Part shown: positions 1 through 64,000 of the stretch, piece by piece
Layout: the number at the start of each line of letters is the position of its first letter
Numbering within the stretch: the stretch's first letter is position 1
Origin: an uncultured bacterium
GTDB lineage: Bacteria; Electryoneota; AABM5-125-24; Hatepunaeales; Hatepunaeaceae
Assembly (NCBI GenBank): GCA_964627035.1
Contig: CAZVKN010000001.1
Span: 131,707-195,706 of the forward strand
Reading direction: 5' to 3'
Length of the DNA stretch: 64,000 bases
Program-made: the position numbers and the translations under genes
Notes under the pieces: generated by a model
The model's input: the letters and a program-made list of their open reading frames with translations, nothing else
Told to the model about the DNA's origin: nothing
The model's database searches: none

Positions 1-243
1 CTTCCAAATCCTATCGCTCCCACTTGGCACATCATCATACAGTTCAATCACCTCAGCACCAAATCTGCGTGCGGCTGAGGCAATCATTGCGTCACCGGCA
101 GCGATAATCACTCTATCGAAAGAGATAGCTTTCTTCACTTGAGACCAGGTTCGCTCCAGAACAGGCTTACCGTTCAGGTCAGCGAGTAACTTGCCGGGGA
201 ATCTTGTAGAATCGTATCTCGCAGGAATTATTCCGACAATCAT
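1..243 (-). CDS. kdsB: CMP-KDO synthetase (3-deoxy-manno-octulosonate cytidylyltransferase), 5' part only; gene runs off the left edge
   Basis: Own minus-strand translation from ATG 243-241 gives MIVGIIPARYDSTRFPGKLLADLNGKPVLERTWSQVKK...GAEVIELYDDVPSGSDRIWK. The IIPARYxSTRxPGKxL..GKP N-terminus is typical of KdsB. The ORF is absent from the track because it is truncated. Confidence 0.85.
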   Translation of the reverse strand, partial: MIVGIIPARYDSTRFPGKLLADLNGKPVLERTWSQVKKAISFDRVIIAAGDAMIASAARRFGAEVIELYDDVPSGSDRIWK

Positions 244-290
244 CTAATTATAGTGCTGCTTAAGATATTGTTAATCTGGCTTTAGGTTCG

Positions 291-983
291 TCACAACTTA
301 TCAAGGATCACAACTTTACACGGTGCATGCTTTTTGAACAGCTCGGCATCATCGCCGGTTCCAACTACATCGGGGTCTCCCCAGTGCATCGGAATGGCAA
401 CCTGCGGCTTCAACATCTCACAGGCTGCAACCGCTTGCATCGCATCCATGACGTATGTACCTGAAACCGGAAGCAGTGCGATGTCACAGTCAATATCCTT
501 CATATGTGCGAAGCAGTCGCAGTCACCCGCATGGTATATCTTTATCCCATCCATCATGACTACATAACCGACATGCAGTAAATCAGGAGGATGAAAGTTC
601 TTGTCGGTGTTGTAAGCGACAGTGCTGTAGACTTTGACGCCGTTGACATCGTTGTGAAGAACCCAGGGCAATGTAAAAACATCCGCATCAGGATATACTG
701 ATCTGCAAGACACGGATGCCATCACCTTGCCTGAGGGTGCTAATGCTTTCTTGATGTCCTCCGGCGAGCAGTGGTCGTAATGCTCATGTGTTACCAGCAC
801 CAAGTCACCGTCGCCACCTGTGGATTGTTTCCAGGGATCAATGTAAACTGTCTTGGAGCCTTTTATCTTGAAGCTGTCGTGACCAAACCAGGTTATGTTA
901 TTTACCATTTCCATGACTTTTGGGTCAACTCCGGCATTGGCATTCTTTGTAGGCACTACACCTTTTACCGGAATCTCGATCAT
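291..983 (-). CDS. MBL-fold metallo-hydrolase
   Basis: 230-aa ORF with the HxHxDH motif (THEHYDHC) and later HAGD and MHWGD metal-ligand-like motifs. Its start overlaps the upstream ORF stop by 4 nt (ATGA). Confidence 0.8.
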   Translation of the reverse strand: MIEIPVKGVVPTKNANAGVDPKVMEMVNNITWFGHDSFKIKGSKTVYIDPWKQSTGGDGDLVLVTHEHYDHCSPEDIKKALAPSGKVMASVSCRSVYPDADVFTLPWVLHNDVNGVKVYSTVAYNTDKNFHPPDLLHVGYVVMMDGIKIYHAGDCDCFAHMKDIDCDIALLPVSGTYVMDAMQAVAACEMLKPQVAIPMHWGDPDVVGTGDDAELFKKHAPCKVVILDKL

Positions 984-1426
984 GTTATCCCCAAAACGGT
1001 ATTCTTAGATCCCCCAGCAGCCTTATAGACATAGAATATCTGACGAGGCTTCATTCCACTCTTTGACACAATCCTTTCAGTCAATTTAACAGCAGCCTGT
1101 GCAGGTTTGGCGTTTACCACCATTGTGCTCGCAGACGTCGGAGTATCGAATGTGAATACCTGCGCATCTGCGAGTTCCGGTGTCTCAATCTCGATCATGA
1201 TTTTACCCTTTAACTCGCCGATTTGCACATAAACGGAGTTATTTACAATATTATGTCCCGCTGCTCTGACATCCCGCATTAGTAGCTCCATCCTCTTCCC
1301 TAACCCGATAGGTATTCCCAGAAGATTTGTCACGGTCACGAAATAGAACGATTTGTCCAGCCAGTCGAACTCTTTTCTGTCCCATGAACCTTCATCAGCA
1401 TTTGGCTGTGGCATTGTATCCGACAT
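980..1426 (-). CDS. hypothetical protein (148 aa)
   Basis: Clean ORF translationally coupled to the downstream MBL gene. I recognise no motif. Confidence 0.6.
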   Translation of the reverse strand: MSDTMPQPNADEGSWDRKEFDWLDKSFYFVTVTNLLGIPIGLGKRMELLMRDVRAAGHNIVNNSVYVQIGELKGKIMIEIETPELADAQVFTFDTPTSASTMVVNAKPAQAAVKLTERIVSKSGMKPRQIFYVYKAAGGSKNTVLGIT

Positions 1427-1472
1427 GATAACTCCTTTCTATTGATAGTTGTTTGAATATTCAAGAAAACAG

Positions 1473-1529
1473 GTAGTGTCAGGCAATAGTGATACACTGT
1501 AGTCGTGGTTGTCCTCAACCACGACTACA
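1473..1529. repeat. Short copy of the TGTAGTCGTGGTTG hairpin repeat family (family B)
   Basis: The sequence is gtagtgtcaggcaa...tgtagtcgtggttg-tcctc-caaccacgactaca, which forms a perfect 14-bp stem. It is flanked by the direct repeat AAAACAG (1466-1472 and 1530-1536). It is related to 36879-36926, 40291-40436 and 50436-50455. Confidence 0.7.
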
Positions 1530-1583
1530 AAAACAGTAGTTAGTTAGCACTCTGATTTCTATAACCTAATAGTCTGATTCACG

Positions 1584-2699
1584 TCACACAAGACTTAATC
1601 CCTGTTCCTTTAACACCGATTCCAGCTCATAAAAGAATTTTTCATTTTCATGAGGTAATCCGATTGAAACACGAACATGATATGGCAGGTCATAGACATC
1701 TACAGGACGGATCACCACTCCCTTGTGAAGCATCAGGAGGAACAGCTCCCTGCCGGGTAGAGGAACATTTATCAGGATAAAGTTTGCTTCGGACGGAACG
1801 TATTGCAGTCCAAGCCTGTAACATTCACGGTAAAACAGTTCTTTCCCATCGGCATTCATCCTGACAGATTTCTCCAAAAAACCGTTGTCATCCAGTGCTC
1901 CCATTGCTGCATCCATCGCGAGTGAGTTCACGTTGAATGCTTCACGAACTGCATTCATTGAATGCGCAATCTCAGGTGTAGTAAGGGCATACCCGATCCT
2001 GATGCCGGCGAGTCCGTAAGACTTAGAGAATGTTCGTAGAACGATAATATTTCTCCCTTCATTGACAAACGCTAATGAATCGGGATAAAGCTCTTCATTT
2101 CGATAGTCATAATACGCCTCGTCAAAGATTACGATAACATCAGAAGGAATACGATCCATCAACCAGTTTACCTGACTACGATCCATCAACGTCCCGGTCG
2201 GATTGTTTGGATTGGCAATAAAGATCAGCTTGGTCTTATCTGTAATTTGATCTATCAAAGCTTCAGCATCCTGCTGCAGGTCAGGCATCTCCGCCCATTT
2301 GACGGTTCCGTCCATGATCTGAACTGCAATGCGGTACTTGAAGAACGCCTGCCTTCCGATCACAACTTCGTCTCCCCTGTCAACAAATGCCTCCGTTATG
2401 AGTTCGACAATCTCTGCAGAGCCGTTACCCAAAACAATTTGATTGGCTGCAATACCAATGTGATCGCTGAGCTTCTGTTTCAAATAGTATCCACCACCAT
2501 CGGGATACAGATGCAGATCAGAGAGAGATTTTGTCAATGCTGCAATCGCCTTCGGAGACGGTCCCCGCGGATTTTCATTTGATGCGAGTTTAATTACATC
2601 TTTGAGGTTATATTCCCTTTCAACCTCAGATATAGGCTTTCCCGGTTCATAAGGTATTATGTTTTTTATATTAGGACGTGATAATATGGAAGGCTTCAT
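1584..2699 (-). CDS. hisC: histidinol-phosphate aminotransferase
   Basis: 371 aa with the class-II aminotransferase motifs NPNNPTG and FSKSYGLAGIRIGY (PLP lysine) and the LASNENP N-terminal motif. Confidence 0.9.
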   Translation of the reverse strand: MKPSILSRPNIKNIIPYEPGKPISEVEREYNLKDVIKLASNENPRGPSPKAIAALTKSLSDLHLYPDGGGYYLKQKLSDHIGIAANQIVLGNGSAEIVELITEAFVDRGDEVVIGRQAFFKYRIAVQIMDGTVKWAEMPDLQQDAEALIDQITDKTKLIFIANPNNPTGTLMDRSQVNWLMDRIPSDVIVIFDEAYYDYRNEELYPDSLAFVNEGRNIIVLRTFSKSYGLAGIRIGYALTTPEIAHSMNAVREAFNVNSLAMDAAMGALDDNGFLEKSVRMNADGKELFYRECYRLGLQYVPSEANFILINVPLPGRELFLLMLHKGVVIRPVDVYDLPYHVRVSIGLPHENEKFFYELESVLKEQGLSLV

Positions 2700-2716
2700 T
2701 ATTGTTTGTTCCTCTG

Positions 2717-3592
2717 CTATTCAAATTCCTTGACTGACCACCAATAAACCAATGCAATCAAGACCAACTCACAAAATATAATAACAAAACTGTAGTTTTT
2801 TTCTATGTTATCGTCTTTAAATTTGTGGATATTGCTAAAAATCTCCAGATCCCAGCCGAGTTGCAGGCATACTATCGGTTCAGGATAGTGATTCGATTCA
2901 GCATAGATCAGCTTTTCAGGTTCAAAGTCCTGACCTTGCTGAAAATATACCTCACCTTTCTCTGTCAGTATTCTGAAAGAAATGGTGGAGATCTCTGTTG
3001 AAGGGGTAATCCCCTGGTTCGCTTGAAACTGAACAAGAGGAAACCGAGCACGGTGAATCATATCGTGGAGAAAACGGGGCACATCCCGCTCGAGATACTC
3101 ATTTACAGAAAAGAACACTCCAGCCACCTGACGTGGTTTTGTGCTTTTGTAAGGCACTTTAATATACCCAAGCCAATATTTATCCTGATCACTCTCAAAT
3201 GTTGTGATCTGAAGTAGCCCACTCGGGTTGTCTTCCCATGCGCCTGTTTCAGCACGAATAGCGGCTTCTTCAAGTGCCCAGGGTGAAACTGGATGATCAA
3301 TGTGAGTAGTGTTCATAATCAGATCCCTCACAAAGCTGACGGGCATGTAATTGTCACCTGCCCACTTTGTCATCAGATCAACTCTGATTTCATCAGTCTC
3401 AGGATTGTTCTCTAAAAAATGCAATAACTGTTCTAACGGGACAAAGTATGGATCTGTTACTGTTTGGTGAATCGCAGTGGCTATCGCCTTACCGAGAGCG
3501 GACGCTGACAAATCAGTCTTGACAGGCTCATTTTGATCTGATTCGGCGGTCAGTAGGTGAACTCCGAGAACAATTCCAATAATAATCACCAA
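2717..3592 (-). CDS. hypothetical membrane-anchored protein
   Basis: 291 aa with hydrophobic N- and C-terminal segments. The track start is TTG. A taaggag lies about 27 nt upstream, so the true start may be a few codons earlier at a non-ATG codon. Confidence 0.6.
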   Translation of the reverse strand: MVIIIGIVLGVHLLTAESDQNEPVKTDLSASALGKAIATAIHQTVTDPYFVPLEQLLHFLENNPETDEIRVDLMTKWAGDNYMPVSFVRDLIMNTTHIDHPVSPWALEEAAIRAETGAWEDNPSGLLQITTFESDQDKYWLGYIKVPYKSTKPRQVAGVFFSVNEYLERDVPRFLHDMIHRARFPLVQFQANQGITPSTEISTISFRILTEKGEVYFQQGQDFEPEKLIYAESNHYPEPIVCLQLGWDLEIFSNIHKFKDDNIEKNYSFVIIFCELVLIALVYWWSVKEFE

Positions 3593-3700
3593 TGATACAA
3601 TTCTTCTAATTGTCCGGGCTCCTTAATTTATTGAATGCTCTCTACCACGATGTCGGGCTTTGGACAAGCCAAACTACAGAATATCGGCTGCGTTAAAATA

Positions 3701-4966
3701 CTATTCTCTGATCCTTCTGATGTTGGCGCCGAGTGCTGACAGCTTAGATTCTATACGTTCGTAACCGCGGTCAATGTGATAGACACGGAGAATATCTGAA
3801 TGTCCTCGCGCAGCCAAAGCAGCTAACACCACACCTGCAGAGGCTCTAATATCTGAACACATCACCGAAGCACCGATTAACTCTTTCACCCCTCTGACTG
3901 TCGCACTGTTGCCATCCTTGCGGATGTCTGCACCGAGACGAGCTAACTCAAGAATGTGTGTAAATCTTTCCGGGTAAATACTGTCAGTAATTAGAGAATT
4001 ACCGTCTGCCAATGCCATAAGCGTTATCCAGATCGGCTGTAAATCAGTTGGAAAACCGGGATAAGCCGCAGTGGACACATCAACAGATTGTAATCTGATG
4101 CCTTTTGCTTTGAGAGTTATCGTGTCATCATCAATTTTAAGATTGGTGCCTGTCTCCTTCAATTTATCAAGAACGATGGACATCTGATCGGGACGACAGT
4201 TGCAGACAGTAACCTCACCACCGGTCACAGCGCCGGCAAACAGCAGGGTTGCCGCTTCAATCCTGTCCGGAATCACCTTCCATTCGACAGGATGTAATTC
4301 ACCAACTCCGGTGATTTCCAAGTGCGCTGTACCGATGCCTTCAATCGAGGCGCCCATCTTGACCAACATCTCACACAGATCAACTATCTCCGGCTCGAAC
4401 GAAGCGTTGTCAATCACGGTTTGACCATCAGCAAGAACCGCTGCCATTAGAAGATTTCCTGTTGAACCAACCGAGGATATGTCGAAGCTGATATGGTTTC
4501 CACACATCTTACTGCCGGAAACATTACACCATACATAGCCACCGGAAATCGTAACATCACACCCCATTTTGGCGAATGCTTTCAGATGAAGATCAACCGG
4601 TCTTGGTCCTAAGGCACACCCTCCGGGAAGACTAACCTTTGCTTTTCCATATCGAGCGAGCAGAGGACCCATAACGTAAAATGAGGCGCGCATCTTGCGC
4701 ACAAGGTCATACGGCGCTTCCCATCCTTTACACTCGGAGCTGTCTATACGAAGAATCCCGTCTGATAGCACAACATCAGCACCAAGGTATCTCAGCACCA
4801 TTGCCATGGTTCGGATGTCCTGCAAATCGGGAACATTGTAAATTACAGTAGTGCCATCGGTCAACAAGGATGCAGCCATTAGCGGAAGTGCTGCGTTTTT
4901 TGAACCGGCACAGTTAATCGAGCCAACTAACGGTATTTGTCCTTCAACTTCAAATCTATCTATCAT
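3701..4966 (-). CDS. murA: UDP-N-acetylglucosamine 1-carboxyvinyltransferase
   Basis: 421 aa with GSKNAALP, the LPGGCALGPRPVDLH active-site Cys loop and a C-terminal HIDRGYE motif. Confidence 0.95.
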   Translation of the reverse strand: MIDRFEVEGQIPLVGSINCAGSKNAALPLMAASLLTDGTTVIYNVPDLQDIRTMAMVLRYLGADVVLSDGILRIDSSECKGWEAPYDLVRKMRASFYVMGPLLARYGKAKVSLPGGCALGPRPVDLHLKAFAKMGCDVTISGGYVWCNVSGSKMCGNHISFDISSVGSTGNLLMAAVLADGQTVIDNASFEPEIVDLCEMLVKMGASIEGIGTAHLEITGVGELHPVEWKVIPDRIEAATLLFAGAVTGGEVTVCNCRPDQMSIVLDKLKETGTNLKIDDDTITLKAKGIRLQSVDVSTAAYPGFPTDLQPIWITLMALADGNSLITDSIYPERFTHILELARLGADIRKDGNSATVRGVKELIGASVMCSDIRASAGVVLAALAARGHSDILRVYHIDRGYERIESKLSALGANIRRIRE

Positions 4967-4991
4967 TTACTATAGTTGTAAAAATGTTTTT

Positions 4992-6644
4992 TTAATTAAG
5001 CGAGAGCATATTTTGAGCCTGTCGAATCGCTGCTTCGGTGATTTTGCCACCTGACAGCAGTGAAGCGATCTCGTCCAATCGTTGATCTGGAGAGAGATTG
5101 GTAATCGCTGCTTCAGTCCCGTTTGAAACGAGTTTTTTCTCAACTTTAACATGATTGTCCGCCAAGCCAGCAATCTGAGGCAGATGAGTAATTGCCATTA
5201 GTTGGCTGTTTCGGGACAGCACTGTTAATTTCTTTCCAATCAACTCAGCAATTCTTCCCGAAACTCCTGTGTCAATTTCATCAAATACAATGAAAACATC
5301 CTCCCCAGAGGAGGGTAAAGCTTCTTTCAGGGCGAGCAGCAATCTGGAAAGTTCTCCACCGGATGCAACCTGATCTAACAGTTTAGGTTTTAGTCCGATA
5401 TTGGCTGATAAATAGAAGTTAATATTGTCTATGCCGCTTGATTCTAATTTATATCTCTTATCAGTTTTGACATATAACCCGCGACTGTCTTCCATCCTTT
5501 CAATCCGCACTTCAAACATCGCTCCCTTCATACCGAGTTGTGATAGAGAATTCTTAACTTTTGCTTCAAGCTTCAGAGCTAACTTCTGACGCACTTCGCT
5601 TATCTTCTCAGCGAGACTGGACAGTTTATCAAGGAGTATTTCTTTTCTCTCATCCAACTCGCTCAAAACAGTGGCAGAATTGTCTCCTTCTGCTTTCTGT
5701 CTCAGAAGTTTAATCCGCTGTTCAATTACAGATTCTATGCTCCCCCCATATTTTTTAGCAAGACCGACAAGCCGCTGCTGTCGTTGCCGTAACGACTCCA
5801 ACCTGTTCTGGTCAAATTGCAAAACCCTACAACGTTGGGAAACTCTTAAACCAATCTCTTTTAATACCGCACGAGATGATTCAAAATCTTCAGAAAGCTC
5901 GGTTAGCTCCTTATCAATCTCAATCAGCTTTGACAAATGCGTGGATGCTTCAGAAAGCTGCCCATCCACCGAGTTTGTGCTGCCGATCAAAATATTTTCA
6001 ATCTGAAATCCGCTTTCTGTTAGTTCTTCAAAATGTTCCAATCTGTGGAGTTCGGATATTATTGACTTATCCTCACCTGCCTGCGGATCAACCTTCTCAA
6101 TTTCATTAAGCTTAAAATCAATTATCTCCTGTCTCTGTAAGTATTCATCTCTGGAGTGTGCTACTCTTTTTATTTCTTTTTCCAACTGCAGATACTTTCC
6201 GAAAAGACCTCTTAAACTATCTACTTCACATCTGAGTCCTGCGAACGTATCGAGTAACTGCAGATGATTTTCTGGATTCAGCAGATGGCTAAATGCACGC
6301 TGGGAGGTAACATCAACCAGTGACTGTGCCATTGGGGTAAATTTTTTCAGTGTTGTCGGTAGGTTGTTAGTATAGGCTTTTGTCTTTCCATCAATAGACA
6401 GCTCACGCTTCAACAGTATTGATTCATCATGATCGAATTCAAATTGTCCCTGCACAGTCGCAACTGATGCACCATCCCGTACGACACCGATGGAGCACTT
6501 TCCTCCAATCAAAAATGAGATAGCATTAACCAGCAGCGACTTACCGGAACCTGTCTCTCCGGTTATAGCCGTGAATCCGTTGTTAAGGTTTAGCTCGACA
6601 TCTTTGAGGAGCGCAAAATCGTTGATGATCAGCTTCTTTAGCAT
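4992..6644 (-). CDS. recN: DNA repair protein RecN
   Basis: 550 aa with an N-terminal Walker A (GETGSGKS), a long coiled-coil middle, and a C-terminal SGGELSRLLLALK signature plus Walker B (FDEIDTGVSG). Confidence 0.93.
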   Translation of the reverse strand: MLKKLIINDFALLKDVELNLNNGFTAITGETGSGKSLLVNAISFLIGGKCSIGVVRDGASVATVQGQFEFDHDESILLKRELSIDGKTKAYTNNLPTTLKKFTPMAQSLVDVTSQRAFSHLLNPENHLQLLDTFAGLRCEVDSLRGLFGKYLQLEKEIKRVAHSRDEYLQRQEIIDFKLNEIEKVDPQAGEDKSIISELHRLEHFEELTESGFQIENILIGSTNSVDGQLSEASTHLSKLIEIDKELTELSEDFESSRAVLKEIGLRVSQRCRVLQFDQNRLESLRQRQQRLVGLAKKYGGSIESVIEQRIKLLRQKAEGDNSATVLSELDERKEILLDKLSSLAEKISEVRQKLALKLEAKVKNSLSQLGMKGAMFEVRIERMEDSRGLYVKTDKRYKLESSGIDNINFYLSANIGLKPKLLDQVASGGELSRLLLALKEALPSSGEDVFIVFDEIDTGVSGRIAELIGKKLTVLSRNSQLMAITHLPQIAGLADNHVKVEKKLVSNGTEAAITNLSPDQRLDEIASLLSGGKITEAAIRQAQNMLSLN

Positions 6645-6654
6645 ATGAATGAGG

Positions 6655-8940
6655 TCATTTCCAAATTACAGCAACCTTTCCTTGAGCGGCATCTCCATTG
6701 TCGTTGTATGCTAGAAGTAAATAAATACCGTCGGCTGTTTTTTGACCATTCTGATCCCTTCCATCCCACCCGAGTGCTGCCTGATTGTTACTAAGGCTTC
6801 TGACCAATCTTCCATCAGGAGTATAAATATTAACGGAACCTGAGCCAGCCAATGAACTGCCTGTAAAATACATTTTACCTTTATTCGGATTGAATGGATT
6901 TGGTTCAATGGTCAGAGACGAAATCTGTTCACCATAATCCCGATAAGGTGTAAACAGAGCTGCTGTTCCTTCATCTGTAGCGATATAAGCCCAGCCACTG
7001 CCCGGATCTATCCCTATCTGTCTGACATTATCCGAAGGTAAATAGTCAGGATAGTTAGACGTTATAGTGCGGGAGATGGTGAACATGTCAACGTCCAGTA
7101 CGATTACTCCGAAATTGGTTCCGAACCATCGGTTTCCTCTCGGATCAATTGTGATGTCATTTATCTCATCGCGCAGAGAATAGACACGGCTAAAGCTATA
7201 TCCGGACAAATCAGATTGGTCAGCTTCAATGTAATATGCTCCATCAACACTGCCAGCCCAGATATATCCTGCAGGATCCCAAGCAAGACTGTTTATCTGT
7301 CCAGAGTTAAGTCCGGGCAGCTTGAGCCAGCTTGTGTCGTCCGATGGGTCTCCGGGGGTTCCGTTTGGGTCTAAAACATAGACACCCTGAATACTTTGAA
7401 TTGATGTCGAGGTGGCATTTGAAGCTAACCAGATCCTCCCTCTTTGATCTATCGCAATTCGTTCAAAAAATGGGAAATTGTTGAACAGAGATCTATGAAA
7501 ATAGTACCATTCCTTGTCTTCAACGGGAGATTCAATATAGTCTCTTGGAATGCACACCAAAGTATTTCCATCATTTGCAGAGTGGTTTACAACCCATACA
7601 TTGCCAAAGGGATCCGTTGCAACAGCTGGAGTAATTGTCCAGTTCGGAACATCCACACTATTTGCTAATCTGCTCCCTGTTTCAGCCGTGTGGTCGTAGA
7701 AAGTGATTGTGCTATCCGGGTTGAATCGCGCTATTCCACCTCCAAACGATCCTGCCCAGATTCCACCCTTGAAATCTATGGTTATGGATCGGATTTGCCT
7801 TGAAAAGATTGATTGTGTGAACTCCGGTCTGGTCCATCGCTGCCATTCACTGCCGTTAAATCTGCTTATACCAAACTCACCCCCACTTCGTCCTCCACCG
7901 AAGATTAGGTCACCATTGTCGGCAAAATCAATCGCATTGATGGAGTTACTGTTTGGTCCGGAAGGTTGAAAGTTAACCCAACCACTGTCAGACAAAACGG
8001 AAATACCACTTTCAGATCTCCCATCATTCCTGATTCCTGCCCAGATTGCACCCGATGTATCGAGGGCAACACTACTCACTGATATTCGTGGGACTACGCC
8101 CCAATCGCTTCCGTTCCACGTTGCAACTCCATTTCTGATCACCGCTCGAAGAGAATCGTTGCCAACACCCAGGCGTTGAACATCGGTTCTGGAACTGAAT
8201 TGTGTCCAGTCTGATCCGTCCCAAGCTGAGACTCCGCCGTTTGTTGATACCAGAATTTGGTTATCAAATTCAATGAGATCAATTATTACATCTCCGGATA
8301 GTCCTGAAAGCGAGTTGTAATTTTGCCAAATAAGGGGATCGGGGCTGGTCAGATCACCACAAGCAAGACCCAAATCAGTACCGACCCATAATTTATTGTC
8401 TCTGATCAGAACTGAATTTGCAGTGGTCATTACAGGTAAGCTGCCAAGCTGATTGTAACCGGTCTTGACAACCCAGCGGTCAATATGATCCTCATAGCTC
8501 AACAGTATGATCCCCCTATTGGTAGCTATATAGATCCCGTCGTCACCGATTACAATGTCATTGAGTGCAGATATGTCGGTTTCCTGAGAGAGCTGGGTGA
8601 TAGTGTGAGTTATCCCCTGCTCATGTTTGAACCTTTGGATAACACGATTATCGAACAGTATCCATATACCGCCATCACTGTCCGAAGCCAATTGAGTGAT
8701 GCCGACTCCCGCTAAACCGTCCAATAAAGAATATGAAGTGAACAATTTCCGTTCAACATCAAATCCTGTCAGTCCTCCGGATGTTGCCAGCCACAGACAG
8801 TCGTCCAAAAACAGCAAGTCGCGGACATTTCGCTTATCGGTCAATATCCGCCACTCATCTGCAAAAGTTATCACGGGCATAGCAAGCCCTATGAAGATTA
8901 CGATTAGAATTCGCCTGATCATTGTTTTGCACTCCGGCAC
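6655..8940 (-). CDS. secreted beta-propeller repeat protein with a FlgD-Ig/T9SS-like C-terminal domain
   Basis: 761 aa with a signal peptide and many repeats of the type G.W.GT..G... (two-component-regulator-propeller-like). The C-terminus reads EPNPFNPNKGKMYF...DGIYLLLA...GKVAVIWK. Confidence 0.8.
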   Translation of the reverse strand: MPECKTMIRRILIVIFIGLAMPVITFADEWRILTDKRNVRDLLFLDDCLWLATSGGLTGFDVERKLFTSYSLLDGLAGVGITQLASDSDGGIWILFDNRVIQRFKHEQGITHTITQLSQETDISALNDIVIGDDGIYIATNRGIILLSYEDHIDRWVVKTGYNQLGSLPVMTTANSVLIRDNKLWVGTDLGLACGDLTSPDPLIWQNYNSLSGLSGDVIIDLIEFDNQILVSTNGGVSAWDGSDWTQFSSRTDVQRLGVGNDSLRAVIRNGVATWNGSDWGVVPRISVSSVALDTSGAIWAGIRNDGRSESGISVLSDSGWVNFQPSGPNSNSINAIDFADNGDLIFGGGRSGGEFGISRFNGSEWQRWTRPEFTQSIFSRQIRSITIDFKGGIWAGSFGGGIARFNPDSTITFYDHTAETGSRLANSVDVPNWTITPAVATDPFGNVWVVNHSANDGNTLVCIPRDYIESPVEDKEWYYFHRSLFNNFPFFERIAIDQRGRIWLASNATSTSIQSIQGVYVLDPNGTPGDPSDDTSWLKLPGLNSGQINSLAWDPAGYIWAGSVDGAYYIEADQSDLSGYSFSRVYSLRDEINDITIDPRGNRWFGTNFGVIVLDVDMFTISRTITSNYPDYLPSDNVRQIGIDPGSGWAYIATDEGTAALFTPYRDYGEQISSLTIEPNPFNPNKGKMYFTGSSLAGSGSVNIYTPDGRLVRSLSNNQAALGWDGRDQNGQKTADGIYLLLAYNDNGDAAQGKVAVIWK

Positions 8941-9048
8941 TATTTGGGAAATAGCACCTAAAATTGAATTGAATAACTAAACTTGTGAATCAATCACAAT
9001 ATCCTGCCGTCAAATTTGCCCTTTAACAGGATAAAATCAGCGCCTATT

Positions 9049-9522
9049 TTATAGTCGCCTCCACAAGTTTACCAATTCAATTGCGGCGAGGGTGGCATCC
9101 CAGCCTTTATTACCGGATTTAGTACCGGCGCGCTCGATTGCCTGATCTATTGTGTCTGTTGTCAGCACTCCAAAAGTCACCGGAATCTTGCTCTGCAGAC
9201 TTACCTGCGCAACACCCTTGGCTACTTCCGAAGCAACATAATCAAAGTGAGGTGTCGCCCCGCGAATCACTGCGCCCAGCGTGACCACCGCATCAAATTT
9301 ACCGCTGGTCGCTACCTTGCCGGTGGTTGCAGGGATGTCGAAAGCACCGGGTACTTTGAACACAGAATAGTTGATCTCGTTTTCACTGTGTCTTTTCAGA
9401 CAATCAATAGCACCTTCAAGCAATCGTTGACTGATGAAATCATTAAACCGACCGACAATGAAAGCGAAACGGATGCCGTCTGCTGTGAGATGACCTTCGA
9501 TTATGTTCTCTGCTTTACTCAA
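9049..9522 (-). CDS. ribH: 6,7-dimethyl-8-ribityllumazine synthase
   Basis: 157 aa with [36 protein letters not shown] and [11 protein letters not shown], all typical of RibH. Confidence 0.95.
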
Positions 9523-9556
9523 TATCCACTCTCGTTATTTAAGGGATTTACTATCA

Positions 9557-12500
9557 TTATTTGATCAACGCAATTTTGTTGGTTTCAACACGACCTTTCG
9601 ATTCCAATCTTAACAGATAGAGTCCTGATGGCAATGCTGATGCATCCCATAAAACATCATATTGACCAACTTTTGCCTGCTTTTCAAACAAGCCTAAGAC
9701 CAATCTGCCTGAAATGTCAAATGCTTTCAATGTAGTGCTACCACTCACGTCAACACCAAACCGGACATTTGTCAAACCGTTAAACGGACTCGGATAGATC
9801 GAGCTGATACCGAACTCTACCGGAATTCCGCTCGATTCCTCTCTCGAACTGAGCGGGATGTAATGCAGTTTGAACCTGTCAGCACTAAGAACCACATCCG
9901 GATCCGAATTAGCAACCACGAACCAGAGCACAGTATCTGCATCGGATATTACTCTTTCAAGTTCAACAACGTCAACCTCAATTGACGTAGAATCACTCCG
10001 ACCGATAATCAATGAGTCACCGCCCGACTGCGCCCAGATGTCATAACTGACATGATCGCCCCAATTCGGATCAACCGACTCCTCCCACTCAAACAAGATG
10101 CGTTCGTGGATGTTGACGTTGACGGTATCACCATCAGCAGGCGATGTTAGTGTAAACGGTGAAGGCGGCAATCCTCCGATAACATCGAGTGACACATGAA
10201 GCGTATCGGCGCCCGGCAGTGCGTTGTGCCGGAACACGAGCTCACCGAGGAACGGAACACGTGGCAGACCGTATGAGTTTAACCGCAACACCAAATCCTG
10301 GCTTTCTTCAGTCTCCAAACGTCCGCTCGAAATGGAAATCGTATCCTCTTCAGAAGCATACACGTTAAACCATTCCCGTCTTGCATCAATCTGCCAGATG
10401 TCAATGCGATCACTTGGGTCGCTGCTGTTCGCAATGGAAACAAGTACCCAACTGTAAACATCGTATTGATTGGTAATAAAAGCACCTTCCGGTTTGTCGC
10501 CAGCCACATGACCTAATTCTGCGACAAACATTGTATCACCGGTTGCCGGATTGATCTTGTGAACAATTGTTCGATCAGGTGTGTCCGCTACATGCACGTT
10601 ATGCTGGACGTAAAGAGGATAATCATCCGGATCATCCGGATAGTATGCAAGACCATATATGGTAAAACCGTATCTGTTCAGTCTTGCGACCTCTCTTCCG
10701 TCACGCGTGTAACCCGCAATGTGTCGGGAGGTTTTTGCGCTTATCCACAACAGTTGAAGCTCTGAATCCCATGCTATCGCTTGATTTGGGTTAAACGGTC
10801 CTTCAAATGTTTCTCGCACCTCGCCTTCAGGTGTGAAACCGTAGATTGTCCTGTCTTCACCCCCCCATAACAGTCCTCCGTCCCAGGCAAGATCGCCCAT
10901 TCCATACCGCGAATTTTCACTGAACTGACGGAATTGAGAGATTAGATTACCTTCACGATTCAAAACATAGATAGTGTTATCATCTCGAGCACCTGAGTTC
11001 CCACCGGAACAATAAAAACGGTCATTAGCCCAGATGACACCTTTAATTCGAGGGTCATCTGTTGTTTCGCCAACGGGGAATGACTGACGATGCTCCCAAG
11101 CTTCAGCATCTGCATTGCCGGGGAGACGCTTACGGAATGACCAGTCGAGAGGACCGTTACCGTCATTGGTGAATCTGAACGGGATCACGGTATCAAAATC
11201 CGGCTCGAGCATTGCATCCATCTGTATTGCCGATGATCTGAATTCGGGATGCAGCAGATTAAAATTGATTTCCACACTGTCATCTTCCACCAGAAATGTG
11301 TCCACATAAGTGGAATCATTGTAACCGAATTTTCTTGCGGTGATATTGAATGGGAGTTCAGCCAGTCCGTTTCCCATTCTGTAATAGCCCTCTTCATCAC
11401 TGTTTGCTGCGACACCGTGCTCAGTGGTAATGCTTGCATTTGGTACAGGTTCTCCGGTGGCGGCATCGGTCACGACTCCATAGATGACACCTGACCTGTA
11501 CTTTGGAGAAGTTGCAAACAGGAGTGCTCTCTCATCAGCAAGCTCCGCCGCCTGCACCGGATACTCATTATTGTAGGTGTAATTTATTCCGGTGGTTCCA
11601 TCCGGGCTTGAGATACCGACCGAAGCGTAAGGATTGTCATTAGTCCATGCTTGATCCGTACCGCCTACATTGCTGATGTTATCAACTGATCTATACTGGA
11701 TGACAACATTCTGATCTCCGGTCTCGGTGCCCCAATGATCGTGATCCAGTATTATCACCTGAAAAGTAAGATCGCTATTTCCACCGGTTTTGTGACGGAG
11801 TTCGTACCATTCAACTATAAATCTGTTTTCATCTTCATCGTAATAGTAATAGACCTGAGAATCATCTCGGAACGCAAGCTTATCCCATAGTGGCGCAATC
11901 ATTCCAAGTCCGCCGCCCATTGCTCTGTCCATGGGCCAATTCTGATAATTTGTGACCCTGCCCTGATCTCCCATTGCAATAAATCCGTTGGTACAAATTG
12001 TGATCCTGTCGAACAGCTCTCCATAGAACTGAGTTTCAAATCCTAAAAGTACAACTGTTGATTCTCCGGCATTGCTGTTGTGATCGGGTCTCCCGTCAAA
12101 CTCGCAGGAAACTCCGTTAAAGTCTCTCTCGCGCTCGTTGCGGCTAATCTCAATCCATTCATAGTCAGGTGCAATATCCCACGCATCATCGGTATCGTCA
12201 AAACAGATATAGCCATATTTATCCGGACCCAGAGGCACATTTTCACGCGGTTCGTCAACTTGCAGTTGGAAATAGGCACTGTCAACGAAGTCATTGTCTG
12301 AACGAAGAATCATTAACATATCAACAATCGTTCCGGGAATTGCAATGGTGTTGCCTGTAACAATAAAGGGATCTCCCTGGATATCCTCTTCTTCACCAAT
12401 GGCGATTTCAGGATACTCCGCAAAGGAATTGGTAACTGAAACACCCAAATCCAACGGTCTGATCTCTGCGGTTACCGGTGGTGCTGTGATGGACCCTATG

Positions 12501-15073
12501 TTCGTAACAACTATATCAAGCTCATATTCATCCTCACCAACAGGGATGATATTCCCATTAACGACTCCTGATACCTGGAAATTCGGTGATTGGGGATTAA
12601 GAGGGATTGACGAAGTGAATGTCTCATCACCGCTGTTGAACTCGATTAGTAATACCGGCTTGGTCGCCGGGCGGCTGTTGCCATCGGGGCAATCCTCAGC
12701 AAATAGAATAGTAACACTCTCGTCACCTTCAGCACTACTCCCTTCATCAATGTCGCCGAACGTGATACTGTTCTCCTCTATTTCTATCCACGGTGAACTA
12801 CTGCTGACAACCGCCGATACTTCCTGCAGATCCTCACTACCAAGATTCACCGCACTTAAGCTCAGAACGAACGTTTCCCCCGCGTTGATCTCTCCATCGC
12901 CGTTGTTAGCCTCAATATCCTCCGCTTCAACCAGCTCAAATTCAGCTATTTCCAAAGCGATGTCAGGTGCTTCGACTTCAACTTCACCGAAGAACGGACG
13001 AATGTCCCTGCCTGTCACGGTGACATACAATTCGTCACCTTCAAGCTGTATTCCACCTTCGAATGAAAAGTATGCAACTCCGTTGGAATCAGTGGTGGTT
13101 GTCCACATCAGCATATCATCATAGTTAGCATAATTGTCACTGTTAAACCTTGGCATGTCGCCCGGTGCATAAAGAGTCACCTGCGCACCTGCCACTTCGG
13201 CATCGTCATTGTCAGGCTCATAGACAGATACTTCAAAATACCTCGTTTCCGGGACGATTTGCTCAGGGAATACAGCATCAACTACCCGTGGAACTCCAAT
13301 CCACGGCTGCAAACCAGGGTCTCCAAAAACATCATAATCAGTTCTCACATGCTCAAAAAGTGGTCGGTTCATCCAGCGATGATTTTCAGGAAAGTAAAAT
13401 TCAAATGCGGTAAGTGCTTGACTATACCCCCAACCGAGTGGTAAATCCCGCAGCATGATCCCGTTGACCATCTCAAGAAACATTGCACTCATCGTTCCGG
13501 TCATAGGACCGCCCCAACCGTTGGACGTAGCAACATATCCCTTCAGATTGTCACCACTGCCAGTTCTGAACATAATTTCCTGAGCCCACTCACCATGCCC
13601 ACAGGCGTTGATGTTGATCGGAAAGACTACATTTTCATCAACTTCCCGGTTGAAATCGTGGTCACCGCGTCGGGGAACGAAATAATAGTTCTCTGCACGC
13701 CCCATCATCACATTACAGCCCTCATTCATCACATCCCGAATCACCGGACCTATCCTGTGACCGACTCGGTCATGCGGATAATGCTCATAGAATGTAATGT
13801 CATCGTATCCGAGACGCTGAAGCACTTCCTCACCCCACCTGACATTTGTATGAATTGTTATGTGCCAGGCTGAAGTTGGACTGTTACCCCAATGCTGAGT
13901 GTAAACCATACCGCGTGTGAACCAATCAGTATCCTCCATATATGGTTCAGCTTCATACAGTAGAGTACGACCTACAGCGAGTTCCATTGTCGGACGACTC
14001 CCAGAAGGCCACCTGCTTATAGCCACATCAGGCAGCTCATCGCGACCCTCAAGCAAAGCATACTTATAATCTGCATGAGGAGCACCACCCCAAACGGATT
14101 GCCCTCTTTCAGCATCCAACACCCAACCAACAGAAGGTGGATAGGAATATTGGGATCGGTCTCCAATTAATAGCAGATATTCAAAAGGATCTTCACCCGC
14201 ATCAAGATAGGCATCATATCTATCCTGGATTTCATTTTTTACAGTATTGGTATTCCTAGCTTCACCATTGCTCAGAGACAATACATCAACCTTATAGCCT
14301 GCTTTCCGTCGCCATTCGATAAACGGTGCTGCGTATTCTATGGTGTTTTCATGTGCTGCAATCAAGTAGTGACCGACATGATCAGGAACCTGATCCGGAT
14401 CATCACGCCCGACATCTCCCCCATTCACAGTCAATCCATCAATATATTTCAGAAAGTTTTGACTGCGGTTACGCCGATTAGGTCGCTCAACCCGATTGAC
14501 AGGCGTGTCATCCGTGTAGATGATGTCTGTATTTATCCTGTCATAGTGCAGATAACTGCCGGTTGAATAGTCATACCTGACCGGATAGGTAGTAATCTTG
14601 ACAATGCGAACACCGCGAATAATTCTCGGTGCTGACATCTCAGCAGTCACTAACGGGTATATCCTCACCTCTTGGTTGTCGGTGACATTGACCTGAGAGC
14701 CACACTCCTCCTCAACACACAGCGCTGGTCTGTTGTCAGTTCTGATTCGATGTGGTTCACCTGCATCAACTCTAAGCTCCAAACCGGCATCCGGGGGCAC
14801 GACCACAAACCTGCTGACAGCGGGAAGTATCGGCTTTCCATACTCCATCGTAGCACCTGCTCCCGGCATCAGGAAAGCATCGAATGCTTCATTATCACGC
14901 TCGACAGTTGTCCGTTCAATCCGCGACATATCAAATTCGAGTTGTATCGCCTGAATATCCGATGCGACGACAGTCACATAGTCTTCTCCACTCACTATGT
15001 CTGTGATTGCAGCAAAGGCAGAGAATGACAAAGCGAGGGTTGCAAATACAATCAAACGAAAAATTCCGGTCAT
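9557..15073 (-). CDS. secreted 1838-aa multidomain protein with signal peptide, gingipain-like (peptidase C25) domain, Ig-like spacers, NIDO-like module, CarboxypepD_reg-like domain, beta-propeller-like region and T9SS C-terminal sorting domain
   Basis: C25-type motifs are HYLIAAHEN...FIEWRRKAGYKV, LLLIGD, PHADYKYALLEG..PDVAISRWP and NACGHGEW. The CTD reads YPSPFNGLTNVRF...SGLYLLRLES...KIALIK. It is a paralogue of 15184..20682. Confidence 0.9.
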   Translation of the reverse strand: MTGIFRLIVFATLALSFSAFAAITDIVSGEDYVTVVASDIQAIQLEFDMSRIERTTVERDNEAFDAFLMPGAGATMEYGKPILPAVSRFVVVPPDAGLELRVDAGEPHRIRTDNRPALCVEEECGSQVNVTDNQEVRIYPLVTAEMSAPRIIRGVRIVKITTYPVRYDYSTGSYLHYDRINTDIIYTDDTPVNRVERPNRRNRSQNFLKYIDGLTVNGGDVGRDDPDQVPDHVGHYLIAAHENTIEYAAPFIEWRRKAGYKVDVLSLSNGEARNTNTVKNEIQDRYDAYLDAGEDPFEYLLLIGDRSQYSYPPSVGWVLDAERGQSVWGGAPHADYKYALLEGRDELPDVAISRWPSGSRPTMELAVGRTLLYEAEPYMEDTDWFTRGMVYTQHWGNSPTSAWHITIHTNVRWGEEVLQRLGYDDITFYEHYPHDRVGHRIGPVIRDVMNEGCNVMMGRAENYYFVPRRGDHDFNREVDENVVFPININACGHGEWAQEIMFRTGSGDNLKGYVATSNGWGGPMTGTMSAMFLEMVNGIMLRDLPLGWGYSQALTAFEFYFPENHRWMNRPLFEHVRTDYDVFGDPGLQPWIGVPRVVDAVFPEQIVPETRYFEVSVYEPDNDDAEVAGAQVTLYAPGDMPRFNSDNYANYDDMLMWTTTTDSNGVAYFSFEGGIQLEGDELYVTVTGRDIRPFFGEVEVEAPDIALEIAEFELVEAEDIEANNGDGEINAGETFVLSLSAVNLGSEDLQEVSAVVSSSSPWIEIEENSITFGDIDEGSSAEGDESVTILFAEDCPDGNSRPATKPVLLIEFNSGDETFTSSIPLNPQSPNFQVSGVVNGNIIPVGEDEYELDIVVTNIGSITAPPVTAEIRPLDLGVSVTNSFAEYPEIAIGEEEDIQGDPFIVTGNTIAIPGTIVDMLMILRSDNDFVDSAYFQLQVDEPRENVPLGPDKYGYICFDDTDDAWDIAPDYEWIEISRNERERDFNGVSCEFDGRPDHNSNAGESTVVLLGFETQFYGELFDRITICTNGFIAMGDQGRVTNYQNWPMDRAMGGGLGMIAPLWDKLAFRDDSQVYYYYDEDENRFIVEWYELRHKTGGNSDLTFQVIILDHDHWGTETGDQNVVIQYRSVDNISNVGGTDQAWTNDNPYASVGISSPDGTTGINYTYNNEYPVQAAELADERALLFATSPKYRSGVIYGVVTDAATGEPVPNASITTEHGVAANSDEEGYYRMGNGLAELPFNITARKFGYNDSTYVDTFLVEDDSVEINFNLLHPEFRSSAIQMDAMLEPDFDTVIPFRFTNDGNGPLDWSFRKRLPGNADAEAWEHRQSFPVGETTDDPRIKGVIWANDRFYCSGGNSGARDDNTIYVLNREGNLISQFRQFSENSRYGMGDLAWDGGLLWGGEDRTIYGFTPEGEVRETFEGPFNPNQAIAWDSELQLLWISAKTSRHIAGYTRDGREVARLNRYGFTIYGLAYYPDDPDDYPLYVQHNVHVADTPDRTIVHKINPATGDTMFVAELGHVAGDKPEGAFITNQYDVYSWVLVSIANSSDPSDRIDIWQIDARREWFNVYASEEDTISISSGRLETEESQDLVLRLNSYGLPRVPFLGELVFRHNALPGADTLHVSLDVIGGLPPSPFTLTSPADGDTVNVNIHERILFEWEESVDPNWGDHVSYDIWAQSGGDSLIIGRSDSTSIEVDVVELERVISDADTVLWFVVANSDPDVVLSADRFKLHYIPLSSREESSGIPVEFGISSIYPSPFNGLTNVRFGVDVSGSTTLKAFDISGRLVLGLFEKQAKVGQYDVLWDASALPSGLYLLRLESKGRVETNKIALIK

Positions 15074-15183
15074 GGTTTCTGTCCTGTGTTGATGTAGGAA
15101 TAGTGCTCTGCTTGTGATGTATGAATCTGACTCAACATAAATATCCGAATGATAAATTGCTATGTTCGCTGTTATTTAAGACG

Positions 15184-18100
15184 TTATTTGATCAGAGCCA
15201 CCTTTGACATTTTCACCCTTCCGGCGGATTCCAATCTCAGCATGTATACTCCAGACGGCAGATCGGATGCGTTCCATGTCACCCGGTGAGATCCGGCGCG
15301 AACCGTTCGGTTTACCAATGTTGCAACTTCACGCCCCGAGATGTCAAACGCACGTAAACTGACCCTGTCCATCTTGTCCATGCCGTAGCTGATAGTAGTC
15401 AAACCGTTGAAAGGACTCGGATAGATTGACTCCAGCGCAAATTCAACCGGAGTGTTCAATCTATCCTTAGACGTTGAATTCGGCGTGAATCTGAAACTGT
15501 TGCGTGAACTGCTGTACGTTTGCTCAGGATCTGAATCCGCAACCACCCACCATGTCAGCGAGCGTAGTGGATCATCGGGCCAAAGGTTGCTGAGCGCCAA
15601 CAGATCAACCGACATTGAGCTGCTGTCAGAAACTCCCACCTGCAGCGAATCTTCATCGGATTGCAGCCACACCTGATAGCGGATTATGTCACCCCAGTTT
15701 GGATCTACGCTCTCCTCCCATCTGAAAACTGTCTCATCCAACACATTTGCATCGAGTTCATCATCCTGAGCAGGATATATCAGCTCAAACGGCGACGGTC
15801 CCTGATCACCGATGACATCCAAAAGCACATGAAGCGTGTCCGCTCCACCTTCAGCGTTATGCGTAAACAGAAGCTGCCCTTCAAACGCAACGCGTGGAAG
15901 GTCATAGGAATTCAGAAACAGAGTGAACTCGTCAGCTTCATCCGCTTCAAGCCTTCCTGAGAACACCTCCTGACGAGCATCCGGATCATCATCGGATCTG
16001 TACATTCTGAACCAGTCACGACGTGCATCCATCTGCCACAGATCAATCCTGTCACCATGATTGCTCGAATTTGAAATGGCAAGGAACACCCAACTGTAAA
16101 CGTCATACTGGTTGGTGATGAATGCACCTTCAGGTTTTCCGCCAAGCTGGTGATTAAGCTCTGCCACGAAAAGTGTGTCTTCCGTTTCGGGATTGATCTT
16201 ATGAATGAACGTCCTGTCAGGAACACCCGCAACATGATAATTGTGGTGTACATACAGCGGATAGCCGTCCGGATCGTCGGGCCAATAGCTCAATCCATAT
16301 ATCGTGAAGCGGAAGCGCGGTAATATGGTAATCTCGCGACCTTCACGATCATAACCGGCAATGTGTTGAGAAGTTTTCGCACTGATCCACAATATCTGTC
16401 TGTCACTGTCCCAGGCTAACGCCTGATTAGGATTGAACGGACCTCGGAAATTGCTGACCATCTCACCGTCTGTATTAAAACTGAAGATTGTTCCGTCCTC
16501 ACCTCCCCACAGAAGCCCACCGTCCCAGGCAAGATCGCCCATGCCATAGCGTGATTCACCAAATTGCGGGAAAGAATCGAGCATCACTCCTTCCGGATCA
16601 AGAACATAAATGAAGTTGTCATTACGATTACTCGTTCCACCACCGGTGCAGTAAAACTTCTCATCCGCCCATACCACACCTTTAATCCGTGAGTTGTCCA
16701 CAGTGTCACCGACAAAGAATGACTCACGGTGCTCCCAAGGATCTACGTCAGCATTTCCGGGCAGCCGCTTGCGCAGTGTCCAATCCATAGGTCCGTTGCC
16801 CGCATTCTCGAGCGAGAAATTGATCTCGGTCTCAAAATTCGGATCGAGCATAGCATTAAAGTCTCTCTGTGACGGACCGAACTCAGGATGCAGAAGGTCA
16901 AAACTTACTTCAAGACTGTCATCTTCCTCAATCATTCTGTCTGTTAAAGTAGAATCGTTGAACCCGAGCTTTCTCGCTGTGATGTTGAAAGCAATCTCAG
17001 CCAGTGCATTTGAGATTCGGTAGTAACCTTCATCATCAGTTCGTGCTGCCAGACCGTGCTCGGTGACAATTATCGCATCCTCAATCGGATCGCCGGATCT
17101 TGCATCATGGATCCATCCATATAGTATGCCGGAGCGGTATTTTGGTGATGTTGCGAAAAGTATTGCCCGACGATTCGCCAAAGGTGCAGAAGTGACAGGA
17201 TACTCATTGTCGAAGGAGTAGTTATAGCCTGTCGTACCGTCAGGACTCGAGATACCTACGGATGCATACGGAATATAGTAGTCCTGCTGATTCTGTCCCC
17301 TCACATTTTCCACACTCTTGTACTGAATCAGGATGTTCTGATCACCCGTCTCCGTTACCCACACATCCGTATCGTAAATTATCACCTGAAATGTTAGATC
17401 TCTGTTCCCACCCGTGAAATGTCTCAGCTTGTACCATTCTATGATGAAGCGGTTGTCGTCTTCATCGTAATAGTAGTAAACATCAGAGTCGTCCACGAAT
17501 TTCAATCTGTCCCACAGCGGGGCGATCATACCGGCTCCACCCGCCATAGCGCGATCCATGGGCCAGTTCTGGAAATTCGTAATCCTCTCCTGATCTCCCA
17601 TACAGATATAGCCGTTCGTACTGATCGTGATTTGGTCGTAAACCTGACCGTAGAACTGAGTATCAAACCCCAGATCAACCACGAGAGCTTCACCGACATC
17701 CTCAGGTGAATCGCCTTCAAAATCACAGGAAACACCGTTAAAATCACGCTCTCTTTCGTCACGGCTGATCTCAACCCAATCATAGTCGGGCGCCATATCC
17801 CAGTTGTCATCGGTGTCATCAAAACAGATATAACCGTAACCGTCAGGACCGCCAGGCTTGTTTCTGCCCGTAGAACCGACTTCCATCTCGAAAAAGACTG
17901 TGTCCACAAACCCATCATCATTGGAAAGGACTAACAATAGATCGGTAGTTGATCCGGGAACGACAATTCGATTGCCCGTAACGAGGAACGGATTCCCTTC
18001 AATTCTGCTATGTCTCCCTGCATCAATTTCGGGGTAAGACCCGAATTCACGGATCGGTGTGATCCCAATCCCGCCGACGACCAACTCAGCGTTAAACGCA

Positions 18101-20682
18101 GGTGCGTCCATACCACCGATATTCTGGATCTCGACATCAAGCTCGTACTCGTCTTCATCTGTAGGAACTGTTTCGCCACCGATGATTCTACGAACCACAA
18201 AATTGGGTGCGACCGGGTCAAGTCTGATCGCAGATTGCCAACTGTCATCGCGGCTGGTAAATTCAATTTCAATTATCGGTCGGGTTATCGGTCTGCTTTC
18301 ACCGTCCGGGCAAGCGGGAGAAATTGTCAACGTGGCAGGCTCATCACCTTCACCACTCTGACCGTGATCAATGTCACCGAATGAGATCACATCTTCGGAA
18401 ACTTCAACCCACTCGGACAAACTCCTTACGGTAGCGGTAACATCCAAAGCCTCATCACGGTTTCCGATATTTGCGGCAGTCAGATCAAGGTAAATGATCT
18501 CTCCCGGATTGATATCCCCATCTTCATTGCCTTCAGATTCGGTCAGTTCATAGTCTGACAGCTCGATGGACATCCGCGGAACATCAATTTCCGCTTCACC
18601 GAAGAATGGCAAAATCTCTCTGCCGGTTATTGTCACAAGCAGTTCTGTTCCGTCTTCAAACTCCGTACCCTCTGGAAAGACAAAGTATGCCATGCCGTTT
18701 GTATCGCTCTTTGTCGTCCACATCTGCATATCATCGTAGTCCGGATAGTCATCATCATCAAAATCCGGCATGTCACCCGGCGCATACAGCGTCACCTGCG
18801 CACCGGCTACATCGGTCTCATCTTCAGGATCGAACACATAAACTTCAATCATTCGAGTATCAGGCGTAATCAATTCCGGATAGTCCGCTTCAACGATTTG
18901 AGGGACACCTTTCCATGCCTGAATACCGGGATCACCGTAACAGTCAAAGTCAGTTTTGCTTTCACTATAAATCGGAATATTTCTGACTCGATAGTTTGGA
19001 AGAAAACGTTCAAGATTTATCCCAGCCGTAACACGTCCCCAACCGAGGGTCAGGTCACGTTGAACCACACCGTTAACCAACTCAAGCCATAGTGCACTCA
19101 TCACATTTGTAGGAGGACCACCCCATCCACAAGTAGAGGCTACCGGACCTTTCAGGTTGTTTCCACTTGCTCCGCCTCCTCTAAGCTGGTTCCAGGTTGA
19201 CCATTCCCCATGGCCATTGGTTACCAATCTAATCGGAAAAACGTCTGCATTATTATCCACATTATGAAAACGATCCCGCCAGTAATAGTTTTCGGCTCGA
19301 CCTAAAAGCAAATTTGTCCCGTCATTGTACTGTTCAGCTACAAATGGACCGACTCGTCCTCCATTTTGATCATGGTCATATAGTTCATAGAATCGAATAT
19401 CATCAAAGCCTTGTGCCTGCAATACTTCTTCAGCCCAGCGGACATTAGTATGAATGGTGATATGCCACGCTGATGTCGGAGTATTTCCCCAATGCTGTGA
19501 GTAAACTGCACCGCGGGTGAACCAGTCAGTATCCTCCATATAGGGATATGCTTCATAACCAAGAGTTCTTCCGCTGAATAGCTCAAGCTTATTCCTATCT
19601 CCTGCACACCAACGGGATATTCCTACATCCGGGTGTATGTCGCCATTACCCCCCTCGAGAAGCCCATATTTATAATCAGCATGAGGAGGATTTCCCCACA
19701 CACTTTCGCCAACCTCCGCTCCAATCTGCCATTGGGCAGATCCTGCTTCACCTCTATAACTTGCCCTGTCACCAATCAGCATGACTTCATCAAACGGATC
19801 TATACCGTCATCCATGTAAGCAGTATATCTGGTTTGAATTTGTCCTTTTATCCATCCGGTGCTAGTCGCTCTGTTACTTGGAACAGACAATATATCAACT
19901 TTCCAACCTGATTTTCTCCGCCACTCTATGAAATCTCCGGAATACTCCAGACAGTTTTCGTGCGCAACTACGAGATAGTGACCTACATATTCAGGCGCAA
20001 CATCCGGATCGTCTCTACCGACATCGTTACCGTTAATAGCAATCTCGCGAATTGCTTTCAGGAACTGCTCACTGCGATTGCGCCGTATGGGTACATAAGC
20101 CGGATTAATCGGATCGTCATCGGTGAACTGGAGATCAGCGACAATATGATCGCGAATCAGGTAGCTGTTGCTGTCAAAATCGTATTGAATCGGGAATGTA
20201 GTGACCTTGACCATGCGAACACCTCGCATGACAACAGGTTCACTCATCTCAGCAATATTCCGAGGATAAAGTCCTCGATTCTGGCCTATTTGCTGATCGG
20301 GTTCCGGAGTCATATACTCTTCGAGGCAGAGCATTGGTGAATGGTCTGTTTGAACAGTTCGGGGATCGTCTGCATCTATGGATAGTTCAATCCCTGCATC
20401 GTGTGGAACAACAATAAACCTGCTGATGGCAGGCAGAATCGGTTTGCCGTATTCATAAGTTGTCCCTTCGCCGGGGATGAATTGATAATCGTAGGTTCGA
20501 CCTTCATTTACAACTTCACGAAGATCTACATTTGACAGGGTAAATTCCAGACCCAATGAATATGCGTCTGAAGATGTGATGGTAACTTGGTTGTCATCCG
20601 TTGCATCCAGACCGTAAGGGGTAGCCCAGCAGGTAATGGACGTGAGTAAAATCAGCATTGAATAACGAAGTATCGAAATCAT
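15184..20682 (-). CDS. secreted 1832-aa gingipain-like (C25) multidomain T9SS cargo protein, tandem paralogue
   Basis: It is collinear with 9557..15073 over its full length. Motifs include HYLVVAHEN, MLIGD, PHADYKYGLLEG, TNGHGEW and STCGWGG. The CTD reads YPSPFNGLTTISY...SGVYMLRLES...KVALIK. Confidence 0.9.
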   Translation of the reverse strand: MISILRYSMLILLTSITCWATPYGLDATDDNQVTITSSDAYSLGLEFTLSNVDLREVVNEGRTYDYQFIPGEGTTYEYGKPILPAISRFIVVPHDAGIELSIDADDPRTVQTDHSPMLCLEEYMTPEPDQQIGQNRGLYPRNIAEMSEPVVMRGVRMVKVTTFPIQYDFDSNSYLIRDHIVADLQFTDDDPINPAYVPIRRNRSEQFLKAIREIAINGNDVGRDDPDVAPEYVGHYLVVAHENCLEYSGDFIEWRRKSGWKVDILSVPSNRATSTGWIKGQIQTRYTAYMDDGIDPFDEVMLIGDRASYRGEAGSAQWQIGAEVGESVWGNPPHADYKYGLLEGGNGDIHPDVGISRWCAGDRNKLELFSGRTLGYEAYPYMEDTDWFTRGAVYSQHWGNTPTSAWHITIHTNVRWAEEVLQAQGFDDIRFYELYDHDQNGGRVGPFVAEQYNDGTNLLLGRAENYYWRDRFHNVDNNADVFPIRLVTNGHGEWSTWNQLRGGGASGNNLKGPVASTCGWGGPPTNVMSALWLELVNGVVQRDLTLGWGRVTAGINLERFLPNYRVRNIPIYSESKTDFDCYGDPGIQAWKGVPQIVEADYPELITPDTRMIEVYVFDPEDETDVAGAQVTLYAPGDMPDFDDDDYPDYDDMQMWTTKSDTNGMAYFVFPEGTEFEDGTELLVTITGREILPFFGEAEIDVPRMSIELSDYELTESEGNEDGDINPGEIIYLDLTAANIGNRDEALDVTATVRSLSEWVEVSEDVISFGDIDHGQSGEGDEPATLTISPACPDGESRPITRPIIEIEFTSRDDSWQSAIRLDPVAPNFVVRRIIGGETVPTDEDEYELDVEIQNIGGMDAPAFNAELVVGGIGITPIREFGSYPEIDAGRHSRIEGNPFLVTGNRIVVPGSTTDLLLVLSNDDGFVDTVFFEMEVGSTGRNKPGGPDGYGYICFDDTDDNWDMAPDYDWVEISRDERERDFNGVSCDFEGDSPEDVGEALVVDLGFDTQFYGQVYDQITISTNGYICMGDQERITNFQNWPMDRAMAGGAGMIAPLWDRLKFVDDSDVYYYYDEDDNRFIIEWYKLRHFTGGNRDLTFQVIIYDTDVWVTETGDQNILIQYKSVENVRGQNQQDYYIPYASVGISSPDGTTGYNYSFDNEYPVTSAPLANRRAILFATSPKYRSGILYGWIHDARSGDPIEDAIIVTEHGLAARTDDEGYYRISNALAEIAFNITARKLGFNDSTLTDRMIEEDDSLEVSFDLLHPEFGPSQRDFNAMLDPNFETEINFSLENAGNGPMDWTLRKRLPGNADVDPWEHRESFFVGDTVDNSRIKGVVWADEKFYCTGGGTSNRNDNFIYVLDPEGVMLDSFPQFGESRYGMGDLAWDGGLLWGGEDGTIFSFNTDGEMVSNFRGPFNPNQALAWDSDRQILWISAKTSQHIAGYDREGREITILPRFRFTIYGLSYWPDDPDGYPLYVHHNYHVAGVPDRTFIHKINPETEDTLFVAELNHQLGGKPEGAFITNQYDVYSWVFLAISNSSNHGDRIDLWQMDARRDWFRMYRSDDDPDARQEVFSGRLEADEADEFTLFLNSYDLPRVAFEGQLLFTHNAEGGADTLHVLLDVIGDQGPSPFELIYPAQDDELDANVLDETVFRWEESVDPNWGDIIRYQVWLQSDEDSLQVGVSDSSSMSVDLLALSNLWPDDPLRSLTWWVVADSDPEQTYSSSRNSFRFTPNSTSKDRLNTPVEFALESIYPSPFNGLTTISYGMDKMDRVSLRAFDISGREVATLVNRTVRAGSHRVTWNASDLPSGVYMLRLESAGRVKMSKVALIK

Positions 20683-20748
20683 GGCTTCCTCAGTTGTGTG
20701 CTTTTCAAAGTTATGTACGAAGATACAATTCTACTGTAGTAACATAGT

Positions 20749-20776
20749 ATTATACAAAATATTATTGTGAAATCAA
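20749..20776 (-). promoter_or_regulatory. sigma70-type promoter for the giant C25-like gene(s)
   Basis: The minus strand reads TTGATT-16 nt-TATAAT (plus-strand aatcaa 20771-20776 and attata 20749-20754). It lies about 65 nt upstream of the ATG at 20682. Confidence 0.55.
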
Positions 20777-20879
20777 AGACGCTGTGATCCGGCTAACAAA
20801 TTTTGTGTCGTTTTTTTGTTTTCTTCTAATAATACGACTTTTTTTATTCTTTCGTGGGACGTAAGATAAGATAAAAGGC

Positions 20880-20908
20880 TTGACTTCACCTTTCAACCTC
20901 TGTTTATT
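20880..20908 (+). promoter_or_regulatory. candidate promoter of the CaCA antiporter gene
   Basis: TTGACT-17 nt-TTTATT, about 35 nt upstream of the GTG start at 20944. Confidence 0.4.
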
Positions 20909-20943
20909 GCACTGTCTGTTTCAAAATTTCAAACGGAATATCG

Positions 20944-21933
20944 GTGACTGAATTCATAAATCAAATCGGTGTTGTCGGGAACTCACTTGTAATCATCGTC
21001 AGCATCACATGTCTCTACTATGGTGCTGATTGGTTGGTGAACGGAGGAAGTGCGGTTAGCTCAAGATTTGGAGTACCTCCATTTGTCGTCGGATTGACCG
21101 TTGTCGCATTCGGAACTTCGCTGCCGGAATTTGTGGTCAGCTTCGTCGCCAACATTTTCGGGGATTCACCGACCATCGCCATCGGTAATATCATCGGTAG
21201 CAACATCACAAATGTCGGACTGATCTTAGGTCTAAGCGCGCTGATTCTGCCCATCGCAATCCCGTTCTCCAACATTCTAAAACAATTGATCTTCTTGTTC
21301 CTGATGGGATCTTTGCTTTTTGCATTTTCACTCGATGGATTGGTTAATCGCTTTGAAGGTGCGGTACTTATAATTTTGCTGATCGGCTATGTGATTTACT
21401 TATATCGTCATCCTGAGCAAGCTGAAACCGAAGACACCGCAGAAAAGACAGATATCAATCTCATCGGCAGTATAACACTTATCATCATAGGAATTGTTAT
21501 CTTGTCCGGTGGTGCGTGGCTTTTCGTAGAAAGCGGAAAGTGGTTTGCAGTGAAGCTCGGTGTGTCTGAGTTAGTGATTGGGCTGACAATAATGGCTGTA
21601 GGGACATCCCTGCCTGAATTGGCAACTTCGGTTGTAGCAGCTATGAAAAGACGCGGGGACATCTCCATCGGCAACATAGTCGGCAGTAACATTTTTAACA
21701 TTCTGTTTATCATGGGCGGGGTCAGCTTGTTCAAACCGCTCAGCGTACTTGAAACCAAAATAGTTGACGGAACACAGGTCACATACTTTCCATACTACCA
21801 ATATCTTTCTATGGTACTGTTTGGATTGGTACTGATACCGATGACGATCAAGTCAAAACTTGATAGAATTTCAGGGGCAATCCTTATCATGGGCTACTTA
21901 GCTTTTTACACCTACCTCTTTCTTGAACATTGA
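20944..21933 (+). CDS. calcium/sodium:cation antiporter (CaCA/YrbG family)
   Basis: 329 aa and polytopic, with two alpha-repeats (GNIIGSNITNVGLILG and GNIVGSNIFNILFIMG) and GTSLPE twice. The start is GTG. Confidence 0.88.
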   Translation: MTEFINQIGVVGNSLVIIVSITCLYYGADWLVNGGSAVSSRFGVPPFVVGLTVVAFGTSLPEFVVSFVANIFGDSPTIAIGNIIGSNITNVGLILGLSALILPIAIPFSNILKQLIFLFLMGSLLFAFSLDGLVNRFEGAVLIILLIGYVIYLYRHPEQAETEDTAEKTDINLIGSITLIIIGIVILSGGAWLFVESGKWFAVKLGVSELVIGLTIMAVGTSLPELATSVVAAMKRRGDISIGNIVGSNIFNILFIMGGVSLFKPLSVLETKIVDGTQVTYFPYYQYLSMVLFGLVLIPMTIKSKLDRISGAILIMGYLAFYTYLFLEH

Positions 21934-21993
21934 CCGGATTAAGCCAGCGGCTTGCACTTTTATGCACAATATCTACTAATCCTTCCACTCTAC

Positions 21994-22023
21994 TTGCTTT
22001 TCCCATATTTCCGTACATATATT
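21994..22023 (+). promoter_or_regulatory. candidate promoter of the PEPCK-like/ptsI unit
   Basis: TTGCTT-18 nt-TATATT, followed by a leader of about 100 nt that contains an 11-bp hairpin at 22040-22070. Confidence 0.4.
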
Positions 22024-22128
22024 CAAAAGTAATTGTAAATCTGCTGTCGGGTTGCCAATCCGGCAGCAGATCTCTTTAGATATAACGATTGCTGAAAGGC
22101 AATCATTAAGATATTTCGGAGTAGCCCA

Positions 22129-23985
22129 ATGAGCGACATCTTTGATGAAGCTGCATATAGTAATTTTGCTGAAAATCTTCCACATGCACTATCCGGGCAG
22201 AATATTCGTAAGGTTACGATGAAACAACTGCGTAAACCGGCGATTCAGCATGGTCGTAAAGCTAAAACACGAGCATGGGGATGGCGGTCTATGGTATCGA
22301 GCAGGATCGGACCGAAAACTGTCTATCTCGGCTCGCCATCAGTCAGGCTTCCGAATCCGACTGCGCTGCACCAGAACATCATCAGGAAGGCACCGGAACA
22401 ATTGCACAAGACGCTCCAACTTCTGCGCGATCTTCCTATGATCCATCTGCGCCGTCAGATGTGCCGCAACAGTGAGTACAATCCGATCTGCAACCTGTAC
22501 ATGTCGGTCAACGATCCCAAGAGTCACCGCATTGCCTACATGTGGGCAAACACAATGAGCGATGTTGATCCGAACCGTCCAGGTCCGGAGTTTACCATGA
22601 TACATATTCCGGAAGAGCATAACATGAACCAGCAGGTTCTGACTATACCGGAACATAACATTAACCTGTGCTACGGCTCCGATTATATGGGCGAAGACAA
22701 AAAGGGATTCCTCAGACAGGCTATGTGGCGCGCTGATGAACTGGGAATGCTCGGACTGCATGCCGGAACCAAGCTTGTGACAGTGCGTGATCCTCACAGT
22801 GGAAGCTTGAAAAAATACGGTGTCTATCTCTTCGGACTGTCTGCGACTGGAAAAACTACCTGGTCTTGCCACCGTCTCGGATTAAATGAGGCAAACGGTG
22901 AGGGAACAGAGGTAATTCAGGATGACATCGTATTCCTTAAAAATGACGGTTCATCCTACGGTGCGGAAGCAAACTTCTTTGTTAAGACCGATGTTGATGC
23001 AGAATTGCAAGAGGCAATGTACAATACCCTAGTTCACAAATCTGCACTGTATGAAAATGTGATGATTGATGCTAACGGCAATCCGATGTTTCTCGATGAA
23101 AGGCTCTGCGGTAACGGCAGAGCTGTTGTGCAAAAGAATAAATTTACCGTTCGTCGAGGCAAGAAGATGGTATCAATTGCCTATCCCAGTTTCGACCTCC
23201 CACCACTTGATGAGCTGGACGGTATCGTTTTCGCTTTCATAACAAGACGGAACACGATCATGTCGTTTTCGCAGGAGTTAACACCGGAACAGGGAGTTTT
23301 GGCATATCTGTGGGGTGAATCCACTCACAGTAAAGCCTCTGAACCTGAGAAAGCCGGTGATTCTGTTCGCACCGTAGGAACGGATCCGTTTATTGTCGGT
23401 TCCCGTGCAAATAAGGTTAACCGTTTCCGCGACATCGTTATGGATCTTGTCAATCGCTACCCGGGTAAAGTCCGCTTTTTCCAGTACAACACCGGTGGTA
23501 TGGGTGAGATTATTAAGGCTGATCGCTCTAATGGCAAAGTCAAGAAAACAATGATCCGCAAAGTTGAGCGAGTTCCGATTCCTTTAATGGCAGCGGTTCA
23601 ACGTGGTGATCTTCAGGGTACGAATAAATACGCTCCCGGAAGACTCGGTACAAATGAAGTGGTTGACGTTGCAGGATTTGATATGCGCAAGTACAACGCA
23701 AAATCTTTCTACGATGAAGAGCAGATTGAGCAATATATTCATGATCTGGTCAAAGGTCGCAGGAGATTCACACAGGAAATTGAGGCGGAAGGATTGGATA
23801 GAGAGATCAGTAAATGGGCTGAGGAATCATTCAGGATCGCAAGATCTTCCACTACCGGGATACCTGAGACCGAAATTAAATCAAAGAAAATCAGCTCAAT
23901 CTTCCGTCCACTGAAGTCATTGGAACATGACGGTGGATCGAGTCTCGGACGTTTACCACGTTCATTTGGTTGGAACATAAAATGA
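22129..23985 (+). CDS. pckA: phosphoenolpyruvate carboxykinase (ATP) family protein, divergent
   Basis: 618 aa. Matches to E. coli-type motifs are YMGEDKKG (YAGEMKKG), LHAGT (MHCSAN His), FGLSATGKTT (kinase-1a GLSGTGKTT), IQDDIV (IGDDEHG) and GNGRAVV (ENTRVSYP). GGAG lies 8 nt upstream of the ATG. Confidence 0.7.
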   Translation: MSDIFDEAAYSNFAENLPHALSGQNIRKVTMKQLRKPAIQHGRKAKTRAWGWRSMVSSRIGPKTVYLGSPSVRLPNPTALHQNIIRKAPEQLHKTLQLLRDLPMIHLRRQMCRNSEYNPICNLYMSVNDPKSHRIAYMWANTMSDVDPNRPGPEFTMIHIPEEHNMNQQVLTIPEHNINLCYGSDYMGEDKKGFLRQAMWRADELGMLGLHAGTKLVTVRDPHSGSLKKYGVYLFGLSATGKTTWSCHRLGLNEANGEGTEVIQDDIVFLKNDGSSYGAEANFFVKTDVDAELQEAMYNTLVHKSALYENVMIDANGNPMFLDERLCGNGRAVVQKNKFTVRRGKKMVSIAYPSFDLPPLDELDGIVFAFITRRNTIMSFSQELTPEQGVLAYLWGESTHSKASEPEKAGDSVRTVGTDPFIVGSRANKVNRFRDIVMDLVNRYPGKVRFFQYNTGGMGEIIKADRSNGKVKKTMIRKVERVPIPLMAAVQRGDLQGTNKYAPGRLGTNEVVDVAGFDMRKYNAKSFYDEEQIEQYIHDLVKGRRRFTQEIEAEGLDREISKWAEESFRIARSSTTGIPETEIKSKKISSIFRPLKSLEHDGGSSLGRLPRSFGWNIK

Positions 23986-24009
23986 TCTCGTTACTGACAG
24001 TCAATTAGC

Positions 24010-25782
24010 ATGGTTCCGGAAAGAATACTGACAGGTATTCCAGCTTCTCCCGGAATTGCCATCGGTGAGCTGTTCGTTTACCGCCACGATGACCCGGAGA
24101 TCCCGAGATTCGCTTTAGATCCGTCTCGGATAGACAGAGAAGTCGATAGATTCGACCACACCGTTGAAATAAGCCGTATGCAGCTCCTCAATATGTACCA
24201 CCGTTTGATTAAGCAGATCGGCGAGGGTGCAGCTTCCATTTTCAAGGCTCAAGCAACTCTCCTCGATGATGTCCAATTCACGGGTGAAATCCGCGATGCC
24301 GTTCGACGGGACATGACAAATGCTGAAGCCGTTGTAAATGACACATCTCAAAGGTGGCAGAAGGCGATTAGTTCACTTGACGGAGAACTGTTCCGTCAAA
24401 AGTCACACGACATTCATGATGTCAGTCTTCGATTGATAAAAAACCTCCTTGGAGCCGCAGACCACTCGATAGGTCCTCTCGACCGTCCCGCCATTCTTGT
24501 TTCTGATGATCTGATGCCTTCAGATGTAGCGCATCTTGTCCATAAGAATGTGCTGGCTGTAGCAACTGACCTCGGGAGTGAAACTTCACACACGGTCATT
24601 CTTACTCGTTCATTGGAAGTGCCGGCAGTAGTTGGACTTCTGGAACTTAGCATACAAGTCAAAAACGGTGACCGGATCATCATTGACGGTAATAACGGAA
24701 AAGTGATCGTCAATCCGAGTGAGAACACCATCCGCATTTACGTCGCCAAGCAGATGCAGTATCAACATTACACTGCAGGTTTTGCCGATATTCACAAGCT
24801 TCCGGCTGTCACAAAAGATAATCGCCGAATTGCACTCAGGGCTAATATTGAGTTACCACACGAGGTTGATTCAGTACTGAACTCAGGTGCAGAAGGTGTC
24901 GGGCTGTACAGATCCGAATACCTTTTCCTGTTGCACGGTCGTATTCCGGATGAACAGGAGCAGTACGATAACTATCGTCAGGCAATTGAAGCCGCAGCTC
25001 CAAATCCGGTTACCATCCGCACGTTTGATCTTGGTGGTGATAAAGTATTCGGTGAATTCCCTCTTCCTGCAGAGTCCAATCCATTCCTCGGCTGGCGGGC
25101 TATTCGCGTTTGTCTCGATCAACCGGAACTGCTGCGAACTCAACTGCGTGCTATTGTCCGGGCATCACGAGCCGGTCCGACTAAGATTATGTTCCCATTT
25201 ATATCAGGTGTCGGTGAAATCCGTCAAGTCAAGGTTCACCTTGCAGAAGTTAAGAAGGAACTGGCAGCCGAAAAGGTAAAATTTGGAGAAATTACAGTCG
25301 GTGTTATGATTGAACTCCCGTCAGCGGTTCTTGTGGCTGACAGTCTGGCTGCAGAGGTTGACTTTTTCAGCATCGGTACCAATGATCTGACGCAGTTTAC
25401 ACTCGCAGTTGATCGGAACAACCAACAGGTCAAGGATCGTTATCAACCGCTTCATCCGGCTCTGATTCGATTGATTAAGATGACTGTTGATGCTGGACAC
25501 AAAGCCGGTATTGAAGTCGGTGTATGCGGGGAGATTGCAGCAAACCCGTTGGCAACGCTACTGCTGGTCGGGCTACATCTTGATGAGCTATCAGTCAGCC
25601 CGGTTGCACTTCCTCAGATCAAACAGATAATCCGCTCTATTTCATACAGCGAGGCTGTTAATTTTGCTGAAAAAGCCCTCACAATTGACACTGCTGAGGA
25701 GCTGTTGGTATTCTGTGAAAAGGAAGCCAAAGCTCGATTTGCCGAGCTACCCATCTGGAACAACGGTAACGGCACGGTTTGA
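24010..25782 (+). CDS. ptsI: phosphoenolpyruvate-protein phosphotransferase (PTS Enzyme I)
   Basis: 590 aa with GIPASPGIAIG at the N-terminus, the active-site His loop GSETSHTVILTRSLEVPAVVG, RTFDLGGDK, FFSIGTNDLTQF and GVCGE. Confidence 0.9.
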   Translation: MVPERILTGIPASPGIAIGELFVYRHDDPEIPRFALDPSRIDREVDRFDHTVEISRMQLLNMYHRLIKQIGEGAASIFKAQATLLDDVQFTGEIRDAVRRDMTNAEAVVNDTSQRWQKAISSLDGELFRQKSHDIHDVSLRLIKNLLGAADHSIGPLDRPAILVSDDLMPSDVAHLVHKNVLAVATDLGSETSHTVILTRSLEVPAVVGLLELSIQVKNGDRIIIDGNNGKVIVNPSENTIRIYVAKQMQYQHYTAGFADIHKLPAVTKDNRRIALRANIELPHEVDSVLNSGAEGVGLYRSEYLFLLHGRIPDEQEQYDNYRQAIEAAAPNPVTIRTFDLGGDKVFGEFPLPAESNPFLGWRAIRVCLDQPELLRTQLRAIVRASRAGPTKIMFPFISGVGEIRQVKVHLAEVKKELAAEKVKFGEITVGVMIELPSAVLVADSLAAEVDFFSIGTNDLTQFTLAVDRNNQQVKDRYQPLHPALIRLIKMTVDAGHKAGIEVGVCGEIAANPLATLLLVGLHLDELSVSPVALPQIKQIIRSISYSEAVNFAEKALTIDTAEELLVFCEKEAKARFAELPIWNNGNGTV

Positions 25783-25855
25783 TTCAGTAGCAGGCAAAGC
25801 CTCCTCAATATACAGTGTGAAACTGTCTGTTTATATGCAGTTCTTGTGAAAACAG

Positions 25856-25884
25856 TTGCATTCTATTTGTGAAACTCGTATTTT
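25856..25884 (+). promoter_or_regulatory. candidate nuo operon promoter
   Basis: TTGCAT-17 nt-TATTTT, about 45 nt upstream of the nuoA start. It is embedded in three TGTGAAA(A)C direct repeats. Confidence 0.5.
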
Positions 25885-25928
25885 ATCGTCAAATAACTTG
25901 TAATTGAGTGGTTTGAGGTTGTAACAGT

Positions 25929-26402
25929 GTGTTACAACTTAACATAACCACTTTTCTTTATTTGGGAATCATAGTGTCTTTCACGCCGATTTTAATCTTC
26001 TTTCTTGCAGGAGCAGGACTCGTCGGACTTGCACTGGTGATGAGCCGACTGGTCGCTCCCCACAACCCATATCCCGAGAAAAACTCAACCTACGAATGCG
26101 GTGAAGAACCGGTCGGATCCCCATGGGTGCGATTCAACACCCGCTTCTATGTCATTGCTCTGATCTTCCTTGTGTTCGATGTTGAAGTGTTGTTTCTGCT
26201 GCCGTGGGCGGTTAACCTGAAAGAATTGGGGCTGTTTGCCTGGGTTGATATGGCAATCTTCATTGCAATATTGATGGCTGGACTAGCGTATGTGTGGGCT
26301 AAGGGCGATCTTGAATGGGTCAGACCGAGAGATTCTTCCGCAGGTTCCGTGCAATCTTTTTACAGCAAAAGTGGTGTCGAATCAACTAAGGAGGTGAAGT
26401 AA
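25929..26402 (+). CDS. nuoA: NADH-quinone oxidoreductase subunit A
   Basis: 157 aa with YECGEEPVG and [12 protein letters not shown] motifs and three TM segments. The start is GTG and the stop overlaps the nuoB ATG (TAATG). Confidence 0.88.
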
Positions 26403-26887
26403 TGGGTATCATTGAAGGTCGGTATGGACCTAACGTGATCATCACTTCTGTAGATACGATTTTCAACTGGGCTCGGGCACGTTCTATCTGGCCATTGACT
26501 TTTGGGCTCGCCTGTTGTGCAATTGAAATGATGGCGACCAATGCATCGCGGTTTGACCTCGACCGTTTTGGTATATTCCCGCGTCCCACTCCGAGGCAAT
26601 CCGACTGTCTGCTTGTGTCAGGTACATTGACAGCGAAGATGGCGGAACGTGTTGTGCGCCTTTACGAACAGATGGCGGAACCGCGCTATGTAATCTCGAT
26701 GGGATCCTGCTCAAACAGTGGCGGACCATACTGGGAACACGGGTACCACGTGGTCAAGGGTGTAGATCAGGTCATTCCGGTGGATGTCTATATCCCCGGC
26801 TGCCCTCCACGTCCGGAGGCACTGATTGACGGGTTCCTCAAGTTGCGGGAAAAAATTGAAACTGAAACAATAGCGAAGAAGGTATAA
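26402..26887 (+). CDS. nuoB: NADH-quinone oxidoreductase subunit B
   Basis: 161 aa with [20 protein letters not shown] and IPGCPPRPE (N2 cluster ligands). Confidence 0.95.
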
Positions 26888-26892
26888 GAGTT

Positions 26893-26985
26893 CACACAAA
26901 GCTCGCAAAGTAACGCAAAGAACGCAAACATTAATAGTTAACAACCTTAGCAAGCTTAGCGGTACTTAGAACACTTTGCGTGAGA
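26893..26985 (+). repeat. intercistronic periodic inverted repeat (CGCAAAG units versus CTTAG/CTTTGCG units) ending in ACTTTGCGTGAGA
   Basis: Arm 1 is 26893-26929 (cacaaagc tcgcaaag taacgcaaag aacgcaaac). Arm 2 is 26946-26984 (cttagcaag cttagcggta cttagaaca ctttgcgtgag). It fills the nuoB-nuoC spacer. Confidence 0.7.
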
Positions 26986-26992
26986 TAAAATA

Positions 26993-27508
26993 ATGACAAT
27001 TCAGGAAATATTTAACCATTTAAAAAGCAAGCTGCCATCTGCAGAACTGACACTGGACGAAATTGAACCTGACGGTGCCATTCACATAAAAGCCGATGAT
27101 TTAGTGGAAGTGTGCATGGTTTTGAGAGATGACGAACAGTTGCAGTTCAGTTCGCTCATGTGTTTGTCTGGAATCGAGACCGCAGATAATCTTGCCACCG
27201 TTTATCATCTACATTCAATGACTCTGCTCCACAAAGTTACACTGGTGTGTGGAGATTCAAAGGAAGAAAAAGTACACATACCTTCGGTTTCCGGAGTCTG
27301 GGCTGCCGCTGATTGGCATGAGCGGGAAGCATACGACATGTACGGCATCATATATGACAGTCATCCCGACTTCAGGCGGATCCTTTGCCCGGATGATTGG
27401 GAAGGATTTCCTCTGAGAAAAGACTATGTCCCGCAGGACGTATGGCACGGGATACCACTGACAACCGATCTGCCACCTGACGCTGACAGAGAAGGTAAGA
27501 TGATATGA
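26993..27508 (+). CDS. nuoC: NADH-quinone oxidoreductase subunit C
   Basis: 171 aa with the [12 protein letters not shown]...HPD..RIL motif. Confidence 0.92.
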
Positions 27509-28707
27509 GCGAGAAGCAAGAACTGAATCTGTCCATCGGACCGGCTCCGGAGAAAATTCAAAAAGCACTGCAAGACTATGAGTACGCTCACGGTGAACCG
27601 ATGAAGGTACAGATGGGACCTCAGCATCCTGCAACTCATGGTGTACTGCGTGTTGAGCTTGAGACTGACGGTGAGATGATCCTGACGGGCACTCCACACA
27701 TAGGTTATCTTCACCGCTGCTTTGAGAAGGTCTGCGAGAATATGACTTGGGTACAGGTCGTACCATACACGGACAGACTTGACTACGTCTCCAGCATGAA
27801 CAACAACCTCGCTTATGTACTCGGTTGCGAGAAGCTGTTTGAGATTGAAGTGTCTGAACGTGTTCAAACAATCCGGGTACTTGTCTCAGAGCTGAACCGC
27901 CTCACTAACCACATGTTGGCAATCGGTGCTTACGGGCTTGACATCGGTGCCTGGACACCGTTCCTGTTCCTGATTCAGGAACGTGAGCATGTCCTTGATC
28001 TGTTTGAAGAACTGTGCGGTGGACGACTCCTTTACAATTACATCTGGATTGGTGGTCTGTCCCACGATATTCCTGACGGATGGCTCGGAAAAGTGCGCGA
28101 CTACCTGTCATATATGAAAGGTAAGATTGAAGAACTCAATACACTGTTGTCATTCAATAAGATATTCATCGAGAGATTAGCAAATGTTGCAGTAATCCCG
28201 GCGGATGTATGCATTCAATACGGTCTGACCGGACCGAACCTACGTGGTGCAGGTGTCAAGTGGGATCTCCGCAAGGATGAGCCTTATTCAGGATACGAAA
28301 CCTATGACTTCGAGATCCCGGTAGGAACCGGTGAATTTGGCACGGTCGGTGATTGCTTTGACCGCTATATCGTCCGTGTGCGTGAGATGGAACAATCACT
28401 ACGTATAATTGAACAGGCAACCGAACGGTTGGAAAAAATGCCCGGTGACGACGTGAAGGCGAACATTCCGAAGCGGTTGACGAAAGTGAATAAGGGGGAA
28501 GTTTACTTCCGCACTGAGCATCCAAAAGGGGAACTCGGTTTCTATATCGTCTCCAACGGCAAGGGTAAGCCGTACCGCCTGAAATGTCGGGCACCATCAT
28601 TCTGCTCGCTGTCAGTGATGTCAAAGATCGCACCCGGGCTGCTGATTGCGGATATGGTGGCACTGATCGGCTCAATTGATATAGTGTTAGGGGAGGTTGA
28701 CCGATGA
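27505..28707 (+). CDS. nuoD: NADH-quinone oxidoreductase subunit D
   Basis: 400 aa with [23 protein letters not shown] and a C-terminal LGEVDR. It overlaps nuoC and nuoH by 4 nt each. Confidence 0.95.
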
Positions 28708-29732
28708 ATGAGTGGATTGCACTTCTGTTATCAGTAGTTTACGTCATTGGCATTATGGGTTTTGTGTCCGTAATCGCTCTTATTGCAGTATGGCTTGAAC
28801 GGAAGGTTTCAGCACACATTCAGGATCGCTTGGGTCCTATGGAGACCGGGGGTTGGCACGGCTGGTCGCAGACAATTGCAGACGCTATCAAGTTGCTGCT
28901 GAAAGAAGACATAATTCCGGATGCAGCAGATAAGCCGTTGTTTAAAATGGCACCATACATCGTCTTTGCAGGGACGATGGCATCTTTTGCAGTACTCCCG
29001 CTCTCAGCAAACCTGATCGGCACTGATCTGAATATCGGTATCTACTACCTTGTAGCAGTATCCTCGTTGATTGTAGTCGGCTTGCTGATGGCTGGCTGGG
29101 CATCAAACAACAAATGGGCTCTTTACGGTGCGATGCGTGCTGCGGCGCAGATGGTCAGCTATGAGATCCCGGTAATGCTATCACTGCTGGTGCCGATTAT
29201 GATCGCTCAGTCAATGTCCATGCAGACACTGGTCAGCATTCAAGCGGGTGGATTCTGGAACTGGACTGTTTTCTCACATCTGCCGTTTGCGTTTATTGCG
29301 TTTGTGATTTACTACTGGGCAAGTCTGGCTGAAGTCAATCGTACACCGTTCGACTTGCCTGAAGGTGAGTCTGAGATCGTTGCCGGTTACAGTGTGGAGT
29401 ATTCAGGTATGCGATTCGCCATGTTCTTTCTGGCGGAGTTCGCCAATATGTTTGTGGTATCGGCAGTTGCTGTAACCGTATTTCTTGGTGGATGGCACGC
29501 TCCCTTCACGTTCCTCGAAGTGCCTGTCGAAACCAATCCGATTCTACATGCTGTTATTGGGTTGGGATGGTTTGCGAGTAAATCCATGCTGTTGGTGATC
29601 TCACAAATGTGGCTACGTTGGACACTCCCGAGGCTGCGCGTGGATCAATTGATGCACGTATGTTGGAAAGTGTTTCTACCATTTTCATTTGCGAATATCC
29701 TGTTGGTATCGTTGTGGATTGCGCTGAAGTGA
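28704..29732 (+). CDS. nuoH: NADH-quinone oxidoreductase subunit H
   Basis: 342 aa with WLERKVSAHIQDRLGP, ADAIKLL.KED and NRTPFDLPEGESEIVAGY. Confidence 0.95.
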   Translation: MNEWIALLLSVVYVIGIMGFVSVIALIAVWLERKVSAHIQDRLGPMETGGWHGWSQTIADAIKLLLKEDIIPDAADKPLFKMAPYIVFAGTMASFAVLPLSANLIGTDLNIGIYYLVAVSSLIVVGLLMAGWASNNKWALYGAMRAAAQMVSYEIPVMLSLLVPIMIAQSMSMQTLVSIQAGGFWNWTVFSHLPFAFIAFVIYYWASLAEVNRTPFDLPEGESEIVAGYSVEYSGMRFAMFFLAEFANMFVVSAVAVTVFLGGWHAPFTFLEVPVETNPILHAVIGLGWFASKSMLLVISQMWLRWTLPRLRVDQLMHVCWKVFLPFSFANILLVSLWIALK

Positions 29733-29808
29733 TCCTAACAATAAGAGAATCAAGTTTATAGCAGAATTGATTAATATAAATGTGTAAAGTAAAACTTTCA
29801 GAAAGATT

Positions 29809-29840
29809 CCTTGGCGTCTTTGCGACTTTGCGTGAGACAA
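29809..29840 (+). repeat. phased octamer array (ccttggcg tctttgcg actttgcg tgagacaa) just upstream of nuoI
   Basis: 8-nt periodic units. The last 13 nt (ACTTTGCGTGAGA, 29825-29837) are identical to 26973-26985 upstream of nuoC. Confidence 0.7.
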
Positions 29841-29847
29841 TAAAACT

Positions 29848-30534
29848 ATGAGTGCATATTTTCGTGACGTCTGGCTTGGTGTGACTACCGTGATGGCGGG
29901 GATGTTGGTGACATTCAAGCACCTGTTTGAGAAAAACATCACCATTCAATATCCGCGCGTCAAAAAAGAGATGTACCCCATCTCCCGGGCGAGTCTGATA
30001 AACCATGTTGACGAGTGCGGCTATTGCCTGGCATGCCAAATAGCCTGTCCGGTCAACATTTTCACCATTAAAGGAGCACGCAAAAATGACGAAGAAGATT
30101 TGGGCATGCTTCCTGATGGTAAAGAAAAAAAGACGCATATCGTTCACTTTGAGATTGATATGTCAAAGTGTGTCTATTGCGGACTGTGCGTTGAAGCCTG
30201 TGAAACCGAATCACTGAGGTGGGAACAACCGCAGGAAGAGTGCACCTTCACTCGTCAGGGGATGACAAGCTTCTGGTCTGATTTCGATACTCAGAAAGAG
30301 CGGGATGCAATGCTAAAACGCGAAGAAGAGCGAAAAGCTGCCGCGAAGAAGGCTCGCGCTGAAGCTGCTGCTGCAAAAAAGGCTAAGGCAAAAGCCAAAA
30401 AAGAAGCTGCTGCGAAAGCTGCTTCTGAAGAAGTAAAGGATGAAGTGAAAGCCAAGCCGAAGAGTGAAGATGTTGAACCGAAAGACCAAACTACTGAAGA
30501 AGAAGCTAAACCTTCAGAACAGAAATCGGAATAA
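29848..30534 (+). CDS. nuoI: NADH-quinone oxidoreductase subunit I with a Lys/Ala/Glu-rich C-terminal extension
   Basis: 228 aa with two 4Fe-4S motifs (CGYCLACQIACP and CVYCGLCVEACE). A low-complexity tail of about 78 aa follows (KREEERKAAAKKARAEAAAAKKAKAKAKKEAAAK...). Confidence 0.9.
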   Translation: MSAYFRDVWLGVTTVMAGMLVTFKHLFEKNITIQYPRVKKEMYPISRASLINHVDECGYCLACQIACPVNIFTIKGARKNDEEDLGMLPDGKEKKTHIVHFEIDMSKCVYCGLCVEACETESLRWEQPQEECTFTRQGMTSFWSDFDTQKERDAMLKREEERKAAAKKARAEAAAAKKAKAKAKKEAAAKAASEEVKDEVKAKPKSEDVEPKDQTTEEEAKPSEQKSE

Positions 30535-30543
30535 ACAGCAAAT

Positions 30544-31053
30544 ATGGACATATTAAATAACATAGTTTTCTGGTTCATTGTGGCATTGACCATCGGTTCA
30601 GCAATCGTGGTTGTGTTCCACAAACGGATCATTTATAGCGCATTTGCACTGCTGTTCACCTTTATAGGTGTAGCAGCACTATATCTCTATCTAACAGCAG
30701 ATTTTCTGGCTGCATCTCAATTGCTGATTTATGTTGGCGGAATTCTGACACTGATAATTTTCGGTGTGTTTATGACATCCAAAATCCAGGCACTCGACAT
30801 GTCGCAGCAGACACACCAGAGAATTGCTGCTCTGATCCCGGCAATACTCATCCTCGCCGGGTTGGGTTGGGTTATAACCAAAACCCCGTGGGCTTTGAAC
30901 ATGTCGGCAGGTGAACCGACTACGCAGGCATTGGGTAAACTGTTGCTGACCCGCTATCTCGTGCCTTTTGAAGCTGCATCCATCTTGCTGCTTGCTGCTC
31001 TGATCGGAGCCATGCAATTGACAAGATATTACCGTCACAAGGAGGATGAGTAA
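30544..31053 (+). CDS. nuoJ: NADH-quinone oxidoreductase subunit J
   Basis: 169 aa with five TM segments and YVGGILTLIIFGV. The position in the operon fits. Confidence 0.88.
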   Translation: MDILNNIVFWFIVALTIGSAIVVVFHKRIIYSAFALLFTFIGVAALYLYLTADFLAASQLLIYVGGILTLIIFGVFMTSKIQALDMSQQTHQRIAALIPAILILAGLGWVITKTPWALNMSAGEPTTQALGKLLLTRYLVPFEAASILLLAALIGAMQLTRYYRHKEDE

Positions 31054-31360
31054 TATGCACGACCTGAGTACATATCTTCTTATTTCACTTGTCCTGTTTG
31101 TGCTGGGAATGATCGCCGTTATGACGCGCAAGAACGCAGTGTCAATTTTGATGGGGGTGGAGCTGATTTTGAACTCTGCCGGACTGAACTTCGTGGCATT
31201 TAGCAAATTTTCCAGTGGGAATCTTGACGGTCAGGCTGCAGCACTGTTCGTGGTCATTATCGCCGCTGCTGAAGCGGCGGTCGCACTGGCGATCTTCCTC
31301 AACCTATACAGGCTCAAGGCAACAGCTGAAGTTGACAAAGCCGATATACTTCAGGGTTAG
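31046..31360 (+). CDS. nuoK: NADH-quinone oxidoreductase subunit K
   Basis: 104 aa with MGVELILNSAGLNFV and AAAEAAVALAI motifs. Confidence 0.92.
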   Translation: MSNMHDLSTYLLISLVLFVLGMIAVMTRKNAVSILMGVELILNSAGLNFVAFSKFSSGNLDGQAAALFVVIIAAAEAAVALAIFLNLYRLKATAEVDKADILQG

Positions 31361-31364
31361 ATAG

Positions 31365-33551
31365 ATGAGTGAATTAATACAATTACCCGAGAATATTCGG
31401 ATGTTTCAGATAGCAATTTACATTCTGCTTGCACCATTAGTAGCATTTGCCATCAATATCTTCTTCGGTAAGAAGCTTCCCCACAAAGGCAACTGGGTTA
31501 GCCTGATCGCTATCTGGTCGGGGCTGTTTGCATCCTGCTACCTGTTTTTCAGGTATGTTATCGGTATTTACGAACCCGGTTTCAACGAAACACTTTCCAT
31601 TGAGTGGCTGACTTGGGGAGATTACAAGCTTGTCATCGGCATTACACTTGACAACATGGCAATCGTCATGTTAGTGGTCGTGACGCTCGTATCAGCGGTG
31701 GTTCACCTTTTCAGTGTTGGCTACATGCATGGCGATCCCAAATATCACCGTTTCTTTGCGTTCCTATCACTTTTTAGTTTCAGTATGTTGGGATTGGTGT
31801 TAGCGGATAACATCCTGATCATATATGCATTCTGGGAGCTGGTGGGTCTATCATCATATCTGCTGATTGGATTTTGGCACGAGAAGGATTCTGCTTCGGA
31901 CGCTGCGAAGAAAGCGTTCGTTGTCAACCGTGTGGGTGATGCCGGGATGCTGATCGGAATACTGTTAGTTTTCACAACTCTCGGTACATTGAACCTTCAC
32001 GAAATAGCCGATGGTGTATCTCAAGGTTTATTAACTGGTGGTCTGCTTACAATTGCAGGATTGTGCCTGTTCTGTGGTGCTGTCGGTAAATCAGCGCAGG
32101 TTCCACTGCATGTTTGGCTACCGGATGCAATGGAAGGTCCCACGCCGGTTTCAGCGTTAATCCACGCAGCAACGATGGTTGCAGCTGGAGTCTACCTGGT
32201 AGCACGTTTGTTTGTGATCCTGACTTTTGATGCCTCAGTCGTAATTGCCTATGTTGGTGGATTTACAGCACTGTTTGCTGCAACAATTGCGGTTGCACAA
32301 TATGACATTAAGCGTGTACTTGCCTATTCCACTCTCTCACAACTTGGATATATGGTTATGGCACTTGGTGCCGGATCGTACATGGCTGGATTCTTCCATT
32401 TGACTACTCATGCCATGTTCAAGGCGTGTCTGTTCCTCGGATCCGGTTCTGTTATCCACGCTATGCACATTGCACTACATCACATCCATAGCGATGATGA
32501 TCCACAGGATATGCGTTTCATGGGGGGAATAAAGAAGCACCTTCCGTTAACTTTCATAACGTTCATGATTGCTACGGTTGCATTATCGGGAGTACCGCTG
32601 ACTTCAGGCTTCCTGTCAAAAGACGCAATTCTCGGTGGAACGTTAGCGTTTTCAATGTTACATCCTCAGCATTGGCTGCTTCCTGTGTTCGGATTTTCCG
32701 CTGCGATTCTGACAGCGTTCTATATGTTCCGCTTGGTGTACATGACGTTCTTCGGTGAGTTCCGTCCCGGTAAGGAAGCCGAGAGTCAACTGCATGAATC
32801 ACCATTGACGATGACTTTCCCACTGGTTATACTGGCAACACTCAGCACCTTCATCTTCTTCAGCCTTAATCCGGCAAATCCGGCATCCGGTTGGTTCGGA
32901 CAGCTATTCCCCGATCCACCTCGCGCATATGAGAATGCTCATGTTGACGAGCACATTATGCCTGCAGGAGCTGAAGAGGCTCTCAATCACGACATTGATA
33001 AAAATGTCCTGAAGCATCACACTGATGAGACTGATCATGCAGTCGCTGAATCACACGGATCCGGTCACGATGAGCATATTGAGCACATTCACCATGTCGC
33101 TCACACGCGAGCGATGATCCTCTCGATTATTCTGGCGACACTCGGAATCCTAATCGCTACATGGGGATACTATTGGAAGAAGACCAATCCAGATGATTGG
33201 AAGAAGCGGTTGGGTGTCATCTATCAAGGAATGTTCAACAAGTGGTGGACTGACGAGATATACGATGCGACCGTCGTTAGGGGAACAATCGGGTTTGCGA
33301 AACTTATGGCACTGTTTGATCAATATGTTATTGATGGAATTGTCCATGGGGCTGCTTGGATATGGAGGCTTTTAGCGGTCGTTCACGGCTGGTTTGACAA
33401 CAACATCGTGGATGGATTGGTTAACCTGGCTGCATGGATCATAGGGATTCTCGGACGGATTGTCCGAGTGTTCCAGGGAGGTCAGATTCAAAGATATGTA
33501 TGGTACACCCTGGTACTTGTGGGGCTATTTATTGTGATTAAGGTGTTTTAG
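31365..33551 (+). CDS. nuoL: NADH-quinone oxidoreductase subunit L with a His-rich insertion
   Basis: 728 aa with FWELVGLSSYLLIGFW, GKSAQVPLHVWLPDAMEGPTPVSALIHAATMV and a C-terminal lateral-helix region (FDQYVIDGIVHG). The His-rich loop is encoded at 32940-33110. Confidence 0.93.
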   Translation: MSELIQLPENIRMFQIAIYILLAPLVAFAINIFFGKKLPHKGNWVSLIAIWSGLFASCYLFFRYVIGIYEPGFNETLSIEWLTWGDYKLVIGITLDNMAIVMLVVVTLVSAVVHLFSVGYMHGDPKYHRFFAFLSLFSFSMLGLVLADNILIIYAFWELVGLSSYLLIGFWHEKDSASDAAKKAFVVNRVGDAGMLIGILLVFTTLGTLNLHEIADGVSQGLLTGGLLTIAGLCLFCGAVGKSAQVPLHVWLPDAMEGPTPVSALIHAATMVAAGVYLVARLFVILTFDASVVIAYVGGFTALFAATIAVAQYDIKRVLAYSTLSQLGYMVMALGAGSYMAGFFHLTTHAMFKACLFLGSGSVIHAMHIALHHIHSDDDPQDMRFMGGIKKHLPLTFITFMIATVALSGVPLTSGFLSKDAILGGTLAFSMLHPQHWLLPVFGFSAAILTAFYMFRLVYMTFFGEFRPGKEAESQLHESPLTMTFPLVILATLSTFIFFSLNPANPASGWFGQLFPDPPRAYENAHVDEHIMPAGAEEALNHDIDKNVLKHHTDETDHAVAESHGSGHDEHIEHIHHVAHTRAMILSIILATLGILIATWGYYWKKTNPDDWKKRLGVIYQGMFNKWWTDEIYDATVVRGTIGFAKLMALFDQYVIDGIVHGAAWIWRLLAVVHGWFDNNIVDGLVNLAAWIIGILGRIVRVFQGGQIQRYVWYTLVLVGLFIVIKVF

Positions 33552-33620
33552 TATTTTGATATTATTAGATTTCTAAGAAATAACAACTCTCATTAACGAG
33601 ATATAAATATACACACGCTT

Positions 33621-35141
33621 ATGGGTCCGCTGACATTTATTACATTCTTACCGGCGGTCGGTGCTGTAATCATCGCCTGCCTGCCGCGTAACAATCACAA
33701 ATTGATCCAATACACCGCACTGTTTTTTGCTGCGGTAGTAATGATCATTGCGTTTTCACTGTATCCGCAGTTTGACAAAGGTGCGGTCGGAATTAACGAT
33801 CCAAACAGTTTCCAGTTCGTGGAGAAGGCTTCATGGATTGAGATGTTCCACGTTGACTATTTCGTCGGAGTGGACGGTCTGTCATTCCCGATGATCCTGC
33901 TGACTGCGCTACTCAGTTTCCTGTGCATTCCGGCATCATTTGGGATTAAGAAGGGAGTTAAAGGATACTTTGCCCTGTTCCTCCTTCTCGAAACTGGAAT
34001 GTTGGGGACATTCGTAGCACTCGATTTTTTCCTGTTCTATGTTTTCTGGGAGGTGATGCTGCTGCCGATGTATTTCCTGATCGGAATCTGGGGAGGTCCG
34101 AGACGTGTTTACGCTGCGATAAAGTTCTTTATCTATACCTTGATTGGATCGGTGCTGATGTTGATCGTGATGCTGGTATTTTACTTTAACATATCAGATC
34201 CGATCACTGGAACACACACCTTCAATATGCTGCACATGATGAATTCCTCGAATCATAGCGGTATCATGCTGGTAAATTCGTTCAAGGTGCTGTTGTTCTT
34301 CGGGTTGTATATCGGATTTGCGATTAAAATTCCGGCATTCCCGTTCCATACCTGGCTGCCGGATGCACATGTTGAAGCACCGACTGCTGTTTCGGTCATT
34401 CTTGCGGGTGTTCTGCTAAAGATGGGAACTTACGGTCTCCTACGGATCACTTACCCGATACTACCTGAGACCACGAAAGAATTCGCCTGGTTCATTGCAC
34501 TGATCGGAGTGATAAACATCATCTACGGTGCGTTCTGTGCTATGGCACAGAAGGATCTGAAGAAGCTGGTGGCGTACAGCTCAATTTCTCACATGGGATT
34601 TGTCATGCTTGCGATGGCTTCGTTCACCCCAGCAGGAATGAACGGGGCAGTCCTGCAGATGTTCAATCACGGCACAATCACTGCAATGTTATTCCTCTTG
34701 GTAGGTGTTATCTACGACCGGGCGCATCACCGTCAGATAGACGGTTTCGGTGGAATCGCCAATGTTATGCCGCGTTATCTCGGAGTGACTGCGCTGGCAT
34801 TCTTTGCATCATTGGGACTGCCGGGACTATCCGGATTTATATCTGAAATAATGTGCTTTATCGGTGCATTCTCCGAATGGAGAACCTTCACTATTATCGC
34901 TATCGGAGGCATCATCATCACCGCTGCATATCTGTTGTGGACGCTGCAACGGATATTCTTCGGAGAAACTAACCCGAAATATGAGACGATCACGGATATA
35001 AACGGTCGTGAGCTGTTCACGCTGCTTCCGCTCGCTGCAATTGTGCTGGTACTTGGGGTGTATCCTCATCTCGTGCTGGGACTTATGAACAGTTCGATGA
35101 CATACCTCGGTCAGTTGATCCAAACTACGGTTGCGCTATGA
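33621..35141 (+). CDS. nuoM: NADH-quinone oxidoreductase subunit M
   Basis: 506 aa with FFLFYVFWEVMLLPMYFLIGIWGG, FPFHTWLPDAHVEAPTAVSVILAGVLLKMG and LKKLVAYSSISHMGF. Confidence 0.93.
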   Translation: MGPLTFITFLPAVGAVIIACLPRNNHKLIQYTALFFAAVVMIIAFSLYPQFDKGAVGINDPNSFQFVEKASWIEMFHVDYFVGVDGLSFPMILLTALLSFLCIPASFGIKKGVKGYFALFLLLETGMLGTFVALDFFLFYVFWEVMLLPMYFLIGIWGGPRRVYAAIKFFIYTLIGSVLMLIVMLVFYFNISDPITGTHTFNMLHMMNSSNHSGIMLVNSFKVLLFFGLYIGFAIKIPAFPFHTWLPDAHVEAPTAVSVILAGVLLKMGTYGLLRITYPILPETTKEFAWFIALIGVINIIYGAFCAMAQKDLKKLVAYSSISHMGFVMLAMASFTPAGMNGAVLQMFNHGTITAMLFLLVGVIYDRAHHRQIDGFGGIANVMPRYLGVTALAFFASLGLPGLSGFISEIMCFIGAFSEWRTFTIIAIGGIIITAAYLLWTLQRIFFGETNPKYETITDINGRELFTLLPLAAIVLVLGVYPHLVLGLMNSSMTYLGQLIQTTVAL

Positions 35142-36604
35142 ACCCGATCACTTTGAATGTGAATCTGGTGCCGTTGATTCCGGAATTGACGCTGATCGGC
35201 GGGTTGTTGGTGTTGCTGGTGATTGACTTGATTGTACGCTGGCAGCGTGGTGTAACGTTAGCGGTCGGCGGTTCTATTCTGCTGGTGGTGATTGCCGTCA
35301 TAACACTATCCGGTGACAATAACGTCGGCAGCTACCTGTTCGGAGCGGTTGTTCAGGACGGTGTCACCTCGTTCTTCCGTCTGTTTTTCGTGCTGGCGAC
35401 AATAATATCTATCGGGATTTTGGTGTTCAGCTTTCCCAAAAGTGGTGAACCGTTCCTGTTGATTCTGTCCGGTGTGCTTGGGATGTTCCTGCTTGCCGGA
35501 TCAAACGACTTGGTCACTCTGTTTGTCGCACTTGAGTTGGTATCCATCCCGTCTTATGTATTGGCAGGCTATCGCAAAAACGACTCAAGATCGGGTGAAG
35601 CAGCGCTGAAATATGTGCTGTTCGGTGCTCTCTCTTCGGGACTGATGCTGTATGGATTCTCACTGCTGTATGGGCTTACAGGTGCAACCAATCTTCCTGC
35701 GATGGCTCAGAAATTGGCTTCCCTTCCGAACGGCAGCAGCATGGCTCATCTGGCTGGTTTGATACTTGTGCTGGCTGGAATCGGTTACAAGATAGCGATG
35801 GTGCCGTTTCATTTCTGGTGCCCGGATGTGTACGAAGGCTCCCCTACTCCGGTGACTGCATTCTTCTCGGTCGTGCCGAAAGCAGCCGGAATTGCAGCAT
35901 TGATCCGGTTAATGCCTGTTTTCAATACACTTGAACCGATATATGGTGTCACATCAGTTGGGCTGATTACACTGGCGTCGGCAGTAACCATGACATTCGG
36001 CAACCTCGGTGCAATCTGGCAGGACAGTCTGAAAAGGTTGTTAGCATACTCTTCCATTGCCCATGCCGGATACATACTGATGGGATTTGCAGTGATGGCT
36101 GCATTCCCACACGGTGAGATCCACACGTTCGCTCTGCAAGCAATATTGTTCTATCTCGTTGTCTATCTGTTTATGAACCTCGGTGCATTTCTGATCATTG
36201 ATATGGTTGAACGGAAGCTCGGTGGTGATGGGATACACCTCTTCAAGGGACTCGGCAAAAGCAGTCCATTGGTAGCACTGGCATTTGCAGTATTATTGTT
36301 CAGCCTGATAGGACTACCACCGCTGGCTGGATTCATCGGAAAGTTCTACCTGTTTGCTGCACTGGTTAAAGGGAAGCTGTGGGGACTCGCAATGATAGGA
36401 ATTGCAAACTCAGTTGTAGCGATGTTTTACTATGTGCGCATCATCCGGGATATGTTCCTGCACGATCCTGACGAGGATGCAGCTCCGGTCACGGTTAACT
36501 TCGGCAAACTGTCGGCAGTTTTGGCTTTGGTCACGGTAGTTCCGACACTGATTCTCGGTGTGTGGTGGGGTCCACTGGCTGAGTGGATTAAGTCAATGGT
36601 GTAG
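35138..36604 (+). CDS. nuoN: NADH-quinone oxidoreductase subunit N
   Basis: 488 aa with LFVALELVSIPSY, VPFHFWCPDVYEGSPTPVTAF and LKRLLAYSSIAHAGY. It overlaps nuoM by 4 nt. Confidence 0.92.
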   Translation: MNPITLNVNLVPLIPELTLIGGLLVLLVIDLIVRWQRGVTLAVGGSILLVVIAVITLSGDNNVGSYLFGAVVQDGVTSFFRLFFVLATIISIGILVFSFPKSGEPFLLILSGVLGMFLLAGSNDLVTLFVALELVSIPSYVLAGYRKNDSRSGEAALKYVLFGALSSGLMLYGFSLLYGLTGATNLPAMAQKLASLPNGSSMAHLAGLILVLAGIGYKIAMVPFHFWCPDVYEGSPTPVTAFFSVVPKAAGIAALIRLMPVFNTLEPIYGVTSVGLITLASAVTMTFGNLGAIWQDSLKRLLAYSSIAHAGYILMGFAVMAAFPHGEIHTFALQAILFYLVVYLFMNLGAFLIIDMVERKLGGDGIHLFKGLGKSSPLVALAFAVLLFSLIGLPPLAGFIGKFYLFAALVKGKLWGLAMIGIANSVVAMFYYVRIIRDMFLHDPDEDAAPVTVNFGKLSAVLALVTVVPTLILGVWWGPLAEWIKSMV

Positions 36605-36623
36605 ATATAATCAGCAGAAATTG

Positions 36624-36662
36624 AAAAGCCGATTCGGAACATTCCGGATCGGCTTTTCTTTG
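36624..36662 (+). terminator. Rho-independent terminator of the nuo operon
   Basis: Stem aaaagccgat / atcggctttt (36624-36633 and 36648-36657), followed by a T-rich tract (ttttctttgg). It lies 20 nt after the nuoN stop. Confidence 0.75.
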
Positions 36663-36728
36663 GTTCTTCGCTGTTTTATGTTGGTAAACATTGAATCATA
36701 GATTCACATTTCTCACTTTCTAACTTTG

Positions 36729-36752
36729 GTGTCAGCCCGCCGCGGCTGACAC
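36729..36752. repeat. solo palindrome of the GTCA(A/G)CCCGCCGCGG(T/C)TGAC type
   Basis: gtgtcagcccgccgcggctgacac. The same palindrome type occurs at 49551-49574, 50240-50263 and 61398-61421. Confidence 0.7.
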
Positions 36753-36878
36753 ATTACCATGACTGTGAGAACAACGATCCAAAGGACTTGAGGTTAATTC
36801 TCACAACTCAATAATTTCCGGACGTTTGTATAATGAGTTGCTATTTAGAGTTAAGGTCATTAACTTCTGAAGTAATGT

Positions 36879-36926
36879 TGTAGTCGTGGTTGTCTGCGGC
36901 GTCGGGCTGGGACAAACCCGATTACA
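36879..36926. repeat. family B repeat copy
   Basis: tgtagtcgtggttgtctgcggcgtcgggctgggacaaacccgattaca. It is near-identical in its ends to 40316-40375. Confidence 0.7.
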
Positions 36927-36960
36927 GAATGATAGATCACCCTTCATAGGGACTTGAATC

Positions 36961-38763
36961 ATGAAATATCTCATCGTCATCTCGCTTCTGATTGTCGCTA
37001 TCTTTTCCGATCTTTCCTACTCTGAAACCGTCGTCCGGGGTGCTGTATCTGGCGACTGGACAGTTGAAGGAAGCCCCTTCATCATTGTTGACACAACGTG
37101 GGTCTCAGAAGGTGCAACTTTGACGATCAATCCTGGAGTGATTGTCTATTTTATGCCGGGATTATCTCTTGATGTCTTTGGAACAATCAATGCAGCGGGT
37201 ACAGAAGAAGACTCAATCATTTTCAGTATTCATGAAGACCATATGGATGATGAAAGCTGGCGCGGGATATATATGTGGACTCCGGGCACGAGTCACAGAT
37301 TCACTTACTGTTCGCTAAAGAACAGAGACCGTTTATTTCGTCTTTATAATGAAGTCAGCATGGTTGTTGATCATTGTGACATGGAGAGCCTGCTTCACAA
37401 TATTGCCGGTACACCGGGAGGTAATACTCACGGGCAAGTATTGACAGTCAGAAATAGCAGACTCCATTCTACTTGGGAACGTGGTAATGCAGCTATCGTT
37501 TTACAATCTTCAAGTATGACTATTTCAAATTGCGCAATTGAAGCAGTTGGAAGTATTGCAATTTGGTGTGGTAGTTTACGACTAGAGGACAGTGATATTA
37601 TCGGAGGCGTTCAGAATGGTGGCTATGGTCATATTTCGTACACAAACTGCATTTTGATTACCAATCGCAATAATTGGAATGGAGATTACCGTGGTAGATT
37701 TGAAATATCAGGTAATAGTGGAGGGATGATTGGTTGTGATGTGGAAGGCAATATTGTAGTGCATCGCGGACAGGAACAGTTTATTGACGATTGTACGATA
37801 ACCGGTACGCACTTCCGTGGAGGTGGTATGGCAGGATTAATGTACAATTCCAGTCTGACATTCGATGATATGGAGATTGGCAACCGACATGGTTTTAACA
37901 CAATTCGTAAATGTCAACTCTCAGGAGATATCAGTTTTGAACCAAGAACAGAAGCGGATGTAGATAGTTGTGTAATTAACTCTCGGATAACAGTGTGGGA
38001 TGAAACGGAAGTATCTATTGAGAGGAGTGTTCTGATTGGGAATTTAAGTGTGAGAAATACCAATGGTAGATTTGATTTTATTAATAATACTTGCATTAAT
38101 CGGGACATACCCATGTTAACGCTTTATGGAATTGGAGAACAATCTTTGATAAACAACATATTCATTGCACTAAAAGATAGCAGTGAAATGTTTAGATTTT
38201 GGGCAGATGAAGAAGATTGTAATCCTGATTTTCGATACAATTGCATCTGGGGGTTTGATTATCTAATGCATAGAAGCAACCGCCAGCATGGTTTTGAGTA
38301 TGAACTTCACGAATCAAACTTTTCCGAAGATCCACTTTTTGTGTCTCTTGATCCACTTGATCCTCACATCCGACACAATTCGCCATGCATTGACTCTGGT
38401 GATCCGGATACGTGGTGGGATCCAGATTTTACACCTGCTGATATTGGTGCATTTTATTTTCACCAGGAAATGGAAGTAGTAAAAGAGCTTACCTCTCCAT
38501 CAGATTTTCGACTATTCTCCGCTTACCCCAACCCCTTCAACTCCACTATCAACCTGACCTACACTATCCCACACCCGGGTCAGATTACGATGAGTCTAAT
38601 AGACAGCTACGGACGAACCGTGTCACTGATAGAATCAGGCTGGCGTAATGAGGGCAATCACTCGATTGGATGGAGCGCAGACCGGCTCCCATCAGGCAGC
38701 TACTTCATACGCCTGAACCACAATGACCGACAGATTGTGCGAAGGATTGATTTGATTAGGTGA
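36961..38763 (+). CDS. secreted parallel beta-helix repeat protein with T9SS C-terminal sorting domain
   Basis: 600 aa with a signal peptide and repetitive beta-helix-like turns rich in Asn, Gly and Cys. The CTD reads YPNPFNSTINLTY...SGSYFIRLN...RIDLIR. Confidence 0.85.
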   Translation: MKYLIVISLLIVAIFSDLSYSETVVRGAVSGDWTVEGSPFIIVDTTWVSEGATLTINPGVIVYFMPGLSLDVFGTINAAGTEEDSIIFSIHEDHMDDESWRGIYMWTPGTSHRFTYCSLKNRDRLFRLYNEVSMVVDHCDMESLLHNIAGTPGGNTHGQVLTVRNSRLHSTWERGNAAIVLQSSSMTISNCAIEAVGSIAIWCGSLRLEDSDIIGGVQNGGYGHISYTNCILITNRNNWNGDYRGRFEISGNSGGMIGCDVEGNIVVHRGQEQFIDDCTITGTHFRGGGMAGLMYNSSLTFDDMEIGNRHGFNTIRKCQLSGDISFEPRTEADVDSCVINSRITVWDETEVSIERSVLIGNLSVRNTNGRFDFINNTCINRDIPMLTLYGIGEQSLINNIFIALKDSSEMFRFWADEEDCNPDFRYNCIWGFDYLMHRSNRQHGFEYELHESNFSEDPLFVSLDPLDPHIRHNSPCIDSGDPDTWWDPDFTPADIGAFYFHQEMEVVKELTSPSDFRLFSAYPNPFNSTINLTYTIPHPGQITMSLIDSYGRTVSLIESGWRNEGNHSIGWSADRLPSGSYFIRLNHNDRQIVRRIDLIR

Positions 38764-38851
38764 TTTAGTAATTTGGTAATTGGGTGATTGAGTGATTTCT
38801 TCCCTTCTCCCCATTCTTCCTTGCCAACTTGTGAACTTACAAACTTACTCC
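38761..38851. repeat. phased 8-nt arrays (TTNGGTAA/TTGAGTGA type, then CTTGNNAA type) between convergent genes
   Basis: The units read tttagtaa tttggtaa ttgggtga ttgagtga ... cttgccaa cttgtgaa cttacaaa cttactcc. The array starts on the TGA stop of 36961..38763 and ends over the last codons of the MFS gene. Confidence 0.75.
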
Positions 38852-40134
38852 CCCGCCCTCAATGAATGTGCCTCTCCCCTTCTGACATCAATCCTGCGCA
38901 TGATAACCATCAATCCAGCAGCGAACACCCACAACCCGCTCGCACAGAGCAATGCAGTGCCCTTTCCGAAAAATGTCATTATCACATAGCCAAGCAGCGG
39001 CGCAAATAGCCCTCTTAATCCCGTCGCAGCAGCATGAACCGAGTGATATACACCTGCATCCTCACTGCCCGCAAATCGCATGGACGACAAGCTCCATAAG
39101 ATCATCACTCCACTCATTGCCATCCCGAAAGTACCGAACGCTGCGAACACCAACGTCATCTGGAGTGTTCCTTGAAACTGTCCTGCTGTCAGCAGCAGAA
39201 CGGGATAAACCGACAACATCAGGAAGATAATTACGGACAATCTGTGGGGTGTTGTCTTGTCAAACCATCGCCCGAAAATCGGCATGCAGACCAGCATAAT
39301 TAGCTGTGGCACTGTTCCTTTTGCCAGCCCGATTTCGGTGTAGCTCATCTTCAGATCATCAACAATATACAGCGGCACTACGGGCAGGATCATCATGAAT
39401 GCGATCCCGTAGAACATAAAGGCAATCTCAAACCTAAGATAATCTTTCCGCCGCTTGAGAAGATCAATCACCTTTTTAAGCGGGCTCAGCAGCAGTGTCT
39501 TGTTGAAATATTGCCGATCAGATCCTTCAACCTGTTTGGTTTTAACTTTCGCTAATTGCCATATCCCGATAAATCCGGCAACGGCTGCAATCATATAGAT
39601 ATGCCTGTACCCGCCTTCCACCGCATCCATATACCTGCCTGCACCGAATGACATCAATGCAGCAAGCCCCATCCGCAGCCCCGACCCGACACCGACAAGC
39701 CTTCCGATACGTGACGGTTCGATATGCTGTTGCAGGATTCGATTAGTTGCCGGGATAGTCAACGCATTTGCCAGAAAGAAGATCATGTACATCGTTAACA
39801 TGTGCCCCATGTTGCCAAGGAACAGACCGCTCAACAGAGTGATGTAACCTATTATCCCGGTGTATAGCAGGAACTTACGCTGATCCCGACCGACGAGCAG
39901 CCTTGCCCACCAGATTGAAGTGATACTGGCAACCGGCATTGTCATTGTGAGGAAGGTAATCAATATCCCTTCAGAACCGAGTGACTTTCTGGCAATAACC
40001 TCCCCCATGTGCAGCATAGGAAAGACCACCCCAGCCAACGTGCTGAACGCTAAAAACCGGTAGGCTGCAGAGCCGTTCTTCACGTTCAGGTAGCTGTTTG
40101 GATGAGTGAAATATTTGAAAAATGGAAGTGGCAA
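38845..40134 (-). CDS. MFS transporter
   Basis: 429 aa with about 12 hydrophobic segments and a GRWFDK loop motif after TM8. The track start is TTG, so the start is uncertain. Confidence 0.8.
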   Translation of the reverse strand: MPLPFFKYFTHPNSYLNVKNGSAAYRFLAFSTLAGVVFPMLHMGEVIARKSLGSEGILITFLTMTMPVASITSIWWARLLVGRDQRKFLLYTGIIGYITLLSGLFLGNMGHMLTMYMIFFLANALTIPATNRILQQHIEPSRIGRLVGVGSGLRMGLAALMSFGAGRYMDAVEGGYRHIYMIAAVAGFIGIWQLAKVKTKQVEGSDRQYFNKTLLLSPLKKVIDLLKRRKDYLRFEIAFMFYGIAFMMILPVVPLYIVDDLKMSYTEIGLAKGTVPQLIMLVCMPIFGRWFDKTTPHRLSVIIFLMLSVYPVLLLTAGQFQGTLQMTLVFAAFGTFGMAMSGVMILWSLSSMRFAGSEDAGVYHSVHAAATGLRGLFAPLLGYVIMTFFGKGTALLCASGLWVFAAGLMVIMRRIDVRRGEAHSLRAGE

Positions 40135-40290
40135 CAGTCTGCTCGCAGGTTAATGTTCCATAATATAGCCACCGAATGCGTCTGTTCAAAGCGGATTGCA
40201 GTGAGTGAAATGACCTGTGGTCGTTAATGCAAAAATGAATTCTCGGAATACATTGCCATCATGGCAATAATTTGCTATACTAAATACTTT

Positions 40291-40436
40291 GGTAGTGTCA
40301 GGCAACTGTTGATGCTGTAGTCGTGGTTGTCTTCAACCGCGACGCCGTCGGGCTTGAGACAAACCCGACTACAAGTTATAAATTTATTGCCATTTATTAA
40401 GTTAAGCTACAGTGTCAACTATTGCCTAACACTACC
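40291..40436. mobile_element. 146-bp MITE-like palindromic element (full-length family B)
   Basis: Terminal inverted repeats are ggtagtgtcaggcaa and ttgcctaacactacc (14 of 15 complementary). An inner inverted repeat is tgtagtcgtggttgtc...gacaaacccgactaca. Partial copies lie at 1473-1529, 36879-36926 and 50436-50455. Confidence 0.7.
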
Positions 40437-40465
40437 GAAAAATTGCTCGCACACATACATAGGAG

Positions 40466-41908
40466 TTGTTAATGTTGAAAGAAGCATATCCATACTATAT
40501 TGCAAACAGACCGGTTTTCGCAAACAGTGACCTTGAAGTAAAAAATAAATATTCAGGTGAGTTAGTCACGAGAGTGGCTTTAGCAGATCCAACGGCAATT
40601 AATAAAGCAATCGAATGGACAGTCAAAGCTGCTGAACCAATGCGTAAACTGCCGTCCTACAAGAAGGCTGAAGTACTGCACCACTGTGTTAAGAGATTCA
40701 AAGAACGATATGATGAACTGGCTTACTCTCTGTGCCTTGAGGCAGGCAAGCCGATTAAGGATGCCCGGGGAGAAGTGACCCGCCTGATAGACACATTTAG
40801 AATCGCTGCTGAAGAATCTGTCAGGTTCGGTGGTGAATATTTACCTCTCGACATTTCACAACGTGCGGAAGGGTATGAGGCAATTACGAAGAAGGTTCCG
40901 ATAGGTCCCTGTTCATTTATAAGCCCGTTCAACTTCCCGTTAAATCTCGTAGCGCATAAAATTGCTCCTGCAATAGCAGTCGGTTGTCCTTTTATCCTGA
41001 AACCGGCATCATTTACTCCAATCGGGGCTTTAATCATTGGTGAAATCCTCGCCGAGACAGATCTTCCTGAAGGAGCATTCAGTATCCTGCCTGCGAGCAG
41101 AGACGGTGCTGATCTGTTTACGACCGATGATCGCATAAAGCTGCTCTCATTCACGGGCTCACCCGATGTAGGCTGGGCTTTGAAGGCAAAAGCCGGGAAA
41201 AAGCAGGTTGTCCTGGAATTGGGCGGAAATGCGGGGTGTATTGTTGATAAAGATGCGGATATTGAATATGCCGCTGATAGGGTAGACTTCGGTGCATTTT
41301 ATCAGTCGGGTCAATCCTGCATCAGCGTACAGAGAGTCTTCGTGCATGTGGATATTTATGAGGAATTCGTTCCAATGCTGGTTGAACGCGCCCGTAAGCT
41401 CAAATCAGGCGATCCAACTGACGAGCAAACATCACTTGGTCCTATAATCAGCAAGAATGAAGCTGACCGGATAGACAGTTGGATTTCCAAAGCTGTCAGC
41501 AATGGAGCGAAAACACTGTGTGGAGCCAAGAGGGATGGAGTTGTGATTGAAGCTACGTGGCTTGAGGAAGCAAGCTCCGATGATGATGTTGTCGCCAAGG
41601 AGGTTTTCGGTCCTGTAGCAGTTGTTGAGAAGTTCAGTAATTTTAAGGACGCTATCGCAAAAGTCAACGACAGCGATTTCGGATTGCAGGCAGGTGTTTT
41701 CACGAACAGCATCCATCACGCATTCTATGCCTGGAATGAACTCGAAGTTGGTGGAGTGGTCATTAACGATATTCCTTCACTGCGCATTGATAACATGCCT
41801 TATGGTGGAGTAAAGGATAGTGGTCTGGGACGGGAAGGTATTAGATATGCTATGGAGGATATGAGTGAAATCAGGCTGTTAGTTCTGAACAGGATCGGGA
41901 AAATCTAA
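40466..41908 (+). CDS. NAD(P)+-dependent aldehyde dehydrogenase family protein
   Basis: 480 aa with FNFPLNL, catalytic Glu in LELGGNA, catalytic Cys in GQSCISVQR, and EVFGPV. taggag lies 7 nt upstream of the ATG. Confidence 0.9.
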   Translation: MLMLKEAYPYYIANRPVFANSDLEVKNKYSGELVTRVALADPTAINKAIEWTVKAAEPMRKLPSYKKAEVLHHCVKRFKERYDELAYSLCLEAGKPIKDARGEVTRLIDTFRIAAEESVRFGGEYLPLDISQRAEGYEAITKKVPIGPCSFISPFNFPLNLVAHKIAPAIAVGCPFILKPASFTPIGALIIGEILAETDLPEGAFSILPASRDGADLFTTDDRIKLLSFTGSPDVGWALKAKAGKKQVVLELGGNAGCIVDKDADIEYAADRVDFGAFYQSGQSCISVQRVFVHVDIYEEFVPMLVERARKLKSGDPTDEQTSLGPIISKNEADRIDSWISKAVSNGAKTLCGAKRDGVVIEATWLEEASSDDDVVAKEVFGPVAVVEKFSNFKDAIAKVNDSDFGLQAGVFTNSIHHAFYAWNELEVGGVVINDIPSLRIDNMPYGGVKDSGLGREGIRYAMEDMSEIRLLVLNRIGKI

Positions 41909-41949
41909 CAGAACATGAACATCTTTCTCAGAAATAAGCTCTCTCATTT

Positions 41950-43062
41950 ATGAACTGTTTTCTTATCACTATATGTCTGTTACTCGCATCCTCACTGCCC
42001 ATGCTCGCTGAAGAATCCGCTGACAGTACGGATGCGAACAGATGGAAACTCCTTGGTGCGCCGTATCTGTTCGCAAACAGCGATTTTGGTTTGATTTACG
42101 GTGTGGGTGGCGGGATATCTAAGTATCCTGATGTTTACATCATCTACGGAGCTAGTGGCTCAACAAAAGGTGAGTTTGACGGTGGGATCTCTGCAGCACA
42201 GATCGTCACACGCAGATGGCGATTTGAGAACAAGACACGGTTTTCCAAGTCGAATCGCTATATCTACACTCTACATGACAACGATCCTGAAACTGTTGCA
42301 TCGGCTGTGACCAACCTGATTGAGCTCCAATTCGGAGTACTTCACAGATTTGGACAGTTTGAAATCGGTTCAACCTTACTTCTGAAGAAGGTTAAATCAG
42401 GTGATGTTAAAGACTCTGACGACAATCCAATCACGGCAGACTACTCCCGTTTTCGTGAAGCCGATCTGGAACTGATCGGTGTTAAGAGTCGTTATCAGAC
42501 CACCAACATCATTCGTCCGATGGACGGTTTGATATTTGAAAGTATGATAAGGGCGGGTAGAATGGGATATGAGAATCACACAGGAGATTTCGATGCTGAC
42601 GCAGAGATCAAGCTCGGCTATGCAAAGCCGACGACTGAAGATTCGAGGCTCTATGCACGTATCTGGTCACAATTTCAGCTCAATGCAATCCCACCACTGC
42701 AGAATTTCCTCGGCTGGGAACGGAATCATCGCGGACAGCCGTTTGGCCGGGAATGGGGCAGGCGTGTTCTGTCGGGACGAATTCAGTACCATTTGACAGT
42801 TGCCCGCAAAACCAAGTTTCCGCTCGTTTATATTCACAATCTAATCAGCTTGATCCAGCCTGACAGGCTCGATTGGGAGGTTGTTCCGTTTTATGACATC
42901 GGTGCGGTTGGTGATCCTTCATTCGGTTGGCACAAGACACGGCATGGCATCGGTTTCGGGCTGCATGTAATTCTGCCACCGGAATTGGTTTTTCGGCTTG
43001 ATATAGCGTTTGCACCGGGTGGTCCTGTCAGGTTCTTCCTCGGACCCGGCGAGACATTGTGA
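41950..43062 (+). CDS. hypothetical secreted or outer-membrane protein (possibly an Omp85-like beta-barrel)
   Basis: 370 aa with a signal peptide and alternating beta-strand-like sequence towards the C-terminus (GIGFGLHVILPPELVFRLDIAF). The product assignment is tentative. Confidence 0.65.
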   Translation: MNCFLITICLLLASSLPMLAEESADSTDANRWKLLGAPYLFANSDFGLIYGVGGGISKYPDVYIIYGASGSTKGEFDGGISAAQIVTRRWRFENKTRFSKSNRYIYTLHDNDPETVASAVTNLIELQFGVLHRFGQFEIGSTLLLKKVKSGDVKDSDDNPITADYSRFREADLELIGVKSRYQTTNIIRPMDGLIFESMIRAGRMGYENHTGDFDADAEIKLGYAKPTTEDSRLYARIWSQFQLNAIPPLQNFLGWERNHRGQPFGREWGRRVLSGRIQYHLTVARKTKFPLVYIHNLISLIQPDRLDWEVVPFYDIGAVGDPSFGWHKTRHGIGFGLHVILPPELVFRLDIAFAPGGPVRFFLGPGETL

Positions 43063-43067
43063 GATGG

Positions 43068-43730
43068 TTACGGAAAAAAAGGTAATCCGGCTATGCGGCA
43101 GGCACCTCGTCTGTATCCTTCGGGAAACAGCTCCCTGAATTCTGTCAGTTCCAGATTGCTCGCCTTGCATGTTTCATATACAGTAGGAATATTGTCTGTA
43201 ACTCTGTAGTAGTCCCGAAGGAATACAATGACTCTGCGGTGTCGGTTGGTCAACCCTTGTGTCAGCTTCCATTCGCGGACTATCAGTTGGGCGAACCGCT
43301 CATTCCATTGATCGAAATCCTTGAGAAATCCGCGAGGTGAGACATTGTGTTCCGTTGTCGGCAGCGTGGTTGTTTCGTAGGTCAGCCAGTAATTTGAAGA
43401 ATACATAAACTGATAGTTGATACCGGCAATACGGCATGCACCTCGATGGTAGCCTGTTGGGAAAAGGTAGCGGAGATCACTCAATCTGAGGTTGTTGTCA
43501 GAGCAGGCTAAAACAATAACTGGAACTACTTTCTCATTCAGGAATTTATCACGGATGTAGTTGATAAACGTCCAATGATCCTCGGTCAACCCTTCATAAA
43601 TTCCCTGCAGTTCAGCCATTCCGTCTGCGAAATTCTTATCCCACTGGTTAGGCGGATTGAGGAATCCCTGTCTGTCGAGAGTGTAAGTGTGGTCATTGAA
43701 ACTGACCGTCTTTTGCTTGTTATTTGTCAA
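43068..43730 (-). CDS. tandem double DsrC/TusE-family domain protein (CysB-only, no C-terminal CysA arm)
   Basis: 220 aa. Domain 1 reads ...LTEDHWTFINYIRDKF...LFPTGYHRGACRIAGI. Domain 2 reads ...RHRRVIVFLRDYY...LFPEGYRRGACRIAGLPFFP-stop. The start is TTG with no obvious SD. Confidence 0.75.
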   Translation of the reverse strand: MTNNKQKTVSFNDHTYTLDRQGFLNPPNQWDKNFADGMAELQGIYEGLTEDHWTFINYIRDKFLNEKVVPVIVLACSDNNLRLSDLRYLFPTGYHRGACRIAGINYQFMYSSNYWLTYETTTLPTTEHNVSPRGFLKDFDQWNERFAQLIVREWKLTQGLTNRHRRVIVFLRDYYRVTDNIPTVYETCKASNLELTEFRELFPEGYRRGACRIAGLPFFP

Positions 43731-43794
43731 TGTTCAATAAATTTTGAGATGGGGAGCATGGACATTTCTTAGTTATCTGATCTATTCACTATAA

Positions 43795-43865
43795 TGTCAT
43801 TCCGGCAAAAGCCTGAATCCAGTAACCAATTGATATTACGGGATTCTGGATCAAGTCCAGAATGA
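43795..43865. mobile_element. 71-bp palindromic repeat (family D, GTCATTC...GAATGAC ends)
   Basis: gtcattccggcaaaagcctgaatccagtaaccaattgatattacgggattctggatcaagtccagaatgac. It is collinear with 50199-50213 plus 50348-50401. Confidence 0.75.
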
Positions 43866-43971
43866 CAAATAGGATGGTTAACTGAATAAATCAAAGAACT
43901 CATTTCTGTCCATCCGGCTGACAAGAATGTCACTACTCCCCGTTTACGATATCTTCAACTGAGAATCTTGC

Positions 43972-45315
43972 CTAATCACCCGCTTCCCAGTCAATACGGT
44001 TGGCTGCTTTGCCATCAATTAGAATTGACCGGGACAGCATGTCATGCACACCGCCGACAGCAAAGTCAGCTTTGTGTGTTTCGATCAACTGCATGAATTG
44101 CCGCTTGCAGTTGGAGCACGCAGTGGCAACGTATTTGGCTTCCGTAACTTTGACCTGCTCCATCTTCTTCTTGCCGGAAACGTGCATTCTAAAGTCGCGG
44201 ATGTCATCCATAGCAGACAGCCCTCCACCACCACCGCAGCACCAGTTCTCACCACGGTTCGGAGTCATATCCTTGAAGTCAGAACAGGATGCTTCGAGAA
44301 TAACACGCGGATCTTCGATAATGTTGCAGCTTCTGCCAAAGTTACAGGGATCGTGGTAAGTCACTCTCATAGGGTTTTTGCTCTTGTCGAACTGCAGCTT
44401 GCCTTCACGGATTCTGTCTGCAGTCCACTCCATGCAATTTACAACTTCAAACGGTAGGTCACCCCACCATTTTCCCTTCTCCATCATCATCTTCATAATT
44501 CGATAAGCGTGACCACACTCACCCATGAACATATATTTGACACCCAGCCTGATCGCCTCATCCACATACGGCTTGTTGTCAGCCTTCATGTCGGCATCAT
44601 TACCGGTGAACAGACCGTAATTAGCGCCGTCAAATAGTTTTGAGCTCATAGTCCATTTGTCCTGCATACCGAGTACATAGAACACTTTTGCAATTCCGGT
44701 TGTCGCTTCAGGATTGACCAGAACATCTCCAGATGGTGGGACGTAAAAATATTCTGCACCCACAACATCAACCGGAATTCTGATGTCTATGCCGTGCTCA
44801 TCCTTCATCTCCTCTTCGAGAAATTCGATTGCTGACATAAATGCTTCGGGAGATGCCCCATCAGTGTTTCCTGTTTCAAGAGAGGCTTGCACAACCCTTT
44901 TCATTGTATCAGGAGTCATGTCAAGCATTTCAGCAATTGCTCTCCCCTTACGCGTGATGACCGAATTGTCAATTCCGAACGGGCAGAACGTCGCACAGCG
45001 GCGGCATCCCGTGCATTCATAGAAGGCTGTCACCCATTTCTCCATATCACCGTCAAAGTCCTCTGCACCTATAAGTGATCCGAGTAGCTTACCGGATGTG
45101 GTCGTATGTTTCTTGTAGATGGATCTGATCATATCCGAGCGGACCACCGGATTACGCATTTCATCGGGACCGCCATAATAGACCGGGCACTGTTCAGCAC
45201 ATACTCCGCACCGGGCGCAGACATCCATATAGAGTCTCAGAACCTGAGGTCCGTCCTCAATTGATGTTATGGAATCAACTACTTTCTGTTTTATTTCTTC
45301 TGTTGTAATAGCCAT
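43972..45315 (-). CDS. dsrK: DsrK/HdrD-like iron-sulfur protein (heterodisulfide-reductase-type CCG domain protein)
   Basis: 447 aa with CARCGVCAEQCP and CTGCRRCATFCP ferredoxin-like motifs. CCG-domain cysteines are present (GECGHAY, HDPCNFGR, NWCCGGGGG, ACSNCKRQ). Confidence 0.8.
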   Translation of the reverse strand: MAITTEEIKQKVVDSITSIEDGPQVLRLYMDVCARCGVCAEQCPVYYGGPDEMRNPVVRSDMIRSIYKKHTTTSGKLLGSLIGAEDFDGDMEKWVTAFYECTGCRRCATFCPFGIDNSVITRKGRAIAEMLDMTPDTMKRVVQASLETGNTDGASPEAFMSAIEFLEEEMKDEHGIDIRIPVDVVGAEYFYVPPSGDVLVNPEATTGIAKVFYVLGMQDKWTMSSKLFDGANYGLFTGNDADMKADNKPYVDEAIRLGVKYMFMGECGHAYRIMKMMMEKGKWWGDLPFEVVNCMEWTADRIREGKLQFDKSKNPMRVTYHDPCNFGRSCNIIEDPRVILEASCSDFKDMTPNRGENWCCGGGGGLSAMDDIRDFRMHVSGKKKMEQVKVTEAKYVATACSNCKRQFMQLIETHKADFAVGGVHDMLSRSILIDGKAANRIDWEAGD

Positions 45316-45330
45316 GACTGTTTTCCTCGA

Positions 45331-46029
45331 TTAAGTTTTTTGAATTAAGCTTTGAGTGAAGAATATCCCGCCGAAGTGCAGGATTTTACTGAACGGGATG
45401 TACATCACCAGCAGTTGCACGAGGAAAAAATGCAACTTAAAGATGCTGCTCGCCGGAACGACCAAAGAGGTGAAAGAGAAGGTGAACAGATTAGCGAAAT
45501 ACTCCCTTGAGACTGCCAAATCAAAATGCTCACCACCAAAACGCATAGAGTTGCCTGTTGCAATAATGGCAATCAGCAGAATCAGTGCGAAGAGGTCAGC
45601 AAAGTTGGTAATCTCCCGCACGCGCTTGAGCGTTAAACGACGTAAAGTCAGTAGAAGAACGGTGGCAAATATCACGATACCTGCAGCACCGCCGAAATTG
45701 GAACTCATCGCCTTGACGTTGACACCCCATCCAACCAGAACAGTATCAATCAGCGAAGTGAACACTCTCAGGTGCCCCATTATGATCAGCACAAGAGCTG
45801 CATGAAACAGCCATGAGAAGATCCACAGCGGTTTATTGCCTTTGAACAGACTTGGGAAAAACAGAGCTTCCTTGATCAGATTACCAACCAATCCGCCTTG
45901 GGGCCAGGGTGACAGTGTCATTTTGCCCGGCTGTGGGGTTCTTGTCCAATGTTTGAACCTGTAGATTATCCCTACTACAAATGTGATGACCGCTATGTAG
46001 GGTAGAATTATGAACGCAAATGTATCCAA
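45331..46029 (-). CDS. dsrM: DsrM/NarI-like membrane di-haem b-type cytochrome subunit
   Basis: 232 aa with five TM segments and conserved His in TM2 and TM5 (FHAALVLIIMGHLR and KILHFGG), as in the nitrate reductase gamma family. It lies 15 nt upstream of the DsrK-like gene. Confidence 0.75.
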   Translation of the reverse strand: MDTFAFIILPYIAVITFVVGIIYRFKHWTRTPQPGKMTLSPWPQGGLVGNLIKEALFFPSLFKGNKPLWIFSWLFHAALVLIIMGHLRVFTSLIDTVLVGWGVNVKAMSSNFGGAAGIVIFATVLLLTLRRLTLKRVREITNFADLFALILLIAIIATGNSMRFGGEHFDLAVSREYFANLFTFSFTSLVVPASSIFKLHFFLVQLLVMYIPFSKILHFGGIFFTQSLIQKT

Positions 46030-46120
46030 GGATAGATTCCTCAGTTTGAAAGTTAAAGGTTATTGATTAGCACTATCTATCTGAATTAGATGGAGTTATC
46101 TCCGCACAAATGCCAATCAG

Positions 46121-46160
46121 GTGATTTAGTGATTACGTGATTGAGTAATTTTGTGATTAT
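46121..46160. repeat. phased octamer array GTGATTNN x5
   Basis: gtgattta gtgattac gtgattga gtaatttt gtgattat, in the spacer between the DsrC-like gene and the DsrM-like gene. Confidence 0.75.
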
Positions 46161-46195
46161 TTAACTACGTGAATCGTAAATTCGTTATATTCAGA

Positions 46196-46504
46196 TCAGA
46201 GACAACCCGCTGGACGTGGAAGTCCGGCGATGCGGTACGCTCCTTTGGCAATCCCGCAAGGGAACATCTCACAGATGAACCTGCTGCTGAATCCGGTGCT
46301 TTTGCCGATTTTGATGATCGGGGGACCTTCGCCGTACTCATGATAATAGTCACGAACGAAGTCAATGACTTTCCAATGATCGTCGGATAGCGGACCGAGG
46401 TCGTTTTTTTTCGCAAGATCTGCAGCGATATCACGTGTCCATGATGTCATTTCAATTAGAAAACCGTCCGGATTCTCCAGTTGATTTGTTTGAGTGGTTA
46501 CCAT
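46196..46504 (-). CDS. DsrC/TusE-family sulfur-relay-type protein (CysA-only)
   Basis: 102 aa reading ...LSDDHWKVIDFVRDYYHEYGEGPP...MFPCGIAKGAYRIAGLPRPAGCL. The penultimate Cys is present and the CysB position is Tyr. There is a strong SD (gaggagg). Confidence 0.85.
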   Translation of the reverse strand: MVTTQTNQLENPDGFLIEMTSWTRDIAADLAKKNDLGPLSDDHWKVIDFVRDYYHEYGEGPPIIKIGKSTGFSSRFICEMFPCGIAKGAYRIAGLPRPAGCL

Positions 46505-46639
46505 ACGGTGCCTCCTCGAAAGTGTATTTGCCGGAATATATACCTATCCGGTCTGAATGAAGAGGACAAAGAGGGCAGAAAGGTGTAGCAGTAAAGCAAA
46601 TTATTGACTTTGTCAGCAGTAAACGTTACTTTGTTCTAT

Positions 46640-46732
46640 TGCAAAAGGGAGATTCCGCTACGGAATTATTTCTTTCTGCAAACCGGTTCGACGGGTTGCT
46701 CGTGGTGGTGCTGTCCCGTCGAACCTTTTTTT
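46640..46732 (+). ncRNA. candidate small RNA of about 90 nt (orphan promoter plus intrinsic terminator), opposite in orientation to all neighbouring genes
   Basis: TTGACT (46605-46610)-17 nt-TACTTT (46628-46633). An 11-bp stem ggttcgacggg/cccgtcgaacc (46685-46695 and 46715-46725) is followed by T7 (46726-46732). There is no start codon or SD-led ORF. Confidence 0.35.
46685..46732 (+). terminator. plus-strand Rho-independent terminator with no plus-strand gene upstream
   Basis: 11-bp GC-rich stem, 19-nt loop and TTTTTTT tail. On the minus strand no U-tract follows the stem. Confidence 0.6.
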
Positions 46733-46766
46733 GTCCTGTGGATTATTGTCTTCTACATTGCAAAAG

Positions 46767-47588
46767 TTAAAGCTCGATTTTCAAATCATTTTCTGTTGAT
46801 ATAAGCTCAAGATTATTAATCAAGTAATTAAATTTATCCATAGTGAATGCACCCTCAATGCATGCAAACACCGCTTTGTCACATTCTGACGGAATCTCAA
46901 AGCGGTCACCCACCAGCACAATTCTTACAAATGGTAATCTTGGATCCTCTGCAATATTCATCGCAAATTCACGTGCCCGTTTGTTGCCCATAGAGCAGTC
47001 AATCGTGACATAGTCCGGACGGAATTTCTCAACGATCATCGAGAATGTATATTCGCAGTCAACGAAGCTGACATCGAATCTGGGATCAATACCTTTGGAC
47101 ACGACCTCATTCTGAAGCGATTTCTTGTCAGTAACCACCATAACATTCGGCGGCTGAGTCTTGACGGTGTGGTAGTATTCGCACTCTTCGCATGTCTGGT
47201 TGCAGAAAGATCTCGCATGACCTGAGTTTTCAGGAAGTTTAATCATCTCATAGCAGCGGTATGCTTTGGCTTGATAGACGATACACTGCCGACATTTCGG
47301 ATCAATCCCGTCAACATTGGCGTTAAACTCCCAGCAATATTGGACCGTGCTATACCTGTTTCCGTTGCCATGTCCATTGCCGTTACCGCTCCCGTTAGCC
47401 CTTTTAATAAGAGTGTTATGCACATCTGTTTTTTGTAGAATCTCACTACGGTTTATGCGATAGTGACCGCCTGGGGTTCGCATGGCACGGATTCTACCGG
47501 CTTTTATCCATTTGAGAACGGCATCAGGGGTCACGGAAAGCATCTCTGCAGCTTGTCCGGTGGTCAGGTATTGTTTTTTATCGCTCAA
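46767..47588 (-). CDS. transcriptional regulator with excisionase/MerR-type HTH, Gly-Asn linker, seven-Cys module and receiver-like C-terminal domain
   Basis: 273 aa. The N-terminus YLTTGQAAEMLSVTPDAVLKWIKAGRIRAMRTPGGHYRI is HTH_17-like. This is followed by GSGNGNGHGNGN, then C-x14-C-x2-C-x9-C-x19-C-x3-C-x2-C. The C-terminus has an alternating beta/alpha pattern. The start is TTG. Confidence 0.75.
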   Translation of the reverse strand: MSDKKQYLTTGQAAEMLSVTPDAVLKWIKAGRIRAMRTPGGHYRINRSEILQKTDVHNTLIKRANGSGNGNGHGNGNRYSTVQYCWEFNANVDGIDPKCRQCIVYQAKAYRCYEMIKLPENSGHARSFCNQTCEECEYYHTVKTQPPNVMVVTDKKSLQNEVVSKGIDPRFDVSFVDCEYTFSMIVEKFRPDYVTIDCSMGNKRAREFAMNIAEDPRLPFVRIVLVGDRFEIPSECDKAVFACIEGAFTMDKFNYLINNLELISTENDLKIEL

Positions 47589-47629
47589 GTAACAGTTATT
47601 TAATATATGGTTTTTATCGGTTTTATGGT

Positions 47630-47658
47630 ATTATAGTATGTTTTTTATTGATTGTCAA
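47630..47658 (-). promoter_or_regulatory. consensus sigma70 promoter of the HTH/Cys-rich regulator
   Basis: The minus strand reads TTGACA-17 nt-TATAAT exactly (plus-strand tgtcaa 47653-47658 and attata 47630-47635). It lies about 40 nt upstream of the start at 47588. Confidence 0.7.
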
Positions 47659-47672
47659 GTCTTTTTACCGAT

Positions 47673-47850
47673 TTTGTAATTGAGTGATTGAGTAATTGAG
47701 TGATTATGTGATTGATGGTGACTTCCGACAAAAAATGAGGGCGTCCCGATCAGTCGGGACGCCCTCAGAAAAATTATTGGGTGATTTTGTGATTGGGTGA
47801 TTTCTCACTTGTCAACTTGTCAACTTTCTAACTTGTCAACTTGCTAACTT
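47673..47850. repeat. phased TTG-octamer arrays on both sides of the terminator hairpin
   Basis: 47673-47721 reads ttgagtga ttgagtaa ttgagtga ttatgtga ttgatggt. 47777-47850 reads ttgggtga ttttgtga ttgggtga tttctcac ttgtcaac ttgtcaac tttctaac ttgtcaac ttgctaac, nine octamers in one phase. The last units overlap the final codons of the kinase gene. Confidence 0.8.
47729..47767 (-). terminator. Rho-independent terminator of the hybrid histidine kinase gene
   Basis: Perfect 13-bp stem gagggcgtcccga/tcgggacgccctc (47737-47749 and 47754-47766) with a 4-nt loop. On the minus strand it is followed by a T-run (plus-strand A6 at 47730-47735). Confidence 0.85.
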
Positions 47851-48984
47851 CCTGAGCTTGATAAAAAACGATGCACCTCTCCCCTCTTCGCTCTCTGCCC
47901 AGATCTGACCTTGCTGTGCTTCAACCGCTATTTTGCAAAATGCAAGACCGAGACCGACGCTGTATTTACCGGCAATCTCACGATTCCTGACTCTGAAGTA
48001 CTTGTCAAATATCTTTGTCAGATAGTCCTGTGGTATGCCTTTGCCATTGTCTGCCACCTCGATGGTTGCCCACTCATCGTCTGAAACGAAAGAAAGTTCG
48101 ATATCACTGTCTGTTCGAGTGTGCTTGATCGCATTTGACAACAGATTCTGAATCACGCGGGAAATCAGCTCGCTGTCTGCCTGTACACTCAGCTTCTCAG
48201 GAATATCATTCAGCAGGATTTTGCCACCTGATTGTTCTATCTGATAATCATACTTGGCACATATCTCTGTCAGAACCGGAACCAGATTAACTTCGGACAG
48301 AGTTACAGGCATCTCACCACTCTCCAGCCTCGATACATCGAGCATTCCTCGTGTCAGGGAGAACGTCTCTTCAACTGAATTTTCTATAGTTACAGCAAAA
48401 TCTTTTAACACGTCCTTGTCAATATCGTCACTATGCGACAAATCGAGTATCATCTCGGACATACCGCGTATGACGGAAAGTGGATTATTCAGGTCATGTA
48501 CTACCATGTGGACAAGGTTGTCACGAGCTTCCTCAGCTTCCTGCAGGGCATCGTAGTTTTCTGCGATTTTATCATACAGTTCAATCTGAAGATCGCGTGC
48601 CCTCTTTTTCTCAAGACAGCCGTTAATGCGTGCTTTCAGCAAAATGGAATTGAACGGTTTGGTGAGGTAATCATCTGCTCCTCTCTCGAGGCAGTGCACT
48701 ATGCTGTTTATGTTGTCATCTGCGGTAATCATAATCACCGGCAGATCTCTCAATACTTTATCCTGCTTCATCTCAATGAGCACTTCATGTCCGTCCATCA
48801 CGGGCATCATTATATCGAGGAGCACAACATCAATATCTCTTTCTCGCATGACCTTCAAGGCAATTTCACCATTTTCAGCGAAACACGAATTAAATCCCTG
48901 CATCAGGATGAAATCGTGTAGAAGAGCTCGGTTTGCTTCAGTGTCATCAACGATAAGAATCAGTGGAATTTTTAAATTGTCCAA
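47836..48984 (-). CDS. hybrid response-regulator/histidine kinase (REC-HisKA-HATPase_c)
   Basis: 382 aa with an N-terminal receiver (ILIVDD...VVLLDIMMPVMDG...KPF). It has an H-box (HDLNNPL), N-box (LLSNAIKHT), G1 (DNGKGIP) and G2 (GLGLAFC). The start is TTG. Confidence 0.88.
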   Translation of the reverse strand: MDNLKIPLILIVDDTEANRALLHDFILMQGFNSCFAENGEIALKVMRERDIDVVLLDIMMPVMDGHEVLIEMKQDKVLRDLPVIMITADDNINSIVHCLERGADDYLTKPFNSILLKARINGCLEKKRARDLQIELYDKIAENYDALQEAEEARDNLVHMVVHDLNNPLSVIRGMSEMILDLSHSDDIDKDVLKDFAVTIENSVEETFSLTRGMLDVSRLESGEMPVTLSEVNLVPVLTEICAKYDYQIEQSGGKILLNDIPEKLSVQADSELISRVIQNLLSNAIKHTRTDSDIELSFVSDDEWATIEVADNGKGIPQDYLTKIFDKYFRVRNREIAGKYSVGLGLAFCKIAVEAQQGQIWAESEEGRGASFFIKLRKLAS

Positions 48985-49140
48985 GATGTTTCCGGGGGTT
49001 TAACGTGTTGTAATCTGACAGAACATAAAGTACCACAAACGGTAGCAATAAGCAGGGCTTGTGAATAAGAACCGGAGCTGTATCGGTATGAAATCAGGCT
49101 GCTCAATGATGAAGAGCAACTTGATAATGCGCATGGAATA

Positions 49141-49169
49141 TTGCATTTCATAACGCACTGCTGTATTAT
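49141..49169 (+). promoter_or_regulatory. candidate promoter of the 63-aa membrane protein gene
   Basis: TTGCAT-17 nt-TATTAT, about 50 nt upstream of the ATG at 49220. Confidence 0.5.
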
Positions 49170-49219
49170 GCGAAAAAAACGAAAATGTTGATGAATCATA
49201 ATTTCGTGGAGGATGAAAT

Positions 49220-49411
49220 ATGTCCCAAAATAGAATCAAATCTCCGCCTCGATGGATGTTCGCCATCCTTGTTGTAGGGGGCTTCATAGCCTGCGGGATC
49301 TACATTGGGATGATCCGCATTGATGGTGCTTCAACGGGGCATGTTGTCCGCGCCATAGGATTTGGTATCATGGGTTTGTTGATGCTATGGGGAGTTATTG
49401 GTAAACAATAG
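49220..49411 (+). CDS. small membrane protein (63 aa, two predicted TM helices)
   Basis: ggagga lies 6 nt upstream of the ATG and a good promoter is present. There are two hydrophobic stretches (FAILVVGGFIACGIYIGMI and AIGFGIMGLLMLWGVIG). Confidence 0.55.
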   Translation: MSQNRIKSPPRWMFAILVVGGFIACGIYIGMIRIDGASTGHVVRAIGFGIMGLLMLWGVIGKQ

Positions 49412-49471
49412 AAACTCTTTGGAACACTAACTGTGTTATCTTAGCGATGTGTTTAAGAGTTCAGGCTTCAG

Positions 49472-49600
49472 AGTTTGTCAGCTAATACAGAATATCCGTT
49501 GTCAGGTCGCCGCACCTGACAGCCATATTATTGATATTACATAAGTTGGACTGTCAACCGCGGCGGATTGACAGCAGAAACGTCTATTATCGGACAGACC
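49472..49600 (-). mobile_element. 129-bp MITE (family C) with 6-bp target-site duplication CTTCAG
   Basis: It is flanked by cttcag at 49466-49471 and 49601-49606. The ends are agtttgtcagctaata / tattatcggacagacc (imperfect TIR). It contains the palindromes gtcaggtcgccgcacctgac and ctgtcaaccgcggcggattgacag. It is inverted relative to the copy at 50214-50341. Confidence 0.8.
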
Positions 49601-49640
49601 CTTCAGCCTGTGCCAATGATTTCTTTAGCAGGATAAAAAG

Positions 49641-50069
49641 TTGAAAGCTATTCATCGTGACTTACTGTTGGCTTTGGTTTCAGGCGCGATTGCAGGGACT
49701 GTTATTTTAGGGATCGTTGGTCGCGCAGTCACAGTCACTATTGCAGTCGCCACTGACAACCCCTTGAACCTAAGCTTGAAAGGTGCAATGGAAGTGGTGA
49801 TCATAGGAACGTTGATAGGTGCGATTGGTGGAATCCTGCTTTTCGTTCTCAGGAGAAATCTCAGCAACGTATTGTACCTTCGAGGGATTGTCGTCGGTGC
49901 TTTGTTATTTACATGTTCTGTCCTTGTCTTATTGACATGGGGAACGTTCAGATTCAGCTATTCGGGATTACAACTCCTCACGCTTATAAGTGTTCTAATC
50001 GTTTATATGGCATACGGTATTATTGCGGATTTTATTCAGAGGCTGTTCATTGAAACAGTAGATGAATAG
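49641..50069 (+). CDS. hypothetical membrane protein (142 aa, about four TM helices)
   Basis: ORF with four hydrophobic segments and a TTG start, bracketed by the two inverted family C MITEs. Confidence 0.5.
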   Translation: MKAIHRDLLLALVSGAIAGTVILGIVGRAVTVTIAVATDNPLNLSLKGAMEVVIIGTLIGAIGGILLFVLRRNLSNVLYLRGIVVGALLFTCSVLVLLTWGTFRFSYSGLQLLTLISVLIVYMAYGIIADFIQRLFIETVDE

Positions 50070-50198
50070 GTATTGCTACTTAACTAATGCCTTATCAAAT
50101 TCGATTAATAAAGGGTATTCTTCGCTGTTTGGTGTGGGTATTGTTTCATATTCATAAGGATCATAGGCATCTGTAAATAAATAACAGTCACACTATCG

Positions 50199-50401
50199 TC
50201 ATTCCCGCGAAGGAGTCTGTCTGATAATGATATATTCCGCTGTCAACCCGCCGCGGTTGACAGCCCAATCTACGTAATATCAATAAGATGCTGTCAGGTG
50301 CGGCGACCTGATAACGGTTTTTGGGTATTATTGGACATACTCGAAGGTGGGAATCCAGTAAACAATTGTTATTACTGGATTCTGGATCAAGTCAGAATGA
50401 C
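50199..50401. repeat. family D palindromic element interrupted by the family C MITE
   Basis: 50199-50213 (gtcattcccgcgaagg) plus 50348-50401 (tgggaatccagtaaacaattgttattactggattctggatcaagtcagaatgac) rebuild a 70-bp element. That element is collinear with the 71-bp copy at 43795-43865. Confidence 0.8.
50214..50341 (+). mobile_element. 128-bp MITE (family C) inserted into a family D element, with 6-bp target-site duplication CGAAGG
   Basis: cgaagg occurs at 50208-50213 and 50342-50347. The ends are agtctgtctgataat / attattggacatact. By eye it is roughly 80-90 percent identical to the reverse complement of 49472-49600. Confidence 0.85.
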
Positions 50402-50497
50402 AAAGTAAGGGCTTGTTCCAAGCCCAAAGTTGCTGTTGAGACAACCCGACTACAAATGCACCACCAAGGTTCGAACAATCCGCATCACTTGGCTGAG

Positions 50498-50526
50498 TTG
50501 ACATTCTCCTCCAGTTATCCTATCTT
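50498..50526 (+). promoter_or_regulatory. candidate promoter of the 1171-aa T9SS cargo gene
   Basis: TTGACA-17 nt-TATCTT, which would give a leader of about 190 nt. A second candidate, TTCAAC-17 nt-TATAAT, has its -10 at 50690-50695. Confidence 0.45.
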
Positions 50527-50722
50527 ACATAAGGAGTTGTTGTTTGATCTGTTGTCTGTGATCCCTGTCACAATAGCTGACCATTACAGATGACAGGACT
50601 ATTCCATTTTGCACTGCATTATCCGCTTTCATACAGTGAGGCGGTAACTAACCACTTCAAAAATCTCTTCAACTCCGGTAGTTTGCGAATTATAATCTGA
50701 ACAGTTTCGCGAGGGAGAACGA

Positions 50723-53700
50723 ATGCAAACCAAAACATTCCTATCATTTATTACAATCATTGTCACACTCTTTGTTATTCCGTCAACGGTTATGGCTGAT
50801 GTGACGATCACACCGAAAGGGATCTGTCTCGTTCGGGAAGATGAGGACGTAATTGAGACGACCTTTACTCTGACAAACTCCGGTGAGGAAGAAGTAGGTT
50901 TCTTTATTAGGATGCGCCCTCGAAATTGGGGTGACGAGGAGGACAGAATTCCTCGTCGGGATCGAAGAGGAGGTCCTGATGACATGGAATATGAATGGCG
51001 GGATAACGATGAAGAGGACGGTCTCGATTTTCAATGGATTGACATCACTGAATTCGAGGATGTCGTCGAAGTGGAGAATGTTGAAGATGACTCCTATCAC
51101 GGCATGTTTGAGCTTGGGTTTGAATTTGAGTTTTATGGTGAAGTTTACGAAGAGATCGGGCTCCACTCAAACGGGTGGGCTTCATTTGTCAATGCAGAGG
51201 CTATAGGATTTTTCTACCCGGATTGGTGTGATAATGACCTGCCGCACGCCAACGGAAATACTCCACCTCCTCCGACACTTCTCGCTGTAAATTATCAGGA
51301 TCTGAACCCTGCTATAGCAGGTGACATCTATTATTGGACGAACGAGCAGGATATGGCGATTATCACATGGGAAGAAATCTCACACTTTGTTGATGACCAG
51401 GGTGATCGTGATTTGTGGACATTTCAGGTAATAGTAACTTCAAACGGTCTGATTAAATATCAATATGAATCGGTCGGTGTTTACGACAACAACGATATGA
51501 TGATAGGTTTACAGAATGAGGACCGAGATCTCGGATTTACAGTCGTTCGCCAAAACTTTGAATACATCGAGGAAGAGAGGACAGTTGCATTCGGTCAGCC
51601 GTCAGCATGGGTCTCCTGGTTGACTTACGACCCGGCAGATGGAGTGATTGAAGCGGATAGTGAAGTCGAGGTTACCGCTACAGTGGACACGGAAGATCTG
51701 GAAGCCGGTGTTTACTTTGCAACGCTGATCGTTAACATTGACATAGATGATGAAGATGCGCTCATGTTCCCGGTGGTTGTGTCCGTTGACAGCCCCGTAG
51801 GATCAATCGAAGGATCGGTGATTGATCCGGCAACCGATGAAGCAATACCGGATGCGGTCATACAATTTTCCCCATCAGAGATAATCCGAATCAGCGACGA
51901 TGACGGCATGTTTGAGGTGCCCAATCTGCCGGTCGGAAACTACGATATTAGCTGCACTTCATCTGATTATTTTGATGCAATTATTGAAAATGTTGAAGTT
52001 GAGGAAGGTGAAGTCACCGATGTTACATTTGAACTGCTGCACGCTGAGTGTCTGCTCGACCGTGAAGATATAGAGGTGGCGCTTGAACCTGGCTCTGAAA
52101 TATCGGTTGAATTTGACTTAACGAACGGTGGAAATGCACAGTTGACATGGCGAGTTGAGAGGCATTTGCTTGGGGATGCAGATAACGATCCGTGGGAATT
52201 ACGCGAGAGAATTGAAGTCGGTGAAATAGTTGAAGACAGTTACCTCAGCGGCGTCGTGTACGTTGATGGGCTCTATTATATATCCGGTGGTAATAACCGT
52301 CAGAATGATAACTTCGTTTATGTGATCAATGAAGATGGAGAGGAAGTTGATCGTTTTGAGCAGTTCGCTCAGTCACGTTATGGAATGCGCGATTTGGATT
52401 GGGACGGCGAGCTTATCTGGGGCGGTGATGCCGGAATGGTGTACGGATTTACTACTGCAGGAGACCTTGAAGTCGAGTTTGAAGCGGATGTCAATCCGGC
52501 ACGCGCCATTGCATGGGACACAGAACTGAACACACTTTGGGTTGCATCTGAAGGAACAGATATTTTTGGATATGACCGTGAGGGCAACTTGCAGGCAATT
52601 ATAGAAAAAGAAGATAACATCGCCCTGCAAGGCATAAGCTACTATCCTGAAGATCCAGAAGGATTTAACCTATACATCTTCTCGCGTGAAGGGGAGGATG
52701 AAGATTCTGATACGCGTGTTTATAAGCTGAATACTGACAATGGCGAGATTCGATTTGTTGCGGACTTAGAATTGGATGATCGTGCGGGAGGGCTTTATAT
52801 ATCCAATCAGTTTGACATATATAGCTGGGTTTTTGTAGGAATACTTGAGAATGCGGGTAGAACTCCCGATGCCCTCGGCATCTGGCAAATTGATGTACGA
52901 GTTGGATGGATGGAAGTTGAACCTACTGAGGGCGTTGTAGAGGCGGGAGAATCTGCAGAACTGGAATTGACACTGAATTCTGTGGGGCTGCCTGTGGCTG
53001 AATTTGAAGGCGAGCTGATCTTTGTCCATGACGGTCTCGGTGGTGAGACTCATTTACCTGTGACAATGAACATAACCGAAGGACCGGTACAAACACGACG
53101 TCAGTTGAACCTGAACTTTGGCTGGAATCTGGTGTCGCTGAATATAGAGCCTGATCTGGAGGATGTGGTTGAATTGACTGCTGAACTTGTCGCTGATGAC
53201 AATTTGATTATGATGAAAAACGGAGCCGGTCAATTCTATGTTCCATCCGCTGATTTCAACAATATACCAGGCTGGTTCGTTGAAGAAGGTTATCAGATGA
53301 AACTTGCAAGGGATGCACGACTTACTGTTGATGGTATGAGTGTGGTTGCTGATGAGCCGATACCGCTGGAAGAAGGGTGGAATTTAACCTCGTATTTTCC
53401 TCGTCGCAGCGTTGATGCTGTATTAGCTCTATCTGCGCTGGTGGAAACGGATCATCTCATTATCGCAAAGGACGGTGATGGGCATTTCTACGTCCCGGAA
53501 TTCGGATTCACAAATATGGGGTTGATGAGCGAAGGATATGGATATAAACTGAATGTTGACGCTGATGTAGAACTGATTTATGTGCAGGAACCTCCTGAGG
53601 ATACTCCGGCTGTTCACCGTTCGATTCACAGACAGATTTCATCTTCAAAGGAGGGAAATAGGACAGGGAACAATATGAGCCTGTTGGTGCTGTCTGATGA

Positions 53701-54238
53701 TAATCTGAACGCTGAGATAGCAGTCTTTGCCAACGGCTTACAAGTCGGATCCGGAATTCTCGAAGACGGATATGCAGGAATCGCTATTTGGGGCGATGAC
53801 CCGACAACTGAAGTGATTGATGGTGCAGAGAGTGGCGACAGGATTGAATTGAAAATTCTTGGCGAAGGCAAATATGAATCTGTAGGATACAAGACCATCA
53901 AAGGTATGGGGAAATATTCAACAGATGGTTTCTGGGTATTACAACTTGAATCAACAGAAACATCTTCTGCTATCGGATCATTCGAGCTATTAACCACACA
54001 TCCAAATCCGTTTAATTCACAGACCACAATCAGCTATTCAGTCCAGACAGCCGGTAGAGTTCAATTACAACTATATGACATTAACGGTCGCCTGGTAAGT
54101 TCCATCTTTAACGGATACAAGGAAGTAGGAGTGCATACATTGCTATTCAGCGGTGATGATTTGGTGTCGGGGGTGTACTTTGTGAATCTAACAGCTCGTG
54201 GTAAATCTGCTAACCAGAAAATAGTGCTAATTAAATAA
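50723..54238 (+). CDS. secreted 1171-aa T9SS cargo protein sharing the NIDO-like, CarboxypepD_reg-like and propeller-like modules of the giant paralogues but lacking the C25 domain
   Basis: It has a signal peptide. Motifs include FEFYGEVYEEIGLHSNGWASF, GSVIDPATDEAIPDAVI..., RYGMRDLDWDGELIWGG and NPARAIAWD. There are two GWNL(V/T)S... internal repeats. The CTD reads HPNPFNSQTTISY...SGVYFVNL...KIVLIK. Confidence 0.9.
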   Translation: MQTKTFLSFITIIVTLFVIPSTVMADVTITPKGICLVREDEDVIETTFTLTNSGEEEVGFFIRMRPRNWGDEEDRIPRRDRRGGPDDMEYEWRDNDEEDGLDFQWIDITEFEDVVEVENVEDDSYHGMFELGFEFEFYGEVYEEIGLHSNGWASFVNAEAIGFFYPDWCDNDLPHANGNTPPPPTLLAVNYQDLNPAIAGDIYYWTNEQDMAIITWEEISHFVDDQGDRDLWTFQVIVTSNGLIKYQYESVGVYDNNDMMIGLQNEDRDLGFTVVRQNFEYIEEERTVAFGQPSAWVSWLTYDPADGVIEADSEVEVTATVDTEDLEAGVYFATLIVNIDIDDEDALMFPVVVSVDSPVGSIEGSVIDPATDEAIPDAVIQFSPSEIIRISDDDGMFEVPNLPVGNYDISCTSSDYFDAIIENVEVEEGEVTDVTFELLHAECLLDREDIEVALEPGSEISVEFDLTNGGNAQLTWRVERHLLGDADNDPWELRERIEVGEIVEDSYLSGVVYVDGLYYISGGNNRQNDNFVYVINEDGEEVDRFEQFAQSRYGMRDLDWDGELIWGGDAGMVYGFTTAGDLEVEFEADVNPARAIAWDTELNTLWVASEGTDIFGYDREGNLQAIIEKEDNIALQGISYYPEDPEGFNLYIFSREGEDEDSDTRVYKLNTDNGEIRFVADLELDDRAGGLYISNQFDIYSWVFVGILENAGRTPDALGIWQIDVRVGWMEVEPTEGVVEAGESAELELTLNSVGLPVAEFEGELIFVHDGLGGETHLPVTMNITEGPVQTRRQLNLNFGWNLVSLNIEPDLEDVVELTAELVADDNLIMMKNGAGQFYVPSADFNNIPGWFVEEGYQMKLARDARLTVDGMSVVADEPIPLEEGWNLTSYFPRRSVDAVLALSALVETDHLIIAKDGDGHFYVPEFGFTNMGLMSEGYGYKLNVDADVELIYVQEPPEDTPAVHRSIHRQISSSKEGNRTGNNMSLLVLSDDNLNAEIAVFANGLQVGSGILEDGYAGIAIWGDDPTTEVIDGAESGDRIELKILGEGKYESVGYKTIKGMGKYSTDGFWVLQLESTETSSAIGSFELLTTHPNPFNSQTTISYSVQTAGRVQLQLYDINGRLVSSIFNGYKEVGVHTLLFSGDDLVSGVYFVNLTARGKSANQKIVLIK

Positions 54239-54458
54239 GGGAAATAAACACTTTCAGCTTGACATCCTCATCTTCAACAGTTATATTGTTGGGTAACATC
54301 AGTATTCACTGACAAGCTTCAATGAAGCTGCAACCTCGAAAATTACTTTCTCAGATATATATTCCGATAGCCGGTTTCAACGGCGAACCGTTCGCCACCG
54401 GATTAAACTTAACCGATAATAACCAAACCCGATCATAAGACCGTTTTGGTCTCATGAT

Positions 54459-54566
54459 AAAAAAATCGGGTGCGCCGGATCCGAACCAAGGATCATACCG
54501 ACGCACCCTACACAGTGGAACGAGCGTCCTCATTGTGGGAAACACGGATCGTTGCCACTTAGTGCA
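54459..54566 (-). ncRNA. candidate small RNA of about 105 nt (orphan minus-strand promoter plus intrinsic terminator)
   Basis: The minus strand reads TTGACT (plus 54596-54601)-17 nt-TACCTT (plus 54573-54578). A 7-bp outer stem gggtgcg/cgcaccc (54468-54474 and 54502-54508) encloses an inner gatcc/ggatc hairpin. On the minus strand it is followed by GA then T7 (plus A7 at 54459-54465). Confidence 0.35.
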
Positions 54567-54615
54567 TGCCATAAGGTATGCAATAGTTCCTCACAAGTCA
54601 ATAAAGGAGATTCCA

Positions 54616-54966
54616 ATGAACAGGAACACTTTATTCGTGATTGTGGCGGTAGCCATGATTATTTTTCTGTCCGCTCCGGTTTCTGCCTTTGCCGAAGATT
54701 ACACGGTCAAGGTGATGGACGAGTTGGACGAGCCGGTTATCGGTGCTACCATGTATGCCGGGTTTGATTTCGGCGAGGGATTTGGTATCTGGATCCTGGG
54801 CAATGACTTAAACAATGGCAAATATGAGTGGGCCGATCAGAATAATCCTGACGCGTGGGAAGTAATTCTTCCATCTTATCTGGAGGCGGTTGCACCTGAT
54901 GATGACCCTCACGCAGAAAATGGTGAAACAACATTTTTCCGTTGGGATGTTATTGATTGGCGATAA
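54616..54966 (+). CDS. small secreted protein (116 aa)
   Basis: I prefer the internal ATG at 54616, because aaggag lies 7 nt upstream and the signal peptide MNRNTLFVIVAVAMIIFLSAPVSAFA follows. The track start at 54454 would run through the hairpin and terminator region. Confidence 0.65.
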   Translation: MNRNTLFVIVAVAMIIFLSAPVSAFAEDYTVKVMDELDEPVIGATMYAGFDFGEGFGIWILGNDLNNGKYEWADQNNPDAWEVILPSYLEAVAPDDDPHAENGETTFFRWDVIDWR

Positions 54967-55081
54967 CGTGATTTCCGATTGATATTCTGATTCATCCAAA
55001 CATTTCCGGCTGAGTGCCATTAAGCATTTAGCCGGGAAACTCATAGTAATCTTAGAATTCACTATATAAGGAGTCCTGTTC

Positions 55082-57274
55082 ATGAATTTTAGGACAATAA
55101 TCGTTTTTCTTTTTTTAGTTTTGACAAATGTTTCTTTTGCCCAACCTCGTCGTGCTTGGATTCGTTACTATGGTAGCGATGGTCGCGACGGATTTAGCGA
55201 CATCTATGCTACAGTTGACGGTGGTTACATTATGTGTGGCCGCTCGGATGAGCAGGGCGACTTGAATAACTGGGAACAGCCAAATCTCTGGATTGTGAGA
55301 GTCAATCAGGCAGGAGACGTGGTCTGGCAGAATCGCTATCAGCTTTTCGATGAGGATGTTTGGTCAATTGGATATAGCATAATTGAAACTGATAATGGCG
55401 ATTTTGTGGTTGGTGGAAGAACTGACGTGAACTATAGAGAGAGAAGATTTGTTGCAATAAAAGTAAGTAGTGATGGCGACCTGATCTGGGAAAGACAATA
55501 TGGTGGTAACCTATCAGGAATGTGTTCTGCTGTCATTGAAACTAAATCTGGCGAATATTTGCTCGGTGGGCGTTTAACTCCTGAAGATGGAATGGTTGAT
55601 TGTTATGCAGTTATGGTAAATGATGATGGAGACGTTATATGGGAAAGCAGATATGGTGAACATGATGAACATGATGGAATTCACGGAATCCGTGAAGCAG
55701 CAAACGATGAATATATATTAGGAGGTCTCTTAGATCGCACCTTTGCCCTGATTAAGATAGACGATGAAGGTGACGTGATTTGGCAGGAAACATATCAGCG
55801 TGGAACAGATTCTTATTGCTACTCGTTGGTTTCAACAGCTAACGGGTACGCTTTGGGTGGAAAGTATGCTTATCGTGATCTACAAGGTGTTGTTCATAAC
55901 ATACCACGGCTCGTTCTGGTCAATGATAATGGACAGCTTCAGCTCGATCAAGTTTATCCAAGTGAGTCTAGAGACGACTGCAGGAATCTTGCCTGGATGA
56001 GCGACGGTGGTTTCACCTTAGTTGGTTACCGTTGTGGAGATTGCGGTTTAGCAATCCGAACCGAACCTGGTGGTGATCTATCCTGGTCAACAGATGATTT
56101 TCCCGGACCAGTCAAAGGTGTAGTAGAGGATAGGGATGGGAATTCGCTTATCTGTGGATTTTCCGGGTTCTATATACAGGGTACACTAGTTAAGTATCAT
56201 CCTGAACGTAGTGCCCCAATGATTTTGGAACATTCTCCTGAATATCTTGATATCAGTGTTTTATCAGGTGATAGTGTACTATTTTCAGTCTATGCAGATG
56301 ATGTACAAGATGATTCTATCCGCTATGTCTGGACGCTAAACAGTGACAGCATTTCATCGGACACATCTACAGTTGTTACCTTCGATGAACTCGGTACAGA
56401 CACCGTCCAGTGTACGGTATCTGATAGTGCATTATCGGACTCAATCCGGTGGATTGTGCATGTCGAAGAGATGTATATAGATTCTTACTCACCCCAAACT
56501 CTCAACCCATCCATCCGCCGCAACAGCACAATAGACTTCTCTATCACAACCCGTGCCATCGAAGACGACCCGGTCGAGTACCTCTGGCTGTTGAACGACG
56601 AGCAGATCGCAGAAAATGACAGCGTCACCATCCGCTTCGAGCGCGGTCGGGAGCACTCCGTTATAGCTATTGCATCTCAAGGAGAGCTTGCCGACAGTGT
56701 GACGTGGCAGGTTTTGGTCAATGACCTGATTGTTGACTATATGCCGGAGCAGCTTGAGCTGTCAGTTGAGGTAGATACAACATTCGAGTTTGAAGTCTTC
56801 CCGTTCAATCCGAATGACGATTCTCTGCAATTCCTGTGGACGCTCGACGGTGATTCGATCAGCGACAACTCGTGGGTGTTGGTTAACTTTGACTCGGAAG
56901 GATTGTATAATGTAACAGCCTACGTCTCCGACACCACCGAATCCAACTCGCTGACCTGGGATGTCAGTGTTACTGCAGTCGGCGTACACTCAGATGAACC
57001 ACGATACCCCGACACCCCTACACTATACCCCTCCGTGCCGAATCCGTTTAACTCGCAACTCAAGATTAAATATTCGATTCCGAACTACGGACGAGTTAAA
57101 CTGGAGTTGCTTGACATCAGAGGGCGGGTTCTTGATGTGATGCGTAATGAAATGCAGAGGAAAGGCAATCATTCGCTGACCTACAGAGGGAACAACCTTA
57201 CTTCGGGAGTCTATTTCATACGTCTGAGCAGTGATGCAAACATTCAGGTTGAAAAGGTTCTCATGCTCAAATAA
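55082..57274 (+). CDS. secreted repeat protein (N-terminal propeller-like repeats, three PKD/Ig-like repeats) with T9SS C-terminal sorting domain
   Basis: 730 aa with a signal peptide and repeated D(G/N)G(Y/F)...GG(R/K) units. Three repeats of about 90 aa are each centred on (Y/F)(V/L)W(T/L)L(N/D). The CTD reads VPNPFNSQLKIKY...SGVYFIRLS...KVLMLK. Confidence 0.88.
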   Translation: MNFRTIIVFLFLVLTNVSFAQPRRAWIRYYGSDGRDGFSDIYATVDGGYIMCGRSDEQGDLNNWEQPNLWIVRVNQAGDVVWQNRYQLFDEDVWSIGYSIIETDNGDFVVGGRTDVNYRERRFVAIKVSSDGDLIWERQYGGNLSGMCSAVIETKSGEYLLGGRLTPEDGMVDCYAVMVNDDGDVIWESRYGEHDEHDGIHGIREAANDEYILGGLLDRTFALIKIDDEGDVIWQETYQRGTDSYCYSLVSTANGYALGGKYAYRDLQGVVHNIPRLVLVNDNGQLQLDQVYPSESRDDCRNLAWMSDGGFTLVGYRCGDCGLAIRTEPGGDLSWSTDDFPGPVKGVVEDRDGNSLICGFSGFYIQGTLVKYHPERSAPMILEHSPEYLDISVLSGDSVLFSVYADDVQDDSIRYVWTLNSDSISSDTSTVVTFDELGTDTVQCTVSDSALSDSIRWIVHVEEMYIDSYSPQTLNPSIRRNSTIDFSITTRAIEDDPVEYLWLLNDEQIAENDSVTIRFERGREHSVIAIASQGELADSVTWQVLVNDLIVDYMPEQLELSVEVDTTFEFEVFPFNPNDDSLQFLWTLDGDSISDNSWVLVNFDSEGLYNVTAYVSDTTESNSLTWDVSVTAVGVHSDEPRYPDTPTLYPSVPNPFNSQLKIKYSIPNYGRVKLELLDIRGRVLDVMRNEMQRKGNHSLTYRGNNLTSGVYFIRLSSDANIQVEKVLMLK

Positions 57275-57277
57275 AAT

Positions 57278-58933
57278 CTAAACATCCCGGTCACCCCCAT
57301 TAATGGAATAGATCAATCCGAGCAGTTCTCCGATGTTGAAATCATCGTCAAGTTCTACAAATTGCCAGTTTCTGTTCAGGATCACCTGCGGGTATTTCGA
57401 ACTTTGAGCTGAAAAATCAACGACTTTCTTCAATTCTGATTGCCAGTGAGCCATGCGCGACGCCCGAATGTCCACCCAGCCTTCCTGAGCCCATATCTCA
57501 ATATTATCCGAAGTCAGATCAGGATACTTCTCCATCGGAAAATGCCACGATGAACCGAGCAGAATTCGATTTTTATCAAGCAAAATCGGCATCCTCACTG
57601 AAAGTATCTGCCTCCTGAGATGAGGATCAGATTTAAGCAGCAACTCTTCAGCCCGTGATGAAAGAACATCCGGATCACTCTCAACTATTCTTTTAATCGA
57701 AGGACAAACGCTCCTCAGAATTTCCAATTCCCACAGGAATTTAGTCACAATAGGTCCGAGATTACCGAGCGAAACACTGCGAGTTTTCTGTTCCTCCTCC
57801 ATCTTCATCATCTTGTCAAGGATTAGAAAACGCTCAAATGCAGCATTGTAGCTCGGACCGATACAGACAGAATCAAGTGCAGTACAGATGTCGTATCTCG
57901 TGCTCCCTTCAAGAGATTCAACCACCGCAAGACCTACCTCTTCCTTGGTTATTGCCCCCATCTGACCTAAGGTTGTTATGGCAGTCATGTCACCTATGGC
58001 ATAATAGCCGTTCTCGCCTGAATCAACAGCAACCATACTCAAAGGCTCATTCAATTCTGTCGGTTGGTGAGAACCGAACACATTTTTATCGCTCAGATCA
58101 ATAGGATGTTCACAATCTACCAGCGGTATCTCGGTTATGCCTTTCCCGCCCCGTTCGGATAGATCTGTTGTCAAACCTTCCCAGCCCACCAATGTTGTAG
58201 GGATAATCATCTTGACGTCCAGACCGGGTGTATGCGAGAGCGTCCACAGCAATTGGTTGAAAATTCCGGTCGCTGCGACTTTTCCCAACAGCTTGGGAGA
58301 GCAGCCCGGTTCGTGAATATCTCCGTGTGTATATTTCAGGTTAAAACCCATCCCCCCCAGACCGGATGTTGATATTTTCACATAACGTTTTACATTGAAT
58401 TCTAACATTGCCAAGTGCAGCACTTGCGTAAACCGAATTAATTGTGGAACGGCTTCCGATAGCAAATTGTTTTTAGCAGCACTTTTCATAGCATCCATAT
58501 CATAAGAAGAGTCGAATTCTATGATTTTGTGCAGTTCTCGCGAAGCAGTGTATGGGTCATGACCATATCCAACAACAGTTGCGGTGTTGATTCCGTCAAC
58601 AATCATGTCAGGATTGTGTTCCTCTATTAAATTCCACAGAGGTGAGGATTGACATACCTCATTCGTAAATGTCCCAAAGCGATAATTGATCTCTGCCATC
58701 ACTGATTCTTCATCATCCCCGGGGAATGCAACTAAAACATCGCCCGAGGAGGCGATAAGTTCGGTCTCACAATCGTTACAGTTTTTTTTGACCCAATCTA
58801 ACGATTCTAGTGATTCATCTTCAGTCAACGTGTGTAGTATTAGTTTTCTTGGATGATGTTTTAATATTCCCAGACAGGCAGACCTGCCGATTTGTCCTGC
58901 GCCAATTATAAGAATGGAGCTATTGTGGATCAT
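57278..58933 (-). CDS. uncharacterised 551-aa protein with N-terminal NAD(P)-binding Rossmann motif
   Basis: ILIIGAGQIGRS near the N-terminus. I do not recognise the rest. It is the last gene of the XDH-family operon, 65 nt after the FAD subunit gene. Confidence 0.75.
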   Translation of the reverse strand: MIHNSSILIIGAGQIGRSACLGILKHHPRKLILHTLTEDESLESLDWVKKNCNDCETELIASSGDVLVAFPGDDEESVMAEINYRFGTFTNEVCQSSPLWNLIEEHNPDMIVDGINTATVVGYGHDPYTASRELHKIIEFDSSYDMDAMKSAAKNNLLSEAVPQLIRFTQVLHLAMLEFNVKRYVKISTSGLGGMGFNLKYTHGDIHEPGCSPKLLGKVAATGIFNQLLWTLSHTPGLDVKMIIPTTLVGWEGLTTDLSERGGKGITEIPLVDCEHPIDLSDKNVFGSHQPTELNEPLSMVAVDSGENGYYAIGDMTAITTLGQMGAITKEEVGLAVVESLEGSTRYDICTALDSVCIGPSYNAAFERFLILDKMMKMEEEQKTRSVSLGNLGPIVTKFLWELEILRSVCPSIKRIVESDPDVLSSRAEELLLKSDPHLRRQILSVRMPILLDKNRILLGSSWHFPMEKYPDLTSDNIEIWAQEGWVDIRASRMAHWQSELKKVVDFSAQSSKYPQVILNRNWQFVELDDDFNIGELLGLIYSINGGDRDV

Positions 58934-58998
58934 TCGTTTCCTCGTGTAATATGGAAGCCGTTTATTGAATAACGTTTTAAAGACAATCTGAAGATGAT

Positions 58999-59853
58999 TT
59001 AAATTGTCAAAATACTTTTACTTATGTTGTTCAGAACCTCTTTTCTATACCATGCCGATGCTCGAATATCGGAAATCGGTGAAACATACTCCATTACTTT
59101 AGCAGCAAAGCGATCTGCGTCCAAATTGTTCATCTTCTTGCCTATAAGGTAGTCACATGCAGAAGTCGTGAATTTGATTGTCGGTGCTACTGATCCGACC
59201 GCGATTCCTGCTTCGTTAACAGTACCGTCAACATCCATCAGAATGTGGTATGCCAGTGACACTACCGCACATTCCATAGATCGTCTGGTTCCTACTTTAA
59301 TGAATCCGGAATGTCGTTTCAACTTGCTTACAGGCAACATCACACTCCGCAGTATTTCATCCTTCTTTAATGCGGTTTTCCGAACACCTGTGAAGAACTC
59401 ATCAATCGGCAATTCTCTGACACTACCGAAAGCCGATACAATTTCACATCTTGCTTTCAGGGCGACCAATGCACACGCCATATCTCCCGCAGGCGAAGCG
59501 GTGCAGATATTACCTCCGATTGTCGCAACCTGCCGAATCTGTCGTGAAGCAAGATTGTAAGCTGCTTGGTGCAATACCGGATAAAGCGATTCAATCTCTC
59601 GGTTCGCTAAAATTTGTCTGGCAGTAACCAGACTGCCGATCCTAATCCCATCATCGCACCGTTGGATCGTGGTGAACTTTTCATCTGTTAATCGATTCAG
59701 GCTTATTACGGTGAGTTCCTTTTCAGCCTGTTTCTTCAACTCCAGCAACAAGTCTGTACAACCGGCTCCAAAACGGAAGTTTTCATTCTGATGATCGGAT
59801 ATCTGAGCTAACAACTCTTCTGTCGTTTTCGGTGTAACTACATTAAAGTTCAT
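58999..59853 (-). CDS. xanthine dehydrogenase family FAD-binding subunit (CoxM/XdhB-like)
   Basis: 284 aa with GAGCTDLL, VATIGGNICTASPAGD and a C-terminal CO-dehydrogenase-flavoprotein-like region (SDIRASAWYR). Confidence 0.88.
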   Translation of the reverse strand: MNFNVVTPKTTEELLAQISDHQNENFRFGAGCTDLLLELKKQAEKELTVISLNRLTDEKFTTIQRCDDGIRIGSLVTARQILANREIESLYPVLHQAAYNLASRQIRQVATIGGNICTASPAGDMACALVALKARCEIVSAFGSVRELPIDEFFTGVRKTALKKDEILRSVMLPVSKLKRHSGFIKVGTRRSMECAVVSLAYHILMDVDGTVNEAGIAVGSVAPTIKFTTSACDYLIGKKMNNLDADRFAAKVMEYVSPISDIRASAWYRKEVLNNISKSILTI

Positions 59854-59867
59854 AATAACTTCGTTGA

Positions 59868-60329
59868 TTAATCTGTAATATATTTCAGAATTTTAATAAT
59901 CTGATCAGTTGTTTGCACAACTGCATTAGCTGCTGCATCTATCTCTTTTAGTGCATGAATAAATTCAGGTGAATGCATCACTATCAACGGCTTTCCGAGT
60001 GCGTGAGAATACCCGGCATCAAAAGCTGCGTTCCACTGTTTGTATTTATTGCCAAATCGTACTATTACTATATCCGAATCAGAAATTAAAGTCTTATTCC
60101 TAATTGCGTTTATGCCTGCTGATTTGTGATCACGCCAAAATGACTTTTCTTCTTCGCCCAGTATATCTGTTCCACAGCTATCACTCTTTGCATGATCCGT
60201 TATTGGGCTAATAAAATGGACTGGGAGCTTTTCGCGCTTGGCTGCCTTCTTGAGTTCTTCTCGCCAATCAGTATGTACTTCCCCTGACAGATACACTTTC
60301 CAGGTTTTAATATTCATGGATTGACTCAA
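59868..60329 (-). CDS. YtoQ-family protein (nucleoside 2-deoxyribosyltransferase-like fold)
   Basis: 153 aa reading KVYLSGEVHTDWREELKK...WRDHKSAGINAIRNKTLI..SDIVIVRFG.KYKQWNAAFDAGY..ALGKPLIV, which matches my memory of the YtoQ family pattern. It sits 2 nt after the Mo subunit stop and 14 nt before the FAD subunit start. Confidence 0.7.
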   Translation of the reverse strand: MSQSMNIKTWKVYLSGEVHTDWREELKKAAKREKLPVHFISPITDHAKSDSCGTDILGEEEKSFWRDHKSAGINAIRNKTLISDSDIVIVRFGNKYKQWNAAFDAGYSHALGKPLIVMHSPEFIHALKEIDAAANAVVQTTDQIIKILKYITD

Positions 60330-60331
60330 TT

Positions 60332-62683
60332 TTATTCACCTCCATCACTGTCGTGCAACGCCTTTAACACTTTTTCCGGCGTTATAGGTAGATTATCTAT
60401 CCGCACACCGATTGCATCAGATACCGCATTGGCAATCGCAGCAGCGGTCGGGATTAGCGGAGCTTCACCAACTCCCTTAGCGCCATACGGACCTTGTGGA
60501 TCTTCCGTTTCAATTGGATAGAAATGAATCTCGGGAATATCACAAGCAGTCGGTAATTTGTAGTCATGGAACGTCGGGTTCAGTATGTATCCGTCTTCAG
60601 CGATCAGTTCCTCAGTCAATGCATACCCCATTCCCATTACAACACCGCCTTCAATTTGTCCAGCCAGTCCCAACGAATTCAAGACCTTACCAACATCCTG
60701 AGCTACATGGATATCCAATACTCGGACGTTGCCGGTGAACGTGTCCACTTCGACCTCAATAGCCTGCGCAGCAAATGCATACGCACCGGATACATTACCT
60801 TTGAACTCTTTGTCCTGAAATTTACTGCTCGGCTCGTAGTAGTATGACACTGTACAAAGTTCATTAGGATCTTTGAAATGAAGTTGCCTGACAACTTTAT
60901 CAATCTTGAATGATTCGCCGGTTTTCATTGAACGAATCTCACTGCTGTCATATTCCAAATCATCAATATCACATTTCAACATCTGAGCAGCTTTTGGTGA
61001 TAGTTTGGTTTTCAATTCCTTGACTGCTCCAAGCAGCGAATTCCCCGCTACAAAGCTCGTACGTGAAGCGTGTACGCCTACGTCCCAGGGTTTGATGTCG
61101 GTATCTGTGTTAATGACCTTGATCTTGTCAATGTCAATTCCCAGCTCTTCCATCGCCATCATTGCAAGCACAGTCTCGGATCCTTGCCCGATTTCGCTCG
61201 ATCCGGTGATTATAGTCAGATAACCGTAACTGTCCATTTTCAAAATAGTACCGCAACCATCCGATGGATAGATTTTAGCTCCTCCACCGACATGCACCAT
61301 TGAAGCAAAGCCAATACCACGTTTGTAACGATCTGGATTCCCGCCTTCGCGGGAATGACGAGAGGAAGCAGTATCTGAATGACGAATAGAATCAACGCTG
61401 TCAACCCGCCGTGGTTGACAGTCCCTACTTTTATCAATGACCTTCTCCAGTGCATCCTTATGCCCACACGTCCCAAAAACCATTCCTTGTCCGGTAACTT
61501 CACCTTCAAAGTTAGCGTTCAATAGACGTATCTCAGCCTTATCCATGCCCAACTTTTCAGCTAACAGGTCAATGTTACTCTCAATTGCAAATGTCGCCTG
61601 AGGATTACCATAACCTCGGAATGATCCTGCATATACGTTGTTGGTATAAACCGCATCCGCATCAAACAGACAGGCAGGCAGCTGATACATTGATGAAAAT
61701 GTTTGCATCATCACAAACGGAGTGGTTGCACCCCACGATGTGTATGCACCGTTGTCCATCACTATCCTCGCTTCTCTGAAGGTGAACTTGCCGTTTTTAT
61801 CGGCACCGCTCGTCAGGTCAATATACATCTGTTGCCTTGTCGGTGATGCGAGAAACTCTTCTTTGCGGTCAAATGCAATCTGAACAGGCTGACCGCACTT
61901 CATTGATAGCAGAGCACAAATCGGCTCATAAGGATACATATCCAGTTTACTTCCGAATCCACCACCGATGACAGTCTGGATTATCCTGATATCGGACGGA
62001 TTCATTTTCAGTGCATGAGCCATATCCCGCTGATACAGGAAAGGAACCTGAGTCACGCTGTACAGAGTCAATCGTTTGTCAATCACTGAATAATCAGCGG
62101 TAATGGCGCATGTTGCCAGACATGCGTGAGTCATACGGGGCAAAGTATATCTCTGAGATACAATGTGAGCACTGTTGTCTTTTTGAGCTTGAAGATCACC
62201 GTGCTCGTAATGGAATGGGTGAGAGATGTTGTGGTGCTTCTCATTTGACGAGAATTCATTAATCTGTGGAGCGTCATCCTTGAGTGCTTCAAACGGATCG
62301 AAGATGCCTTGCTTGACTTTATACTTGACCTTGATCAGCTTCAATGCTTCTCGTGCAATCTGTGGCGATTCGGCTGCGACCGCTGCTATCTCATCCCGGA
62401 TGCAGTTCACTTTCCCTTTCTTGAGTGCAGGATGATCCCGTCGGTAGCTGATGTTATTGATATCAGCATCATCTGCAGTAATAACACAGTGTACCCCCGG
62501 TAACGCCCTTGCCCTGGATGTGTCAATCGAAACGATGTCAGCAACGGGGTATTCAGTGCGGAGAATCGCACCATACAGCATATTGGGCAGCACAACATCC
62601 TGACCGTAAACCGCTTTACCGGAGACTCTGATCCCTGCATCTAACTTTGGAGTCGGTGTGCCTATTACTTTTAGCTTTTGCAT
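60332..62683 (-). CDS. xanthine dehydrogenase family molybdopterin-binding large subunit
   Basis: 783 aa with an N-terminal a/b-hammerhead (GKAVYGQDVVLPNMLYGAILRT). It has GGGFGSK, SFRGYGNPQATFA and the C-terminal active-site Glu region YGAKGVGEAPLIPTAAAI. Confidence 0.92.
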   Translation of the reverse strand: MQKLKVIGTPTPKLDAGIRVSGKAVYGQDVVLPNMLYGAILRTEYPVADIVSIDTSRARALPGVHCVITADDADINNISYRRDHPALKKGKVNCIRDEIAAVAAESPQIAREALKLIKVKYKVKQGIFDPFEALKDDAPQINEFSSNEKHHNISHPFHYEHGDLQAQKDNSAHIVSQRYTLPRMTHACLATCAITADYSVIDKRLTLYSVTQVPFLYQRDMAHALKMNPSDIRIIQTVIGGGFGSKLDMYPYEPICALLSMKCGQPVQIAFDRKEEFLASPTRQQMYIDLTSGADKNGKFTFREARIVMDNGAYTSWGATTPFVMMQTFSSMYQLPACLFDADAVYTNNVYAGSFRGYGNPQATFAIESNIDLLAEKLGMDKAEIRLLNANFEGEVTGQGMVFGTCGHKDALEKVIDKSRDCQPRRVDSVDSIRHSDTASSRHSREGGNPDRYKRGIGFASMVHVGGGAKIYPSDGCGTILKMDSYGYLTIITGSSEIGQGSETVLAMMAMEELGIDIDKIKVINTDTDIKPWDVGVHASRTSFVAGNSLLGAVKELKTKLSPKAAQMLKCDIDDLEYDSSEIRSMKTGESFKIDKVVRQLHFKDPNELCTVSYYYEPSSKFQDKEFKGNVSGAYAFAAQAIEVEVDTFTGNVRVLDIHVAQDVGKVLNSLGLAGQIEGGVVMGMGYALTEELIAEDGYILNPTFHDYKLPTACDIPEIHFYPIETEDPQGPYGAKGVGEAPLIPTAAAIANAVSDAIGVRIDNLPITPEKVLKALHDSDGGE
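61333..61421. repeat. family D hairpin plus family C palindrome lying inside the Mo-subunit CDS
   Basis: ctggattcccgccttcgcgggaatgac (61333-61359) ... ctgtcaacccgccgtggttgacag (61398-61421). In the gene frame it is translated as RDCQPRRVDSVDSIRHSDTASSRHSREGGNPD. Confidence 0.8.
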
Positions 62684-62723
62684 TAATATTCCTTAATATT
62701 ATTCTCAATAGAAGAAGATTGAA

Positions 62724-62792
62724 CCACTAAGTCACCAAGTCACCAAGAAAACAAACAAAAACTCTTAACTTGGTGTCTTTGTGTCTTGGTGG
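62724..62792. repeat. phased octamer inverted arrays in the spacer between the 2Fe-2S and Mo subunit genes
   Basis: The plus strand reads ccactaag tcaccaag tcaccaag ... cttggtgt ctttgtgt cttggtgg. The two arms are mutually complementary in part. Confidence 0.7.
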
Positions 62793-62799
62793 TTAACTC

Positions 62800-63288
62800 T
62801 TAATCAACTGTGAATAACGATTCTACCGCATCAACGATCTTAGTATAACCTGTGCAGCGACACAGATTCCCTTCAATCGCCTTCTTAATCTGCTCTCTGT
62901 CGGGGACTACACTGTCAACTTCAGCTTCTTTCTGCAGCGATTTGATTGACATCACCATACCGGGTGTACAGAATCCGCACTGAACCGCACCGTGTTGGAT
63001 CATCGCTTCCTGCACCGGATCGAGCTTGCCGTTGATGTCGCTCGATATACCTTCAACGGTTATGACTTCTCTGCCGTCCACGTTCACTGCGAGATACAGG
63101 CACGAGTTGACCGCATACCCGTCAACGAGCACTGTGCATGCACCGCACTCCCCTTCAAGGCATCCGGGCTTCGTGCCCTTGAGCATTAGCTCATCACGGA
63201 CAAGGTCAATCAGCAGCATAGACGACGAAATTGTCCGCTCTGTCTCTCTGCCGTTTATGGTGAATTTAACATTAGTGTTTTGGGTCAT
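62800..63288 (-). CDS. xanthine dehydrogenase family (2Fe-2S)-binding small subunit
   Basis: 162 aa with GCLEGECGACTV, CLYLA, QCGFCTPGM and CRCTGY. Confidence 0.93.
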   Translation of the reverse strand: MTQNTNVKFTINGRETERTISSSMLLIDLVRDELMLKGTKPGCLEGECGACTVLVDGYAVNSCLYLAVNVDGREVITVEGISSDINGKLDPVQEAMIQHGAVQCGFCTPGMVMSIKSLQKEAEVDSVVPDREQIKKAIEGNLCRCTGYTKIVDAVESLFTVD

Positions 63289-63295
63289 TTTAATT

Positions 63296-63988
63296 TTATG
63301 TTATTGGCTCCATTTCCATAATAAATTCTGTGTCAGAAAGTTCCGCTTCATAAGTTGATATGTGGTTAAGATTATCAGAGTTCTTTATCTTTTTAATGAC
63401 ACGCTGTCTAATGAATCTATCAAATTCTACACCAAAATATACTGCTCTAATAAGCTCTGGTGGGACAGAAAAAAGCTTAATGTTGCCGGATAAAGTTCTA
63501 TTAGATTTATCCAAATCACTAATTACGCGGACTTCTTTTTCGTATGACCAAGATCGATCCTTATATAAGAAGAGATTTTCATCAAAAGAAATATTTCCCA
63601 TATTGATAGTATAGCGTTCTTTAACATACTTAACTTTTTTTGCCCTATTAAAAAAAGAATGATTCTCATCAAATCCTAAAACAAATCCTTTATGGTTATC
63701 AGTATAATGAGCCCACATCACACAGTTATTATTAAGCTTTGACAATGATAAAATGCCATAATGTTTATTCATTTCACCCATAAAGCTTCCATAAAATGTG
63801 TCGTAGGCTTGCTTTTGACTAAGACCTTTAAGCGGATCTCCTGCTTTTGTTCGAAAATAATTCAAAACATTACCTTTAAACACAGGAGCACATTCATAAG
63901 GATCATTCAAAGCTTCAGGTTGTGTGAACCGCAACATAAATGTATCAAAGAAATCGTATCTATCGGGCGGCATGTATTTGTAAATCAT
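63296..63988 (-). CDS. DUF2971-family protein
   Basis: 230 aa reading YKYMPPDRYDFF....LRFTQPEALNDPYEC...SLS.....MWAHY....GFVLGF, which fits the DUF2971 pattern as I remember it. Confidence 0.65.
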   Translation of the reverse strand: MIYKYMPPDRYDFFDTFMLRFTQPEALNDPYECAPVFKGNVLNYFRTKAGDPLKGLSQKQAYDTFYGSFMGEMNKHYGILSLSKLNNNCVMWAHYTDNHKGFVLGFDENHSFFNRAKKVKYVKERYTINMGNISFDENLFLYKDRSWSYEKEVRVISDLDKSNRTLSGNIKLFSVPPELIRAVYFGVEFDRFIRQRVIKKIKNSDNLNHISTYEAELSDTEFIMEMEPIT

Positions 63989-64000
63989 TTAGGTAATTAG

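Follow-up and report, generated by a model that had tools for sequence, protein, structure and literature searches.

What does a DsrMK-type gene pair do in a 64-kb window (the whole stretch of DNA analysed) from which dsrAB is absent, and why is it accompanied by two DsrC-family proteins of which one has only CysA and the other only CysB? The earlier note had proposed a stand-alone module separate from classical dissimilatory sulfite reduction. The four minus-strand genes on which this proposal was based, their order, the 71-bp palindrome between two of them and the cysteine pattern were confirmed in every detail, and all four family assignments are backed by profile matches. With the regulator gene, which comes first, the cassette consists of genes for an HTH regulator, a small DsrC-family protein (DsrC*), a cytochrome b (DsrM*), an iron-sulfur protein (DsrK*) and a tandem DsrC-like protein.

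DsrC* (102 aa; 46196..46504, minus strand) matches Pfam DsrC with 92 bits and is assigned in NCBIfam, like the tandem protein, to TIGR03342 (DsrC/TusE family). Its cysteine columns were read against solved DsrC structures: since GAYRIAGLPRPAGCL of DsrC* aligns with GACKMAGLPKPTGCV of D. vulgaris DsrC, the CysB column is occupied by Tyr90, and Cys101, carried by a complete C-terminal arm, corresponds to CysA. The CysB column holds Tyr or Phe in 55/55 orthologs, among which C101 is invariant together with C78 and C83, two extra cysteines in the motif IC.LFPCG. This CCYC pattern characterizes a small separate clade among 150 family representatives. TusE, which functions in the tRNA 2-thiouridine sulfur relay, is also a CysA-only protein and belongs to the same Pfam and TIGRFAM family. 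DsrC* differs from it, however, in having retained the DsrC-type arm motif AGLPRPxGC, in having no tusBCD nearby and in its FPCG cysteines, which are missing from TusE-like representatives (Y[KGQR]AC patterns); it is nearer to DsrC than to TusE (76 versus 50 bits in PDB) and reaches a TusE equivalog score of only 59 (cutoff 191). Judged from its sequence, DsrC* looks like a candidate carrier docking into DsrK, and C78/C83 could act in cis.

The tandem protein (220 aa; 43068..43730, minus strand) matches Pfam DsrC in two stretches (132 bits). In both domains GACRIAG aligns with GACKMAG, from which it follows that CysB is kept in each (C99 and C211), and each has one further near-invariant cysteine (C76 and C188). 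The CysA arm is missing from both, domain 1 passing into the linker and domain 2 ending with GLPFFP. An AlphaFold2 (AF2) model (pLDDT 84, pTM 0.52) shows a disordered linker at 117-125, and a fold search with this model returned DsrC/TusE structures as the sole matches, with a target TM of up to 0.86. There are 670 homologs, and at least 163 species genomes carry the gene. The cysteine pattern is constant in the 25/25 that were aligned; in most sister tandem families CysB is missing from domain 2. Each domain resembles the 'RspA' type of DsrC-like protein without CysA in its DsrC fold, its retained CysB and the missing CysA arm. The tandem protein differs from RspA in being a fusion of two domains, each with CysB plus the further conserved cysteine, and in its genetic link to a DsrK-type enzyme (DsrM*/DsrK* or an HmcE-like/DsrK-REC pair) rather than to regulators alone. 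The pairing of a CysA-only with a CysB-only protein beside one DsrMK-type pair is real and conserved, and a sequencing error is ruled out as the source of the pattern because all orthologs have it.

DsrM* (232 aa; 45331..46029, minus strand) is a NarI-like membrane di-haem cytochrome b that matches Pfam Nitrate_red_gam with 84 bits. Its best NCBIfam match is DsrM, with a score of 103.8 that is below the cutoff of 300. Its identity to canonical DsrM amounts to 26-28%, and it has the size of NarI, canonical DsrM being longer (329 aa). Four histidines, kept in the homologs, align with positions in E. coli NarI which we take to be the haem ligands of NarI; DsrM* is presumed to be the quinol-interacting subunit. 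DsrK* (447 aa; 43972..45315, minus strand) is an HdrD/DsrK-family iron-sulfur protein matching Pfam Fer4_8 and CCG, whose best NCBIfam match, DsrK, is likewise under the equivalog cutoff. All cofactor cysteines are present: two CxxCxxCxxxC(P) motifs and one CCG motif (C324, C359, C360, C400 and C403). The single CCG motif and the invariant GEC267GH269 agree with descriptions of DsrK-type enzymes. The last CCG ligand, however, is a cysteine in DsrK* where canonical DsrK has an aspartate (Asp500), and the identity to canonical DsrK is only 32-33%. With both subunits below the equivalog cutoffs and the typical aspartate missing, DsrK* may act on another substrate than DsrK does.

The regulator HTH273 (273 aa; 46767..47588, minus strand) has an N-terminal HTH_17/excisionase-type domain (Pfam HTH_17 with 47.9 bits, also MerR; NCBIfam TIGR01764), a cysteine-rich segment (C85, C99, C102, C112, C129, C133 and C136) and a receiver-like C-terminus, the receiver-like matches having been obtained for a paralog. 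The seven cysteines and the HTH are kept across 71 homologs. Upstream of the gene lies a putative sigma-70 promoter (47630..47658, minus strand), TTGACA-17-TATAAT, a promoter-like site matching the consensus in 12/12 positions. It is preceded by a strong terminator-like hairpin (47767-47736) that closes the gene of a hybrid receiver-histidine kinase (382 aa; 47836..48984, minus strand; Pfam Response_reg, HisKA and HATPase_c). The kinase may signal to the regulator. Its tie to the cassette is weak, since only some related loci have counterparts, and these are of low identity. The imperfect palindrome of exactly 71 bp (43796..43866) in the spacer between the DsrK* and tandem genes is unique in the window (0/100 shuffles match) and has a folding energy of -35.1 kcal/mol (z = -4.7). 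With no T-run behind it, it does not qualify as a canonical intrinsic terminator. Its occurrence is confined to assemblies of the organism from which the window comes, all other loci being without it; it is a lineage-specific insertion and does not belong to the conserved cassette. The palindrome also gives rise to a spurious 54-aa ORF (43769-43933).

As the earlier note had suggested should be checked, the arrangement recurs in relatives: at least 163 species-level genomes of at least 10 phyla, many of these phyla uncultured, carry the cassette. At 41 loci seeded with the tandem gene and having at least 4 kb on either side, DsrK* is present in 38/41, DsrM* in 37/41, DsrC* in 35/41 and the HTH gene in 34/41. 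Seeding with DsrC* gave 20 informative loci, 19 with DsrM* and DsrK*, 18 with the HTH gene and 12 with the tandem gene within 6 kb; in the other 8 the tandem gene is missing at that distance, and Desulfobacterota loci are without DsrC*. The regulator opens the cassette, and a second copy often lies directly upstream of the tandem gene. Unbiased ORF clustering of the neighbours yielded only the five cassette families as widely common; genes for Rrf2, MerR, receiver and PAS-kinase proteins recur nearby.

Does the cassette then stand alone? Within the window it does: Pfam annotation of all called genes in the 64 kb revealed no other sulfur genes, which for AprAB and DsrEFH is the search made, and canonical probes for Sat, DsrT, DsrJ/O/P, DsrA/B/D/L/N, QmoA/B/C and TauE gave no tblastn match in the window, in agreement with the absences listed in the earlier note. 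In relatives it does not. A canonical dsr or qmo gene flanks 21/160 of the loci. In Gemmatimonadota dsrAB, a DsrD-like ORF, dsrL and dsrN lie directly beside the cassette, canonical dsrC and dsrMK being absent within 10 kb. On a 39-kb Planctomycetota contig (L173) no more than 7 kb separate it from a complete canonical cluster of Sat, two-Cys DsrC, DsrT, DsrMKJOP, DsrAB, a DsrD-like ORF, DsrL and DsrN; the window's DsrK* is 72% identical to the cassette DsrK of this contig and 33% to its canonical DsrK. Full Dsr pathways have been reported for the cassette-carrying MAGs Latescibacterota WVZY01, LCP-89 B3_LCP, Electryoneota bin11 and Tariuqbacter, the last with two divergent dsrK copies. The earlier interpretation thus holds for the families, the cysteines and the conserved pairing, whereas the stand-alone status finds no support in relatives.

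The best explanation, to which we give about an even chance, is that the locus encodes an accessory set of DsrMK paralogs and partners, a cassette under regulation of its own which operates alongside, and does not replace, a dissimilatory sulfur pathway, is linked to quinol and has DsrC* and the tandem protein as clients. The closest known systems are the extra dsrMK paralogs of sulfate reducers (such as AF0544 and AF0547 of A. fulgidus; the 'alternative DsrMK type' noted by DiSCo), which have the same NarI-like cytochrome b and DsrK homolog without DsrJOP and also coexist with canonical DsrMKJOP. DsrK paralogs of the A. fulgidus type, too, keep GECGH and have Cys rather than Asp as last CCG ligand. 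The cassette differs from them in its two dedicated DsrC-family proteins and its cysteine-rich HTH regulator; for the known dsrMK paralogs the literature search brought up no mention of such partners. With the canonical DsrC-DsrMKJOP system (menaquinol:DsrC-trisulfide oxidoreductase) it shares the DsrC fold and arm motif, the single non-cubane cluster with GECGH and a di-haem DsrM, whereas its arm-bearing protein lacks CysB and DsrJOP is absent.

In such an accessory cassette DsrM*, which resembles the 'DsrM-1' type of DsrMK-only complexes, would trade electrons with the menaquinone pool; for DsrMK-only complexes quinol oxidation at DsrM is considered probable, and we infer the same direction here. 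DsrK* would conduct the electrons via two [4Fe-4S] clusters to a single non-cubane cluster, predicted to be ligated by cysteines only and to lie beside the conserved GECGH cysteine. DsrC* would be the arm-bearing client and deliver, on its CysA, sulfane sulfur or a mixed disulfide to the pocket of DsrK*. This is made plausible by the finding that DsrK takes up the CysA adduct and can turn over without CysB, and by Desulfurella amilsii, where a single-Cys DsrC is used with DsrMK. Being arm-less and hence unable to reach the pocket, the tandem protein would be either a thiol partner, the CysB of either domain capturing the reactive CysA adduct, or a second client serviced via a CysA arm. The regulator may tie expression to redox or sulfur status.

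Rather unlikely, in our view, is a refinement of the earlier note's idea, a split-DsrC relay able to run without DsrAB. In it CysA of DsrC* and CysB of the tandem protein would become joined by an intermolecular disulfide or trisulfide, and this 'protein heterodisulfide' would be the substrate to which DsrK* is dedicated. The complementary pattern kept in all orthologs, the restriction of broadly conserved neighbours to the five cassette genes and the lack of dsrAB in the window speak for it, as does the Hdr-type all-Cys ligation of DsrK*: it agrees with a softer substrate such as a disulfide or persulfide, the aspartate having been proposed to suit perthiosulfenate. There is also a partial precedent: the dsr operon of D. 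amilsii encodes a single-Cys DsrC, DsrMK only, DsrL and two DsrE-like proteins, from which the second cysteine has been proposed to come. The cassette resembles it in the CysA-only DsrC, DsrMK without JOP, the contiguous order dsrC-dsrM-dsrK, the DsrL-type context in relatives and the neighbouring small cysteine proteins as proposed CysB replacement, whose genes adjoin dsrK in D. amilsii (order read from locus tags) as the tandem gene does here; these proteins, however, have the DsrE fold there and the DsrC fold in the cassette. What weakens the split is that the invariant C78/C83 of DsrC* could pair in cis, that the gene linkage is not obligatory, the tandem gene or DsrC* being missing from some loci, that domain 2 is without CysB in most sister families, that complete canonical Dsr sets co-occur with the cassette and that DsrK can turn over without CysB. 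Recent cryo-EM and mutant data show that the role of CysB is limited to stabilising the trisulfide, that it is the perthiosulfenate on CysA which enters DsrK and that CysB-to-Ala mutants still grow. Of the earlier claim of a divided two-cysteine chemistry the complementary pattern therefore remains, and trans-pairing is one of several possibilities.

Comparably doubtful is a sensory or regulatory device in which DsrM*/DsrK* would report the status of the quinone pool or of sulfane sulfur via the DsrC-like thiols and so tune dsr expression. The cassette opens with a cysteine-rich HTH regulator, the regulatory neighbourhood (two HTH paralogs, Rrf2, MerR, PAS kinases and, in 17 loci, the tandem gene next to one for a fusion of a DsrK-like protein and a receiver domain) suits such a role equally well, CysA-less DsrC-like proteins are conventionally regarded as RspA ('regulatory sulfur-related protein') regulators, and the adjoining dsr operons could be the targets. 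A membrane di-haem cytochrome and a full catalytic subunit of DsrK type, its active site intact, would, however, be heavy equipment for sensing alone, DsrC* has the complete arm of a sulfur carrier, and the fold search with the tandem model gave no significant match to a DNA-binding protein beyond DsrC. That the cassette is the organism's only DsrC/DsrMK set, serving a DsrAB encoded elsewhere, is improbable: although Desulfurella amilsii has such a sole set (there within the dsrAB operon), and although the Gemmatimonadota loci and one incomplete Gemmatimonadales MAG, for which DsrA-B-D-L-N but no other DsrC or DsrMK are listed, point that way, the L173 contig and the Latescibacterota and LCP-89 MAGs have canonical DsrC and/or DsrMKJOP besides the cassette, and the low identity of DsrK* to canonical DsrK and the two dsrK copies reported for Tariuqbacter also speak against it.

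The cassette is thus to be seen together with the sulfite-reduction genes which it adjoins in relatives: rather than indicating a stand-alone new pathway, it offers, in DsrC* and the tandem protein, candidate partners for "orphan" DsrMK paralogs.

The minus-strand locus at 43068–46504 of the window does carry the four open reading frames that an earlier note had placed there, and a Pfam HMM search matched the DsrC, Nitrate_red_gam and CCG families to the proteins to which that note had assigned them. The proteins are a DsrC-family protein of 102 aa (small DsrC), a NarI-like cytochrome b of 232 aa (cassette DsrM), an HdrD/DsrK-like iron-sulfur protein of 447 aa (cassette DsrK) and a protein of 220 aa with two DsrC-like domains (tandem DsrC). 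Together with a Cys-rich HTH regulator of 273 aa (HTH273) they are referred to here as the cassette. CysA is the penultimate Cys on DsrC's C-terminal arm, and CysB is the second redox Cys upstream of it.

The arrangement recurs in related genomes. Among the 41 loci that were found via the tandem gene and have at least 4 kb on either side, orthologs of the cassette DsrK are encoded in 38, of DsrM in 37 and of the small DsrC in 35, and an upstream HTH gene is present in 34. When the small DsrC was used as seed in metagenomes, 19 of the 20 informative loci had DsrM and DsrK, 18 had the HTH gene and 12 had the tandem gene. From this two-way synteny it therefore follows that HTH, small DsrC, DsrM and DsrK form a tight core and that the tandem DsrC is a frequent companion. 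Unbiased clustering of all open reading frames of 80 loci returned the five cassette families as the only widely shared ones; the loci of Desulfobacterota have DsrM, DsrK and tandem DsrC without an intact small DsrC. The names of the MAGs had no matches in the supplement of Diao 2023. In a scan with one genome per species the tandem gene was present in at least 163 genomes, many of them from Gemmatimonadota, Planctomycetota and Myxococcota and others from Latescibacterota, Zixibacteria, Elusimicrobiota, Calditrichota, LCP-89, Desulfobacterota, Acidobacteriota and Ignavibacteria. These data tie one DsrMK paralog family genetically to a DsrC with CysA only, to a Cys-rich HTH regulator and often to a tandem DsrC with CysB in both domains, in 10 or more phyla, which are mostly uncultured.

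The cassette DsrM matches Nitrate_red_gam (PF02665) with 84.2 bits, and its H76, H86, H200 and H218, which are 85–100% conserved, align with the His of E. coli NarI that we take to be the haem ligands; it thus combines the family match with the four axial His of a NarI-like di-haem cytochrome b. Its best NCBIfam match is DsrM (NF038037, profile positions 110–273 of 320), with 103.8 bits below the cutoff of 300. The protein is NarI-sized, and the alignment with NarI across the region of the TMH3 loop has a gap of one residue. In a cryo-EM preprint from 2026 a DsrM type, DsrM-1, is described that has no TMH3 loop insertion, no occluding Arg pair and a NarI-like quinol site and that is proposed to oxidise quinol directly in DsrMK-only complexes. 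Judged from its size, the cassette DsrM may resemble this type.

The cassette DsrK contains the Pfam domains Fer4_8 and CCG, with two ferredoxin-type motifs and one complete CCG motif (C324, C359-C360, C400, C403). NCBIfam DsrK (NF045796) is its best match, yet with 343.6 bits below the cutoff of 400, as is likewise the ortholog encoded beside dsrAB in the Gemmatimonadota locus L046 (364.6 bits). The CCG cysteines and GEC267GH269 are invariant in 43 orthologs, so that the protein has both the single CCG motif and the GECGH with the non-ligating Cys and His described for DsrK. The two complete CCG motifs of methanogen-type HdrD, which give two non-cubane clusters, are not found: Pfam recognizes one CCG stretch, and of the second motif there is only C267. 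Where one contig encodes both, the cassette DsrK and the canonical DsrK are only 32% identical. In canonical DsrK the last CCG Cys is replaced by Asp (Asp500 in A. fulgidus), whereas the cassette DsrK has C400-S-N-C403 aligned with C-A-I-D of the canonical DsrK of L173, a contig from a Planctomycetota genome. In this respect it is like the DsrK paralogs of the extra dsrMK sets of A. fulgidus, the function of which is unknown and which have Cys as last cluster ligand at that site. Often flanking the tandem gene, a second sub-module is present at L046:10644-13697 and in 16 other loci (e.g., L021:6987-9973, L051, L059, L074 and L082), encoding a Macro-domain protein, an HmcE/TmcC-like cytochrome b and a 607-aa DsrK-like CCG protein to which a response-regulator receiver domain is fused at the C-terminus. 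A receiver domain on an HdrD/DsrK-type catalytic protein is unusual and suggests phosphorylation-controlled or signalling thiol redox chemistry.

The small DsrC is a member of the DsrC/TusE/RspA superfamily by Pfam DsrC (PF04358; 92.4 bits versus a cutoff of 24.9) and by TIGR03342 (85.5 versus 53.5 bits). Alignment to solved DsrC structures bore out the cysteine columns that had been assigned by eye: GAYRIAGLPRPAGCL aligns with GACKMAGLPKPTGCV of a solved DsrC structure and therefore Tyr90 is in the CysB column and Cys101 is CysA. The CysB-x10-CysA of canonical DsrC at the C-terminus of one polypeptide is found neither in this protein nor in the tandem DsrC. In 55 of 55 orthologs the CysB column is occupied by Tyr or Phe and CysA is retained, and because the pattern is conserved in all of them a sequencing or frameshift artefact behind the missing Cys can be ruled out. 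The arm, AGLPRPAGC, is two substitutions away from the DiSCo motif AGLPKPTG(not N)C, which tolerates one, with arm length and penultimate Cys kept. C78 and C83, in the motif IC.LFPCG, are invariant across the 55 orthologs; where the small DsrC has FPCG, canonical DsrC has FPSG in the structure alignment. In a comparison of the 150 nearest 50%-identity representatives of the DsrC family, with a single sequence as query, this CCYC pattern forms a small clade apart from canonical YSCC DsrC and from TusE-like Y[KGQR]AC proteins. That the small DsrC is a TusE was also ruled out: it scores 59 bits versus the NF008562 cutoff of 191, its arm is DsrC-like and there is no tusBCD, the window annotation containing no genes of the DsrE/TusBCD family. 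Two representatives, P0121 (383 aa) and P0123 (247 aa), carry a CCYC-type domain at the C-terminus of far longer proteins, which may be fusions with an upstream protein such as a regulator, or gene-calling run-throughs.

The tandem DsrC belongs to the same superfamily with two domains (PF04358, 131.6 bits; TIGR03342, 105.8 bits). As the earlier note had claimed, both domains keep CysB and lack the CysA arm: they align GACRIAG to GACKMAG and terminate ahead of the arm. Both thus have the DsrC fold without CysA by which RspA is defined (as cited in PMC9371685). An AF2 model has two confident DsrC-fold domains, which match DsrC structures with a target TM of up to 0.86, and a disordered linker at a pTM of 0.52; therefore no fixed packing of the domains is predicted. 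For an inter-domain metal or Fe-S site built from the four Cys the predicted model gives no support. At E < 1e-5 there are 670 homologs, and the best 120 of these are ~203–259 aa long (mostly 213–238 aa), 58–74% identical and from several phyla. In 25 aligned members C99 and C211, at the CysB positions, are invariant and C76 and C188 close to invariant, and all 25 end at GLPFFx or a similarly short tail without a CysA arm. Among the 150 representatives arm-less two-domain proteins are diverse, and since most sister clusters have CysB in domain 1 alone, CysB in both domains is specific to the tandem subfamily. The DsrC family is generally rich in multi-domain architectures (P0122 with 541 aa, P0130, P0131, P0148, P0164 and others); one protein has five DsrC-like stretches, and in some tandem proteins the C-terminal domain is a canonical two-Cys domain. 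A literature search on tandem or fused DsrC returned nothing relevant, and the tandem DsrC-like protein, the CCYC subfamily and the five-gene cassette are undescribed in the searchable literature, an earlier mention being possible.

Other sulfur-metabolism genes are, as had been noted before, not found in the window by Pfam annotation and tblastn. Probes for canonical dsr, qmo and sat had no tblastn match anywhere in it, by which a concealed dsrAB is ruled out, and the DsrJ, DsrO and DsrP that accompany DsrMK in DsrMKJOP had no match in the window, nor is an NrfD or related gene in its annotation. By Pfam the window encodes C25 peptidases with T9SS tails, PEPCK, a PEP-utilising enzyme, an 11-gene nuo operon, an aldehyde dehydrogenase, an MFS transporter and a xanthine-dehydrogenase-type enzyme. 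The RecN of the host falls deep within the FCB group, with 43–45% identity to the nearest named relatives, Calditrichota and Electryoneota. Two adjoining paralogous giants of 1838 and 1832 aa (9557–20682, minus strand) have Peptidase_C25 (gingipain-type), CarboxypepD_reg and T9SS Por_Secre_tail sorting signals, and there are several further T9SS-tailed proteins in the window, pointing to a proteolytic FCB-group lifestyle. The nuo operon (25929–36604, plus strand) comprises NuoA, B, C, D, H, I, J, K, L, M and N with no NuoE, F or G in the annotated stretch; this is the type with 11 subunits, whose electron-input module is unidentified. The molybdoenzyme cluster (58999–63288, minus strand) consists of a Fer2_2 subunit, a MoCoBD large subunit and a FAD_binding_5 subunit and is adjoined by a Nuc_deoxyri_tr3 protein and a protein with a Beta_methylindole_red_C domain.

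The stand-alone pathway proposed in the earlier note is not supported in relatives, which place the cassette beside dsrAB or near a complete canonical dsr cluster. For example, in L046 dsrA (451 bits, cutoff 393) and dsrB (503 bits, cutoff 342) and genes for a DsrL-like flavoprotein and a DsrN-like amidase adjoin the DsrK-DsrM-DsrC-HTH operon, and four more loci have this arrangement of dsrAB plus cassette. The 86-aa open reading frame after the L046 dsrB, unrecognised by Pfam, is putatively DsrD-like, judged from its position, from its similarity to the open reading frame at the same position in L173 and from the equivalent cluster of a different Gemmatimonadales MAG, which lists DsrD. The top 120 matches of a DsrB search were at least 79% identical and came from Gemmatimonadota, Planctomycetota and Latescibacteria. 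Two of these DsrB matches were followed, with decisive results. One led to L173, a contig of 39 kb which encodes QmoB/QmoC-like proteins, Sat, canonical DsrC (GACKVAGLPKPTGCV), DsrT, DsrMKJOP, DsrAB, a DsrD-like protein, DsrL and DsrN and, on the opposite strand less than 7 kb from this canonical cluster, the small DsrC, DsrM, DsrK and tandem DsrC of the cassette. The other led to a Latescibacterota contig with DsrT-MKJOP-DsrAB-Sat-Qmo, from the same MAG as the cassette locus L018. According to published tables, the LCP-89 MAG of the cassette locus L013 has Sat, AprAB, Qmo, DsrL and DsrOP. Vigneron et al. also described dsr operons, both for Tariuqbacter arcticus, where there are “two divergent copies of dsrK”, and for “bin11”, which is taken to be the MAG “bin.11” of L009, a locus among the closest relatives of the cassette of the window. 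In total, 21 of 160 cassette loci have one or more canonical dsr or qmo genes in the fetched flanks. Beside the cassette in dsr-bearing loci sirohaem-biosynthesis genes recur (L036:6973-8496; L173:16780-17247), including a uroporphyrinogen-III methylase/HemD fusion and a CysG N-terminal-type NAD_binding_7 protein. The cassette proteins are 55–84% identical across phyla, which together with the DsrB identities suggests horizontal transfer of a dsr package, perhaps with the cassette in it, between uncultured lineages of sediments. The best-supported reading, to which we would give about an even chance, takes the cassette to be an accessory DsrMK paralog, linked to quinone and working inside a Dsr-type sulfur metabolism on DsrC-family clients of its own.

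How such clients could be used may be judged from cryo-EM and mutants of canonical proteins: DsrK binds and opens the DsrC-trisulfide, after which the extended arm hands it the CysA perthiosulfenate; CysB is required solely for forming the stable trisulfide, and in the retracted state the trisulfide is 22 Å away from the cluster. From these data we infer that a small DsrC with an arm and CysA alone can serve a DsrK-type enzyme as a competent client, that the arm-less tandem DsrC would be unable to reach the active site unaided and that the reactive CysA adduct would probably need a capturing thiol, which could be C83 or C78 of the small DsrC in cis or CysB of the tandem DsrC in trans. There is a precedent for a single-Cys DsrC with DsrMK in D. 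amilsii, where two adjoining DsrE-like Cys proteins were proposed to compensate. The all-Cys ligation of the cassette DsrK may, by a published argument, favour disulfide or persulfide over perthiosulfenate chemistry. HTH273 has conserved cysteines (C85, C99, C102, C112, C129, C133 and C136) and a receiver-like domain, its gene is preceded by a putative promoter with a perfect sigma-70-like consensus match, and the regulator probably ties expression to the redox or sulfur state.

If CysA of the small DsrC and CysB of the tandem DsrC were joined in an intermolecular disulfide or trisulfide, which the Hdr-like all-Cys DsrK paralog reduces or forms in a quinone-coupled reaction, the cassette would be a “protein heterodisulfide reductase”, an idea that we regard as speculative and rather improbable. 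Should it be true, it would at one stroke give a function to the orphan DsrMK paralogs and to the RspA-type proteins, and hosts without DsrAB would have an independent respiratory or detoxifying sulfur module. A split-DsrC heterodisulfide system of this kind that operates independently of DsrAB fits the complementary Cys of the two proteins and sits poorly with the relatives that keep the cassette beside dsrAB; we consider it unlikely.

The cassette could also be mainly a sensory or regulatory device. In favor of a sensory role it can be said that regulator genes neighbour the RspA-type tandem gene; the same cassette has an enzyme pair with conserved axial His and invariant CCG cysteines, and we doubt that sensing is its main task. 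In ~10 loci (L024:9482-9958 and ~9 others) a gene for an Rrf2-family regulator (Fe-S type) lies between the DsrK and tandem genes, where the window has a palindrome. The palindrome is, as reported before, 71 bp long (43796–43866), single-copy in the window and a stable hairpin. It was found only in assemblies of the window's own organism, and relatives have there a short spacer or the Rrf2 gene, by which a conserved regulatory element of the cassette is ruled out. A 54-aa open reading frame over it (43769–43933, minus strand; translation ...HSGLDPESRNINWLLDSGFCRND...) is almost certainly not a gene but a spurious translation of the palindrome. That the cassette is the sole DsrC/DsrMK of the organism, of the Desulfurella type, is quite improbable; among relatives, L173 encodes canonical DsrC and DsrMKJOP on one contig with the cassette.

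Taken singly, the elements of the cassette have precedents in extra DsrMK paralogs, single-Cys DsrC, RspA-type proteins and DsrMK-only complexes. Among these, the extra DsrMK paralogs and the arm-less RspA proteins are long-known entries in the catalogues of sulfur-metabolising microbes, with no function assigned. The partners in the cassette are concrete, testable substrate candidates for the DsrMK paralog, and two groups of proteins long listed as “function unknown” become one specific testable pairing. The scoring of genomes for sulfur metabolism is also affected, because tools that tally any DsrC or DsrMK match may be counting this accessory system. Finally, recent structural work suggests that CysB is a mere stabiliser of the sulfur adduct, and with the split Cys arrangement nature provides an experiment on what this residue does.
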